Shown one piece after another: positions 1-64,000 of a stretch of 64,000 bases of DNA. The stretch comes from Chrysemys picta bellii. Lineage: Eukaryota. The translations under genes and the position numbers were made by a program. The notes beneath the pieces are model-generated. The model saw nothing but the letters and a program-made list of their open reading frames with translations. It did no database searches and had not been told where the DNA came from. How positions within the stretch are numbered: the first letter of the stretch is position 1; every line of letters starts with the position of its first letter. The DNA is taken from contig NC_088794.1 in NCBI RefSeq assembly GCF_011386835.1, forward strand, positions 6,138,001 to 6,202,000. Direction: 5' to 3'.

Positions 1-3000
1 AGCTGAATGACAACTTCTCCCCAGGGAAATGGAAAGTTGGCAAATTCAGACCTGAACCATGGAAATACTGGTGCTTGTCACAAAACAGGGGAGTTTTTAC
101 ACAGCAAATTTGTGTTTTTTTTAAAGAAAATATTAAACCGCAGAAATTTCAGCCTAAAACTTTTGGCTGAAAATCAAAAATGTCTCTTTGCCCTGTGGCC
201 TTAGGGGAGTTATTGTTTGGGTGTCTTGTATGGCAATTCCCCTCAAAGAGCCGAGGTGTCTGGCAGGACTCTATCTCCCATTGTTCTGATCCCGGGGTGC
301 CCAGCCTATGGCCTGCAGTCCATATATGGACAACTAGAGCATTTTGTAAGGTCTGCAGCCCACTTCAACACAATCTACTGACGGCCAATTCAGGGGCGCT
401 GGAACAATTTTTATAGTGGGGCTGCTGGAAGCCATTGAACCAAACAGTAAGCCCTGTACAGGATGGAAACCACTTCAAGCCAGGGGGTGCAGCAGCAGCA
501 TCCCTAGGTCCAACACCTAGGGGCCAATTCATTAGTGTTTAGACGCTATGTTTACATCATTTTAGTTTGCACAAGTGTGTAAATAGACAATCCTGTACAT
601 AGAAACAACCCAAAGACACATGAAACAAGCTGAACTTAAAATATAAAGCAATACAGGTGACTTTAAATCTTATTAAAATGTGTAGAATCTGCTTGCCCCC
701 CACTGTTTGGTTCATGTGGCCCTCCTGTGTAATAGGGTTGGGCACCACTGTAATCTGATCCATTAAGACAATTTCTTATGGCCCAAATTCTTGGGAGTTA
801 GGTGCCTAAATGCTGTTGAGGATCGGGGCCTGTGTTCCTATGTGCAGCGCTAGTCAGGAAAGCAAAACTAACATGTCAGACTGCGTAAGGGATAAGATAG
901 ATTTGCAAATTTTAAGACCAGAAGGGGCCATTATTATTACAATTAATATTGAGCAGCACTTTTTGTTTAAAGGTCCTCTCTTCTATATGCTTAAACATCG
1001 GATTGCGTCTCTGGATTATATTTTCTGTGCTAGGTCTCTGTTGAACCAAGAGAATTTCCAAGCAGCCCGTTGTTACAGCACCTGTGGGTGTGTCTGTACG
1101 GCCGCTCAGAGCGTTCACTCAAGCTAGCATGCTACACGTAGTCATGTGGACATTGCAGCACCCGTAAGCAGCTCAAACTAGCTGGCTGTCTCCAGGCCTC
1201 CACGACCCCTGAGTCTGAGCTCATGTGGCTAACTAGAGCCACTGCCAGTGACGCAATGTCTAAACAGCAAGTTTTACACATTAGCTCTAGAGGAGCTAAA
1301 GTGAGTCTGCCTAACCGGGCTGGGAGGTGGCAAAGTTTGCAGATGACATGGAATTGCTTTGGTGAGTCCAGGCAGGGGAATGAGAGTGAAAACTTCAGAG
1401 GGACCTAGCTGAAAGTTGTGGGAATGGGCAGCTCAGTGGCAGGTGAAGTTAATTGTTGACAAAGAATTTGAACAGCTCACGCAAAATTCTGTGTTCTAAG
1501 GTCAGTAACTGCCAGTGAAACATTCTCTGGTGTTACTGTGAAGAGCTGAATGACAACTTCTCCCCAGGGAAATGGAAAGTTGGCAAATTCAGACCTGAAC
1601 CATGGAAATACTGGTGCTAGTCACAAAACAGGGGAGTTTTTACACAGCAAATTTGTGGTTTTTTTTAAAGAAAATATGAAACCCCAGAAATGTTCAGCCT
1701 TAAACTTTTGTCTGAAAATCAAAAATGTCTCTTTGGAAATGATTCCCTGTGGTCTTAGGGGAGTTATTGTTTGGGTATCTCGTATGGCAATTCCCCTCAA
1801 AGAGCTGGGTGTCTGGCAGGACTCTATCTCCCATTGTTCGGATCCCGGGGGTGCCCAGCCTATGGCCTGCAGTCCATATATGGACCACTAGAGCATTTTG
1901 TAAGGTCTGCAGCTCACTTCAACACAATCTACTGACGGCCAATTCAGGGGCGCTGGAACAATTTTTATAGTGGGGCTGCTGGAAGCCATTGAACCAACGT
2001 GTGAACCCTGTACATGATGGAAACCACTTCAAGCCAGGGGGTGCAGCAGCAGCCCCCCTACGTCCAGCACCTAGGGGCCAATTCATTAGTGTTTTGGTGA
2101 CATGTTTATATCATTTTAGTTTACACATGTGTGTAAATAGAAAATCCTGTCCATAGAAACAACCCAAAGAGACACAAAACAAGTTGAACTTAAAATATAA
2201 ATCAATACAGGCAACTTTAAATCTTATTAAAATGTGTAGAATCTGCTTGCCCCCCAGTGTTTGGTTCATGTGGCCCTCCTGTATAATGGGGTTGGGCACC
2301 ACTGTAATCTGATCCATTAAGACAATTTCTTATGGCCCAAATTCTTGGGAGTTAGGTGCTTAAATACAGTTGAGGATCGGGGCCTATGTTCTTATGTGCA
2401 GCTCTAGTCAGGAAAGCAAAACCAAAACGTCAGAAGGCATAAGGGATAAGATAGATTTGCGCATTTTAAGGCCAGAAGGGACCATTGTAATACATAATTA
2501 TAATAATTAAAACTGAGCAGCACTTTTTGGTTAACGGTCCTCTCTTCTATATGCTTAAACATCGGATTGCGTCTCTGGATTATATTTTCTGTGCTAGGTC
2601 TCTGTTGAACCAAGAGAATTTCCAAGCAGCCCGTTGTTACAGCACCTGTGGGTGTGTCTGTACAGCCGCTCAGAGCGTTCACTCAAGCTAGCATGCTACA
2701 TGTAGTCATGTGGACATTGCAGCACCCGTGGCAGCTCAAACTAGCTGGCTGTCTCCAGGCCTCCACGACCCCTGAGTCTGAGCTCATGTGGCTAACTAGA
2801 GCCACTGCCAGTGACGCAATGTCTAAACAGCAAGTTTTACACATTAGCTCTAGAGGAGCTAAAGTGAGCCTGCCTAACCGGGCTGGGAGGTGGCAAAGTT
2901 TGCAGATAGCATGGAATTGCTTTGGTGAGTCCAGGCAGGGGAATGAGAGTGAAAACTTCAGAGGGACCTAGCTGAAAATTGTGGGAATGGGCAGCTCAGT

Positions 3001-5155
3001 GGCAGGTGAAGTTAATTGTTGACAAAGAATTTGAACAGCTCACGCAAAATTCTGTGTTCTAAGGTCAGTAACTGCCAGTGAAACATTCTCTGGTGTTACT
3101 GTGAAGAGCTGAATGACAACTTCTCCCCAGGGAAATGGAAAGTTGGCAAATTCAGACCTGAACCATGGAAATACTGGTGTTAGTCACAAAACAGGGGAGT
3201 TTTTACACAGCAAATTTGTTTTTGTTTTCTAAGAAAATATTAAACCCCAGAAAAGTTCAGCCTAAAACTTTTGTCTGAAAACCAAAAATGTCTTTTTGGA
3301 AATGATTCCCTGTGGCCTTAGGGGAATTATTGTTTGGGTGTCTCATGTGGCAATTCTCCTCAAAGAGCTGGGGTGTCTGGCAGGACTCTATCTCCCATTG
3401 TTCGGATCCCGAGATGCCCAGCCTATGGCCTGCAGTCCATATATGGACCACCAGAGCATTTTCTAAGGTTTTCAGCCCACTTCAACACAATCTACTGACG
3501 GCCAATTTAGGGGTGCTGGAACAATTTTTATAGTGGGGGTGCTGAAATCCCCTAGGTCCAGCACCTATAGGCCAATTCATTAGTGTTTTGGCGCTATGTT
3601 TACATCATTTTAGTTTACACATCTGTGTAAATAGACAATCCTGTAAATAGAAACAACCCAAAGACACATGAAACAAGCTGAACTTAAAATATAAAGCAAT
3701 ACAGGTGACTTTAAATCTTATTAAAATGTGTAGAATCTGCTTGCCCCACAATGTTTGGTTCATGTGGCCCTCCTGTATAATAGGGTTGGGCACCACTGTA
3801 ATCTGGTCCATTAAGACAATTTCTTATGGTCCAAATTCTTGGGAGTTAGGTGCCTAAATACCATCGAGGATCACGGCCTATGTTCTTATGTGCAGCGCTA
3901 GTCAGGAAAGCAAAACTAACATGTCAGACTGCGTAAGGGATAAGATAGATTTGCAGATTTTAAGGTCAGAAGGGACCATTATTATTACAATTAATATTGA
4001 GCAGCACTTTTTGGTTAAAGGTCCTCTCTTCTATATCCTTAAACATCGGATTGCGTCTCTGGATTATATTTTCAGTGCTAGGTCTCTGTTGAACCAAGAG
4101 AATTTCCAAGCAGCCCGTTGTTACAGCACCTGTGGGTGTGTCTGTACGGCCGCTCAGAGCGTGCACTCAAGCTAGCATGCTACACGTAGTCATGTGGACA
4201 TTGTTGCACCCGTGGCAGCTCAAACTAGCTGGCTGTCTCCAAGCCTCCACGACCCCTGAGTCTGAGCTCATGCGGCTAACCAGAGCCACTGCTAGTGCCG
4301 CAATGTCTAAACACCAAGTTTTACACATTAGCTCTAGAGGAGCTAAAGTGAGTCTGCCTAACCGGGCTGGGAGGTGGCAAAGTTTGCAGATGGCATGGAA
4401 TTGCTTTGGTGAGTCCAGGCTGGGGAATGAGAGTGAAAACTTCAGAGGGACCTAGCTGAAAGTTGTGGGAATGGGCAGCTCAGTGGCAGGTGAAATTTAC
4501 TGTTGACAAAGGATTTGAACAGCTCACGCATGATTCTGTGTTCTAAGGTCAGTAACTGCCAGTGAAACATTCTCTGGTGTTACTGTGAAGAGCTGAATGA
4601 CAACTTCTCCCCAGGGAAATGGAAAGTTGGCAAATTCAGACCTGAACAATGGAAATACTGGTGCTTGTCACAAAACAGGGAAGCTTTTACACAGCAAATT
4701 TGTGTTTTTTTAAAGAAAATATTAAACCCAGAAATGTTCAGCCTAAAACTTTTGGCTGAAAATCAAAAATGTCTCTTTGTCCTGTGGCCTTAGGGGAGTT
4801 ATTGTTTGGGTGTCTCGTGTGGCAATTCTCCTCAAAGAGCCGGGGTGTCTGGCAGGACTGTATCTCCCATTGTTCGGATCCCGGGGTGCTCAGCCTACGG
4901 CCTGCAGTCCATATATGGACCAGTAGAGGATTTTGTAAGGTCTGCAGCCCACTTCAACACAATCTACTGATGGCCAATTCAGGGGCACTGGAACAGTTTT
5001 TATAGTGGGGCTGCTGGAAGCCGTTGAACCAAACTGTAAACCCTGTACATGATGGAAACCACTTCAAGCCAGGGGGTGCAGCAGCAGCACCCCTACGTCC
5101 AGCACCTAGGGGCCAATTCATTAGTGTTTTGGTGCCATGTTTACATCATTTTAGT
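1..5155 (+). repeat. Macrosatellite array of ~1.5-kb units (3 full units plus a partial 4th; probably continues left of the window)
   Basis: The marker AGCTGAATGACAACTTCTCCCCAGGG starts at 1, 1544, 3107 and 4591 (periods 1543, 1563, 1484). The ORF track repeats near-identical peptides in each unit. The unit is a mosaic of small DNA-transposon-like relics. Confidence 0.97.
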
Positions 5156-5310
5156 TTTTCCTCAGCAGCTTGTCTCTCTTAGATATTGGCTACTCCTCTG
5201 TGTTTGCCCCAAAGACACTGAACCCCCTGATCTACAGCCTGAGGAACAAGGAGGTGAAGGACGCCTTGAGGAGAACAATATATCAGAAAATTATTCCTCG
5301 CTGTATGTAA
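5155..5310 (+). pseudogene. Collapsed OR pseudogene: a copy of the OR at 28718-29662 lacking its 5' end and an internal 609 bp
   Basis: Reads [21 protein letters not shown]|[29 protein letters not shown]. It matches the reverse complement of 29482-29417 joined to 28807-28718. Confidence 0.93.
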
Positions 5311-5636
5311 CTATGGGGACTTTTTTACTGATCAGTATTGGAGCACAAGCATGAGCTAGTTCTGAGTCATTAAGTCAACATGCAGAAATATCCTTCATTA
5401 TTTGATATACAGGAGAAGACAATAAAGAAATGGAAACTTGAGCCAGATAATGCAGGAAGGCGTAATTTCACTTGATAACAATGTCCAGTAACAGTGTTAC
5501 AGCTTTTCCATTATGCATTGTTATGTGATGTCTGCAAGGATAAGTATCTTCCTCATTTGTTTCATTTGCTACCAAACTGTGTCAGCTAGTGTATCAAGGG
5601 ACACAAAGAGATGATATCAAGAATGTAATTTTTTTG

Positions 5637-5963
5637 ACAGGTTTCAGAACAGCAGCCGTGTTAGTCTGTATCCGCAAAAAGAACAGGAGTACTTGTGGCA
5701 CCTTAGAGACTAACACATTTATTAGAGCATAAGCTTTCGTGGACTACAGCCCACTTCTTCGGATGCATACAGAGTGGAATAAATATTGAGGAGATATATA
5801 TACACACATACAGAGAGCATAAACAGGTGGGAGTTGTCTTACCAACTCTGAGAGGCCAATTAAGTAAGAGAAAAAAAACTTTTGAAGTGATAATCAAGCT
5901 AGCCCAGTACAGACAGTTTGATAAGAAGTGTGAGAATACTTACAAGGGGAGATAGATTCAATG
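5637..5963 (-). mobile_element. Penelope-like element terminal fragment (turtle type)
   Basis: Contains GTTTCAGAACAGCAGCCGTGTTAGTCTGTATCCGCAAAAAGAACAGGAGTACTTGTGGCACCTTAGAGACTAAC. The segment is absent from the duplicate arm at ~28388-28392. Family assignment is from recall of turtle repeats. Confidence 0.75.
5727..5766 (-). ncRNA. Minimal type I hammerhead ribozyme motif inside the Penelope fragment
   Basis: Minus strand reads GCAU-CCGAAGA-A-GUGGGC(UGUA)GUCCAC-GAAA-GCUU-AUGC. Stem I is GCAU/AUGC, stem II has 6 bp, stem III is the palindrome AGCU, and the core has a U4-to-C variant. Confidence 0.7.
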
Positions 5964-6295
5964 TTATCACCTCAGTACCCACATCCCACACCAACCATCA
6001 CTTTACAAGGAAATAAAGTACAGTGTATATGTGGAGGTATATTTGTAGATAGACTGACAGATTGATGGTTATGCACAGGGCTGGATGGGTAGCTAGACAG
6101 ATCGATGTGTGGATAGACAGACAGACAAACATCATTGTGTACACACACATGCAAGAGGAAGGATGACGCATTGGCCAACCTAAGACTAATGAGGTCTGAG
6201 TTCAAGTTCCTGCCATGTGACCTTGCTTAGGTCACTGAGAACCAGTTTTTCAATGTGGGTTTGGTGCCTAAATTCCTTTAAGAATCTTGGTCGCA

Positions 6296-6550
6296 GGGCT
6301 TGTCTACACATGAAATGCTATGGAGGCACCGCTGTATTCCTGAAGTGCTACAGTGTAAGCACTACCTATGCTTACGGGAGGGGCTTTCCATTGGTGCAGA
6401 TAATCAGTCTCCCCGCGAGGCGATAGCTAGGTCAACAGAAGAATTCTTCCTTGACCAAACACTGTCTACACTGGGGGTTGGGTCGGTACAGCGACATCCC
6501 TCAGGGGAGTGGATTTTTCTAATTAAAATTCCTAGTGTAGAACAGGCCTT
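6296..6550. mobile_element. Harbinger-type non-autonomous DNA transposon (MITE) inserted in a MIR/CORE-like SINE relic
   Basis: Ends are GGGCTTGTCTACAC...AGTGTAGAACAGGCC-TTA. The flanks carry SINE-like TGTGACCTTG...CTGTAAAATGGGAATAA. Confidence 0.6.
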
Positions 6551-7375
6551 AGTCTCTCTGGGCCTTACTTCCCCAGCTGTAAAATGGGAATAAGAGCACT
6601 TCCCTATCTCACAGATGGGTAAGTACATTGAAGATTGTGAGATGTGCGGCTACTGAAGGAGCAATAAGAGTAGATAAGATCACATATTACACCAAATTAG
6701 CCACCTAGCTGTATACTTACCGGTCTACATTTGAAAAGCGAGTACTGATTCTGGATGCTTCCATTTTTCAGTTCCCAACCTGAGACCACTTCCCGGGACT
6801 GGGTTATCAGACAGCACTGAGCACCTGCCCTCTAAAACCTTTCTAAGAGGTCTCAGCTTGGGCACCCAAAAATTGAAACACCCAATACTATAGCAGAATG
6901 AGAACTCAGCTATAGTTAAGACCAGCCTTCTGTTTAAAACTTGACTGTTCTAAGTGCTCTAAAAGCTACACCACAGTTACTCAGATTGCCTCACAATTTG
7001 GTGTGCCTCATGGGGGTATGGGGCTCTGCTACAAACCCAAATTTGGGGCCATTTGATCACAGAGTTCCAGAGATACCCTAGCCCCAAAGAGCTTTTCTTA
7101 AAATTAACAGATTCTACACTTCTCCTTACCCAACATTAAATCTACAGACTGCTCTTGTCTCCTGCCTCACTATTGACAATACCCATGACAAGAAAAACCC
7201 GCTGCCCTGCTACTGACATAACCTACTCAATTTGGTATTGAAATGATGTAGCCTTAAGGGACACCTGCACCTGTCAGGGATGGTCCAGATAATACTTGGT
7301 CCTGCCTCAGTGAAGGGGACTGGACTAGATGAACTATTGAGGTCCTATCCAGTGCTATATTTTTATGATTTATAT

Positions 7376-7743
7376 CAGGAGTTCTCAACCTTTCCAGACT
7401 ACTGGACCCCTTTCCAGAGGTGGATTTGGTCTTATGTACACCCAAGTTTCATGTCACTTAAAAACTACTTGCTTACAAAATCAGACATAAAAATACAAGT
7501 GTCGCAACACACTACTACTGAAAAATTGCTTACTTTCTCCTTTTTAATCATATAATTATAAAATAGATTGCAACCCTCCCATTGAGAAACACAGAGCAGT
7601 ATAAAGAAGCCATTGCCTGTATATAATTTTAGTTTGTACTGACTTCGCTAGCACTTCTCATGTAGTCTGTTGTAAGACTAGGCAAATATCTAGATGAGTT
7701 GATGTACCCCCAGGGCTGCGCGTACCCTGGTTGAGAACCATTG
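7376..7743. mobile_element. hAT-type MITE
   Basis: Terminal inverted repeats (TIRs) are CAGGAGTTCTCAACC and GGTTGAGAACCATTG. The 8-bp target-site duplication (TSD) is ATTTATAT / ATTGATAT (7/8 match). Confidence 0.8.
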
Positions 7744-8619
7744 ATTGATATGACTCCTTTCCTTCGATCACACACGCTGGAGGACTGAGATCCATGTCTT
7801 GTCATATCTCAGTCACAGCGCTAGGATGCTTCTCAAACGAATCCCCAGATCTCCACATAGCACAATCACAGCACTTCCAAGCTGCTCCAACTTATTCCTC
7901 TGCCATTCCGTACATCTACCATACAGTACAGTCAATGCAGCTGGAGTGCAAGCAAATCATTCCCAGTGGTTATTACCAGCTCCAGTGGGCAGAGTTACAG
8001 TTGTGTGGGCATTTCCCTGAACTTTGTATTTCCTGGTATTCACAAGTTTGAGTTTTGCTGAATTCAACATTCTGGAATGGCACGAGCCATCATCGGGCAA
8101 CCATAACTCTGTGTTAATGTAGGGTTTCTTTTGGCCATTTATTCACTAGTTAGATAAGAATCATACGCTTTACAGCAATATTTTCCAGACTATCTGTTGC
8201 ATGCCTTTATTGGTTCTTGTCTAATACTGAGATTGTACGCCCCTTGGGGCAGGGAACATGTGATTCTGATTTAGTTTTGAAACACCTTGCACATTGCTGG
8301 CTGCTCTGAAAATAATAATAATAATAAACATAATAACAGTGTGATGCTAACACATGTTAGCTTAATACACTGCTGGTCGGTGCTCAGATATTATGGTGAT
8401 ATTGATCTATACAGAATAGAATCAGAAATTGGAGCTTTATTTTGGGCCTCCTTCCACCCAAATGTGGAAGATCAATTATCCTTGTGGAAAAAAAACAGGA
8501 ATAGAAATAGTGGGCATGTGAATAAAAATCTCTTCTCGCATCCCCGCTCCCAACAGAACAATAGATCTGAGGGCAATTATTCTGTACCCAAAATGTCTGG
8601 CTGCACCATGAGTCTTAGT

Positions 8620-8783
8620 TACTTAATTGTGCGATTCTGTCATCAAGAGATCTGAAAACTCCCGGGAATCTGTCTTGGCTTTATAAGCTAGCAATAAACA
8701 CTTCATCTTAAAACTCCGTCCTTTTACTAATGTAAATCCTTCGAAGTCTTTCAGTAAATGCCAGCTTTCATCAGCAGGTAGGT
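8620..8783 (+). promoter_or_regulatory. Putative promoter and non-coding first exon of the OR at 11027
   Basis: Homeodomain-type TAATTG at 8624-8629, O/E-like TCCCGGGAA at 8660-8668, TTTATAA at 8680-8686, and splice donor CAG|GTAGGT at 8778. A matching acceptor TTTTTCCCTGCAG ends at 11005. Confidence 0.45.
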
Positions 8784-11026
8784 TTCACGGGGCTATATTT
8801 GAACCAAGCGGGAATAAATAATGGAGTAAACCACTGTATTTTCCTGAGCTAGAAGCATCTTCTTTTTAATGTAACCCTATTTTATCTTATTTATTGGTTA
8901 GTCAAAGTGAAATGTAGCTAGCAGGCTGGAAAGCTGAAATAATAGGAAGCAAATGGTGCAGAAATTATTCATGATGGACAAGATTCTGATAAATCTCTCT
9001 TGTTGGGAAGTAATTTAATCCTCAGATTGCACCATTCATTTACATTGGTTAGTCATGGGATAAAGTATTAGGCAGCATTAGAGCTGGTTTGAGATTTTAA
9101 ATTATAATTAATTTATATAATTTTTAATGACAATTAATTAAAGTTTAAATTTTGTGGGAAATTTCATGAAGCTTCCCCATCACCATTGCAGTTTTTACAA
9201 AAAAACAAAAACAAAACAGCAGCGCCCCTCCTCTCTATGTAAATATTTTGGGTTTGAAAAAATGTTATTAAAATCTGTAGGGTTTTAGGTTCCAAATTTC
9301 ACAACATATTGAAAATGTCCCACCCCAAATATCTGGGGTTTGTTTTCCTTTTTTTCCCCTGACACATCAGAGGAAGTTAGACTACACTGAAAATTTTCTG
9401 CAAAAATGCATTTTAAATAAATTCAACCACCTCCACTCAACATGGGTACCAATATATCACATTCTGGTCCTAAATAAAGCAAAGGGCTACATAGATGACA
9501 AACAGTTTTACAGAAGAGTTAGGAAACCCCAAAGTTAAAGATACAGATGCCATCTTAATTCTTTCCCCTTCTGCAGATTCATTATAAGAGTTCAGATAGT
9601 TTTAAGTTCAATTGAAGTTTTGCCACTTGTCTTTAATAAGATCAGGATTTAGTGCAAAATATAGATATATATGTACCTGACATGAAAATTATCCATATAT
9701 TTCTAACCAGTAAAGGAGCACTAAATGACAAACTCACTTTTCTGCAACACTGAAAAAAATGTCCATGTGGCTCCAGGCACTGTATAGTGTGGAGGTAGTG
9801 CCACATATAAGGCTGAGTTTGCTTCCACTTAAGCAGAGATTCACTGTGGTGTGCTAAGATCACTGCCTTCCGTGCTGATCTTATTAACTCCTTGTTTCCT
9901 TGTACTCCCCTATTAATCTGTATTTGTCCAGTTGTTGCCTCTTGACATATTTAAGCCATGTCCTCCTTGTATTTACAGCACTACGCTCTAACTAAAGAAT
10001 GAATTTTCTGAGAATTTGCTATTGCATCTGTTAATACATTTCTGAGTTAAAATTAATTAAAAAATAGGTCCTTTAAATATTTAACACAGTGTCAAACCAT
10101 TTATTTCTCCCTAAATAACCCAACCCAGGTCCTCCCTATTTCAATGGAAATTACCAAAGTCTTGGGTGGATCTGGGGCAGTGGTTGGTTTCTCAAAACAA
10201 CTTTTTAGGTCTTTTTCCCTTTTATTTTACTTAACTGAAAATGTCCCCTTCGCAGTAAAGTGTATTAACAAAACACTATTGATAGTGTCATAGTCTTTGA
10301 AACAATTCACATAGTAATTTATTTCTAAATCACTGTCCATGCAAGCTCGTTTTCATTAGTACTCTGTGGTGTTATATTTCGTGTGCTGAATGTTGTCTAC
10401 ATACTCATTTTCATGTGAATGGTTTTAAGGGACACTAAGCCAAATTCTGCACCCTCTACCACTGGGTTATTTTGAGAGTAAATGCATTAACTACTGTACA
10501 GTCACAATGGAGTCTAACAACTTGTCGATTGAAGGATTTAGATTTATTTATAAGAATATACCATTTCAGGACTGCATCATGATCATACAATTGATGATGT
10601 TCCAGTAATTAATTTGAGTGACAGTTACTATGTTAACCAACAAGAGGCACTGAACTGGAACTCTCTAGAATACAAAGCAGGAGTGTCTACAGCTTGGCTA
10701 AAGAACCAGCCATGGAAGCAATGGGCTATAACAGAAACACATCCTCTGTACATCAGGCAGTGAATGGGACACACATAACGCATGCTAACCAGTGGGTTAC
10801 AGATACACTATGTACGTTAAGGTCATACGTCGCTATGCATTCCAGACTGGTTTAATTTGTCCACTGCCTGCTCTCTGAAGTTCTTGCAGCTATTGCCCGC
10901 ACTCACAGGGAGATGGGGCACTCAAAAGCCCAGAGCCTGCACAGAGCACTGTATAAATGGAAATCAGTTGCTACAAGCATTATGATTAATTATTTTTCCC
11001 TGCAGATAACGAGGAAGTTAACACGA

Positions 11027-11968
11027 ATGACTGGAGACAATCACACCACAGTGACCAAGTTCATTCTCGTTGGATTAACAGATTGTGTGGAGCTGCAGGT
11101 CCCTCTTTTTGTCACATTTTTTCTCATCTATCTCATCACCCTGCTGGGGAATATAGGGATGATCTTGGTAATTCAGATCGAGCCCCAACTCCACACGCCC
11201 ATGTACTTCTTCCTCAGCAACTTGTCTTTCCTAGATGTCTGCTATTCCTCCACCATTACTCCCAATATGCTGGTCAATTTCTTAGTGGAGAGTAAAGCCA
11301 TTTCTTACAGCGGGTGCATTACACAATATGGCTTCTTTGTTGTGTTTGTCACCGCTGAGATCTTCCTCCTGGCTGTGATGGCGTATGATCGTTATGTGGC
11401 CATCTGTAATCCACTGCTCTACACAGTCACCATGACCAAGAGGGTCTGCATAACGCTGGTGGTTGGGTCGTATTTCTCGGGCTTGATTAACTCTTTGATA
11501 AACACAAGCAGTTTGCAGAGATTATCCTTTTGTGATTCCAATGTCATCAATAACTTTTACTGTGATCTCACCTCTCTCCTGAAACTCTCCTGCAGTGATG
11601 TCTCTGTCAACGAGAGGCTACTCTTTACCTGCGGCAGTTTGTTTGAAATGAGCACGTTTCTGATCATCATCATCTCGTACATTCTTATTGTAATTGCTGT
11701 GCTGAGGATTCGTTCTGTCCAGGGCAGGCGTAAAGCGTTCGCCACCTGCGCCTCCCACCTGACAGCTGTTACTATGTTCCATGGGACCATTTTCTTCATG
11801 TATTTGCGACCCAGTGCCAGCTACTCACTGGATACAGATCAAATAGCCTCCGTGTTCTATACGATAGTGATCCCCATGTTGAACCCCCTGATCTACAGCC
11901 TGAGGAACAGGGATGTGAAATGTGCTGTAAGGAAAGTGCTAAGTAGAAAAGTGATTATTACTCAGTGA
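11027..11968 (+). CDS. Olfactory receptor, class II, OR5-like (intact, 313 aa)
   Basis: Motifs [34 protein letters not shown] and [12 protein letters not shown], plus an N-terminal NHT glycosylation site. The ORF-track start at 10913 lies upstream of the splice acceptor (AG 11004-11005), so the real start is MTGDNHT at 11027. Confidence 0.95.
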
Positions 11969-12502
11969 AATTCTAGCATAACATCCTTCAGAGTAACTAA
12001 CGGGGAAGGGGGGTAGGAAAAAGGGGTCTGTGCTGGGGTGGAATCAAGAATTTCATGCCAGCAGCATTGCCAAAAACAGTGTAAAGGCTCTTCCAGGTCA
12101 CCGATGTGTAAGGTGTTTATCAAAACCACACAATGTGCATTGCATGATATAAATTCACTATATCACTTAAAAGTTCTATGATCTCAGATCCTGAGTAGAA
12201 CAGCATTGTATCAGTCTGCTCAATTTTTAATCTAAATAAATAAAACACCTTTCATGTAACCCCCACCTTCCCAAGTGCTCAGCCCACTCTCATGGTGAAC
12301 TGGATGGTGTACCAATACTCCTGACCCCCACTGGGTGGAATCAGAGTTATGTTCACAGCATACACATAGAGACATTAGATGAAAGCCTAAAATACACTTT
12401 TGGAAGGTTGCAACATAATAAACACTTTTATTTCTTTAGAATTCAGAACAATAACATACAAGAACCTTGAAACAGAGAGAGACAAAGCAGGCTGCTCCCT
12501 AA

Positions 12503-12857
12503 GGCTATGTCTACACTGCACACTCCTTCTGGTGGCATGTAAAGCCCCTCACCTGGCTTGCCTCCTAGCACCAGTATAAATAGCAGTGTAGATGAGGAGG
12601 CATTGCTTAGATGAGTAAAGACACAACTGAACCCGTAAGGTATGTACCCTGCGTCATTCTGTACATGCCCAACCACTGCCTCCTCCATCTCCAGCTACAC
12701 TGCTATTTTTAGCAATATAGCATCACTCTATGTTACTGCCACTCTCACTTCCACATCTAGCTACACACTACAGTGTGGACAAAATCTGCTTTTCACTGCA
12801 ATGTACCTACACATACACTACACACCACAATCAGTGCTGTGCAGTGTAGACATACCT
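12503..12857. mobile_element. PIF/Harbinger-type MITE
   Basis: TIRs GGCTATGTCTACACTGCAC and GTGCAGTGTAGACATACCT, with a TAA TSD on both sides (12500-12502, 12858-12860). Confidence 0.85.
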
Positions 12858-13214
12858 TAAGTGAGAGAGGCAAAACTCACACCACCTTGTTCTAAGTTAG
12901 CTCTCTGTAGAATGACTCGGATCATAAGTTTCCTTACAGAGCCTCCTCGCTCTGGGTCATCACTTTTCCCAAGGGCAGGACACACAGCCTCAATTGCTCT
13001 GGGACTGGGTGGTGGAGCTCCAGCACCCCCCTGTGTCCCGTTGTGAGCTCCTATAGCAACTCCACCTTAGTTCAGACTCCCATGGAGATTTTACCTTCCT
13101 ATGGAGTGATGCAACCCAGCAAGTGTTTACAGTGACCCGGGGCAGCCTTTTCAAAGCGAGGTAGCATTTCATAGTCACCTGGAGTATTGCATGTGCAAGT
13201 CCTGAGGCTAGCAG

Positions 13215-13600
13215 AGGAAAACCAAACTTAAGAGAAAGTCCAAGTGTAAAAACAGAGTCAGGCCGGCCATAAAAGGATTTGAAGAGCTATTAGCAAAAGA
13301 CACAAAAACAGAAAGTTGTTTTTAAGTACCTCAGCAGCAGGAAGCCTGTTAAGCAACGAATGGGGCCACTGGACAATTGAGGTGCTAAAGGAGCACTCAA
13401 GGAAGATCAGGCCATAGGGAAGAATCTCAATGAATTTTTTGCATCAGTTTTTACTGCAGGACCAGATGGCATTTAAGCATGAGTTCTGAAGGAACTCAAA
13501 TATGAAAATTGCACAACTACTGACTGTGGTATGTAACCTATCCCTGAAATCAGCCTCTGTACCAGATGACTGCAGGAAAGTTAATATAACCCTGATCTTC
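13215..13600 (+). mobile_element. CR1 LINE ORF2 fragment (decayed, internally deleted)
   Basis: Translates to CR1-like FEELLAKDTK...SRKPVKQ..GPLD, then ELKYE/IAQLLTVVCNLSLKSASVPDD. Confidence 0.85.
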
Positions 13601-14709
13601 TGTGGCACAGTTTTCCTCCTGGATTGGAACAGCCGGCTGGAATCCTGCGAGGTACAGAGCAGAGAGAGGTTTGGGCCACAACGTTCACCTCAGAGGCTGA
13701 GCTTCTGCAGACATTTGGGATGTTCCCATCTGAGGAGGATGCTTTTGGCCAGCCCCAGTTCAGAGCTTTCAGTCAGCTCAACCGGTGATTCTCTGGCACA
13801 ACTCATCTAAAGTAGCTGAACTTTTCAGGCCTTGCCCCCATCTCCAACACCCCTTGCACCTCGCATTGCCCTCTAATAGCCCCGTCCCTTCTCTTGATCC
13901 CTGCCAAGCCCAAATACAGAGCCTAGCTCACCCTCCTCCTCTCTTAGACCCTCCCCTCACACGATCCTCCCCTACCTCTGACAGACTGCTCACTGTGCCC
14001 TTCCCTAGCTCCTGGAGGAATCCTGGCTCCTCAGAACAACCTGGGAATGGGCGGTTCCTACCTCTGTGTGGGGTGCGTGGTTTTCCGTCTAGCATCACTG
14101 AGAGCCAGCACGTCTCGATTTCACAGGATGAGGCGATGGCTCCCCAAGCTGGGCCAGCTGCAGGCTGCATTGCTGTGGACAGATCCCAGACATTCGAAGA
14201 CAGAGGAGGAGGAAGCCCCTGCTCATTCCCGGTTCAGAGATCCCCATCGAAGACGGGCCAAGAGGGGAGGAGAGAACGAAGGGCAGAAAGTGAAGCTGCC
14301 TCTGTGGGGAGGGCACTCCTGTAAAACCCAGTCCAGTTCCCAGATCTCCTCCACATTTCCAGGTGTAACTTTGGAGAGGTCATTTCATCACCTTCATTCC
14401 CTGTCTGTAAAATGGGGGTAGTAGTCCCCCCCACAAGGAGGAGAAGGGAGGACAGTCCCATTGTCTGTGAGGGGCTCGGTCCCTCTGGGCACGGATTGTG
14501 CCAGAGTGAGGGAAGGGACCCAGAGTTTACTCCCTAGAGCCAGGGGAGGAGGATGGGATCAGAAGGTCATCCAAGGGGGATGGGTCAGGAACTGCTGCAA
14601 CAGACGGGGCTTAGGGATTCGGTCAGTGCCAGGGACTTGCTACCTCCCTTCAGCAAATGGCTTCCCTCTTCTATCTGACTCCTTCCTAGTGTCCTCGAGG
14701 GGCTCCCTT

Positions 14710-15860
14710 CATTCTTCTTGAATGTAGTGGATTCGTTGACCCAGGTCGATAGCTGGGAAGTGCGGACTGACTATTCGTAGTGTGGCATGAAATCAGTGGG
14801 AAATCTATAGTTAGCAAAATAAAGGTGTCATTGGCCTTTGGAAATTTGGAGCTGATCTGTCCTCTTAGCCGAAGGTACTCGTGCACAGAGGGATGAAGCT
14901 CGCCATCTTGGTCAGGTGATCTATGAGAGTCAGTTCCATCATGTGGCCATTTGAATGAGTGAAATTCTTGGCAATGGCTGCCATGGATGGAGCAGGGTCT
15001 TCAGAGGCCTGAGATGCCAAGAAGTTAGGTGCGTGGTGCCTTGGTGAAAGCGCAGAAGTCACGTGTGTCAAGCTAAGTCTGAATTTCAGCGCACATCTGG
15101 CACCACCAAACAAAGCAGGCCCTGATAGTCATAGTAGATGCGTCTACTTCCATGATAAATGCTGTGCGTCAGAATAGATGCAGTGGTGAAGACAATTCTG
15201 AGCTGTTTGCGGGCTTGTTCGTACTTAGATGACCAAACGAATGTGGCCATTTTGTGGAGGAGAGCTCTCATGCGGGTTATTGGCTCTGAGAACCCTGGGC
15301 CGACGCAGCAGTAAAGCTGGTGAAGTCTAGGAAGTGCTGCTCTTCTTGAGGACTTCAAATTTTGTCCCATTTATGAATGGCTTCCACCTTATTTGCATCA
15401 ATCGTAACACCCCCAAAACTCTGTGGAGAGTTGGCTGGAGGTTCCGCTTTTCCAATTCTGTGTTGAGACCATGCTGCCAAAACCTCTCCGGGTTCGGATG
15501 TGGTGCACGTGCTGCTGACAGTTCTGCACAAAGAGAAGTATGTCACCTGAATAGATGCCACTGTATGGATCCACGATGTCTCCAAATACATCACTGATGA
15601 AGTGTTGCAAGGTCAGGGGATTCACAGCAGGGGGTAAGGGTTCCAAACTATCACTTTTTTCAGGAGGCGATAGTCTAAAGAGCGGCGTAGTCCCACATTT
15701 CTTCTTCCCAAAAAGGGCCTGGTCACCCGTGGGAAACGCTTATTTGCTCATAAACTCTTAGGACTGGTTTTCATGACTGTATGCAGGGAGAGCCACTAAT
15801 TCTGGTTCCAACAACGCGTAAATACAGGTGAAGGCAACTTTCAACCAAGGTTGTAGGTGA
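14710..15860 (-). mobile_element. Ty3/Gypsy LTR-retrotransposon pol relic (RT, RNase H connection, integrase), heavily mutated
   Basis: Contains YALLEPELVAL; LQHFISDVFGDIVDPYSGIYSGDILLF (degenerate YLDD region); GFSEPITRMRALLHKMATFVWS...FTTASILTH; and SNGHMMELTLIDHLTKMASFIPL (integrase-like). Confidence 0.88.
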
Positions 15861-16058
15861 CTAGGGCAGTCTTAGTCCCGGTGCAGAGGCAACGAGTCCA
15901 CATTTCTTTCAAAGATATCCATGTAATCCTGTTTTTTATCAGGAATGCCGGGTGTCCAAGTCAAGAATGGTGGAGTAGGTCCAGGGACGGAGGTTGGTTA
16001 AAGGAACCCCTACATTTCCATTGCACAACTCCAGTAGGAGCAGAATCGGACCAGGCTC

Positions 16059-16668
16059 ATGTAGTGAGGCCATGGTTCACACCTGGAGTGATCTGGCCAC
16101 TTACTTGCGGAGAGCCTGCTTTTCTGCAAAAAGTTGCACAACCTGATGTCACATGCTGCATCTGATAATTAGGTCCAGTGGTTGGAGTGTAGGTCGCAGA
16201 GAGGTGCAGGATGGCACCTAGGCTAAGAGTGAAGCTAGAATCAAGGTCCAGGGACACACCAGGATCAAAACAGAGATCAGAGTCCATCGACAAAGCAGAA
16301 CCAGAGCCAGAGTCCAAGTCCAGGCCAGAGGTCGAAGCCGGTGGTCAGAGACCAAAGATCAGCCAAGTCCATGTCAAGCTAGAGTCCAGATACAGGCTGA
16401 AGATCAAAGCCGGGTAGTCAAAATCCGAGGGGTTGGGGAATATCAGGAGGAGGCAATGCTGGAGCGCGTGGGTGGACGGCCTGGAGCAAGGCTAGAGAAG
16501 GGTAAGGAGAATACTGAGCCAGGGTTGGTAATGAACATCTGGAGCCAAGAAGGGTCATGCCAAAGTCATAGCCAGAGACCGGAGCCAAGAGTCAAACCTG
16601 AGTCAATAGCGAGGAACTGGAGGGCAGGGCAGGGTGATGCATGCAGGCAGGAACCTGGATCACTTACA
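16059..16668 (-). mobile_element. Probable 5' LTR of the Gypsy relic
   Basis: Bounded by TGT...ACA (TGTAGTGAGG to TCACTTACA), with internal short CCAGAGTC/AGCCAGAG-type repeats, directly upstream of pol on the minus strand. No 3' LTR was found. Confidence 0.5.
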
Positions 16669-17303
16669 GGTGCTCCCAGGCACTGCCCACCTGGAGTGCT
16701 AGAGACCCCTCATTGTGTGACTCCCTTCCTAGGAATAAAAGAAGGACAGCAGGATGACAAAGACATCTCAGACCCTGGGGTCCAGGCCAAGGGGAGCTCC
16801 CACCCAGGCTATGTGCCAGGACCCCATCACCCTCCCTGTTCATTTCACACTCAGAGACCCCCTAGCTGGAGGGGAAAATAAAGGGCAGAAAGTGAAGGTG
16901 CCCCTGGGGAAAGGCATTAGCCTAGGACCCAGTCCAGTTCCCAGATCGACACCCAGGATTGTGTGAGCCACCCCTCCCAGACCGCAATGGGTTACTGAGG
17001 ATAACCCCTGGTTCTGAGGATGCTCTCATTTCTGGGCCAGCCCCATGGCCCTGACAGCCTGATTTTTCCAAAACTGGCCTCTGGGCCTGGGGGCAGGGAC
17101 AGTATCTGGCCTGGCCCCAGCTCCAGGGGTCAGGGTGGGGCAGGGTGGTGAGAGCGAGGTGCTCCGCCTGGGTTTCTCTCAGTGCTGTGGGCTCTATGGC
17201 CGCTCCCCCCAGCCCTCCCCCCGCAGGCACAGTGAGACAGAGCAGTACCTGTGGCAGGGGCTGGAGGCTTCTGGTCATGTGAAGCGGGGGGGTGGGTGGG
17301 TCT

Positions 17304-20300
17304 TCAAGGCTGCCCCGCGGAGCACAGCCCCTGCAGTGCTTTGGGAAACTGGAGCAAGCACGTGATGGTAAATAGCTGGGCCATGACCTTCGCAGTAACG
17401 TCCTCCTGCTGCAAGGGAACAAGGATCAATCAGAGACTCCGACACCCACGAGAACAAAGGGGATTCACGGCACCGGGAGCCAGCAAAATTTCCTCCCTAC
17501 CCCCCATGTCTGAGGGACGGATTCCCCCACCCAACCCCCTAGACAAAATCTCATCTCTTCTCCAGTGACTCCCATCCTCTCTCCCATCATTGGGGAATGA
17601 ACTCCTGCCCCCACTCCTCTCAGTCCCCCCGAGAGCTGTTCTACCTCCCAACCCAGCTGGGGATTCCGCTCCGCTCCCCAGAATCCCCTGAGCCGCCCTC
17701 GCCCCCTCCAGCTGAGGGGATGGGAGGCTTTGGGCAGTAGTGCTGGGGGGTGAGAGGAAGTGGACACCTTTCCCCAAGGGATCCCCCATCCTTAACATGA
17801 TGCCATGGGCAGTAGCTCTGGGGAATGGGGCACTTAAGCAGCCTCCGCTGACTGACTCCTCCAGCTCTCCCAGAGCAGGTGGGAGCTGAGATAACATGAT
17901 CCCAGAGCACTAGGAACCGGCCTGAGGCCCGGAGGGGATGAAAGGCTCACAGAGGTGGCTAGGGGAGTTGGCAGCCCCTAGCATGAGCAATGGCAGCGTG
18001 GCGTGTTGATGTGATGCCTGTTAGGAAATAGCCTTGCTGGAGAGCTGGGTCTGCCCTGCTTTGAGCTGCTCAGGGGACAAGCTGGCACCTACCAATGGCA
18101 CCTGCCTGGGTTCATCCTCTCCTTGCTCCCAGGTCAGCGCATGGGGATGGGATGGGAGTGATTTTCAATGGCCTGGAGGTGAAAGGCCCTGGGGTTCCCT
18201 CCCCAGTTGATCCCTCTTTGGTTACCTCGTCCCCTAGCAGCTGGCCGGCTTCCCCCAGGATGGAGTAGGTGAGCAGCAGCCCAGCCTGGCTGACATGGAG
18301 CAGGGGGTGGTGTATGGCCTCCAGCGCCCCCTGAAGAAAAGTTCTTTTCTGCTCTTCCGTGAATATCTCACCAAAGACCTAAAACCAACAGAATCAGAGC
18401 CCTTGCAATGGCTCAGAACCAGGCTCCAAATCCCTCTGGTGGCTCACAAGGTGGAGAAGAGTCCTGGGGCAGCCAACCTTTGGGGTCCCATGGACCAAAG
18501 AACCCCCTTCAGTAAGAGGCTGCAGGCACTGAGGCCTCCAATAGCTCTTTCTGGAGCAGGATTCAACCCAGGTGCCATGAGATGCTGGAAATGGGTCTCC
18601 GCACTTTGAAACCAGCTCACCCAGACACTCTACTGCTCCCAGCAGCGATATCTCCTGCAGCTCACCCGCTAGAGGTGAGGGGTCTTTTAGATCTGGGTCA
18701 TTCCCACGCCTCACCCCACTGACATTCCCAGGAACCTCACATACTCTGCTGCAAATAAGTAGCAGGCTCTTGCCCTGTGTCCATGACACACTCACTGCAG
18801 GGGGAGACAGCTCCACACCTGAGCTGCTGCAATGCACCGGCAGAGAGTCCTTACCTCTCCCACCCTGGCCAGGTTTCTATAGCCCAGGCTCTCGGTGTCC
18901 TGGAGCCCTTCCCGGCACCACAGCTCTCTTCCCTCGGTGATGTTGAGCCCTGGGGGAGAAAGACACACCCATTGGGGAGGTTTGGCATTCCGCTTTCACT
19001 TCCGGTTTCCATCTGGGAGCACACTGGCCAGGGTCCTCGTGGCATCCACAGCCCAATGGAATCGCAGGGTCCATACCAGGTGGTTTAGTACCAGAAGGGG
19101 GATTTGTTTTAGTCATCACAGTAATCATGTGACCCTTAGAGTCATTGTGCTCTGGGAGTGGGTGCCTGTTAATGGTGGTGTCTAATACTGAGAACCCCCC
19201 ACACCCACTGAAGTCAGGATCTGGCCCTGACTACCCAACTGGTGACATCCTACAAGCTTTGTGTCCATCCCCTGTGGTCCCTGCTCCTGCCCCTGCCCTC
19301 ATGATGGGCTCTTTCCCTCCATGTCTCTCAATAGCTCAGTTCCTGTCCCCTCACGAGCTGGCTGCCCTGTGGGTGGGCTATTTCCCTGGGCTGGGGGACA
19401 GAGCCGGGCTCTGAAATAAAGCAGCCAATTTCCCTGACACTTTCATACTCATCTCCCTAATTCAGAGAGAGGGGAAGAGAAAGAGTCATCATCTAAGGTG
19501 GGATCGGTCTCAGAGGAGGGGTCTTCTTTCTGTAGGGTTCCATTGCCCAGCAGAGGGAGTCTCAAAGGAGGGGCCTTGTTTCTATTGGGGTTCCTCTGCC
19601 CTTCTACAGTGGGTCTAAACAGAGAGGCCTTAGTCCTCTAGGCGTCCCAATGGCCAGCTGGAGCTAGTCTCCGAGAGGCTTGTTTCCATGGGGTCCCATT
19701 GCCCAGCTGGGTTCTTACCCCTCTTCTGCACCAGGAGCCTGTGCAGCCAATATATCCCACCCCTGGCTTGCCGGCTGATGTCCTCGGCTGGGTGGGATAC
19801 ATGGAGACCCAGCTGCAGCACAAAGTCGCCTGCCTTGGAGAAGTCAGAGGTGGTCTGGTGGAAGGAGGAGAGGGGAATCCATCAAACTTCTCCCTTCAGC
19901 TCTCCAGCGCCCCTGGGCCAGAGCTCTGCTCCCACCCCTCTGTAGGAGGCGCTGGGCGAGAGGAGCGAGAGCTCTCTGCCCCCAAGGGAGCTTGGAGCAA
20001 AGGGACCAGGGCAAAGGCCCTCTATGAGCACTCACTGCCTAGCTGCTCCAGAATAACAAGGGCCCTGAGGCCAGGCACAAATCTGCCAGCCAGTGGCCTA
20101 TGGAACGCAGTCCCTTGCGGACCCAGGGGGGACCAATTAGCCACGGGATGAGGAACTTGACTCAAGCCCTGACTCTGCAGGATGCTGGGGTCAAAAGTCA
20201 CTTACGTCAAATCCAGGCAGGGAGGTGGTGAATTGGAGCAGGACAGCGCTGTGCTGTATGGCTCTAGCTCTCTCCTGGGTGTTTTTGGACTGGAGCCAGA

Positions 20301-23300
20301 AATGGACGTGCTGCGGGAGAAGGAGGCAGGGGCGGGTCAGCAGGCAGGCGTACATGCTCTACAAACGAGCCTCTCCCCCTCCCGAAGGGGCTGAGACTTT
20401 GTGCTCAGGGTGGAATAGCTACAGAGCTTGAAAAGGAGGTCCATGACACTGCCCATGTCTTGCTGGGCACAAGCTCATTGTCTCTCCAGGCTGGGACAAT
20501 GGTCAGTCTTCGGGCTGGTCTATTTGCCCTGAACCCCTGATCCATGAACAGCACGTCAGGATCAAGGCACATGCCCTGGACCCCAGACTCCAGCTGCAAG
20601 GGCCTTGGTAGGATGGATGGAACGGCCGTGAGGACAATCCCTCCGGGAACTGCAGTGTCCCTAGGACAGAAGAGCTGATTCCCTGAGGCTCCTCCTGTAT
20701 CTCAGGGTCTCCCTAGAGAGGAGCCAGTGACTTTTCTCAGAGGCCCATGTCCTGCATCTCACAGGGGTTTGTCTCTCAGTCCCCGGCCAGGCCTGCTGCT
20801 CACTGTTAGTGCTTAATGCAACCGTGCAGAGCTCTGGCTGACAGTCCCAGCTCCTTCCCCCTGCACTGGCAGCTCTGGGAAAGTGTGGCCGGCTGGGTCC
20901 AAGCTGGAAGGACACAATGGAAATGTGGCTCTTCTAATCTCTCCTTTGCTGCCCTCCCCCAGGGTTCAGGGGCAATTCCACCCCAGACCGTCCCATTCTA
21001 CTCACCTCCAAGAGGTGCTGCAGCTTCTCCAAGCTGGAGGTCTCTGTCAGCAGGCCCCTGAGCATGCTGTCCAGGCTCTGCAAAAAGCTCTTGTGGAGAG
21101 CCTGCAAGAGGAGGGAGCACCCGTCAGTCAAGGGACATGGGGCCACACCAGCCAGGGGACAATTAGGAGGATTCTCTAGGAGCCCTGGCAAGACTCAAAA
21201 GGCACATCCTGGCCTCTCCCATTCACATCACTCCAGAGAGACTAAGCAAAAGTTCATGGCCGGATGCCTGCTGCCTCTTCAATCCTTGCTCTTAGCAGTT
21301 CTCTGCACAGCGCCTGGTACCCAGCAGACTATGGAACAGCCAAACTGCAGTGGGTGGGAAGTAGGATCCCCGGGAGAGTCCAGGCAGCAGAGCACAGAAT
21401 GAGGAGAGGAGGGAAGGCTGGGATCAGCCACGGAGGGGTAATGCAATCCCCTCTGGAGGGAAGGGGCCCCCACGGCCTGTTCCCAGCTCTGCTCACCCCT
21501 CCCCTATTCTCAGCAGCTCTATCAAAGTGAGGGAGCAGGGACCAGAGCCTGCTCCTGCTCCGGGGACAGAGAAGTAGGATCAGGACCTACCTGGAAGTGG
21601 GGGGTGTCGTTCCCAGTGCCCATGGTGAAGATCTGGTGGAGAAGCGCGCTCAGGAGGCGAGATTCCAGCTCCAGGGACAGTGGTGGCTTCAGTTTGCTGG
21701 CAGAAGAGAGGAGCCTGTCGTACACTTTGCAGCACCAGTGTTGTGCTGGCACTGGCATGGACATCACCCCCTCCCCCACAGTGATCCCCTCCCCACAGCC
21801 ACTGTAACGTTCCTGGAGTGAAATCCACCCCCCAGCCAGGAAAGAGGGGACGTTCCCGCCTCCTCTGCTGGGGGATGGGAACAGCCACAGCTGGGGGTAA
21901 CCTAGGCGGAGGAGGATCTGTGACTCCCAGCTCTGGGCCCGATCAGCACCAGGGTTAGGGCAGCTGGACGGGAGGGTCCTGATACCTGAGGCTGCAAACC
22001 ACGTCCATGGAGCTGGAAATGATGGAGCTCGGCTCTGACACCACAGGGAGAATTTCAATCAGCTCCTGGGAGACCCCAAGGAAACAAAACCGTGTGTGAG
22101 ACCAGGCCCCGCAGACCCACAGGCACTTCCCAGGGTGGAGGCCAAAGTGCTCTGCAGAAACAGCCAGTGTCACCCCCACCCCCAACCAGCTGGGCCCCCC
22201 ATTCCTCCCATCCATCAAACTTCCTTCCCCCTCTCCCACCCAATTCCTCCCTCCCCTACCCTCCGGGCTTACAATTCCCCCACTGCCAGCTCAGTGTCAC
22301 AATTATCCCCTTCCCTGCTCCCCAGCCCTCAGCCCCAGGAACCCCTGTCCTCTGCTTCCCCCTCTGGCCCCACTAACGCTTCCTCCCATGTCTGGCTCCC
22401 TCGCCCCAGGGGCCGGGCACGGGGTCCCACTCACCGCAATGCTCTCCACAAGGGCTGCTTTGGAAATATAGGGCTCCAGGGTGTCCCACCCCTGCTGCTG
22501 TGCCAAGACACACAGACTCAGCACAGCGTCGAGGAAGCGGAGCTGATGGGCCCTGTTCCCCATCAGCTAGGAGTGGGGTGGGGGTAGAGAGAGAGAGCCT
22601 GTTACATAGGGACCTCCCCGCCCAACCCAACCCAACTCCAGGGCTCAGGACCTCCATGGGGTTGGACAGGAAAAGCCGCCCCTTCCTGAAACCAGTGTTG
22701 CCCGGCACAGACCGGGGTTGTAACTTGGACAGTGTCTGCGGGGAGCGGAAACCTTGGCCTGTGTGGGACAAATGTCCCCACTTTGGGGTGCCAGAGAACA
22801 GAGGAGACATGTCCCCCCATTGGGGGTGAGGGATTCTCTGGGACAAGACCCCCCTGCCTGGGTGGAGATGGAACAAGGGGCAGGACGGACTCGGTGGCAG
22901 TGCAGCTGGGGGATTTTTGTACCTTATCTCTGCCCTGGAGATACTGCTGGATCTCTGTGATGATGTCTTGTTCCAGGGACACATCTTCCTCCTCCTCCTC
23001 TTCCTCTTTCTCGTCCTCATGGGCACTGGGGGGCTCTGCACCAGGGAGGGAAGGAGAAAGTATAATCCCTTCTGCTGCTGGGGGGATGCAGTGGACAGAG
23101 AAGGCTCCATGTTTCCCCCTTCTCTGTAAGGAGCCCCATGGCAGCGCGGGCCCCACCCTGCCCCTGCGAGAGACGCCCTCAGCCCCATGAGCCTCAGGGC
23201 CCCATGGCAGTCAGTCCCCCCTCCCCCCACATGATCAGGGGAGGCTGGAGATCCCCAACTCCACCCAGCATCCCCTGCCGTGGGGTGTGGCTGTGCCCCC

Positions 23301-24097
23301 CCCCACTGGTGTTAGTGGGGCTCACATGGGTCAGTCCAGGCACCTTGGCGAGCCGATGGGCACAGGAGGTTACTAGTCCCCCACCGCCCCAGTCCTCCTC
23401 CCTTTCCCCTGGGTCTCCCCTCACCTGCAAAGAGGGAGCACTCATCCGCAGGCCTGTCAGACCATGCAGAGGAGCTGCTGGCCCCTCCGGAGTATGCGAA
23501 GCTGCTGGTGTTTGTCCCAGAGTCGCTCAGCTCCTGCTCTGGGCTGGCGGGGGGCTCCTCAGTGGCCAGGGTGGGGCTGGCAGGGGGCTCCTCAGGGGCC
23601 AGTTTGGGGCTGGCGCAGGGCTCCTCAGTTGCCAGGGTGGGGCTGGCGCAGGGCTCCTCAGGGGCCAGGGTGGGGCTGGCAGGGGGCTCCTCAGTGGCCA
23701 GGGTGGGGCTGGCGCAGGGCTCCACAGTTGCCAGGGTGGTGGGTGGCTCCTGCTGGGCCCTGGGGTGCAGCTCCTGGCTCCTTGGCTTCCTGTGAAGGAA
23801 GCCCCAGAGCTGCCTTGCCCGGCTCCTGCCCTCTCCTGGCTCCCTCCTCCATAGCTGTACCCGGGGCCACCTCCATTTGGGCCCAGAAGGTGCCTCAGGG
23901 TCAGCTAGGGGAGCTGGTGTCATCCACTTCCTGCAGCATGCCAGGCAGCTCCTCTGTTTATGCTGGCCACCAGCCTCTTCCCCGCCCGTGGGGCCAGAGG
24001 GGCCGCTCTCCTGCTCAGAAAGACGGATGTTCTTTCCCTCTGGCTCTGGAGCCACCTGCCTGGCCTTCCTCCTGAGCATCTGCCTCAGCCGCTCCAT
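17304..24097 (-). CDS. 11-exon Maestro/HEAT-like-repeat (MROH-family-like) protein, 597 aa, frame apparently intact
   Basis: Exons 24097-23425, 23035-22923, 22566-22435, 22065-21986, 21696-21591, 21101-21006, 20310-20206, 19854-19719, 18949-18855, 18378-18226 and 17408-17304. All introns are GT-AG with compatible phases; the total is 1794 nt. Helical segments include ALHKSFLQSLDSMLRGLLTE, HVHFWLQSKNTQERARAIQHSAVLL and VFGEIFTEEQKRTFLQGALEAIHHPLLHVSQAGLLL. The family call is from recall, not a search. Confidence 0.82.
23541..23750 (-). repeat. Coding 33-bp minisatellite (~6 copies of EEP[P/C]ASPTLA[T/P]) in exon 1 of the MROH-like gene
   Basis: The 11-aa periodicity is visible in ORF 23312..24097. 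Confidence 0.92.
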
Positions 24098-25904
24098 CCT
24101 GGAACTGAGTGGGGAGCAGCCGTGAGTCTGGGTTCAAGGCAGCCTCTCATTAATGGGGCCTGCCTGCTCCCCTGCCCACCTCCCCTCCGCTGAGGCAATT
24201 CCTCCTCCCCACACATCCCACCCCAGGGCACAGGAACCCTCATCCTGGGGAACAAACTCTGCCAAGGGACGGGCTGGAAGCCCTATTGGTGGGATATTTC
24301 CACCACACTGGGGATGGCTCTGGAGAGCTCCACTTACTTACTCTAGATGGGATGGAGCTGGATTGCAGATGCTTGCTGTTGGTCCTTCCTTTACCCTCCT
24401 CCTCAATCTCCTGCACCCAGGTGGGCTGGAAAGGGTGCTGTACAATGCCCTGCCAGCAGGGCAGGGGGTAGAAGTCAGGAGATCGAAAGTGGCTGTGAAA
24501 ACAAGATGATGTTTTATTGCCAGGTGATGGATAAACTCAGGCCAGCAGCCAGGGGGTCACCACACTGACCGACGTCCAGCAGGACACCTCCCATCTCAAG
24601 GTCTCCTAGTAACTTACGCACATTCCTGAAATGTGAGGGCCCAAGGGCTCTAGGGGAATGTCCCCAGCCCCACTGATGGAAACAGAGGCCTTGGCAGGAG
24701 AAGCCACTGCCTCAGGGTTGCGCTGGGAGTCAGGGATAGAGTCGGGGATGGAGCCCAGGAGTCCTTTGTCCAGGCTCCCGTACTAACCGCTAGAGGAACA
24801 CTCCCTTCCAGAGCTGGGAAGTGCCAGCAGGACTCTGTTCCCAGTCTCCCTGGCTCTGAGTGTGACCTATGGAGCTGGTGGAATCTTCATCCTTCGAGAT
24901 TTGTAAGGCCCAGCTTGGCCAAAAAAAAAATCATCTACTTAAAATTAAATGTGAAATTGACAACCTTTTGTTAAGGGCGAAATTTATGACAATCTTTTAA
25001 ATAATGTTCTTTTTTCTCTTCTATTTAAATTAAGTGGAATATGTTCACTGCCAAGTTTTTCAGACAGTCGCACCACTGATGTGGTAGCTAAGGCCCTGGA
25101 AGCAAAGTTAGCTGAAATGCTAGCCTAGCTTTGGACAGCAATAACTTCCTTGAAAGGTGCAGAAAATATTGTTTTCATTTCAGTTTATTCAAATAGTTCA
25201 GCTCAATCGACTAGTTCGTTGAAATTCAAGAAAGCCATTGGGAGTTCACAAAACAGGCAAACTTGTTTTCCTCCCTCAATCTATGGATAATCTATGGATC
25301 TACTAGTTCATAAATCTAAAAACACGTGGAGACCAGAATGTATCATTTCAGTTCAATAACCACACATCAAATTTCCTTAGTTTAAGAAATCAGTTAGTTT
25401 TAATTGCAAAACATTTTTGATATAACTTTTTTCTTATGCTTCTCTTTCTAGCTCTGGTATGACCTTGCTGTGTGACCAAAGAGAGGTCACTTCCTTTCTC
25501 TTTCCCTCTGTATCATGGGGATGGAGAAAATTCTCCCAGTCCCAGCAGAAGAGAGATTTGAGCACGTCAGGCGTGTTAGGGCCCTTGTGCTCTAAAGGAC
25601 AATGGGTGATTGTTGTTTGGGGCAAGAATCCTGACGTATTTGCTACTTGTCTCCTACCCAAAGCCAAGATCACATCTCTGTGTTTGCAATCATGAGTTAG
25701 AAATTCTCAGCACCCCTCTGTCTCCTGCAGCCCCCAAGTGTTCCTTGGATTATGGAGGCTTGGATGCTAACAGGACTGGAATTTGTTACTGGCTCCCTGG
25801 ATGGTTCTAGCCAATGAGGGTCTCCATCTAGCCTCAGAGGCCCACACCCCCAGACACTACAGATCAGCGTGGATTGATTTCATTCCAAATATTTTGTATT
25901 TGTA

Positions 25905-26185
25905 GTGGTGGCCGATGACAGAACAAGGAGCAATGGTCTCAAGTTGCAGTGGGGGAGGTTTAGGTTGGATATTAGGAAACACTATTCCACTAGGAGAGTG
26001 GTGAAGCACAGGAATAGGTTACCTAGGGAGGTGGTAGAATCTCCTTCCTTACAAGTTTTTAAAGCTCAGCTTGACAAAGCCCTGGCTGGGATGATTAAGT
26101 TGGGGTTGGTCCTGCTTTGAGCCGGGGGGTTGGACTAGAGACCTCCTGAGGTCTGTTCCAGCCCTAGTCTTCTATGATTCTATGA
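25905..26185 (+). mobile_element. CR1 LINE 3' end
   Basis: Reads [21 protein letters not shown]...[17 protein letters not shown], ending in CTATGATTCTATGA. Confidence 0.93.
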
Positions 26186-26683
26186 ATAGATAACCATTAA
26201 AACATGTGGATTTGCTGGTTTTGCAGGATACATAAAAACAAAAGGGTTGACTGAAACATTTTGTTTTCATTTCAAACACACTGAGGTAAAGAAGTATCTC
26301 TAGTGCATTGAACTGATTGTTCCTGGTCATAATGTCCTTCCACATTTTAGAGGTAGTAGCTCACATCTCCTCCTCTCTAGCCTTTATTCATATATTACAA
26401 GAGGAAAAGAAGCCTTCATCCTTTTTCAGCTCCCAGTCAATTTCTTAAATTTGAACGAAGTAGCTGCAACAATTGAAATGAAGAAAATAGTCTTTCTGCA
26501 CACACAGAAGAGGTTATTGCTGCCAAAATCTGGCTGAGTATTTCAACAACTTCTCGACCCCCAGGTGCTTAGGCCATGACTTCCAACAGTTCAGTGCTTT
26601 GACTTCCTCTGAAACTTGGCAGCAAACATGGACTTCATATATTTATTTAATTTCAATTAGTTTAATAGGTTATAGCAACTATA

Positions 26684-27183
26684 NNNNNNNNNNNNNNNNN
26701 NNNNNNNNNNNNNNNNNNNNNNNNNNNNNNNNNNNNNNNNNNNNNNNNNNNNNNNNNNNNNNNNNNNNNNNNNNNNNNNNNNNNNNNNNNNNNNNNNNNN
26801 NNNNNNNNNNNNNNNNNNNNNNNNNNNNNNNNNNNNNNNNNNNNNNNNNNNNNNNNNNNNNNNNNNNNNNNNNNNNNNNNNNNNNNNNNNNNNNNNNNNN
26901 NNNNNNNNNNNNNNNNNNNNNNNNNNNNNNNNNNNNNNNNNNNNNNNNNNNNNNNNNNNNNNNNNNNNNNNNNNNNNNNNNNNNNNNNNNNNNNNNNNNN
27001 NNNNNNNNNNNNNNNNNNNNNNNNNNNNNNNNNNNNNNNNNNNNNNNNNNNNNNNNNNNNNNNNNNNNNNNNNNNNNNNNNNNNNNNNNNNNNNNNNNNN
27101 NNNNNNNNNNNNNNNNNNNNNNNNNNNNNNNNNNNNNNNNNNNNNNNNNNNNNNNNNNNNNNNNNNNNNNNNNNNNNNNNNNN
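26684..27183. other. Assembly gap (500 N)
   Basis: Run of N bases. Confidence 1.
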
Positions 27184-29482
27184 TCAATAGTTCATCTAGT
27201 CCAGTCCCCTTCACTGAGGCAGGACCAAGTATTATCTGGACCATCCCTGACAGATGCATGTGTCCCTTAAGGCTACATCATTTCAATACCAAATTGAGTA
27301 GTTTATGTCAGTAGCAGGGCAGCGGGTTTTTCTTGTCATGGGTATTGTCAATAGTGAGGCAGGAGACAAGAGCAGTCTGTAGATTTAATGTTGGGTAAGG
27401 AGAAGTGTAGAATCTGTTAATTTTAAGAAAAGCTCTTTGGGGCTAGGGTATCTCTGGAACTCTGTGATCAAATGGCCCCAAATTTGGGTTTGTAGCAGAG
27501 CCCCATACCCCCATGAGGCACACCAAATTGTGAGACAATCTGAGTAACTGTGGTGTAGCTTTTAGAGCACTTAGAACAGTCAAGTTTTAAACAGAAGGCT
27601 GGTCTTAACTATAGCTGAGTTCTCATTCTGCTATAGTATTGGGTGTTTCAATTTTTGGGTGCCCAAGCTGAGACCTCTTAGAAAGGTTTTAGAGGGCAGG
27701 TGCTCAGTGCTGTCTGATAACCCAGTCCCGGGAAGTGGTCTCAGGTTGGGAACTGAAAAATGGAAGCATCCAAAATCAGTACTCACTTTTCAAATGTAGA
27801 CCAGTAAGTATACAGCTAGGTGGCTACTTTGGTGTAATACGTGATCTTATCTACTCTTATTGCTCCTTCAGTAGCCGCACATCTCACAATCTTCAATGTA
27901 CTTACTCCCCTGTGAGATAGTCTCTCTGGGCCTCGCGGGGAGACTGATTATCTGCACCAACGGAAAACCCCTCCCATAAGCATAGGTAGTGCTTACACTG
28001 TAGCACTTCAGGAATACAGCGGTGCCTCCATAGCATTTTACGTGTAGACAAGCCCTGCGACCAAGATTCTTAAAGGAATTTAGGCACCTAACCCACATTG
28101 AAAAACTGGTTCTCAGTGACCTAATCAAGGTCACATGGCAGGAACTTGAACTCAGACCTTATTAGCCTTAGGTTGGCCAATGGGTCATCCTTCCTCTTGC
28201 ATGTGTGTGTGTGTACAATTATGTTTGTCTGTCTGTCTATCCACACATCGATCTGTCTAGCTACCCATCCAGTCCTGTGCATAACCATCAATCTGTCAGT
28301 CTATCTACAAATATACCTCCACATATACACTGTACTTTATTTCTTTGTAAAGTGATGGTTGGTGTGGGATGTGGGTACTGAGGTGATAAACCAAAAAAAT
28401 TACATTCTTGATATCATCTCTTTGTGTCTCTTGATACACTAGCTGACACAGTTTGGTAGCAAATGAAACAAATGAGGAAGATACTTATCCTTGCAGACAT
28501 CACATAACAATGCATAATGGAAAAGCTGTAACACTGTTACTGGACATTGTTATCAAGTGAAATTACGCCTTCCTGCATTATCTGGCTCAAGTTTCCATTC
28601 CTTTATTGTCTTCTCCTGTACATCAAATAATGAAGGATATTTCTGCATGTTGACTTAATGACTCAGAACTAGCTCATGCTTGTGCTCCAATACTGATCAG
28701 TAAAAAAGTCCCCATATTTACATACAGCGAGGAATAATTTTCTGATATATTGTTCTCCTCAAGGCGTCCTTCACCTCCTTGTTCCTCAGGCTGTAGATCA
28801 GGGGGTTCAGCATGGGGATCACCAGGGTATAGAACACAGCCACCACTTTATCCTGATCTGCTGAGTTACTGGAGCTGGGGCGCAGATACATAAAGAAGAG
28901 AGTCCCATACAGCATAGCAACGACCGTCAGGTGGGAGGCGCAGGTGTTGAAGGCTTTGCGCCTGCCCTCAGAAGAGCGGATCCTTAGGATGGCAAAGATG
29001 ATATATGTGTAGGAGACAAGGATGATCACAATGGTTACAATGGTTGCTATAGCTGCAAAGGTGAAATGCACCAGCTCATCGATGCGAGTGTTGGAGCATG
29101 AGATCTTTTGGAGAGGAGGGATGTCACAGAAGAAATGATCAAGGACATTGAAGTGGCAGAAGGACAGAGAAAACAAAGAACTAGTGTGGGTGATTGCACT
29201 GGCAAAAGCATAGAGATAAGAGCCCACCACCAACTGGATGCAGACTCTCCTGGACATAACTACATGATAAAGCAATGGTTTGCAGATGGCTACAAAGCGA
29301 TCGTAGGCCATCACTGCCAGGAGGCAAAGCTCGGTGTTGGCACAAAGAGAGAGGAAGAAAAACTGAACCACACACCCTGCAAAAGAAATGTCTTTAGTCT
29401 CTGTAGAAAAGATGACCAGTGTCTTTGGGGCAATCACAGAGGAGTAGCCAATATCTAAGAGAGACAAGCTGCTGAGGAAAAA
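27184..29482 (-). repeat. Right arm of the inverted segmental duplication (partner 5155-7340); runs into the gap
   Basis: Reverse-complement match to 5155-7340. Confidence 0.95.
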
Positions 29483-29662
29483 ATACATGGAGGTGTGGAG
29501 TCGGGAATCAACACGGATTAACATGATCATCCCTAGATTCCCCACCAGGGTGCAGAAATAGATGAAGGAGAATGTCATGAAGAGGATGATTTGCAGCTTT
29601 GGATTTTCTGTTATTCCCTGGAGGATGAAGCCAGTCACTGTGGTATAATTCCCCAGTGCCAT
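28718..29662 (-). CDS. Olfactory receptor, class II, OR5-like (intact, 314 aa)
   Basis: Motifs [41 protein letters not shown] and [16 protein letters not shown]. Confidence 0.96.
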
Positions 29663-31469
29663 TTATCCTGTAGATTCTCTCTGCGACCAAAGAAGAGGCA
29701 AATGAGGGGACGGAACAATGGTTATCTCAAAATATCTCCCATGGCTCCTCTGATGTACAGTAAAGGTTGGTGTTATCCCTTGTCACAGAAATGAGATACG
29801 AAAGAGAATATTTAATAGGGGAGTAATGTGTAAAGCTAATTGGAAAATGGGGTTTTATTTTATTCCATTTCCCATGGAAAATTCCGTGTTTTCAGGGGGA
29901 AATAACATAAAATAGTTCAGCCGTAATCTGATATATTTTGTCTGAAATCAGAAGTATTTTGACTGTGAATTGTGCACCATGGAAGATGTAGTCCAAGCAG
30001 TGAGCCCTGCCTATGGAAGAGAATGGGAACATGAGGAACTTGAAGTACAGCTCCCATTAGAGACCATGGCAACATTCCCAATTCATTAAATTATTATTTT
30101 GGGGGGACAAACAGCTGAAATTTTCCATGGAAAATTTGAATGAAAATTATTTTTGATTGTTTGTTTTTAATTTTGTCTTGCAATTTTGCATAGAAAAACA
30201 TTCATATTTTCCTACTTCCTTGGGATTGAGTGTTCCCACTCCCTCTATGAGGGTCTGAACCAATACTGATGGAAGCCAAAGGTAGTTTTTCCATTGACTA
30301 CATGCACTTTGGAGCAGGCCCTTTAAGAAAACGATGAAACCTGCTATTGACAGTTAAAAGAGGGCAAAGGGATGAAAGGTTGTATTCCATGTATTTGAAC
30401 TTTCTGAACTCCCTGATACAAGATATTTTCAAGGCAACTAACAATTATACATTTATGCGAACTAAGAGGGGGAAAAACACACCCTCCTTTTTTTTAATGA
30501 AATGTTAAATATGGGATTTTTCAATGCACCAAACCAGAATAATAAAAGAAGAGGCTCAAAGCACAGGCCTGTGTTGTTTAAGCAAAATAACCAGGATCGT
30601 CAGCTTGAAGGCTGCAGCTGTCTCATAAAGCTCTGCTCATGTTCTGGCCAACAGAGGCATGACAAACAGCCACACTGTGAGAGCCTGGGTTACAATGAGT
30701 TCTGTGCTATTTTTCTGTGGATTATGCTGTCCTGACAGTCTAGATCCTGCAAAGGGCACATCCATCCTTCCTGGCTGACCTCAATGGAGGTTAGGTTTTC
30801 AGCTCCCCGCAGGATCAGTGCTCAATATGCTCGCACAGCAACCTAGCGTGCAAAAACGCAACATGAGAGATGCAATGGTCCAAATATGTAAAAACCTGTC
30901 CTCCCTGTTTGTCCCTGCGGTTTTCATGTTTGCAATTAAAGGAAGCCAGATATCTAGCTACTCAATAGCCCCCTTGTTCCAGTCAGTCTGAAGACAAAAG
31001 CTATCATGTGCACAAACCCTTATAGGGAAAAGATGGATTTTCACGACTTCACAGGTGAGGCAGTGTAAGAAATGGCTGGACCTTTGACTCACTGTGGAAT
31101 GGCACATCACATTACCCAGTGCTGGATAACTAGGGACTGAAGGGCCTATGGAACTGCAGAATGACCAGCAAATTAAACCGGAGGTGATCTTTTAAAAAAT
31201 AAAGTGTTTACATTAACTAATAAGCCAAACTCTGTCCAAACCCAGGTCTGCTTTGTGTATAAACCCTAGGTAAAATCCAGGGCATTTAGGCCAACATGGA
31301 GCTGCTGTTTGAAGCATCTCATGTAGGTTTTTCAAAAGAATATATGAAAGTTAGATGTACTGATCCATTTGAAATTAAGGGAGAGCTGGGCATCCACCTA
31401 TCCATGGCATTCACCTGCTCCTCAGTAGCATGACAACTGCACAGCTCACAACCTTCAATGTGTTTAGCC

Positions 31470-31615
31470 TCACTACACCCCTGTGAGGTCAGGAATTACG
31501 ACCGTCCCCAATTCACAATTGGGAAACTGAGGCACAATGAGATAAAGCAAGTTGTGAAGATAACTCAGGAAGTCTTTGGCAGAACAAGTAGTTGAATCCT
31601 GGTCTACCAAGCACC
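31470..31615 (-). mobile_element. MIR/CORE-like SINE relic
   Basis: CCCCTGTGAGGTCAGG...GGGAAACTGAGGCACAATGAGATAAAGCAAG matches the reverse-oriented CORE-SINE pattern. Confidence 0.6.
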
Positions 31616-32837
31616 TCATCCATGGGAATATCCTTATGCCTCACTCTCTTACCCTCCTCTGAACATCCTCACCCTAGTTTAGGCTTTTTCCACTGCAGTT
31701 TCCTGTGCCTCCCATACATTTTTCATTGTCTTTAGACTTTAAAGACCTAAAAGACATCTGTGCCAGCTTTAGATGCCTTAACAGATGAGTAGAAACACAA
31801 TCCACAACAAAACAGCAAATGCAAGTGCAGCGAACAACTCAGCCAACAGAAAATACATCCGGACACAAACGTACCCTCATCTGATTTCCTGCAAAAGATG
31901 AAGATCTCTTGTAATCAGAAGTTGTGGGGTTAGATCCGGAGATGGTATAAACTGGAATAGTTTGAGGATCTGTAAATCAAGCACTTTAATATTTTCAGGG
32001 CATTTTTGTTTTAAGTCTTTGACAAATAAAAAAAATACATGATGAACAATATATGTGCATAAATATTCTCTCATTTCTCCTGGGATATGTGTTGTGTGCT
32101 CAAACTACCACTCCAGGGCAACTTCTTGTTACTTTCTGATTCAGGTTACATTTGCTCACCAATGGCTGTGCAAGTTGCTGGCCCTTTGGGGAGCAGTCTC
32201 CCAACCCCAGGACTCTACATATGCAAAAAATCCAGCTCCCTTTTGGGGGTTACCCTGTGTTTCCTTCCCTCCCCCCCCCCCCCCCGCACTGAGTCCTTCC
32301 CTGCCCCCTTTTCCTCGAGGGCTGTGGTCTGTGCTCTCTGGGCTAAGAGTGTCTACTCTTGGATCAGAAGCACCTTTTCCTAGCATCTTTCCCACCACTG
32401 CTCTCTGTGTCTCACCAGCCTGGAGGAAAACCCGGCTCCCCCACATCAGCCAGGTCATTTCAGTTCTCACAAACTACCACCTGGAAATTTCCTGGTCTCA
32501 ACTCCTCTGTTATCACAGGCATTGGAGCTGCATCTTGATGTAAAGAGACACCGTTACTTTCCAAAAACTTATCAGAAATAGCATCCTGAAAAACTGGGAT
32601 CTGGATTGGAGTCCCCTCCGCCACCCCTTTCTCTGTCCCTGAGAAGTCAGCTGTGGGACTGCTCCCCTCCAGGAGGTCGGTTACACAGCTCCCTCTCAAA
32701 ACCTGGGCCATGGGCTGAGTGCACAGATGCTGACTCAGCCATTTGGTCCTGGGCATCCTCTCCCAAGTGACCGGTGTATGCAGTGCAAATCTTGCTCATT
32801 ACAACAAGCTGTGTATTTCACCCTCTTTCTGCACCAC

Positions 32838-33453
32838 TGTGATGGGATCCCCGGGGTGCAGCCTGGGACTGTGGGACCATTGTGCCCCCACAACTCTCCA
32901 GCCTGGGCTGTCTCTCACAATGCTTTGCTAGTAACAAGCAGCAACCCCTCCAGGTGTTGTGATCACTCATCACAACTGCATGTGGAGCCCCACACCCAGC
33001 TGATTGCATGAATGCTCCCAGAGCCACTCATGAATCACACAGAGAAAGGTACCAGCCAAATCCCCCCAGATACCAGCCTTGCACATCAGGAATATACCAT
33101 CTTGCACTGCTCAAGACGAGCAGTGAAAATTTATTAATGGGTTCTCCACATCATCAATGGAAAGTGGATCTACACCAAGCTTTGTAAAACCTGAGCACAT
33201 TTACCAGTCACTTCAGGCAAACTCACTGGTATAGATAAACAGTTAAATGAATGTTTTACTGACAACCATACAACACCATCTCATAACTTCATATGCACTA
33301 AAGATATTCATATTTAGATAGAGAAATGACCTTCCCCAGATCATAACCTTTCCCCATATACCTTACAAGGCATGCTTTATATGCCAGATCACAATTATAT
33401 ATAAATGAGGAATATGGAGCTACAGGGGCTCCCCCAAGTTATAGAGTGTCACC
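32838..33453. mobile_element. Solo LTR-like element
   Basis: Starts TGTGATGGGATCCCCGGGGTGCAGCCTGGG and ends GAGTGTCAC(C). It resembles turtle Gypsy LTRs. No TSD could be confirmed. Confidence 0.5.
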
Positions 33454-33459
33454 CGATGT

Positions 33460-33930
33460 TTATCAGATAACGTTCAGAAAAACATCCAGTCTTGATTTAA
33501 AGATGTCAAGTGATAGGGAAAACCCTTGGTAAGCTATTCCAATAGTTAATTACCCTCACTATTTAAAAATGGCACCTCATTTCTAGTCTGAATTTGTCTA
33601 GCTTCATCTTCCATCAATTGGATCTTGTACTGCCCTTTTCTCCTAGACCAAAGAGAAGTCACCATCAGAAATTTATTCCTCATAGGGATACTTGCAGACG
33701 GTGATCAAGTCACCATTAAAATTTCTCTCGGATAAACTAAATAGATTGAGCTTCTTAAGTTTCTCAGTAGAAGGGATGTTTTCCAGTCCTTGAATGTTTC
33801 TTGGAGCTCTCTACTGAACCTTTTGTCAACTTCTTTTTGAAGTGTGAACACCAGACCTAGACATGGTATTCCAGTAACGGTCTCATTAATGCCACAGACA
33901 GAGATAATACCAACTGCCTGCTCTTATTTA
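33460..33930 (-). mobile_element. CR1 LINE fragment
   Basis: Reverse-oriented CR1 3' region (CATCCAGTCTTGATTTAAAG...TTCTAGTCTGAATTTGTCTAGCTTCA...GATAAACTAAATAGATTGAGCT). Confidence 0.75.
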
Positions 33931-34806
33931 ATAGTTCCCTGCTTTTACACCTGCTAATGCTTTAAAGAGGCTGTTTCGTAATGATCATGCACCTGATAGC
34001 CACCTAACTGGTCAGAGTGCATGACCCTGCCACTCAGGAAGGATGGTCTTGCAGTTAAAGCATTGGAGTGGGATTCAGAAAATGAGAATTTAATTCCTCC
34101 CTATGGGACCTTGGACCGATAGTTTAGTTTAGTTCTCCATCTTTTTCTATTTAGATTGTAAACTCTTCAGGTCTGGGACCATGTCTTGCTGTGTGCCGAT
34201 ACTGTGCCTAATAAAATGGGGGCCAGGTCTCTCATCTTGGTTTGGGTGTCTGGATGCGACTATCACAAAAAAATAATACAAGTCAACCGCCTCCAGGCAC
34301 AGCTTTCTTTACAAGTATGATGAGTCAAAAATATACTTGTTCATCCACTTCAAAATAAAGAGAGAAAAACTGGAAAAGTCAAGAGATATTTCATCTCATT
34401 TCATTCCCAATGTGATTCATCCCTGAACCAGGCTGACTTTCTACAGAGGAAAGGGATGCTGTGCTGGGAAATCCCACACCACCCGGAATCAAACAGTAGC
34501 ATCTCAGCAGGTAGGAACCTGAACCAAGGCCCACTGAACTCACCAGAAGAACTCCCACTGACTTCAGTGGGCTTTGGCAAAAGCCAGTGAGGACTTCTGT
34601 CTGGAGGGCGGCCATCATCCAGCATAAAAGACACGTCAGAGGATTTAAAACAAACATATTTGTCCTTCCACCTGCCCGCCCCCTCATTTCTAGATTGAAC
34701 AAATCATTGAAAAATACAATATTATTGCCACAAAACACACTTTTATTATTCTACAATATTTCCTTTATCATTCGCAGATGCCAGAACTGATCTCAAAACC
34801 TCACAC

Positions 34807-35190
34807 GCTTACCTCATGATTGAATTCAAGACAACTTTCAAGAGTTGTGTTCCCTTTTCAGTGTAACTTATGCTGAGCTAGAAAAGGGGAAAGAACCAAA
34901 ATCACTTGTACCAAAAAATCTCAGTTCTGAGTGGATCGGTCTAATGCTGTAGCCATTTGCAGAAATTTGAAATGAAAGATTTTTTTCCCCACATCCAAAA
35001 TAAATGGTCTAATTTGCCTCTACCGTGCTTCTCGGTTTCAAATGGATCACATCAGGATGATGGATATGTTTATATCTGGTTTAGTGGCATATTAGTGCAA
35101 AATCCCTGAAGCATCTCAGAGCTCTGAATCTCTAGCTAGCCACTGATGGGATCATCAAAATGTTCTTCATCTCTCCCGGGAGCTGGGAAA
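34807..35190 (-). promoter_or_regulatory. Putative promoter and first exon of the OR at 29662
   Basis: O/E-like CTCCCGGGAGAG (35171-35182), CATTTTGATGA (35152-35162), TATAAA (35069-35074) and donor GAG|GTAAGC near 34812. Alignable to 56860-56976 and 42844-42928. Confidence 0.5.
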
Positions 35191-37146
35191 AATCACATGT
35201 GGATTTGTTGGGTGTTTTGTTTACTCTTCTTTTTTCCTCTTTCAAAGGGATGTGCTCATTGCAGAAATATGGATATGCTTCACATAGAGAAGCCCTTCTC
35301 TCCAGGAATAGGTTGTGAAATAGACTCAAAACTAAAGGGGTATATCCCGCTTTTAAGCCTAAAATCCCAAATGGGGGCTAAAGACACTCAGATAACACTG
35401 TCATAGAGCCTGGTCCTCATCAGGTATAAATCAACATAGCTCCATATAGGTCAACAAAGATATTCTGATTTACATCCGCTGGGGAGCTGGCCAATTTTGA
35501 TCAAATTCTGCCCTTGGCTATGGTAGTGTAAATGCAGAGGAACTCCATGGACTTCACTGCAGTTACGCTGGATTCACACAGAGAAAACCAAGAGCACAAT
35601 TTGGCCCATGACATAAGCAAGATAGACGTACCATGGAGCCAGAGGGATGGAGGCTGGTTGTTCACAGAACAGCCCTTGCTGAGACATGGATGTCTCACAG
35701 TCTAAGAGGAATCCCCTCAAACCAGATCTACTTTGTGGTGTGTTTGAAATGCCGATGAAACTTTTCACTCGTACACACAAAAAGTCATCCTGTTGTTTTC
35801 ACCAATACTTGACCTGTTGACAAAACATTTGGTTGGAAATTTTGAAATTCACTGAATTTTGAGCAGCTCTAATTGGAGAGACTCCAGTCCTAGCTGTGTA
35901 GCAATGAGCTCCCACAGTAATTGTATGGCATAAGAGACTCCCTCAACAGATATGTAGCAATGGGTTCCCTCAGTAGTGTGTCCAAACAAACACATGTTGC
36001 ATGCAGGCCATTGTCCTGTACACTGCTAGAGCAACAGGCTCTGCCGACCTCCTCCTTTCATTCCCAGCTGGCCTGCTATCGGGCCTTTCCTCTGCAGCCA
36101 GCTCCCAGGTTGCAGCCTCTGGCCTGCTGCTCCTGCCCGCAAGAAGACTTGGGTTCTCCACCTAGGCTGATGCCCTTTCCTTCAGGGGTGAGAAAGTGAG
36201 GGTTATACGGACTAAGGAGACAAAAAAGGGCTCACTGTCAACACCTCAGAGTAACTCAGGCACTGCCTCATGTTTATGTTTTGCTGAAGATGACAGTGTC
36301 ACGGGATAGTGTAATGTTCACAGACACCACGGGGATCTCTGTCGCCCTCTGGGTCACATGAAATATTTGGAGTTTACTACTGGCTTCAAGCCAACAGAAC
36401 TGGGCCTTTGACCTCAGGCAATACTGCCTTGTGCTCTTAGAGCCATAGACGCAGTTTCAGTCCCTGCCAACCTATCCAGGTAGCTTGCGTTACAATTGAA
36501 GCTGGGCGACTAAGAGATTTTTCAGTTTGCTGTCGGTTTTGAAAAATCAATTAAAAATTGGCTTCCGGTTGAACCAAGTACAACGTTTTTCTAATGTTTT
36601 TGGCAAATCAAAAAGTCAACAACAATGAAACATTTTGGAAATGTCAAAATGAAACACGTCCTTTTGTTTTGACTCCAAATAATTCGTTTGGACTTGCAGG
36701 TATTTTGATGAAAGCAAAGGAAAGGAGGTGGAACCGCTGCCTCACTTATAAGCATTAGCCTCATGGTTAGGTCATTCTCTTAGGCTGTGGGATACTCAGG
36801 ACCAGTTACTCCCTCTGCCTGAGATGGAGAAAAAGGTTTGAAGTTGGGGCCCCCACATTACAAGAATGGGCCTTAGCCACTGGACTATAGGAAATTCTGG
36901 GGTGGGGCTGGCTCAGTCTCTCCTCTTGATTCTCTTCCTTTTTGTATAATTAATTAAATGGCCATTTGAGAATTCCTATATATATATATATATATGTCAT
37001 AATGTAAAAAAATGTTTTGTTTCATGTTGATTTGAGGAATTTTGTATTGATTAAATCCAATGTCCTGAGTATATTAGAGATACTTTGCTCTTTTAAATCT
37101 TTCCTCACAAGCTCTTCCCTCCAGACATTTAAGCATTGAGTTGGCA

Positions 37147-38034
37147 CCCTCCTATCCCTGTCATGAGCATCTACACTGAAGTGCTACAGATGCAGCACCC
37201 TGTGCAGTGGTAATATTTTAAGTATAGACACACCATAAGTTTGGGCTGGAGGCAAGGATTTGGGCACCATTTCTTAGTCCTGTTGCAATGTGAAGGATGG
37301 GAGGGTTGATCCATAACCATTTATGGCTACTGTATATGACATGGATAGTGAGATTAAATACGGTCTAGTTACACTGAGTTATTGGGATGATGTAATAGAT
37401 ACATTGATTAAGCTGGACTGTTAGGAAACTAGCATGAAGGCAACAAAATATCTCTAGTAGAAGTAACCTGCCGGTAAACATGGCAAGAGTCATTAGCTGC
37501 TTCCTATTAATTTCTTTGGCTGATCTCTGATTCTTGTCTTTTGTGAAGGGGGAAATAGCATTTCCTGGGGTAAATAACACTGCTTTATTCACTTTCTCCA
37601 TATCGTTAATGATTTTAGTGACCTCGATCATATTCCCCCATAGTTGTCTCTTTTCCGAACTGAACTGTCCCGGTCCTTTTAATCTTTCCTCATATGGAAG
37701 CTGTTCCATAATCTGATCATTGTTGTCACCCTTCCCTGTATCTTTTCCACTGATAATATATATTTTTGAGATGGGCAGACCAAAACTGCATGCAGTATTC
37801 TAGATGTGAGTGTACCATGGATTTATATAATGGCCTTATGATATTTACTGTCTTATTATTTATCCTTTTCCTAATGGTTCTTATCATCTTATCTTATCTG
37901 TTAGCTTTTTGACTGCTACTGCAGCCAGAGTGGATGTTTTCAGAGAACTGTCCACAATGACTCCAAGATCTCTCTCATGAGTGGTAACAGCTAATCTAGA
38001 CCCCATCATTTTGTGTGGCTAGTTGTATGACTCC
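37147..38034 (-). repeat. Inverted duplicate of 48743-49626 (CR1 fragment plus truncated Harbinger MITE)
   Basis: Paired ORFs MEQLPYEERLKG (37365..37709 -) and MEQLPYEESLKG (49059..49403 +). Breakpoints were traced by eye. Confidence 0.92.
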
Positions 38035-38046
38035 CACTCATCCTAG

Positions 38047-41000
38047 TGCCAAAACACTAATGAATTGGCCCCTAGGTGCTGGACGTAGGGGTGCTGCTTG
38101 AAGAGGTTTCCATCATGTACAGGGTTTATAGTTTGGTTCAACAGCTTCCAGCAGCCCCACTATAAAAACTGTTCCAGTGCCCCTGAATTGGCCGTCAGTA
38201 GATTGTGTTGAAGTGGGCTGCAGACCTTACAAAATGCTCTAGTGGTCCATATATGGACTGCAGGCCATAGGCTGGGCACCCCGGGATCCGAACAATGGGA
38301 GATACAGTCCTGCCAGACACCCCAGCTCTGTGAGGAGAATTGCCACATGAGACACCCAAACAATAACTCTCCTAAGACCACAGGGAATCATTTCCAAAAA
38401 GACATTTTTGGTTTTCAGACAAAAGTTTTAGGCTGAACATTTCTGGAGTTTAATATTTTCTTTAAAAAAAGACAAATTTGCTGTGTAAAAACTCCCCTGT
38501 TTTGTGACAAGCACCAGTATTTCCATGGTTCAGGTCTGAATTTGCCAACTTTCCATTTCCCTGGGGAGAAGTTGTCATTCAGCTCTTCACAGTAACACCA
38601 GAGAATGTTTCACTGGCAGTTACTGACCTTAGAACACAGAATCATGCGTGAGCTGTTCAAATTCTTTGTCAACAGTTAACTTCACCTGTCACTGAGCTGC
38701 CCATTCCCACAACTTTCAGCTAGGTCCCTCTGAAGTTTTCACTCTCATTCCCCAGCCTGGACTCACCAAAGCAATTCCATGTCATCTGCAAACTTTGCCA
38801 CCTCCCAGCCCGGTTAGGCAGACTCACTTTAGCTCCTCTAGAGCTAATGTGTAAAACTTGGTGTTTAGACATTGCGGCACTTGCAGTGGGTCTGCTTAGC
38901 CGCATGAGCTCAGACTCAGGGGTCGTGGAGGCTTGGAGACAGCCAGCTAGTTTGAGCTGCCACGGGTGCGGCAATGTCCACATGACTACGTGTAGCATGC
39001 TAGCTTGAGTGAACGCTCTGAGCAGCCGTACAGACACACCCACAGGTGCTGTAACAACGGGCTGCTTGGAAATTCTCTTGGTTCAACAGAGACCTAGCAC
39101 TGAAAATATAATCCAGAGAAGCAATCCGATGTTTAAGCATATAGAAGAGAGGATCTTTAAACAAAAAGTGCTGCTCAATATTAATTGTAATACATAATTA
39201 TAATAATGGTCCCTTCTGGCCTTAAAATGTGCAAATCTATCTTATCCCTTACGCCCTCTGACGTTTTAGTTTTGCTTTCATGACTAGCGCTGCACATAGG
39301 AACATAGGCCCCGATCCTCAACGGTATTTAGACACCTAACTCCCAAGAATTTGGGCCATAAGAAATTGTCTTAATGGATCAGATTACAGTGGTGCCCAAC
39401 CCTATTATACAGGAGGGCCACATGAACCAAACATTGGGGGGGAAGCAGATTCTACACATTTTAATAAGATTTAAAGTCACCTGTATTGATTTATATTTTA
39501 AGTTCAGCTTGTTTCATGTGTCTTTGGGTTGTTTCTATGTACAGGATTGTCTATTTACACACATGTGTAAACTAAAATGATATAAACATGTCACCAAAAC
39601 ACTAATGAATTGGCCCCTAGGTGCTGGACCTAGGGGTGCTGCTGCTGCACCCCCTGGCTTGAAGTGGTTTCCATCATGTACAGGGTTTACACGTTGGTTC
39701 AATGGCTTCCAGCAGCCCCACTATAAAAATTGTTCCAGTGCCCCTGAATTGGCCATCAGTAGATTGGGTTGAAGTGGGCTGCAGACCTTAGAAAATGCTC
39801 TGGTGATCCATATATGGACTGCAGGCCATAGTCTGGGCACCCCAGGATCCGAACAATGGGAGATACAGTCCTGCCAGACACCCCAGCTCTTTGAGGAGAA
39901 TTGCCACATGAGACACCCAAACAATAACTCCCCTAAGGCCACAGGGAATCATTTCCAAAGAGACATTTCTGGTTTTCAGCCAAAAGTTTTAGGCTGAACT
40001 TTTCTGGGGTTTAATATTTTCTTAGAAAACAAAAACAAATTTGCTGTGTAAAAACTCCCCTGTTTTGTGACTAACACCAGTATTTCCATGGTTCAGGTCT
40101 GAATTTGCCAACTTTCCATTTCCCTGGGGAGAAGTTGTCATTCAGCTCTTCACAGTAACACCAGAGAATGTTTCACTGGCAGTTACTGACCTTAGAACAC
40201 AGAATCATGCGTGAGCTGTTCAAATTCTTTGTCAACAATTAACTTCACCTGCCACTGAGCTGCCCATTCCCACAACTTTCAGCTAGGTCCCTCTGAAGTT
40301 TTCACTCTCATTCCCCAGCCTGGACTCACCAAAGCAATTCCATGTCATCTGCAAACTTTGCCACCTCCCAGTCCGGTTAGGCAGACTCACTTTAGCTCCT
40401 CTAGAGCTAATGTGTAAAACTTGATGTTTAGACATTGCGGCACTGGCAGTGGCTCTGGTTAGCCGCATGAGCTCAGACTCAGGGGTCGTGGAAGCTTGGA
40501 GACAGCCAGCTAGTTTGAGCTGCCACGGGTGCAGCAATGTCCACATGACTACGTGTAGCATGCTAGCTTGAGTGAACGCTCTGAGCGGCTGTACAGACAC
40601 ACCCACAGGTGCTGTAACAACGGGCTGCTTGGAAATTCTCTTGGTTCAACAGAGACCTAGCACTGAAAATATAATCCAGAGACGCAATCCGATGTTTAAG
40701 CATATAGAAGAGAGAACCTTTAACCAAAAAGTGCTGCTCAATATTAATTGTAATAATAATGGTCCCTTCTGACCTTAAAATCTGCAAATCTATCTTATCC
40801 CTTACGCAGTCTGACATGTTAGTTTTGCTTTCCTGACTAGCGCTGCACATAGGAACACGGGCCCCGATCCTCAACAGTATTTAATTGTCTTAATGGATCA
40901 GATTACAGTGGTGCCCAACCCTATTACACAGGAGGGCCACATAAACCAAACAGTGGGGGGCAAGCAGATTCTACACATTTTAATAAGATTTAAAGTCACC

Positions 41001-41887
41001 TGTATTGCATTATATTTTAAGTTCAGCTTGTTTCCTGTGTCTTTGGGTTGTTTCTATGTACAGGATTGTCTATTTACACACATGTGTAAACTAAAATGAT
41101 GTAAACATAGCGCCTAAACACTAATGAATTGGCCCCAAGGTGCTGGACCTAGGGGTGCTGCTGCTGCACCCCCTGGCTTGAAGTGGTTTCCATCATGTAC
41201 AGGGCTTACTGTTTGGTTCAATGGCTTCCAGCAGCCCCACTATAAAAATTGTTCCAGCGCCCCTGAATTGGCCGTCAGTAGATTGTGTTGAAGTGGGCTG
41301 CAGACCTTACAAAATGCTCTAGTTGTCCATATATGGACTGCAGGCCATAGGCTGGGCACCCCAGGATCCGAACAATGGGAGATACAGTCCTGCCAGACAC
41401 CCCAGCTCTTTAAGGAGAATTGCCACATGAGACACCCAAACAATAATTCCCCTAAGGCCACAGGGAATCCTTTCCAAAGAGACATTTCTGGTTTTCAGCC
41501 AAAAGTTTTAGGCTGAACTTTTCTGGGGTTTAATATTTTCTTAGAAAACAAAAACAAATTTGCTGTGTAAAAACTCCCCTGTTTTGTGACTAACACCAGT
41601 ATTTCCATGGTTCAGGTCTGAATTTGCCAACTTTCCATTTCCCTGGGGAGAAGTTGTCATTCAGCTCTTCACAGTAACACCAAAGAATGTTTCACTGGCA
41701 GTTACTGACCTTAGAACACAGAATTTTGCGTGAGCTGTTCAAATTCTTTGTCAACAATTAACTTCACCTGCCACTGAGCTGCCCATTCCCACAACTTTCA
41801 GCTAGGTCCCTCTGAAGTTTTCACTCTCATTCCCCAGCCTGGACTCACCAAAACAATTCCATGCCATCTGCAAATGTTGCCACCTCA
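38047..41887 (-). repeat. Inverted array of the ~1.55-kb macrosatellite (2 full units plus partial units at both ends)
   Basis: The reverse-complement marker GTTGTCATTCAGCT ends at 38584, 40147 and 41666 (periods 1563, 1519). The same peptides appear as in 1-5155, on the opposite strand. Confidence 0.97.
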
Positions 41888-42819
41888 CTGCTCGCTCCCC
41901 GTACCAGATCATTAATAAATATTTGACTGTTTATTCTACTCTTTGGCCCAGATGCTCAAAGGTAGGTAGGCTCCTAACTTCGTTGAAATCAACGGATGTT
42001 AGGGGTCTGGACATCTCTGAGGATCTGGGCACTTGTTTTCTGTGGCGTAACCTGTTTCTCATTTATGGCAGCATTTTGCCTCATATTCCATGACTACCTA
42101 ACTTCCTTAATAGCCTCATGTGAGGGACTTTGTCAAAGAAAGTCCAAGTATACTATGTCAGATGGTTCCCCCCATATTCACTCTTTTGTCAACAAAATGA
42201 AAGAATTATAGTAGATAAATGAGGAATGATTTTCCATAGTAGAATCACAAGTCGTTAGTCCCTATCATGACATGCTCATCCTGGTATTTTTTAATTCCAT
42301 TTCATCATCACTACTAGAGAGACACACACATTATCGCTTATATAGGGTGAGATATGCCCCAGCCATGCCCTTCACCCCATTACTCTATGCATCACTCTAT
42401 GCTATTTCAGCCCTTTCTGAACCCTTGAGTCTGCCAGTGCCCCTCACTCTGATCTTCAGCCATTTTTTGCCACTCCAATCCCAGGTTTTTAGACATCTCT
42501 GAAGAAAAGAAAAAAGCATCCATTGCATTCTATCTGGAAACTGCTTATAAAGTTTCTATTTTTGGGCTCTCAAAAAACCAGTGTTAGGAATGACTCAATT
42601 CTAATTTTCTCTGCAATTACAAAATAATTAAATAACTGTAACAGAAAATGTATTTTCAATAAACTTTTCCACATTTACTCCTGACTGGAAGTAATTATTG
42701 CTAGGGGGAGGTTCAGATTTATGGAATGCATAAAACAGGGGAAAGGGATGGAGAGCAGCATCAACGCTTCAAAGAACTTGAACAAAGTTAGAAGCCGACA
42801 GATTGGCATCCCACTATCT

Positions 42820-43025
42820 ACTGCTCCCATGTGACCTAAAGGGCATTTTAATGATGCCCTTTGTGCCAGACGTGAGATTGACAGCTCTAAGGGATTCTGT
42901 CTCCAAATGCCTGCAGACCAAATAAATACGCCCTGCCTCTAATTACACTTTTTGACTCCGAGAAAGAGAGATGTCTCTCTTGCAACAGGCAGCTTTAATA
43001 TTACAGGACAAAGACTAATGTGAGT
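42820..43025 (+). promoter_or_regulatory. Putative promoter and first exon of the OR at 45406
   Basis: CATTTTAATGA at 42844-42854, shared block GGGATT....CAAATGCC at 42891-42911, AATAAATA at 42921-42928 and donor AAT|GTGAGT at 43020. An acceptor TTTCTTCTACCCAACAG ends at 45384. Confidence 0.5.
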
Positions 43026-44590
43026 AAACAAAATGTTTTCTTTTCTTCAGCTACCTGGTAAATACACCCAGATCCATTCTTTTCACTGAGAAACAGGGTG
43101 GTTGTTTTTTCTGTTCTGAAAATGGTGACTCTTTTACCACCAAAATGTTGTCTTGATTATCTCTCATTGTATAATGTGCAGTAAAATGGGATAAAAAGCC
43201 TAAACTACCCTGAATGCGGCATGTGATTTTTTGGGGGGAATGTCATATATGGGGCTAGAGACCCTCAGCTGTTGTCGATTCTCATAGTACCATCGACCGC
43301 AATACAGCTGTGATGATTTATACCAACTAAGGATCTGACCCAATGTGCTTCAGTGAGTTAAGTTATTGTATACGCTCCTCAAATGAAAAAAAGAAAAAAG
43401 AAAAAAAAAAAGGAAAAGGTAAGATAAAAATACCCCTTGTTTACCAGGAATCAGGTTGCAAGGGATTTTTTTTTTTTTTTTTTTTTTTGTAAATGCAGTT
43501 CATGCTTTTGAACAACAAATGTTTTCATTTTAAACTTCTTTGAGCAGGTTTTCTGCTGGTGAAATATTCTAGATTGGCAGCCCTAGAGAGAGATGGTGTC
43601 TCTCTGTAGAAAGAACATTCTGTACAGAACGGGCAGCACTGGCTTCCCCCAACGCACTAGTCTCTGCTAGGGTTCAGGGTGGATACACAGAGATAATGGA
43701 ACGAAAATAAAAAGCTCGTGTATATTTCAGATTTTCTCATTAGCTTGAAGTGGAAGAACAAGCACATTTGGACCCACTTGGATTCCAAGTAACCGTCTCC
43801 CTGGACGCTGTCTGACCAACACTCCCTGCTACTGGGGCATCTCATTGTGGAGTTCTAGGTGGCTATCGGGTGTGTATTCACTATGAAGCTGCTTAATGTT
43901 TCTGCTTTCAAAATATCTTCTGAGAAAGAAAGCACTGTCTCCACGCACTCTGGGTACACGAGCGAGATTAACAGAGCTTCAAAGTATGTCTACACTGCAG
44001 AAAGGAAAAATAACCCGTGGCAGAGAGTCTTAGAGGCCAGGTCAATTGATTCTGCCTTGTGTGGCTTGCGCTACAGGGCCAAAAACAGGTGAGGTGGGAG
44101 GGTGATATTGCCATAGTGAACGTGAGAGAGAGGAGAGAGAGAGAGATGTTTTAGTCGTATCACTGTTCAGTAGACTGGTTTTCTCTTGAATGGTGATCTT
44201 TGCCAAACCCACGTGTGTTGCTTCTGATTCCTCGCTGAGTTATGCCAGTTCCATGCTAGTGCCAGGGGCCAGAACGGGTGTGAGGGCTTCTTTCAACCAT
44301 GGTTTAACTACAGCCTCCCTTTGTTGAACTCTGCAGTTCATTCATACCTCCTTTAGTTATGTGAACACCCCCTTTGTGAATATTAACTTAGTTATCTCCA
44401 AAAGAATTGTCTTTGTTGAATTTACTCTGGGACTTTATTCCAAAAGTGAGGTTTTGGCTGACTTGTCATAAATATATCCTGGTTCCTAACCGATGATTTA
44501 ATTATGGAAGGGTGCTAGTGCTGCAATATAAGGCTGGTTTTCAAACACCTCATCCACCTTTCTGCTCTATATCAGGTTGTTGCAGAGTTC

Positions 44591-45055
44591 AGAGAATCAT
44601 AGAACCATAGGGTTAGAAGGGACCACATGGGTCATGTTCTAGTCTAACCCCCAGCCAAGATGCAGTGTTTGTTGTGTCTGACCCACACAAGACCGATGGC
44701 TATCCAGCCTCCTTTTGAAAACCTCCAGTGAAGGACCTTCCACAACCTCCCTTGGCAGGTCTGTTCCATTGCCCAACTGTTCTGACAGTTAGGAAGCTTT
44801 TCCTGGGGTTTAATCTAAATTGGCTGTGCTGTAGTTTGAACCCACTGCTACTTGTCCTGCCCTCTGTGGCAAGAGAGAAAAACTTTTCTCCAATTTTTTA
44901 TGGCAGTGTTTCAAGTAGTTGAAGATGGCTATCATGTCCCTCCTTAATCTCCTCTTTTCCAAACTAAACATACCCAGTTCCTTCAGCCTTTGCTCGCATT
45001 CCATCCCTTTGACCACCTTTGTCACTCCTCTCTGGATCCTTCCTAGTGTCTCTAC
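44591..45055 (-). mobile_element. CR1 LINE 3' end
   Basis: AGAATCATAGAACCATAG terminus. Minus-strand translation is [29 protein letters not shown]. Confidence 0.9.
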
Positions 45056-45405
45056 TTCCTTTCAAATGATGCCTAGCCATATAATACCATGAAGCTATAT
45101 TTGCAAATGCCAGGGATGCAAACTTTGAAAATTCTGAAGTGATCTTTCTATTTTATTTTATAATCTCTTTTCTTTAAAAGGAGTAAAAATCTTGGCAAAT
45201 ATACAGACTCACATGAAATGAGTTTAAGTTTGCAAATGTCACACAGCCGGACCAGCATAACGTGGCTTTTGTATCTTGGCTTTCTACTGTATTTCACAAT
45301 GGTGGTATCCACCTCCCAGTCCCATGCAGTTCATCTTGAATCATAAGCTTTACCTTGGCTGTGTTTCTTTCTTCTACCCAACAGCATCGATCGCACCTGG
45401 AATAT

Positions 45406-46344
45406 ATGGCGCATGGCAATCATACTGGAGTGTCCATGTTCATCCTTCTAGGATTCAAAGGCAGTCGATCGCTGCAAGCTGTCCTCTTTGGGATGTTTTT
45501 GCTTATCTACAGCATGAGCCTAGTGGGGAATCTCAGCATGATCTCTTTGATCAGGATCGAGACGCGGCTACACACCCCCATGTATTTTTTCCTCAGCAAC
45601 TTGTCCCTTGTAGACCTCACTTACTCTTCCATTATTGCCCCTAAGGCACTGGTGAACTTCTTAGCAGAGAGTAAAGTCATTTCCTTTGCTGGGTGTGCCA
45701 CGCAATTTTTTTTTCACTCCTTCTCTGTGAACTCTGAGGGTTTACTTCTGGCTGTGATGGCATATGATCGCTTCATAGCTATATGCAAGCCGCTGATGTA
45801 CACGCTCATTATGTCCAGGAAAGTCTGGGTCCAGTTGGTAGTGGCATCATACATTTATGCCTCCATTAATGCCATTGTGCATACAGGCTCTTTGTTCAGC
45901 CTGTCCTTCTGTGGCCCCAATATCATTGATCACTTTTTCTGTGACATCCCCCCACTCCAGAAACTCTCCTGCTCTGACACTCGCGTGGGTGACACAGTGC
46001 ATTTCCTCTTTGCTGCTGTAGCTGCACTAAGTACTATCCTGGTCATCCTCATTTCCTATGTTTCTATCATGGTGGCCATCTTGCGGATCCGCTCCAACGA
46101 GGGCAGACGCAAAGCTTTCTCCACCTGCACCTCCCACCTGATGGCTGTGTCCATACTGTATGGGGCTCTGTTCTTTATGTACTTACGACCCACATCCAGC
46201 AACTCATCAGAGTACGACAAAGTGGTGTCCATGTTCTATACCCTTGTGATCCCCATGTTGAACCCCCTGATCTACAGCCTGAGGAACAAGGAGGTGAAGG
46301 ACGCCTTGAGGAAGACAATATACCAGAAAATTATTCCTCGCTGA
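45406..46344 (+). CDS. Olfactory receptor, class II, OR5-like (intact, 312 aa); close paralog of 28718-29662
   Basis: Motifs [41 protein letters not shown] and [27 protein letters not shown]. The ORF-track start at 45355 precedes the splice acceptor at 45384. Confidence 0.96.
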
Positions 46345-48529
46345 ATCTAACTAAGAGGATGAGTTTCATCATTTAATAATAAATAGAAGCGAGAGGAGCT
46401 GGCCTGAAAATGGAATTTCTCTCCTATGGAAAATGTTGAGATTTCAAAAAAAATAATCATCCTAACTCAGGACAAAAAGTTAAAATCTCAAAATACTGTG
46501 TGGGAGGGAAATTCTGAAAAATTCCATTTTGGGAAAACCAAAATGGATTTTTTTGGCTGACTGGCCACCTGCCTAGAAGGCTCTTCCCAATTTCATTTCC
46601 TCTCTGCTGGTAGAACACGAGATTGGCACGGACTTTCCAAGAAGGTAGCTGAGTCCTGTCCTTTCGACTTCTCCAATGGAAAAAAAAAATCAGCAAAAAT
46701 AAAAATTTCCTCCCTAAAATTTTGTGAGAAAGGTATGTTCTACCAGAAGATCATCCCAATGGAAAATTCCCAACTGGCTCTAGTGATGAGGGAAAAGTGA
46801 GATCTTGCTGCTGTTACCCCTGTCACTGGGCCTTGCATGGTGAGAAAGAAGGCAGGAGCAACATAAGAGGGAGATGCCTTTTGGCTCCAACCCAGAGAAG
46901 TGCAGCCAATGTCCAGAGAGGGCCGAAGGAAGGTGGAGCAGCAGAGAGGCTTATGTCCTGACGTCTCCTTGCAGAACAGCTGGACCCTAATGGACAGTGA
47001 GAAGGGCCAGGGGAGTGAGGGATGCTCCCTGGCAAGGATGTGGGAGTGCCCACTAGGAAGTGGGGGGTTGCACCTGAGAAGGAAGGGCTGGACGGTGGGA
47101 GGGGAGGGGACTGTTCTGGCACAGGGAAGGAAGAGGACAGCTAAGGAGCTAAGCTGTGATGGAGGACACTGGGGTATGGGGAGAACAAGGACTGTATGCA
47201 CTGGGATGATATGGAGTACTTCCCTGGAAGTCAGGGAGATCCCAGATGCTGGGTATTCAGGCAGTCACCCCCACACCCACCCCCCGACAGCACACCTGGC
47301 AGGCAGCCTGGGGAACTGGCCCCCAGGATGATTACTGTTTGAGTAAGTGCCTGAAATGAAGAGCTTGGAGTTACCCAAAAGGGAAACTGAGACGAGGGGC
47401 CACTTGCAGGGCTGCCTCAAAGCCACAAAGAGACATTCGGGAGGAGGCCACACATTTACAGACTGAATTAAAATGCACCATGGGAAGCCTAGTCTTCTTG
47501 CCTGGTTTCCTACCAGGCCATGTGCATGCTTGCTGGCTGATGAGTGGGTGGGCAAGCAGCCCTGTTCCTCCAAGCTCTCAGGCTCCCCAGCCTACCTGGT
47601 CCCTGGGATCCCCATCTTCCTGGGCAGCCAGTTGCCCAGGCTGCCTGCTTGCTGTGCTGATGGACTGGAGAATTTCCTGCATCCCCAGGATCTGAGACTT
47701 CCCGGACTTCTAGGATGCCCAGATTGTCCAGTTCCCTAGCCACTGGTTTTTCTATATTCAATCCGCTTTATTTAGTTGGCTTTTTAAAATAATTTCTCTC
47801 TGAAGGACTTTATATATTTGAAGCTCTTCTTCATGAGGTGAAGACAGGCTGAAATCATTCCGATTCCGTGTTATTTTCCCCAGAATTAGGTATTTGAGTG
47901 AGTATTTGAGGTAGTTGATCCCCACTTTAGTAGTCACTGTGATCAGGTATAAACGATAGCACAAGCAGCAAGGCAGGAGAGAATCAGAGTCAATAACGGC
48001 AACTTCCCCCCCGCCCCCCCCCCGTGCTGGCTGAGCAGCAGGCAAGGAATATAGCCATCGGAGGCAATGGCATATACCCCCATTCAACATCCTGTCAGCC
48101 AAGCACTCCATAAACATTGGTAGAGCTGTGTTAGACATAGAACTGGTCAGAAACCGCTATCCCTCTTCCTCAGAAAATTCCCACCTTTCATTCCAAATTG
48201 TAACAGAGAGCCACTATTCTGACATTTCCCACAAAAACCACAATTCGGAACAATTTCACTTTGGGACCATGAAGAAGTTTCATTCTGATAATGTCTACAC
48301 ATTTCATTTTAATAATGTTGAAACTGGTTTTTTGAGAAGGTAAAAATGTATCATTTCAATAAGGAAAAACGTTTTGGTTCAACCTTTTCATTTCTTTTTT
48401 TTTAATATATAAAATATAATATATTATACACCTAGAGCATAAAATCTGGCAAGTCAAGTGTAAAAGTCTAATTAGGCAGGTGAAAAAATAATTTGAAGAG
48501 CAACTAGCAAAAGACTAACAGCATTTTTT

Positions 48530-49200
48530 TTTTAGGTACATCAGAAGCAGGAAGCCTGACAAAGAATGGGCGGGGGCACTAGATGATCGAGGTGCTAGAG
48601 GAGCCCTCAAAGAAGACAAGGCCATTGCAGAGAAGCTAAATGAATTCTTTGCATTGGTCTTGACTGCAGAGGATATGAGGGAGATTCCCACACCTGAACC
48701 ATTCTTTTTTGGTGACGGATCTGAGAAACTGTCCCAGACTGAGGAGTCATACAACTAGCCACACAAAATGATGGGGTCTAGATTAGCTGTTACCACTCAT
48801 GAGAGAGATCTTGGAGTCATTGTGGACAGTTCTCTGAAAACATCCAGTCTAGCTGCAGTAGCAGTCAAAAAGCTAACAGAATGATAAGAACCATTAGGAA
48901 AAGGATAAATAATAAGACAGTAAATATCATAAGGCCATTATATAAATCCATGGTGCACTCACATCTAGAATACTGCATGCAGTTTTGGTCTGCCCATCTC
49001 AAAAATATATATTAGCAGTGGAAAAGATACAGGGAAGGGTGACAACAATGATCAGATTATGGAACAGCTTCCATATGAGGAAAGCTTAAAAGGACTGGGA
49101 CAGTTCAGTTCGGAAAAGAGACAACTATGGGGGAATATGATAGAGGTCAATAAAATCATTAACGATATGGAGAAAGTGAATAAAGCAGTGTTATTTACCC
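48530..49200 (+). mobile_element. CR1 LINE ORF2 fragments joined by an internal deletion near 48750
   Basis: YIRSRKP...ALKEDKAIAEKLNEFFA, then MMGSRLAVTTHERDLGVIVDSSLKTS and EQLPYEE. Confidence 0.9.
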
Positions 49201-49534
49201 CAAGAAATGCTATTTTCCCCTTCATAAAAAACAAGAATCAGAGATCAGCCAAAGAAATTAATAGGAAGCAGCTAATGACTTTTACCATGTTTACCAGAAG
49301 GTTACTTCTACTAGAGATATTTTGTTGCCTTCATGCTAGTTTCCTAATGGTCCAGCTTAATCAATGTATCTATTACATCATCCGAAGAACTCAGTGTAAC
49401 TAGACCGTATTTAATCTCACTTTCTATGTCATATACAGTAGCCATAAATAGTTATGGATCAACCCTCCCATCCTTCACATTGCAACAGGACTAAGAAATG
49501 GTGCCCAAATCCTTGCCTCCAGCCCAAATTTATG

Positions 49535-49822
49535 GTGCGTCTATACTTAAACTATTATCACCGCACAGGGGGCAGTGCTGCATCTGTAGCACTTCAGTGT
49601 AGATGCTCATGACAGGGATAGGAGGGGTACTCCCATCTGTGTAGTTAATCCGCCTTCCCGAGAGGCGGTAGCTAGGTTGACAGAAGGATTCTTCCATGGA
49701 CCTAGCACTGTGTATGCCATGGGGTTATGTTGGCATAGCTACGTCTCTCAGCGGGTGTGTGTGGATTTTTCACTCTCCAGAGAGACGTAGCTACACTGAC
49801 AGTTTTCAGTGCAGAACAGCCC
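49535..49822. mobile_element. Harbinger-type MITE
   Basis: Ends are TTA-TGGTGCGTCTATACTT and CAGTGCAGAACAGCCC-TTA. The interior resembles the element at 6296-6550. Confidence 0.6.
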
Positions 49823-50289
49823 TTATACAGGTAGGAATAGAATGAACGGATATGAAATAGTTAAAAAGCAAATCTCTAGTGAGGGTGGGGCAGTTGTCAG
49901 GTGCCGTTTGTGAGGCTCAGGCTGACATAGCCATGGGTCCGGCAGAAGGGCCTTCCTGATCTCCCCAGGGGTTCTTAAGCCTTAGGTGAGACACTCGTGC
50001 ACCTAGACTGGTTTACTGTCAGAAAATCCTTTTGCTCCCATGCTGTGCTGTGTTTTTGTTGTTAAGATGAAACACAGGTTTTGGGGTTCTTTTTAAGAAA
50101 GCTGGTCACTGTGTTAATTACTCATCACAGCTCCTGAAGGGAAGACTTGCAGGCCCCATGCCCAGATGGACCCGATGAGAAGCCACTGTAGATACACAGG
50201 AGCTGATAACCTAAGAGTGGGAGAATTCGGGGATTTCTTCCCAGGACAGGCAAAGGCAAGAGCCCAAACACGTGAGGGAGTGCACAAAA

Positions 50290-50410
50290 TATTGTGAATA
50301 CATGGAATAGCCAGTTCCAAAGAACACTGTGATGGCCACCAAGTGGAAGATGCAGGTGGAGAAGGCTTTGCACCAGTCCTCCATGGATTTGGCCAAAGAG
50401 GGTTCAAAGA
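50290..50410 (-). pseudogene. OR pseudogene remnant (TM6 region)
   Basis: AKSMEDWCKAFSTCIFHLVAITVFFGTGYSMY retains the KAFSTC..HL motif. The flanking sequence does not give a full OR. Confidence 0.6.
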
Positions 50411-51167
50411 GGCAGCTAGACCTTTAACCCTTGACATGTTTCACGTTGGCTACATTGCATTAGCCCAGAACGGCCTCACCGCAGAGGCAACTGTGATAAA
50501 GCAGTGGGGAAAATAATGTGCATAAGACTCCTGTGACATCCTTGGAGATCCTTCAGTGGATGAAATGTGCCAGACAAGTACCTGGAAACCATAGCTATCA
50601 GTATCAAAATGGATCTTACCTAAGGGACAGATCAGCATTGAAGTTTATCCATCTTCCCATCACATGACATTTTAAAGCATCACTTTGAATAGTTTCCAAG
50701 GTATAAACAGAGGAACTATTAATGGCACAGATACCACCCCAAAATGGGACATGTAATGTCATGTTACCGAGAGAGGAAATGTCATTTTGCTGCATTTACT
50801 GGCCCAAGCTGAATTTAGCTCTTCAGATATTTGTGCAAGATGGGTAAATAAAAATCATTTGGAAAATGGACAAGCTCAGAGAATTCCCTCTCCTCACCCC
50901 CTTTAAAGGCTTGATTTGCACCAGTGAAATCAGTGGGAGTTGTGCATTTGGCTTTTAAGGCACACTGGGTCCAGCCCTAAATCATTACCACATGTTACAG
51001 GTTAGACTGAATTCAATAATGCCAAATGGCTAGCCTTAATCAACTTTTATGAATAAAAGATTCTTAGTAACAGATAAATGCAGCATAACAGAGAAAGGAA
51101 GACTACATAGATTACCAACACATCTGGATGGTAACAATGCAGAGGTCAGACTGCCTTAAAATCTGAG

Positions 51168-51298
51168 GTTTCAGAGTAGCAGCCGTGTTAGTCTGTATCC
51201 GCAAAAAGAAGAACAGGAGTGCTTGTGGCACCTTAGAGACTAACAAATTTATTAGAGCATAAGCTTTCGTGGACTACAGCCCACTTCTTCGGATGCAT
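51168..51298 (-). mobile_element. Short Penelope terminal fragment with a hammerhead motif (51257-51296)
   Basis: Near-identical to 5641-5768, and the 40-nt hammerhead motif is identical. Confidence 0.78.
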
Positions 51299-51771
51299 AT
51301 TTTTCATTAAAATACCTACTATTATAGATAATATTGTATATGAGATTGGCTAACACTATAAAACTTTTAGGTAGGTAGGTAGATAGATAGATAAGACAGA
51401 AGGTTGCAGAAGCCAAGCATAGGAGAATACCTAAAGGCTGTCAGGTTGAATGTGTTTCTCTAGCCATGTTGAATTCTCCTGCTGTATACAGAGCAAGTTC
51501 ATGCACAGGTTACATCATCTACCAACAGTACAGTTTCAGCATGAATATAAAACATTCTAAATACAATGTACTGTATCTATTCACTACTTTCTTATTGTGG
51601 TTACGTCACATCTCCTTTTTAATTGCACTTATAGCTGCAACAACAAACAAATTCCATGATTTAATTAATGTACGTTGCCTATGTGAGTTGAATGCATCTA
51701 TTTTCTATTAGTTAGCAAAAGGCAATTTGCATTGCTGGTTCATGAGTCTGTTTGTTTGACAGGTTTTCCTA

Positions 51772-51900
51772 ATATATTTTTGTGTTATAAGAGCCAGCTG
51801 CACAAACCTTGATGAAGTCCCCCATTTCTTCCCTGATATATTTTTGTGTTATAAGAGCCAGCTGCACAAACCTTGACAAAGTCCCCCATTTCTTCCCTGA
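51772..51900. repeat. 64-bp tandem duplication downstream of the OR at 52077
   Basis: ATATATTTTTGTGTTATAAGAGCCAGCTGCACAAACCTTGA..AGTCCCCCATTTCTTCCCTG occurs twice. Confidence 0.9.
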
Positions 51901-52076
51901 TAACTATTCCTGATGCATTTAGTGATGTAAGAACTAGGAAAATCTACCTTCCTTTATTCCTTTTCATGGAAGGTGCACACATTGATTATTCACAGAAATC
52001 AAGCTAACAATACAGAGAAATCATTCCCCGCCTTTTCTTCCCTCTATTGAATTAAAGCCAGACCCAGTTTTTACAT

Positions 52077-53012
52077 TTACAGAGAAAAAACCTTCCTCTC
52101 TCTTATCCTCCTAACGGCCTCTTTGACCTCTTTATTCCTCAGGCTATAGATCAGGGGGTTCAGCATGGGGATCACAAGGGTATAAAACACAGAGATGATT
52201 TTGTCCTGATCCATGGAAGACTTTGAACTAGGCCGTAAATACATGAAAGAGCCCGTTCCGTAGAAGATGGTGACGGCCATCAGGTGGGAGGCGCAGGTGG
52301 AGAAGGCTTTGCGTTGGTCCTTGGCAGAGTTGATCCTTAGGATAGTGACCACGATGTATATATAGGAGACGAGGATAATCAGGATGGTAGTTGTTACTAG
52401 CATTGTTGCACAGGTGAAATGAACAATGTCTGTGATGTGGGTGTCGGAGCAGGACAGCTTCACAATGGGGGGCACATCACAGAAGAAATGATTGATATAG
52501 GCATCACAGAATGACAAATGGAATATAAATGCAGTTTGAACCACTGAATTCAGACAGCTCATGAAATATGACCCCAGCACCAGCAGCACGCAGAACCGCT
52601 TGGACATGATGACGGTGTAGAGCAATGGGCTGCAGATGGCCGTGAAGCGGTCATACGCCATCACACTCAGCAGCCAGCATTCACAAGAGATGGCGATGGA
52701 GAAGAAGAAAAACTGCACAGTGCATCCAGTGACTGAAATGACCTTGCTCCTTGCTACAAAGGTCATCAGCGTGCTGGGAATTATGATGGTGGAGTAGCCG
52801 ACATCTAAGAGGGCCAGGTTGCTGATGAAAAAGTACATGGGGGTGTGAAGTCGGGAGTCAGTCCTGATTAAGGTGACCAAGGTGAGGTTCCCCATTAGGA
52901 TCAGCAAGTAGATCAACAGAAACACTACAAAGAGGGTGACCTGCAGCTTCAGGTTGTCTGTGAATCCCACCAAGATGAACTCAGTCACCAGAGTGCGATT
53001 TCTCTCTCCCAT
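52077..53012 (-). CDS. Olfactory receptor, class II, OR5-like (intact, 311 aa)
   Basis: Motifs [41 protein letters not shown] and [16 protein letters not shown]. Confidence 0.96.
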
Positions 53013-53329
53013 TTATCCCAGATGCACTGTCCTCGGCAGGTGAGAAAAGTGAGGTGTACACTGAAAGAGGAGACAAAGAAGGGCTGAGTGCAACCCCCTT
53101 AGTGTAATACTGTCACTTTCAATAAAGCATAAACTGTAGTCAGTGCATAGGTCTGAAGATATTATAACTATCAAATATACCCTCTGCTTCTCTGGGTCCC
53201 TGTAGTGACTAGACCATATCGAGATTTAAGAGTCTGCTACTGGCTTCAGGCTACACAGTTGGGTCTTTGAGTTCTGGCAGCAGACGCTCATATTGTTAAA
53301 GTCAGAGCCGTAGTTCAATCCCCATTGCC

Positions 53330-53505
53330 AACAATAAGTAACAGCCAACATGGATTTGTCAAGAAGAAATCATGTCAACTCAACCTAATGTCCTTCTTTG
53401 ACAGTGTAACCAGCCTAGAAGATGAGGTGAAGCAGTAGATACGATATAGATTTTAGTAAGGCTTTTGACACAGTCGCACATAACATTTTCATAAGCAAAC
53501 TAGTA
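53330..53505 (+). mobile_element. CR1 reverse-transcriptase fragment
   Basis: Reads QHGFVKKKSCQLNLMSFFDSVTSL...DFSKAFDTV. Confidence 0.85.
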
Positions 53506-53506
53506 C

Positions 53507-54055
53507 GTCTGTCAAACAATTAACAATATAATTGTGAGATAAAAAAATAATTGCAGATTTAACAATAATAGAACACTGTTTATTTAAATATTTTTGGATG
53601 TTTTCAACAATATATTGATTCCAGTTACAATACAGAACACAAATTGTACAGTGCTCACTTTGTGTTATTGTTTTATTACAAATATTTGCACTGTAAAAAA
53701 GATAATAGTATTTTTCAATTCACCTCATACAAATACTGTACTGCAATCTCTTAATTGTGAAAGTGCAACTTACAAATGTAAAATTATTTTTACATAACTG
53801 CACTCAAAAACAAAACAGTGTAAAACTTCAGAGCCTACAAGTCCACTCAGTTCTACTTCTTGTTCAGACAATCACTAAGACAAACAAGTTTGTTTATATT
53901 TACAGGCGATAATGCTGCCCACTTCTTATTTACAATGTCACCTGAAAGTGAGAAGAGGCATTTGCATGGCACTGTTGTAGCCAGTGTTGAAAAGTATTTA
54001 CATCCAGATATGCTAAACATTTGTATGCCCCTTCATGCTTCGACCAACCTTCCAG
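53507..54055. mobile_element. hAT-derived non-autonomous DNA transposon fragment
   Basis: CTGTCAAACAATTAA... start and an interior (ACAAGTCCACTCAG, ACAATGTCACCTGAAAGTGAG) that resemble a common turtle hAT derivative, from recall. Confidence 0.6.
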
Positions 54056-55327
54056 GTTAGGTTAGTTATGAGGAGGAAACTCTCTAACTCTAAGGATAGG
54101 TAAGTATTGGAATAAGCTTCCAAGGTTATAGAAAACCCAGAATCTGAGACCATAATCCACATCAATGAGCTTTACCATTGACTAATGGGAATCTTTGCGT
54201 AACAAGCTTCTACGCAGTGTGAGAAAGGATATGACACATGGGCACTCATACATTTCTTACTACAGAGCCCATTCGCAGCTCCCCATCCCAGTGGCAGAGT
54301 TGTGTGCCTGCACAATGCACCAAACATACTTATTTCCAGATCCCTACACTGGTCTCATAGTGTGTGCCAGGTGCATGCACCAAGCATGCATCTTTTCTGC
54401 TCCCAACTATGATCCCAGACCTGTGTTCTGTGCCACGCACTGACCACACCTGGTCAGTGCACCATGCCACACACTGAACGTGCCCTGAATGTGCCTGTAG
54501 GATTGCAACTCAGCCCTTGTTGGACTTGTGCCAGGCAGATCACATTCCCATCCCCGGCTTCCAGTCCTTGTCCCAGCACTGTGTGCATGTGCCATTCATC
54601 GAGCAAGCCCATTCACGGTTCCTTAGTCTGCTCTCATTGATGTATTCTCAGCTCCCAGCTACAATCCCAGAGCTATGTACTGTACCATGCACCGAGCACG
54701 CCCGTTCTCAGCTCCTCACCCTGTCCCGTGTGCCCGTGCTATGCGTTGAGCACATTTGTTCCTCGTGGCTGGCACAGACCCGGTTCATCATATCTAGTGC
54801 TGCCAGGCAGGCGTTCAGTGAGCTTATCCCAACAGATGGGTGATTTATCCTGGCTGGGACCCTTACACTGGCCTCTCCCGTGTCATTTTCTGTGTGGCAA
54901 CTATTCCCTCCCATATCATCAAGGCTCTCCATCTCCATCCAGGCTCTGACCCAGCACTGCCCCCCAAACTGTCCCCCACCAAGACGTCGGCAGATAGCTC
55001 TATGGCATTGTGTGTGTGTGGGGGGGTGTTTGTGGAGGGCTGGACATCCTCTAAAGTGACCGTCCCGCTCATGCTTCCAAAGTTGCTTCCTTGTGGTCCC
55101 AAACACCGAGCAGAAAGACACCTTGAGAGCACTAAGGCGGACAGCACACAAAATACTGGAGTAAAGGGTGGGGACACATGGTCCTTTCATTCTAGGGACA
55201 GGACCTGGGCCCTTAAGTCACCAAGGGAGTACACTGCTTAGTGTGTGTCACTCACAAAGGGGCTGATCCCAGGACAGTCCAATGGTATATGGCATAGCAG
55301 TCAGATCCCTAGTTTTGTTCCCTACCT

Positions 55328-55684
55328 CTGTAGTTCTCAACAAGGAGTCCGGGGCCCCTGGGCGGGCCGTGAGCAGGTTTCAGGGTTTCCTCCAAGCTTG
55401 GCTGGCATTAGACTTGCTAGGGCCCAGGACAGAAGGCCAAAGCCCCACCGTACAGGATTGCAGCCCGTGGCCCCAAGCCCCACTACCCGAGGCTGAAGCC
55501 GAAGCCTGAGCAACTTAGCTTCGCGGACCCCCTGTGGTATAGGGCCCCAGGCAATTTTATCCCCTAATGCCGGCCTTGGCTTTTATAAGCAGAAACACAG
55601 TTGTTGTAGCACAGCTGGGCCCTGGAGTTTTTATAGCGTGTTGGGGGTGGGATGACTCCGAAAGAGAAAGGTTGAGAACCCCTC
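55328..55684. mobile_element. hAT-type MITE
   Basis: TIRs CTGTAGTTCTCAAC and GGTTGAGAACCCCTC. Candidate 8-bp TSD CCCTACCT / CCCTGGCT. Confidence 0.65.
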
Positions 55685-56784
55685 CCCTGGCTTCTCAGGA
55701 ATCTCTTAACCAAATTACCCCCAAATAGCACCGCCAGCTCTACTCCAAGCTGCCTTGCAGCATATCACGTTTGAAATCAATTTACCTATCTATGTCGATT
55801 TTAGTACTCTGAAAATTATAAGCAGCTAATTTTAAGAGGGGCTGCATGGCTGGATCCTCGGAACAAAATGATCCCAAATGTATCTCTCAGATCCCATCCC
55901 TGGCTTGGTTAGAACATGTCACTTTAAAGTCAATCCCCTGATGCCGACACATTTTGGAGCACCTCGAAAAATCAGCCCCTAAACCAGGAGCTTTGCTCTC
56001 AGGGCAAAAGTTCCAAAAGAAACCTCTGCGGAATGTAACTAACGTCCACACACAGGTTAAGGAAGCTGCCAGGGCCAGGACTGAAGCTCACAGTTCAAGA
56101 GTGATGCTAAGACTCGATGAGCACAGACTGTCACCTCGAGCCAGCCTTGGGATGCCCACAATGCACATGAAGCCCGGGAGTCAGCTTTGAGCCCAAGTCC
56201 CCTTCAGTCCACACTCAAAGCAGTCTGACTTGGGTTAGCAAGCACTCAGAACCGTGGGGCTGTACCTCGAGAATTCCAAGCACAAGCGACTATCCATTTG
56301 GACCTTACCCTTGGCTTCCAGGAGGCAGCGCAATTTTCAAGACATCCCAAGCAAGCACGCTGATTGTAAAGCACTTACAGAAACCAGCTGTTCAACAGTA
56401 GACAAGTCCCATCATTAAGTATACCAGAGCTACCCCTCCCCTATCGTAAGTCAGGCCCTCAACTAGAGCAAATGGGCATTGGTTTCAGAGAAGTTACAGC
56501 CATTGAGAACATGGCCTTTTTGTAACATCAACTTCCACTGCCCTTTTTTTCATACATTACTCTTACCTAAGCAATCACTTGTGTTTCCCAGATTACTTGA
56601 GGCATCAGCATGACTTTCCTCATCAGTGTTACTGTGCAAAAGGAACACAATAATAGATGGACTCTTCAGACAGTCCCTTCTCCAGGTGAATTGGCTCCAA
56701 ATCAGAACTATTTCCACTTGCAAAAAAAAAAAAATAGTCAAAAGAGAATATTTACGCCAGCTCCATCAGAACCAGAGTGATGAA

Positions 56785-56990
56785 ACCCACCGGCAGCAGG
56801 CAGATGTCTGTCATTGTTGACCCCGCCAAAAGAATTGTATTTGGAGACCGCTGGGTTTGTTTATATATTAGTTTTAGTGGCATTTGCAGATGTAATCCCT
56901 GGGTGGTCCCCAGAGGTCTGCACATCAGGCTAAGCACTGATGGGATCATTAAAATGTCTTTCAAGTCCTCTGGGGATAACTGCACATGGA
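56785..56990 (-). promoter_or_regulatory. Putative promoter and first exon of the OR at 53012
   Basis: O/E-like TCCCCAGAGGA (56966-56976), CATTTTAATGA (56946-56956), TATAAA (56860-56865) and donor CCG|GTGGGT near 56790. Confidence 0.52.
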
Positions 56991-57187
56991 CGTGTTGTCT
57001 TCAAAACTTGGGCTCACTTCATGAGCTCACTTCATTCCCTGTTCTTAGTTTCAAAGGAAATTGGCCCATTTTCCTCAGCCAGGAAGCTGAAGGATCCCTC
57101 ACCAGCAAAAGCCATCTCGTTGTAGATGCAAAGAGCAACATACTGTATCATTCTAGGTAACAAATGTTGTATCCTTCTAGGTAATAA

Positions 57188-58207
57188 ATGTGGTTCCCCA
57201 TGTTAATCCTCTTGGTAAATATACCTGATGCAGCCTCCTGGGACCCGCCTTTGGTACATGTCACACAAGATACCTGCTTCAAAGCTGGTCAGTATGTGCA
57301 ACTTCCTACAAGAGGCAGTGGCAAATGGGTAAAAAAAAGCCAGACATCTGGCTTACCTCTCGGCCGGATCACCTGGGACCTATTGTGGTTACAGCTTGCC
57401 TCCAAAAACATCCAGGCTCTGAGGTCCCAATTCGACTACCACAGCCCGGGAGCAGTCTTTGGCTCCCTCCCTGCATCTCACCGAATCTGGACTGTTACTG
57501 GGTATTTAGCTTCTTGGGATGTGGGCCCACTCATATAGGACCCCCAATTTCAGGGTACAAGACCACAGAATGTTGGGAGTGGAACCAAAGGACAGAGTGT
57601 TAATTTATGGACACTCCTCTAGAACAAACAAACCATTCTATTTCCAGGGCCTCGGATGGATCGGTCAAGATTCACAACATTTATGAGGCTGCTAATGGGT
57701 TGGGAGAGTATTGGTGTGAATGTTTGTGGGAGGATTGGGCACTTTTTATTAACCTAACAGTGTTTGTAAATGTGGGATGGACGGATGTTCCTCCTCTGCG
57801 GTGGGAACCTGGGATGGAGGGACTCTATTGTCAGGAATCCTGTGTACACCCCGTTAAACGTTTACATTGTACTGATATACGATGTTACAACCTGACCATT
57901 TGTACATACTCCTCACCTACTATCTGTCCGGCATTGAACCCTATCCCACCGGATGGCATGATTCAAGTAGGCCCCAACAAAACACTTTTGCATGATGTAG
58001 CATCGTAGGTGATATTGGAGGATTTTTTGGAAGCACCAATTTTATACTAATACGCTTAACCTAAATTCTGAGAGGTTACACAATTCTTGGGTCAAAAGCC
58101 AAACCACCCAAGCCCTTAGACATACTAACACAGGCTTATCCTATGCTCTTACTGCAATTGATGTAGCAATAGAGGATTTTTAAAAAATCATTGAAAAAAC
58201 CTGAGAC
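57188..58207 (+). pseudogene. Decayed intronless ORF: signal peptide, Ig-like domain and Cys-rich region; possibly a retroviral env (SU) relic
   Basis: ORFs 57188, 57325 and 57607 join via one slip in the A8 run (57331-57338) and an in-frame TAA (57601). Ig motifs are GSSLWLPPC...CYW...DGSVKIHNI....GLGEYWC...INLTV. Confidence 0.55.
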
Positions 58208-58214
58208 GCTAACA

Positions 58215-58330
58215 GGTCTAGTGGATTAGGAACTGGGCTGGGAGCCAGGAGACCTGGAATCTACTCCTAACTTTGACCTGCTGTATGACCTTCAGGAAAT
58301 CTATTTCCATCTCTCTGCCTTTGCTTATTT
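58215..58330 (+). mobile_element. MIR/CORE-like SINE relic
   Basis: GTCTAGTGGATTAGGAACTGGGCTGGGAGCCAGGAGACCTGG...CTGTATGACCTT. Confidence 0.55.
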
Positions 58331-59109
58331 ATATTATAAGCAATTTGGGGACTTGCCTCTAACATGTGCTGGTACAGTGCTTGGCAAAACGGGGCCACAG
58401 TCTCAGCTCTCCTGCCTGGTGCCCCCAGTCATGGAGCTGCCCCACATTGCACAGATGCATGAAATCTAAGATATCCCAGGTAACAGGAATCCCGCTCAGC
58501 TTGTTACATACAATTGTGTATGAAAGTCAGCAAAAGATGGAGACACGGAGACTGCTATGAACTGGATGGTTGGGTTAAAGGAGTAGCACTAAGGGGTCTG
58601 CAAGGCACCTGGTAAAGTCATGAGTTGGCACTGCAATGAGCTGAAAGATTCTACAAATAGGAGGAAATGTTTATAGTTGAATCCACCCAAACGTGCTTGG
58701 ATAGGTTAATGATCCAGGGATGTAGTATCCATCCCTCAATGGATGCTGTTTATCTGGGGGTAGGGTCACTACATCATAGCACGGGGACAAGTGGGTTGGA
58801 AGGCCTCCTGAGCTTTACCAGTATGGCTGCCACCTCCATCATCCTCTGGCATCCACCATGACACAACTGGGCCTTCATCGTCCTGATCCTGAAAGACGTC
58901 CTGACCAGACCAAGCCAGAGAGAAGGAACCAGATGATATCACCATCTGGCCCTGCTTCATCTAAATCCTGAATATTTGGGATAGGAGCCTTGTATTCCTG
59001 CTGTCACACCCTCCCTCATGTGACATTTTCCTTCCCCACCTTATTTATCCTCTTTCTCATGAGCATCTGTCTGATCCACCAAGTACATGCCATCTTATTA
59101 TTTTAAATA

Positions 59110-59885
59110 GAATAGACAGACACTCCAATTTAAACACACTGGACTAGGTAAAACAGTAAAACAAGTTTATTAATTACAAAGAGATAGATGTTAAGTGAGT
59201 ACAAGTAATGAGGCTGAAAAGTCACAAACTGTTATAAGAAAAATAAAGATAAAATAGTTACTAGTGCCTAACTTAATAAACTAGGTTAGATTCAAACAAA
59301 GTTTCTCACTACAGACTCCAACCTATTACTGACCAAACTCTTAGGTCTGGATCCCTCCCCGTTAGTCCAGTGGCTGTTTTCTTTTATCTTCTTAGGTGTG
59401 ATGCCAGAGATAGACAGGGAGAGAGATGATGGGAGTCTTGGGGTGTCTGCCCCTTCTTTTTATAGTCCTGCCCCCCATTGAGAAGCATTTCCAGCTAGGA
59501 GAAAGGTGACAGGCAGTCTGGTGAAGAAAGGAAACTCCATGCAGTTTCTTTGCTAAAATGTAGATTTCTATCCCTGCCCCTTTCCTTGTCAAAGAATGGC
59601 CACTTGGCAGGTAATGGTCTATCAGCCTTGTTGAGTCGGACTTGATGCCTGAAGTATCAGCTTGCCCTTTGTCTCTGAGGAAGTGGTTTAGCTACTCCCT
59701 GGACTTATCTGGGAAACATGCTTGAGTCATGATTTCATCTTATGTTCCTAACTTTACATGTAATGATGCCATGTGCATTTTGCCATGATATTCATCAGCA
59801 AGTTATGAGTTTTTAACTAATACCTCACAAGGCAAACCTTGTACAAGCATTATAACAATACCGTGTAGTGTGTGAACATGGGTCT
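59110..59885. mobile_element. LTR-like element fragment
   Basis: Segments CACACTGGACTAGGTAAAACAGTAAAACAAGTTTATTAATTACAAAGAGATAG and CCTTCTTTTATAGT resemble turtle Gypsy LTRs, from recall. The ends are unclear. Confidence 0.45.
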
Positions 59886-60932
59886 ATTCCGTTACCTGCC
59901 CCATGCATCTGAATGGGATGTTAACGGCAGGACACACTGCTTTGGGAGCCATGCCAACCCATCCCAGCAGGGAGCTGTGTGTGGCAAGAATGGAGGAATT
60001 CAGTTGGCTTGCTCTCTTCAAAAACAGATACACTCTAGCTGCTGGGGTATGTACTGGTGGGGGGGTGTCCTGCCACCACCCCTTCATCTCTAGGGGCAGA
60101 GGAAACTCCTGATGCTCCCCTAGAGAGGGACGGATGAACACAATGCTATTCCTGGGTGAGAAAATGCATTAGCCTTGCCTCTCTGGAAGGGGATGACACT
60201 TTCGTCATCACCATTCCAAGTGGAGGGTGAGTTTACGGGGAAGGGGGAAGGAACATGTCATGATCTGTCTAGGACCATAAATTGCCTTTAATTTCACCCT
60301 GATCTTTTGGGAAAAAAAAATAATAATTTGAAGTTATTTTTCAGTTTAACAAGTTTAGTGGCATAAGCAAATACCCCCTGGTCCTCAACTCACACAAGCA
60401 AAGTGATGCACTGGGGGCAAGAATTGGAAGCAGGGAGCTTTAAGAGGTTATTTTCCTTTATAATATTTACATGGGAGGAAATGGTGGTGCTGGGATATCG
60501 GCAGTTATCTCGGGGAGATGGGAGAAGGGCGGGCGGGGCTGTCTATTGACAAAAACTGGAGCTGGTCAAAAAAGGGGGAAAATGTTTCACAAAAAAAGTG
60601 TATCCCTTTTTTTCCTGTGGGAAAAAATCCACCAGCTATATTTAAACCTCAAACTGTGGCAGTTGTTCAGCCGCCTTCCCTGATATTTCAAATACCGATG
60701 CCTCCATTCCAGCAAAGATCTGTGTATTTGTGGGGGGAAAGGTGCTGAGCTGTCTGTGTGTCATGTTGATTAAAAGGCTAGAAGTCAGGAACTCCTCCAT
60801 TGCCACTGACTGGCCATAATAACACTTTGCACTTATACATATACAGAGATGAAAAAAATAGGAGAGAAAAAGTATTGTTATGCGGGTATCATCAGGTGGT
60901 GCTGTAGTACCTGGTCTCCGTTCTTTTTTTCA

Positions 60933-61231
60933 GGGTCTGTCTACACTAAAGCTGGTAGGTGTAATTTCCATCTCAGGTAGACATACCCCTTCTAGCTCTG
61001 ATCGAACTAGCATGCTAAAAATAGAAGTGTAGCCTAGACAGCATGAGGGCTTATGCCCGATTACATGCCGAGGGTTTCAAATGAGATCATTCTCGGGGCG
61101 GCTAACCCGTCCTGCCCTTCGCACCACCGTGGCTACGCTTCTGTTTTTAGCATGCTAGCTTGATCAGAGCTAGAAGGGGTATGTCTACCCTAGCTGAAAA
61201 TTACACCTCCAGTGCCAGTGTAAACATCCTC
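60933..61231. mobile_element. Harbinger-type palindromic MITE
   Basis: GGGTCTGTCTACACT...AGTGTAAACATCC ends, and long inner arms GGTAGACATACCCCTTCTAGCTCTGATC..CTAGCATGCTAAAAA with their reverse complement. Confidence 0.8.
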
Positions 61232-61779
61232 TTAGTGTGCAAGCAAGTTTTGACTCGAGGGGAACATGCGGTGTTGTTATCATCTTTGGGTAAAGTAAGG
61301 CTTTGGTTGTAGATGCAGCTTTGGGGGGAATGGGAGTTGTGTGAGTGGCAGGAGAGTTTGGTCTCTGATTAAAGTCAATTTTTGAGGCAGAGTTGCTCCC
61401 TGGGTATCAGTGTTGGGATGAGATTCCTGGAATAAGAGATGGCCCTGCATGTTGTTTGACCATCTCATTTCAGGACTGGTAGAGATGTGTGAATAAAGCA
61501 AGTTACACTCAGAATACAGCCAGACTCTGCGTCATAGATTTAACTGCTGCCGGGAATTTGACTTGCAAGGCCCCAGACATTGACAGAGGGGCAGTGCTGG
61601 TTTCAGAATAAGAGGCAACAATATTCTTTTACTGTCCATTATTTATACTGACCCACAGGTGCTCTTGATGCCCCGACAAAGAGAAAGACGAGGTCACTGC
61701 CTTGAAGACCATACCATGGGCAACAGTGACATCATGCAGAAGTCATTGATATATTAGAAGTACCGAAATTTGCAACTTT

Positions 61780-62736
61780 TCACATTTTTGGAGAAAGAAA
61801 TGTGTGGGTAGTTAATTTCCTTAGGGCTGATTTAACTTCCCTGTTTCTCAGACTATAAACCACAGGGTTCAACATAGGACTAAACAAGGTATAAGACAAG
61901 GCAATCAAAGTGTCCTCATCTAGGGAAGCAGTTGATTTGGGTATTAAATACACAAAAAAAGCACAGCTGAAGTGTGTGATCACAACGATGAGATGGGAGG
62001 CGCAGGTGGAGAAGGTCTTGTGCCTGCCTGTGGCAGAGTGGATCTTCAGGATGGCGGCGAGGATATAGATGTAAGAGAGGATGATTCCTGTGAAGGTGCC
62101 TAGCAAAACAAAGGCACACAGAAAAACAATGGCAATCCCAATGATATGATGGTCACTGCACGCCAGCCTCAGAACGGGCGAGATGTCACAGAAGAAATGT
62201 CTGATGGCATTGGGCCCACAGAAGGGCAAACTGAATATAAGGGAACTGATGCCTAGTGCTATAAGAAAGCCAGTTGCACATGAAACGGCGACCAGCTCAA
62301 CGCAAACCCTCCTGTTTATCACAACTGGGTATTGCAGCGGCTTACATATGGCCACATAGCGATCGTAAGCCATGGCGGACAGCAGGAAACAATTTGTGCC
62401 CCCGAAGCCAAAGAAGCAGAACATTTGAGCAGCGCATCCCAGGAAAGAAATTGTTTGGTTTCCCGACAGCAAACTCACCAGCAGCTTGGGGACGACAGCC
62501 ATAGTGGTGCAGGTTTCCGAGAAGGACAAAGCGAAGAGTAAGAAGTACATGGGGGTATGGAGGCTCCGATCAACACTGATGGCTGCCATGATGGTGATGT
62601 TGGAGGTCAGGATTATCACGTACACCGGGGAGAACACCAGGAAAAGCAGAACCTGCCGCTCTTCCAGACTGGAGAATCCCAGCAGCAGAAATAGAGACAC
62701 GGTGCTCTCATTTCCTCTGGGCATCATCAAAAGCAT
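61780..62736 (-). CDS. Olfactory receptor, class II, OR10-like (intact, 318 aa; the start may be the MPRGNES Met at 62727)
   Basis: Motifs [48 protein letters not shown] and PMLNPVVYSLRNREVK. Confidence 0.95.
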   Translation of the reverse strand: MLLMMPRGNESTVSLFLLLGFSSLEERQVLLFLVFSPVYVIILTSNITIMAAISVDRSLHTPMYFLLFALSFSETCTTMAVVPKLLVSLLSGNQTISFLGCAAQMFCFFGFGGTNCFLLSAMAYDRYVAICKPLQYPVVINRRVCVELVAVSCATGFLIALGISSLIFSLPFCGPNAIRHFFCDISPVLRLACSDHHIIGIAIVFLCAFVLLGTFTGIILSYIYILAAILKIHSATGRHKTFSTCASHLIVVITHFSCAFFVYLIPKSTASLDEDTLIALSYTLFSPMLNPVVYSLRNREVKSALRKLTTHTFLSPKM

Positions 62737-63124
62737 CTAAACTCAAGGGGGAAAAGGAGGCAAAAAATCTTAGGAGCTATACAACACCATCAGAGTTGCT
62801 TCCTTAGCTCCAACACAGCCTCAGACATGATCAAATGATTGGTGTGAAGGAACTAAAACAAGCCCAAGACTACTGATTTGTTTCTATTGTATTTTATAGT
62901 CATGTATTCATTGCTCAGATATTGAAGTGGTGAGAGCCCACTTAAGGAGCTGGGTAGATTGACTGATTTATTGATTGATTTATAAAAGTTACGGTAGTAA
63001 CATTAGCTTTGGCTGCAATATGCTCTGGTTCTGGGAAGGTGTTACAGTATGGACAATGACAATGTAAGTTTATCCCAACCAATTTCCTCAGCTTGACTCC
63101 ACTTTGTTTCAGAAGGATCACTTC

Positions 63125-63350
63125 TAAAGAATGTAAGAACGGCCATACAGGGTCAGAACAAAGGTCCCTCTAGCCCAGTATCCTCTCTTCCGACAGTGGC
63201 CAATGCCAGGTACCCCTGAGGGAATGAACAGAATGGGTAATCATCAAGTGATCCATTCCCTGTCGTTCATTCCCAGCCTCTGGCAAACAGAGGCTAGGGA
63301 CACCATCCCTGCCCATCCTGGCTAATAGCCATTGATGGATCTATCCTCCA
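63125..63350 (-). mobile_element. CR1 LINE 3' end
   Basis: TAAGAATGTAAGAACGGCCATACAGGGTCAGAACAAAGGTCCCTCTAGCCCAG is the typical reverse-oriented turtle CR1 terminus. Confidence 0.8.
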
Positions 63351-63879
63351 AGAGGGATCAAGACTTCATGGACTATTTATTATTATGACAGTTATTTAGG
63401 TAGCATCCAGGAACCTTACCATAAACCAGAATCTATTGTGCTAGATGCTGTACAAAAACAGAACAAAAAAAACCCAGTTCCTGCCCCCAAAAGCTTACAA
63501 TTTAAGTACAAGACAATAGACAATAGGTGGGTGCAGACTGATGGATGGAGGAGTACAAGGAAGCAACGAGATGATAGGCAGTGGCTGTAGCACACCATCT
63601 GCCTAGCTACGGTCAATGTTTTTATAGTTATCCGAGAAGAGGAGAGTTTTATTTAGTCCTTTTATTGTCTGTTGCAAGTTCCCAAAGAAGGGTAATGTAT
63701 GCCACTCATAAGGGGTGTTATTAATACCAAAAGATATGCCCCAGGAATTATTTTGGGAAGTTCTCTAGCCTGTGATATACAGGAGATCAGTCTAGATGAT
63801 CACAATTGTCCCTTCTGGCCTTAGACTCTATGAATCTCTGCGGGGAAAAAATGATGTTGGCACGTGTCTATTAGCAACT

Positions 63880-64000
63880 GGACAGAACATAGAACTGGGA
63901 GTTAGTGGACCTGATTTCTGTTCCCAGCTCTGCCACTGGCTTTCTTCATGACCGTGGGCAAGACACTTCACCTCCCTGTGCCTCATCTGTAAGATGGGGG
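63880..64000 (+). mobile_element. MIR/CORE-like SINE fragment
   Basis: TTCCCAGCTCTGCCACT...GACCGTGGGCAAGACACTTCACCTCCCTGTGCCTC ATCTGTAAGATGGGG. Confidence 0.7.

What the first reader, a model, noticed from the sequence alone, without database searches (positions are those of the whole stretch)
17304..24097. Hidden intact 11-exon MROH-like gene inside an OR cluster
The ORF track shows only disconnected pieces. Eleven exons with canonical GT-AG sites and matching phases splice into a stop-free 597-aa frame. The protein has a basic N-terminus, a Pro/Glu/Thr repeat, an acidic run (DEKEEEEEEED) and a helical HEAT-like C-terminal half. It resembles the poorly characterised Maestro-like families expanded in sauropsids (from recall). 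An intact multi-exon non-OR gene between OR duplication arms may be a lineage-specific paralog of unknown function.
Basis: partly seen in the sequence, partly recalled or inferred. Interest (0 to 1): 0.7.

Follow-up and report, generated by a model that had tools for sequence, protein, structure and literature searches.

The report
Unlisted turtle Maestro-like HEAT-repeat gene
This is a real, intact, spliced and transcribed 11-exon gene between smell-receptor genes of an emydid turtle; it is one more copy of a large, already annotated but unstudied reptile family of shortened Maestro (MROH5/7-like) HEAT-repeat proteins, so it is a sound gene call and not a new kind of gene.

Summary
On the minus strand, 24097-17304, eleven exons with GT-AG borders and matching phases give 597 codons plus TGA. 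Spliced contigs from four public runs join the exons at the predicted bases for seven introns. The other three are supported indirectly.

The interpretation also holds. A profile built from 64 relatives, none from this window, finds all eleven exons one by one and in order. Turtle paralogs 60-82% identical pass Pfam HEAT_Maestro. The Trachemys ortholog, 91-100% identical over exons 2-6, passes HEAT_Maestro_2.

The protein is a disordered N-terminal half plus a central slice of the MROH5/MROH7 architecture. It lacks the first and last HEAT blocks of the long proteins.

Short relatives are numerous and dispersed in turtles. They also occur in squamates and alligator.

No painted-turtle protein of 143-667 residues matching this locus was found. 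In Trachemys the locus is listed as two "uncharacterized" fragments.

Function is unknown; a HEAT scaffold with a fast-evolving tail is inferred. Tissue, dN/dS and the joined-protein searches were not obtained.

Verdict: new member of a known kind.

The parts
23425..24097 (-). Exon 1: start codon at 24097, 224 codons plus 1 base. Basic N-terminal helix, Cys-Cys motif, Pro/Glu/Thr repeat, Ser-rich stretch; predicted disordered.
   Evidence: 31 turtle proteins match it. Trachemys P0001 is 93% alike outside the repeat. Contigs of three runs stop aligning exactly at 23425. The paralog model is disordered over residues 1-180.
23541..23747 (-). 33-bp tandem repeat, 6.2 copies, inside exon 1. It encodes the 11-residue Pro/Glu/Thr repeat, and copy number differs among relatives.
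   Evidence: TRF. In-frame 66-nt skip 23564->23631 in an X1 contig. Repeat-number gaps in the alignment.
22923..23035 (-). Exon 2: acidic run followed by the first conserved helix.
   Evidence: Family profile i-Evalue 4e-6. Trachemys ortholog 97%. The E1/E2 joint is not shown directly because the aligner skipped the GAG repeat at 22979-23022.
22435..22566 (-). Exon 3.
   Evidence: Joint 22566->22923 CT..AC in X1, X6 and X8. Profile 4e-12. Ortholog 98%.
21986..22065 (-). Exon 4.
   Evidence: Joint 21696->21986 in X1, X2 and X6. The E3/E4 join is seen only as an X6 joint with one extra letter and as loose ends that read the end of E3. Ortholog 100%.
21591..21696 (-). Exon 5.
   Evidence: Joints on both sides. 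Profile 3e-12. Ortholog 100%.
21006..21101 (-). Exon 6: end of the HEAT_Maestro_2-like part.
   Evidence: Joints 21100->21590 and 20310->21006. Profile 6e-11.
20206..20310 (-). Exon 7: start of the HEAT_Maestro part.
   Evidence: Joints in X1, X2, X6 and X8. Profile 2e-16.
19719..19854 (-). Exon 8.
   Evidence: Pfam PF21047 E=0.0013, positions 26-68 of 229, on this exon alone. Profile 1e-22. An X8 contig with 2 mismatches in 137 carries both joints.
18855..18949 (-). Exon 9.
   Evidence: Joints 18948->19718 and 18376->18853. Profile 5e-12.
18226..18378 (-). Exon 10.
   Evidence: Profile 4e-24. Contigs leave the genome at 18225/18226 and continue with a paralog's exon-11 sequence.
17304..17408 (-). 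Exon 11 with stop TGA at 17306-17304. Tandem NAGNAG acceptor (17408 or 17405).
   Evidence: Paralogs end at the same stop. Outside the stretch given to read laying, so there is no direct joint.
24098..24500 (-). Conserved upstream region, probably 5' UTR and promoter. It has no in-frame ATG here, although some tortoise models read it as coding.
   Evidence: tblastn of P0018 and P0021, 74-88% over 24500-24363. Contigs run on colinearly upstream of 24132 in paralogs. Upstream ATGs open a frame that overlaps the start codon.
16294..16620 (-). Downstream region homologous to the tail of some paralog models. It has stops here and is probably 3' UTR.
   Evidence: tblastn of P0038, P0045 and P0057.
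20423..20539 (-). Piece of intron 6 used as the last coding exon in the Trachemys model LOC117882545 (alternative 3' end).
13500..24800 (.). GC-rich (51-69%), CpG-poor (o/e 0.1-0.5) block that holds the gene, set in 36-47% GC surroundings. There is no CpG island at the start.

Best explanation
The locus is a functional-looking, transcribed protein-coding gene. It belongs to the reptile family of short MROH5/MROH7-like (Maestro HEAT-like repeat) genes.

Shown: eleven exons splice into 597 codons. Exons 2-6 correspond to the last ~140 positions of Pfam HEAT_Maestro_2. Exons 7-11 correspond to positions 1-185 of the 229 in HEAT_Maestro. Exon 1 encodes about 225 residues that match only turtle proteins. 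In a paralog model this part is disordered apart from a short basic N-terminal helix.

Inferred: the protein is a compact alpha-solenoid of about sixteen helices (about eight HEAT-like hairpins) that acts as a protein-binding scaffold. Its repeat-bearing, acidic, fast-changing tail would tune partners or localisation. By analogy with MRO and MROH2B a gonad or sperm role is the best guess, but the tissue was not learned.

Inferred: the copy arose by DNA-level duplication, since it keeps its introns. It came into an OR cluster as a GC-rich block and predates the Chrysemys-Trachemys split.
For: Exon model and phases. Spliced contigs with exact joints from four runs of four studies. Family profile hits all 11 exons in order. 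Annotated paralogs are colinear with the same borders, start and stop: (Caretta P0062 has all eleven parts).

Pfam on relatives: PF21047 at 59-87 bits and PF23210 at 33-39 bits, all above cut-off. Exon 8 alone gives PF21047 E=0.0013. The AlphaFold model of P0062 has residues 1-180 at pLDDT about 30 and residues 181-531 all-helical at pLDDT above 90. Its best Foldseek matches are armadillo/HEAT solenoids.

The ortholog in Trachemys is 91-100% alike over E2-E6 and 93% over E1. All 12 listed small indels among relatives' contigs lie outside the coding exons, which make up 28% of the stretch. The only coding length change listed is an in-frame loss of two repeat units.
Against: Purifying selection is not demonstrated. 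There are 6 changes in about 175 residues over E2-E6 against Trachemys, and about 8% in exon 1. Both are near what neutral drift could give.

Many family members are fragmentary models, so the family clearly produces dead copies. There is no CpG island, upstream ATGs overlap the start, and no AATAAA lies within 4.3 kb of the stop.

Many laid contigs are only 90-95% alike and come from paralogs, and near-identical partial copies exist on unplaced painted-turtle scaffolds. Part of the RNA signal may therefore not come from this locus.

The runs are only guessed to be RNA and their tissue is coded. Pfam on the window's own exons stays below the gathering score.
Confidence: 0.8

Rival explanations
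1. A transcribed but functionless young duplicate. The frame is open only because too little time has passed, and the locus is on its way to becoming one of the family's many pseudogene fragments.
For: Protein divergence from the Trachemys ortholog is close to a neutral expectation, especially in exon 1. The family is full of partial models. Annotation pipelines split the locus in Trachemys, and no matching painted-turtle product was found. The translation context is weak and no canonical poly(A) signal was found.
Against: Eleven exons, ten intact splice pairs and 597 codons have been kept since before the Chrysemys-Trachemys split. Listed indels among relatives avoid the coding exons. Positions conserved across the family are kept in every exon. 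The same 11-part layout is kept in sea turtles at 40-70% identity.
Confidence: 0.17
2. The eleven exons are only part of a longer gene, with further coding exons upstream of 24097 (there is an AG at 24100-24099) or downstream of 17304, as in full-length MROH5/7.
For: Some tortoise models read 24500-24363 as coding and splice into the first exon. Some paralog models continue into 16294-16620. The long MROH proteins carry more HEAT blocks on both sides.
Against: In this locus the upstream conserved stretch has no in-frame ATG, and the downstream stretch has stops. Most paralogs, and snake short forms too, start at the same Met and end at the same stop. Contigs run colinearly, not spliced, upstream of the start. 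Neither the family profile nor the long MROH proteins find any further exon in the 64-kb window.
Confidence: 0.03

Closest known systems
Annotated short MROH5/7-like paralogs of turtles, e.g. Caretta caretta XP_048674482.1 (P0062, 531 aa, named 'MROH family member 1') and Chelonia mydas 'MROH5' (P0042, 379 aa)
   Same: The order of parts, the exon borders, the start Met and the stop are the same. P0042 is 68-82% identical exon by exon and P0062 is 40-70%. They have the same Pfam pair: PF23210 tail plus PF21047 positions 1-185.
   Different: This copy has six Pro/Glu/Thr repeat units where most relatives have none to five. It sits in an OR cluster, and its product was not found among listed painted-turtle proteins.
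Trachemys scripta elegans LOC117882545 (XP_034636868.1, P0098) and LOC117882587 (P0001)
   Same: They are orthologous. P0098 is 91-100% identical over exons 2-6, and P0001 is 93% over exon 1. Both lie on the same 347.66-Mb chromosome record.
   Different: They are listed as two separate 'uncharacterized' proteins: exon 1 read on into intron 1, and a model that starts at an ATG in intron 1 and ends in intron 6. Neither holds exons 7-11.
Long MROH5 and MROH7 (HEATR8) of lizards and mammals (Lacerta XP_033020610.1, Meles XP_045857541.1, Lemur XP_045382937.1)
   Same: The HEAT_Maestro_2 to HEAT_Maestro junction region is homologous at 28-34% identity. These are the nearest long proteins in the exhaustive search.
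   Different: They have about 1080-1310 residues, with HEAT_MROH2B_1st, the full 650-position HEAT_Maestro_2, the complete HEAT_Maestro and HEAT_MROH2B_C. The turtle gene keeps only a central slice of about 330 residues and adds an unrelated disordered N-terminus.
MRO (Maestro), the short founding member of the family
   Same: It is a short protein built on Maestro-type HEAT repeats, with reproductive-tissue expression and unknown function (PMC5391009).
   Different: From my own knowledge, MRO is about 250 residues and lacks a long disordered N-terminal half. No direct comparison was run here.

Membership tests
MROH (Maestro HEAT-like repeat) family | Significant match of the protein itself to Pfam HEAT_Maestro (PF21047) | tested here: inconclusive
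Searched exon by exon only. Exon 8 gives E=0.0013 and 19.1 bits against a cut-off of 27.4; the other exons give no hit.
MROH (Maestro HEAT-like repeat) family | Close relatives pass PF21047 and PF23210 over the parts that align to this gene's exons | tested here: met
   P0024, P0029, P0042 and P0062 score 57-87 bits on PF21047 positions 1-174 or 1-185, over residues that align to E7-E11. P0098 (ortholog), P0042 and P0062 score 33-39 bits on PF23210 positions ~510-649, over E2-E6.
MROH (Maestro HEAT-like repeat) family | Alpha-solenoid (HEAT/ARM-like) fold | tested here: met
   Tested on paralog P0062, not on the window protein. Residues 181-531 are all-helical with pLDDT above 90. The top Foldseek matches are armadillo and HEAT proteins (E about 2e-4, low TM 0.2-0.37).
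Full-length MROH5/MROH7 architecture | HEAT_MROH2B_1st, the whole of HEAT_Maestro_2, the whole of HEAT_Maestro, and HEAT_MROH2B_C | tested here: not met
   Only PF23210 positions ~510-649 and PF21047 positions 1-185 are represented. Neither the long proteins nor the family profile find further exons in the window.
Short MROH5/7-like family of turtles | Same eleven parts in the same order, shared exon borders, shared start and stop, and the turtle-type N-terminal exon | tested here: met
   Profile hits are colinear, at HMM positions 5-434. tblastn borders coincide. The N-terminal profile also finds Pelodiscus members (1e-8 to 1e-19) but not squamates (E about 2).

The most novel reading that the evidence does not exclude
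The short MROH5/7-like genes of turtles may be a distinct, old (at least crown-cryptodire), dispersed and rapidly turning-over multigene family. It would have arisen when a central slice of an MROH5/7 gene gained a new disordered first exon. Its members would then spread as intron-bearing GC-rich DNA blocks, exchange sequence by conversion and evolve fast at the N-terminus. That pattern is typical of germline-expressed genes under conflict or sexual selection. On this reading the present locus is an intact, unlisted member, and its position beside OR genes recurs in the green turtle.
Probability: 0.3. Interest if true: 0.5.

Novelty: new member of a known kind. Interest (0 to 1): 0.3.

Why it matters
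For annotation, this is a complete 597-codon gene that appears to be missing from the listed painted-turtle proteins and is split in two in the slider. The exon table given here can repair both.

For biology, it draws attention to a large reptile expansion of shortened Maestro-type HEAT proteins that the held literature does not discuss. Even the parent family has no established function (PMC5391009).

In itself the locus is an ordinary paralog. It does not open a long-standing question.

Tried and rejected
- Pfam on raw ORF pieces gave nothing useful. Exact exons gave only one sub-threshold hit.
- An exon-like piece at 18668-18621 in intron 9 was rejected. Its phases do not fit, no relative matches it, and the profile does not hit it.
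- An exon at 19456 downward was rejected because it meets a stop after the phase-1 donor of E8.
- The loose end at 24132 first looked like an upstream splice. It is paralog divergence, since the loose letters are about 70% like the genome there (by eye).
- The joint 23827->24093 is not an intron of exon 1. It is the start of a second expressed paralog type.
- Homology of exon 1 to squamate N-termini was suggested by BLAST (E=0.02-0.03 in a database of 18 proteins). The turtle N-terminal profile did not confirm it (E about 2).
No paralog or ortholog DNA could be fetched, so there is no dN/dS, no duplicon boundaries and no synteny.
- Four literature searches found no paper on this expansion.
- Every search was run exon by exon by reference or with database relatives.
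Full report
**The sequence**

The feature is on the minus strand.

| Exon | Coordinates |
|---|---|
| E1 | 24097-23425 |
| E2 | 23035-22923 |
| E3 | 22566-22435 |
| E4 | 22065-21986 |
| E5 | 21696-21591 |
| E6 | 21101-21006 |
| E7 | 20310-20206 |
| E8 | 19854-19719 |
| E9 | 18949-18855 |
| E10 | 18378-18226 |
| E11 | 17408-17304 |

- An exon-by-exon check shows AG before and GT after every internal exon.
- The incoming phases are 0,1,0,0,2,0,0,0,1,0,0, and the split codons read GAG, AGC and GGG.
- There are no internal stops.
- E11 has a tandem NAGNAG acceptor (17408 or 17405).
- The Pro/Glu/Thr repeat is a 33-bp unit in 6.2 copies at 23541-23747.
- The acidic run lies in E2.

**Transcription and splicing**

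Fourteen public runs hold a tenth to three tenths of the sampled words of the locus. The coding exons make up 26% of the stretch.

I laid four runs from four studies on 18200-24199. The 6000-letter limit forced me to leave out E11.

- Depth peaks fall on the ten exons.
- Joints with CT..AC ends, the minus-strand GT..AG, fall at the predicted bases for E10/E9, E9/E8, E8/E7, E7/E6, E6/E5, E5/E4 and E3/E2. Each is seen in one to three runs.
- E4/E3 is seen as one X6 joint with an extra letter, and as loose ends that read the end of E3.
- The E1 donor is supported because contigs of X1, X6 and X8 stop aligning exactly at 23425.
- The X6 contig of 360 letters has 190 letters on E1. Its depth equals that of the contig carrying the E2/E3 joint with 56 letters on E3. 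Since 190 + 113 + 57 = 360, it spans E1-E2-E3. The E1/E2 joint itself was hidden because the aligner skips the GAG repeat at 22979-23022.
- At 18225/18226 contigs leave the genome and continue with a paralog's E11-like sequence.

Caveats apply. The runs are only guessed to be RNA, although the spliced contigs argue for it. Tissue and species are coded. About half of the laid contigs are only 90-95% alike, so they come from paralogs.

Low-depth contigs over introns, 1-6% different from the window, show that this locus or its ortholog is itself represented in the runs.

**Family**

Pfam on the window's own exons gives a single sub-threshold hit: E8 on PF21047 HEAT_Maestro, E=0.0013, positions 26-68 of 229. 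The relatives decide the case.

- E1 finds 31 turtle proteins with meaningless automatic names. Some of them carry PF21047.
- The C-terminal part of one of these (P0024) finds 61 turtle proteins. NCBI names them MROH7, MROH1, MROH5, MROH8-like or HEATR8, and they carry PF21047 with or without PF23210.
- Laid on the window by tblastn, they are colinear with E1-E11. They share the exon borders, the start Met and the stop.
- Caretta P0062 (531 aa) has all eleven parts at 40-70% identity. Chelonia P0042 has E2-E11 at 68-82%.
- P0062 and P0042 score 74-87 bits on PF21047 positions 1-185 and 33-35 bits on PF23210 positions ~510-649.
- A profile built from 64 relatives, none from this window, hits each of the eleven exons separately. 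All hits are on the minus strand, at HMM positions running from 5 to 434 without a change of order, with i-Evalues from 1.7e-3 to 4e-24. It hits nothing else in the 64 kb above noise.

**Architecture**

Long MROH5/MROH7 proteins read HEAT_MROH2B_1st, HEAT_Maestro_2 (650 positions), HEAT_Maestro (229) and HEAT_MROH2B_C.

The turtle gene keeps only the last ~140 positions of the second block and the first ~185 of the third. In front of these sits exon 1.

An AlphaFold model of P0062 with the family alignment shows the following:
- Residues 1-180 are disordered, at pLDDT about 30, apart from a short basic helix at the very start.
- Residues 181-531 form a confident all-helical repeat, at pLDDT above 90.
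- The model's pTM is 0.67.

Foldseek places the model among armadillo/HEAT solenoids such as designed ARM proteins, importin-alpha, SF3B1, beta-catenin and IntS4. E is about 2e-4, and the TM-scores are low, as usual for solenoids of different curvature.

These results are for a paralog. The joined window protein was not searched or folded.

**Spread**

The exhaustive search with P0042 gives 311 cluster representatives at E<=1e-3, of which 97 are at E<=1e-30. The names looked up show:
- many Pelodiscus copies;
- Emydura and Platysternon;
- Alligator;
- short forms in Crotalus, Vipera, Thamnophis, Pogona, Phrynocephalus, Podarcis and Hemicordylus;
- as nearest long proteins, MROH5 of Lacerta, Paroedura, Meles and Macrotis, and MROH7 of Lemur, at 28-34% identity.

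Snake short forms share the E9 and E10 borders and end at the E11 equivalent.

In Mauremys reevesii the hits lie on at least eleven different chromosomes or scaffolds. The family is therefore dispersed.

The turtle N-terminal profile reaches Pelodiscus (1e-8 to 1e-19) but not squamates (E about 2). As far as tested, exon 1 is a turtle feature.

**Orthology and annotation**

Trachemys P0098 (LOC117882545, 261 aa) is 97, 98, 100, 100 and 91% identical to E2-E6. It starts at an ATG in intron 1 (23139) and ends in a piece of intron 6 (20539-20423).

Trachemys P0001 (LOC117882587, 201 aa, same chromosome record) is 93% identical to E1 apart from fewer repeat units. It reads on into intron 1.

The slider ortholog is therefore listed as two "uncharacterized" fragments.

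No painted-turtle protein matching this locus appeared in two word searches that together cover 143-667 residues. This supports "hidden", but it does not exclude a model outside that length range.

Earlier notes of this scan call the genome painted turtle. The near-identical painted-turtle fragment P0134 agrees with that.

**Constraint**

Three indirect signs are available.

- Against Trachemys there are 6 changes in about 175 residues of E2-E6 and about 8% in E1. The intron pieces that the slider models read as protein show 6 changes in 71 positions. This is suggestive, not significant.
- All 12 listed small indels among relatives' contigs lie in introns or the leader. Coding exons are 28% of the stretch and are covered far more deeply. 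The one listed coding length change removes exactly two repeat units. Thirteen further indels were not shown.
- The positions conserved in the family are kept in every exon.

Some features fit a narrowly expressed gene or a decaying one equally well:
- there is no CpG island (o/e 0.15-0.3);
- three upstream ATGs open a frame that overlaps the start;
- no AATAAA or ATTAAA lies within 4.3 kb after the stop.

**Setting**

- Five intact OR ORFs (7tm_4, E about 1e-50) lie at 10913, 28718, 45355, 52077 and 61780.
- Inverted arms 5218-7340 and 28810-27184, 96-99% alike, bracket the spacer that holds one OR and this gene.
- The gene lies in an 11-kb GC-rich block (51-69% GC against 36-47% around it). 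Retroelement fragments lie within its 3' part and just beyond its 5' edge.
- The introns are kept, so the copy was made at the DNA level.
- A green-turtle model (P0032) begins with residues that match the antisense strand of OR genes. A family copy therefore lies beside an OR there too.

**Function**

Nothing here shows what the protein does. My committed reading is a small HEAT-type scaffold that binds partner proteins, with a disordered tail that changes quickly in sequence and repeat number.

By analogy a reproductive-tissue role is the best guess. MRO is expressed in gonads and has no known function (PMC5391009). MROH2B is a sperm head membrane protein tied to PKA signalling (PMC13195163). 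I put the gonad guess at about 40%.

**Verdict**

This is a new and apparently unlisted member of a known, annotated and unstudied family. Interest is modest.

Not done:
- joined-protein searches and fold;
- the E10/E11 joint (length limit of read laying);
- tissue of expression (coded runs).

Noticed in passing
window 25905-26120 (+) and 15355-15646 (-): There is a CR1-type LINE tail ORF just outside the GC-rich block, and a pol-like retroelement fragment inside its 3' part.
   Followed up: no
window 5218-7340 and 27184-28810: Inverted duplication arms 96-99% alike. The right arm abuts the assembly gap 26684-27183 and overlaps the end of the OR at 28718-29662.
   Followed up: partly
window 11570-11758, 45949-46137, 61993-62085, 28931-29095: The first 62 residues of the green-turtle 'HEATR8' model P0032 match the antisense strand of the window's OR genes. 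That model also holds two tandem copies of the family's exons. So a family copy lies next to an OR in Chelonia too, and the model is chimeric.
   Followed up: partly
window 23827-24094: In run X8 a deeply covered joint and loose end replace most of exon 1 with the start 'MARLLRMFRK'. This is the Caretta/Natator-type subfamily, a second paralog type with more coverage than this locus.
   Followed up: partly
window 19633-19854: Painted-turtle protein P0134 (four accessions, five unplaced contigs) is 97% alike to exon 8 plus the intron behind it, but only 65% alike in exon 7. It is a mosaic that suggests gene conversion or very recent partial copies.
   Followed up: no
window 13000-17304 and 24098-24243: No AATAAA or ATTAAA lies on the minus strand for 4.3 kb after the stop. 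Upstream ATGs at 24243, 24216 and 24150 open a frame that ends at 24088, across the start codon.
   Followed up: no
window 18621-18668 (-): An exon-like piece in intron 9 has an AG before it and a GT after it, and its reading looks helical. Its phases do not fit, and no relative or profile matches it, so it is probably chance.
   Followed up: yes
proteins P0112 and P0081: These are database models that fuse the family's HEAT part to other domains: C2H2 zinc fingers (854 aa, source unnamed) and a KRAB domain (Dermochelys). They are either chimeric predictions or real fusions.
   Followed up: no
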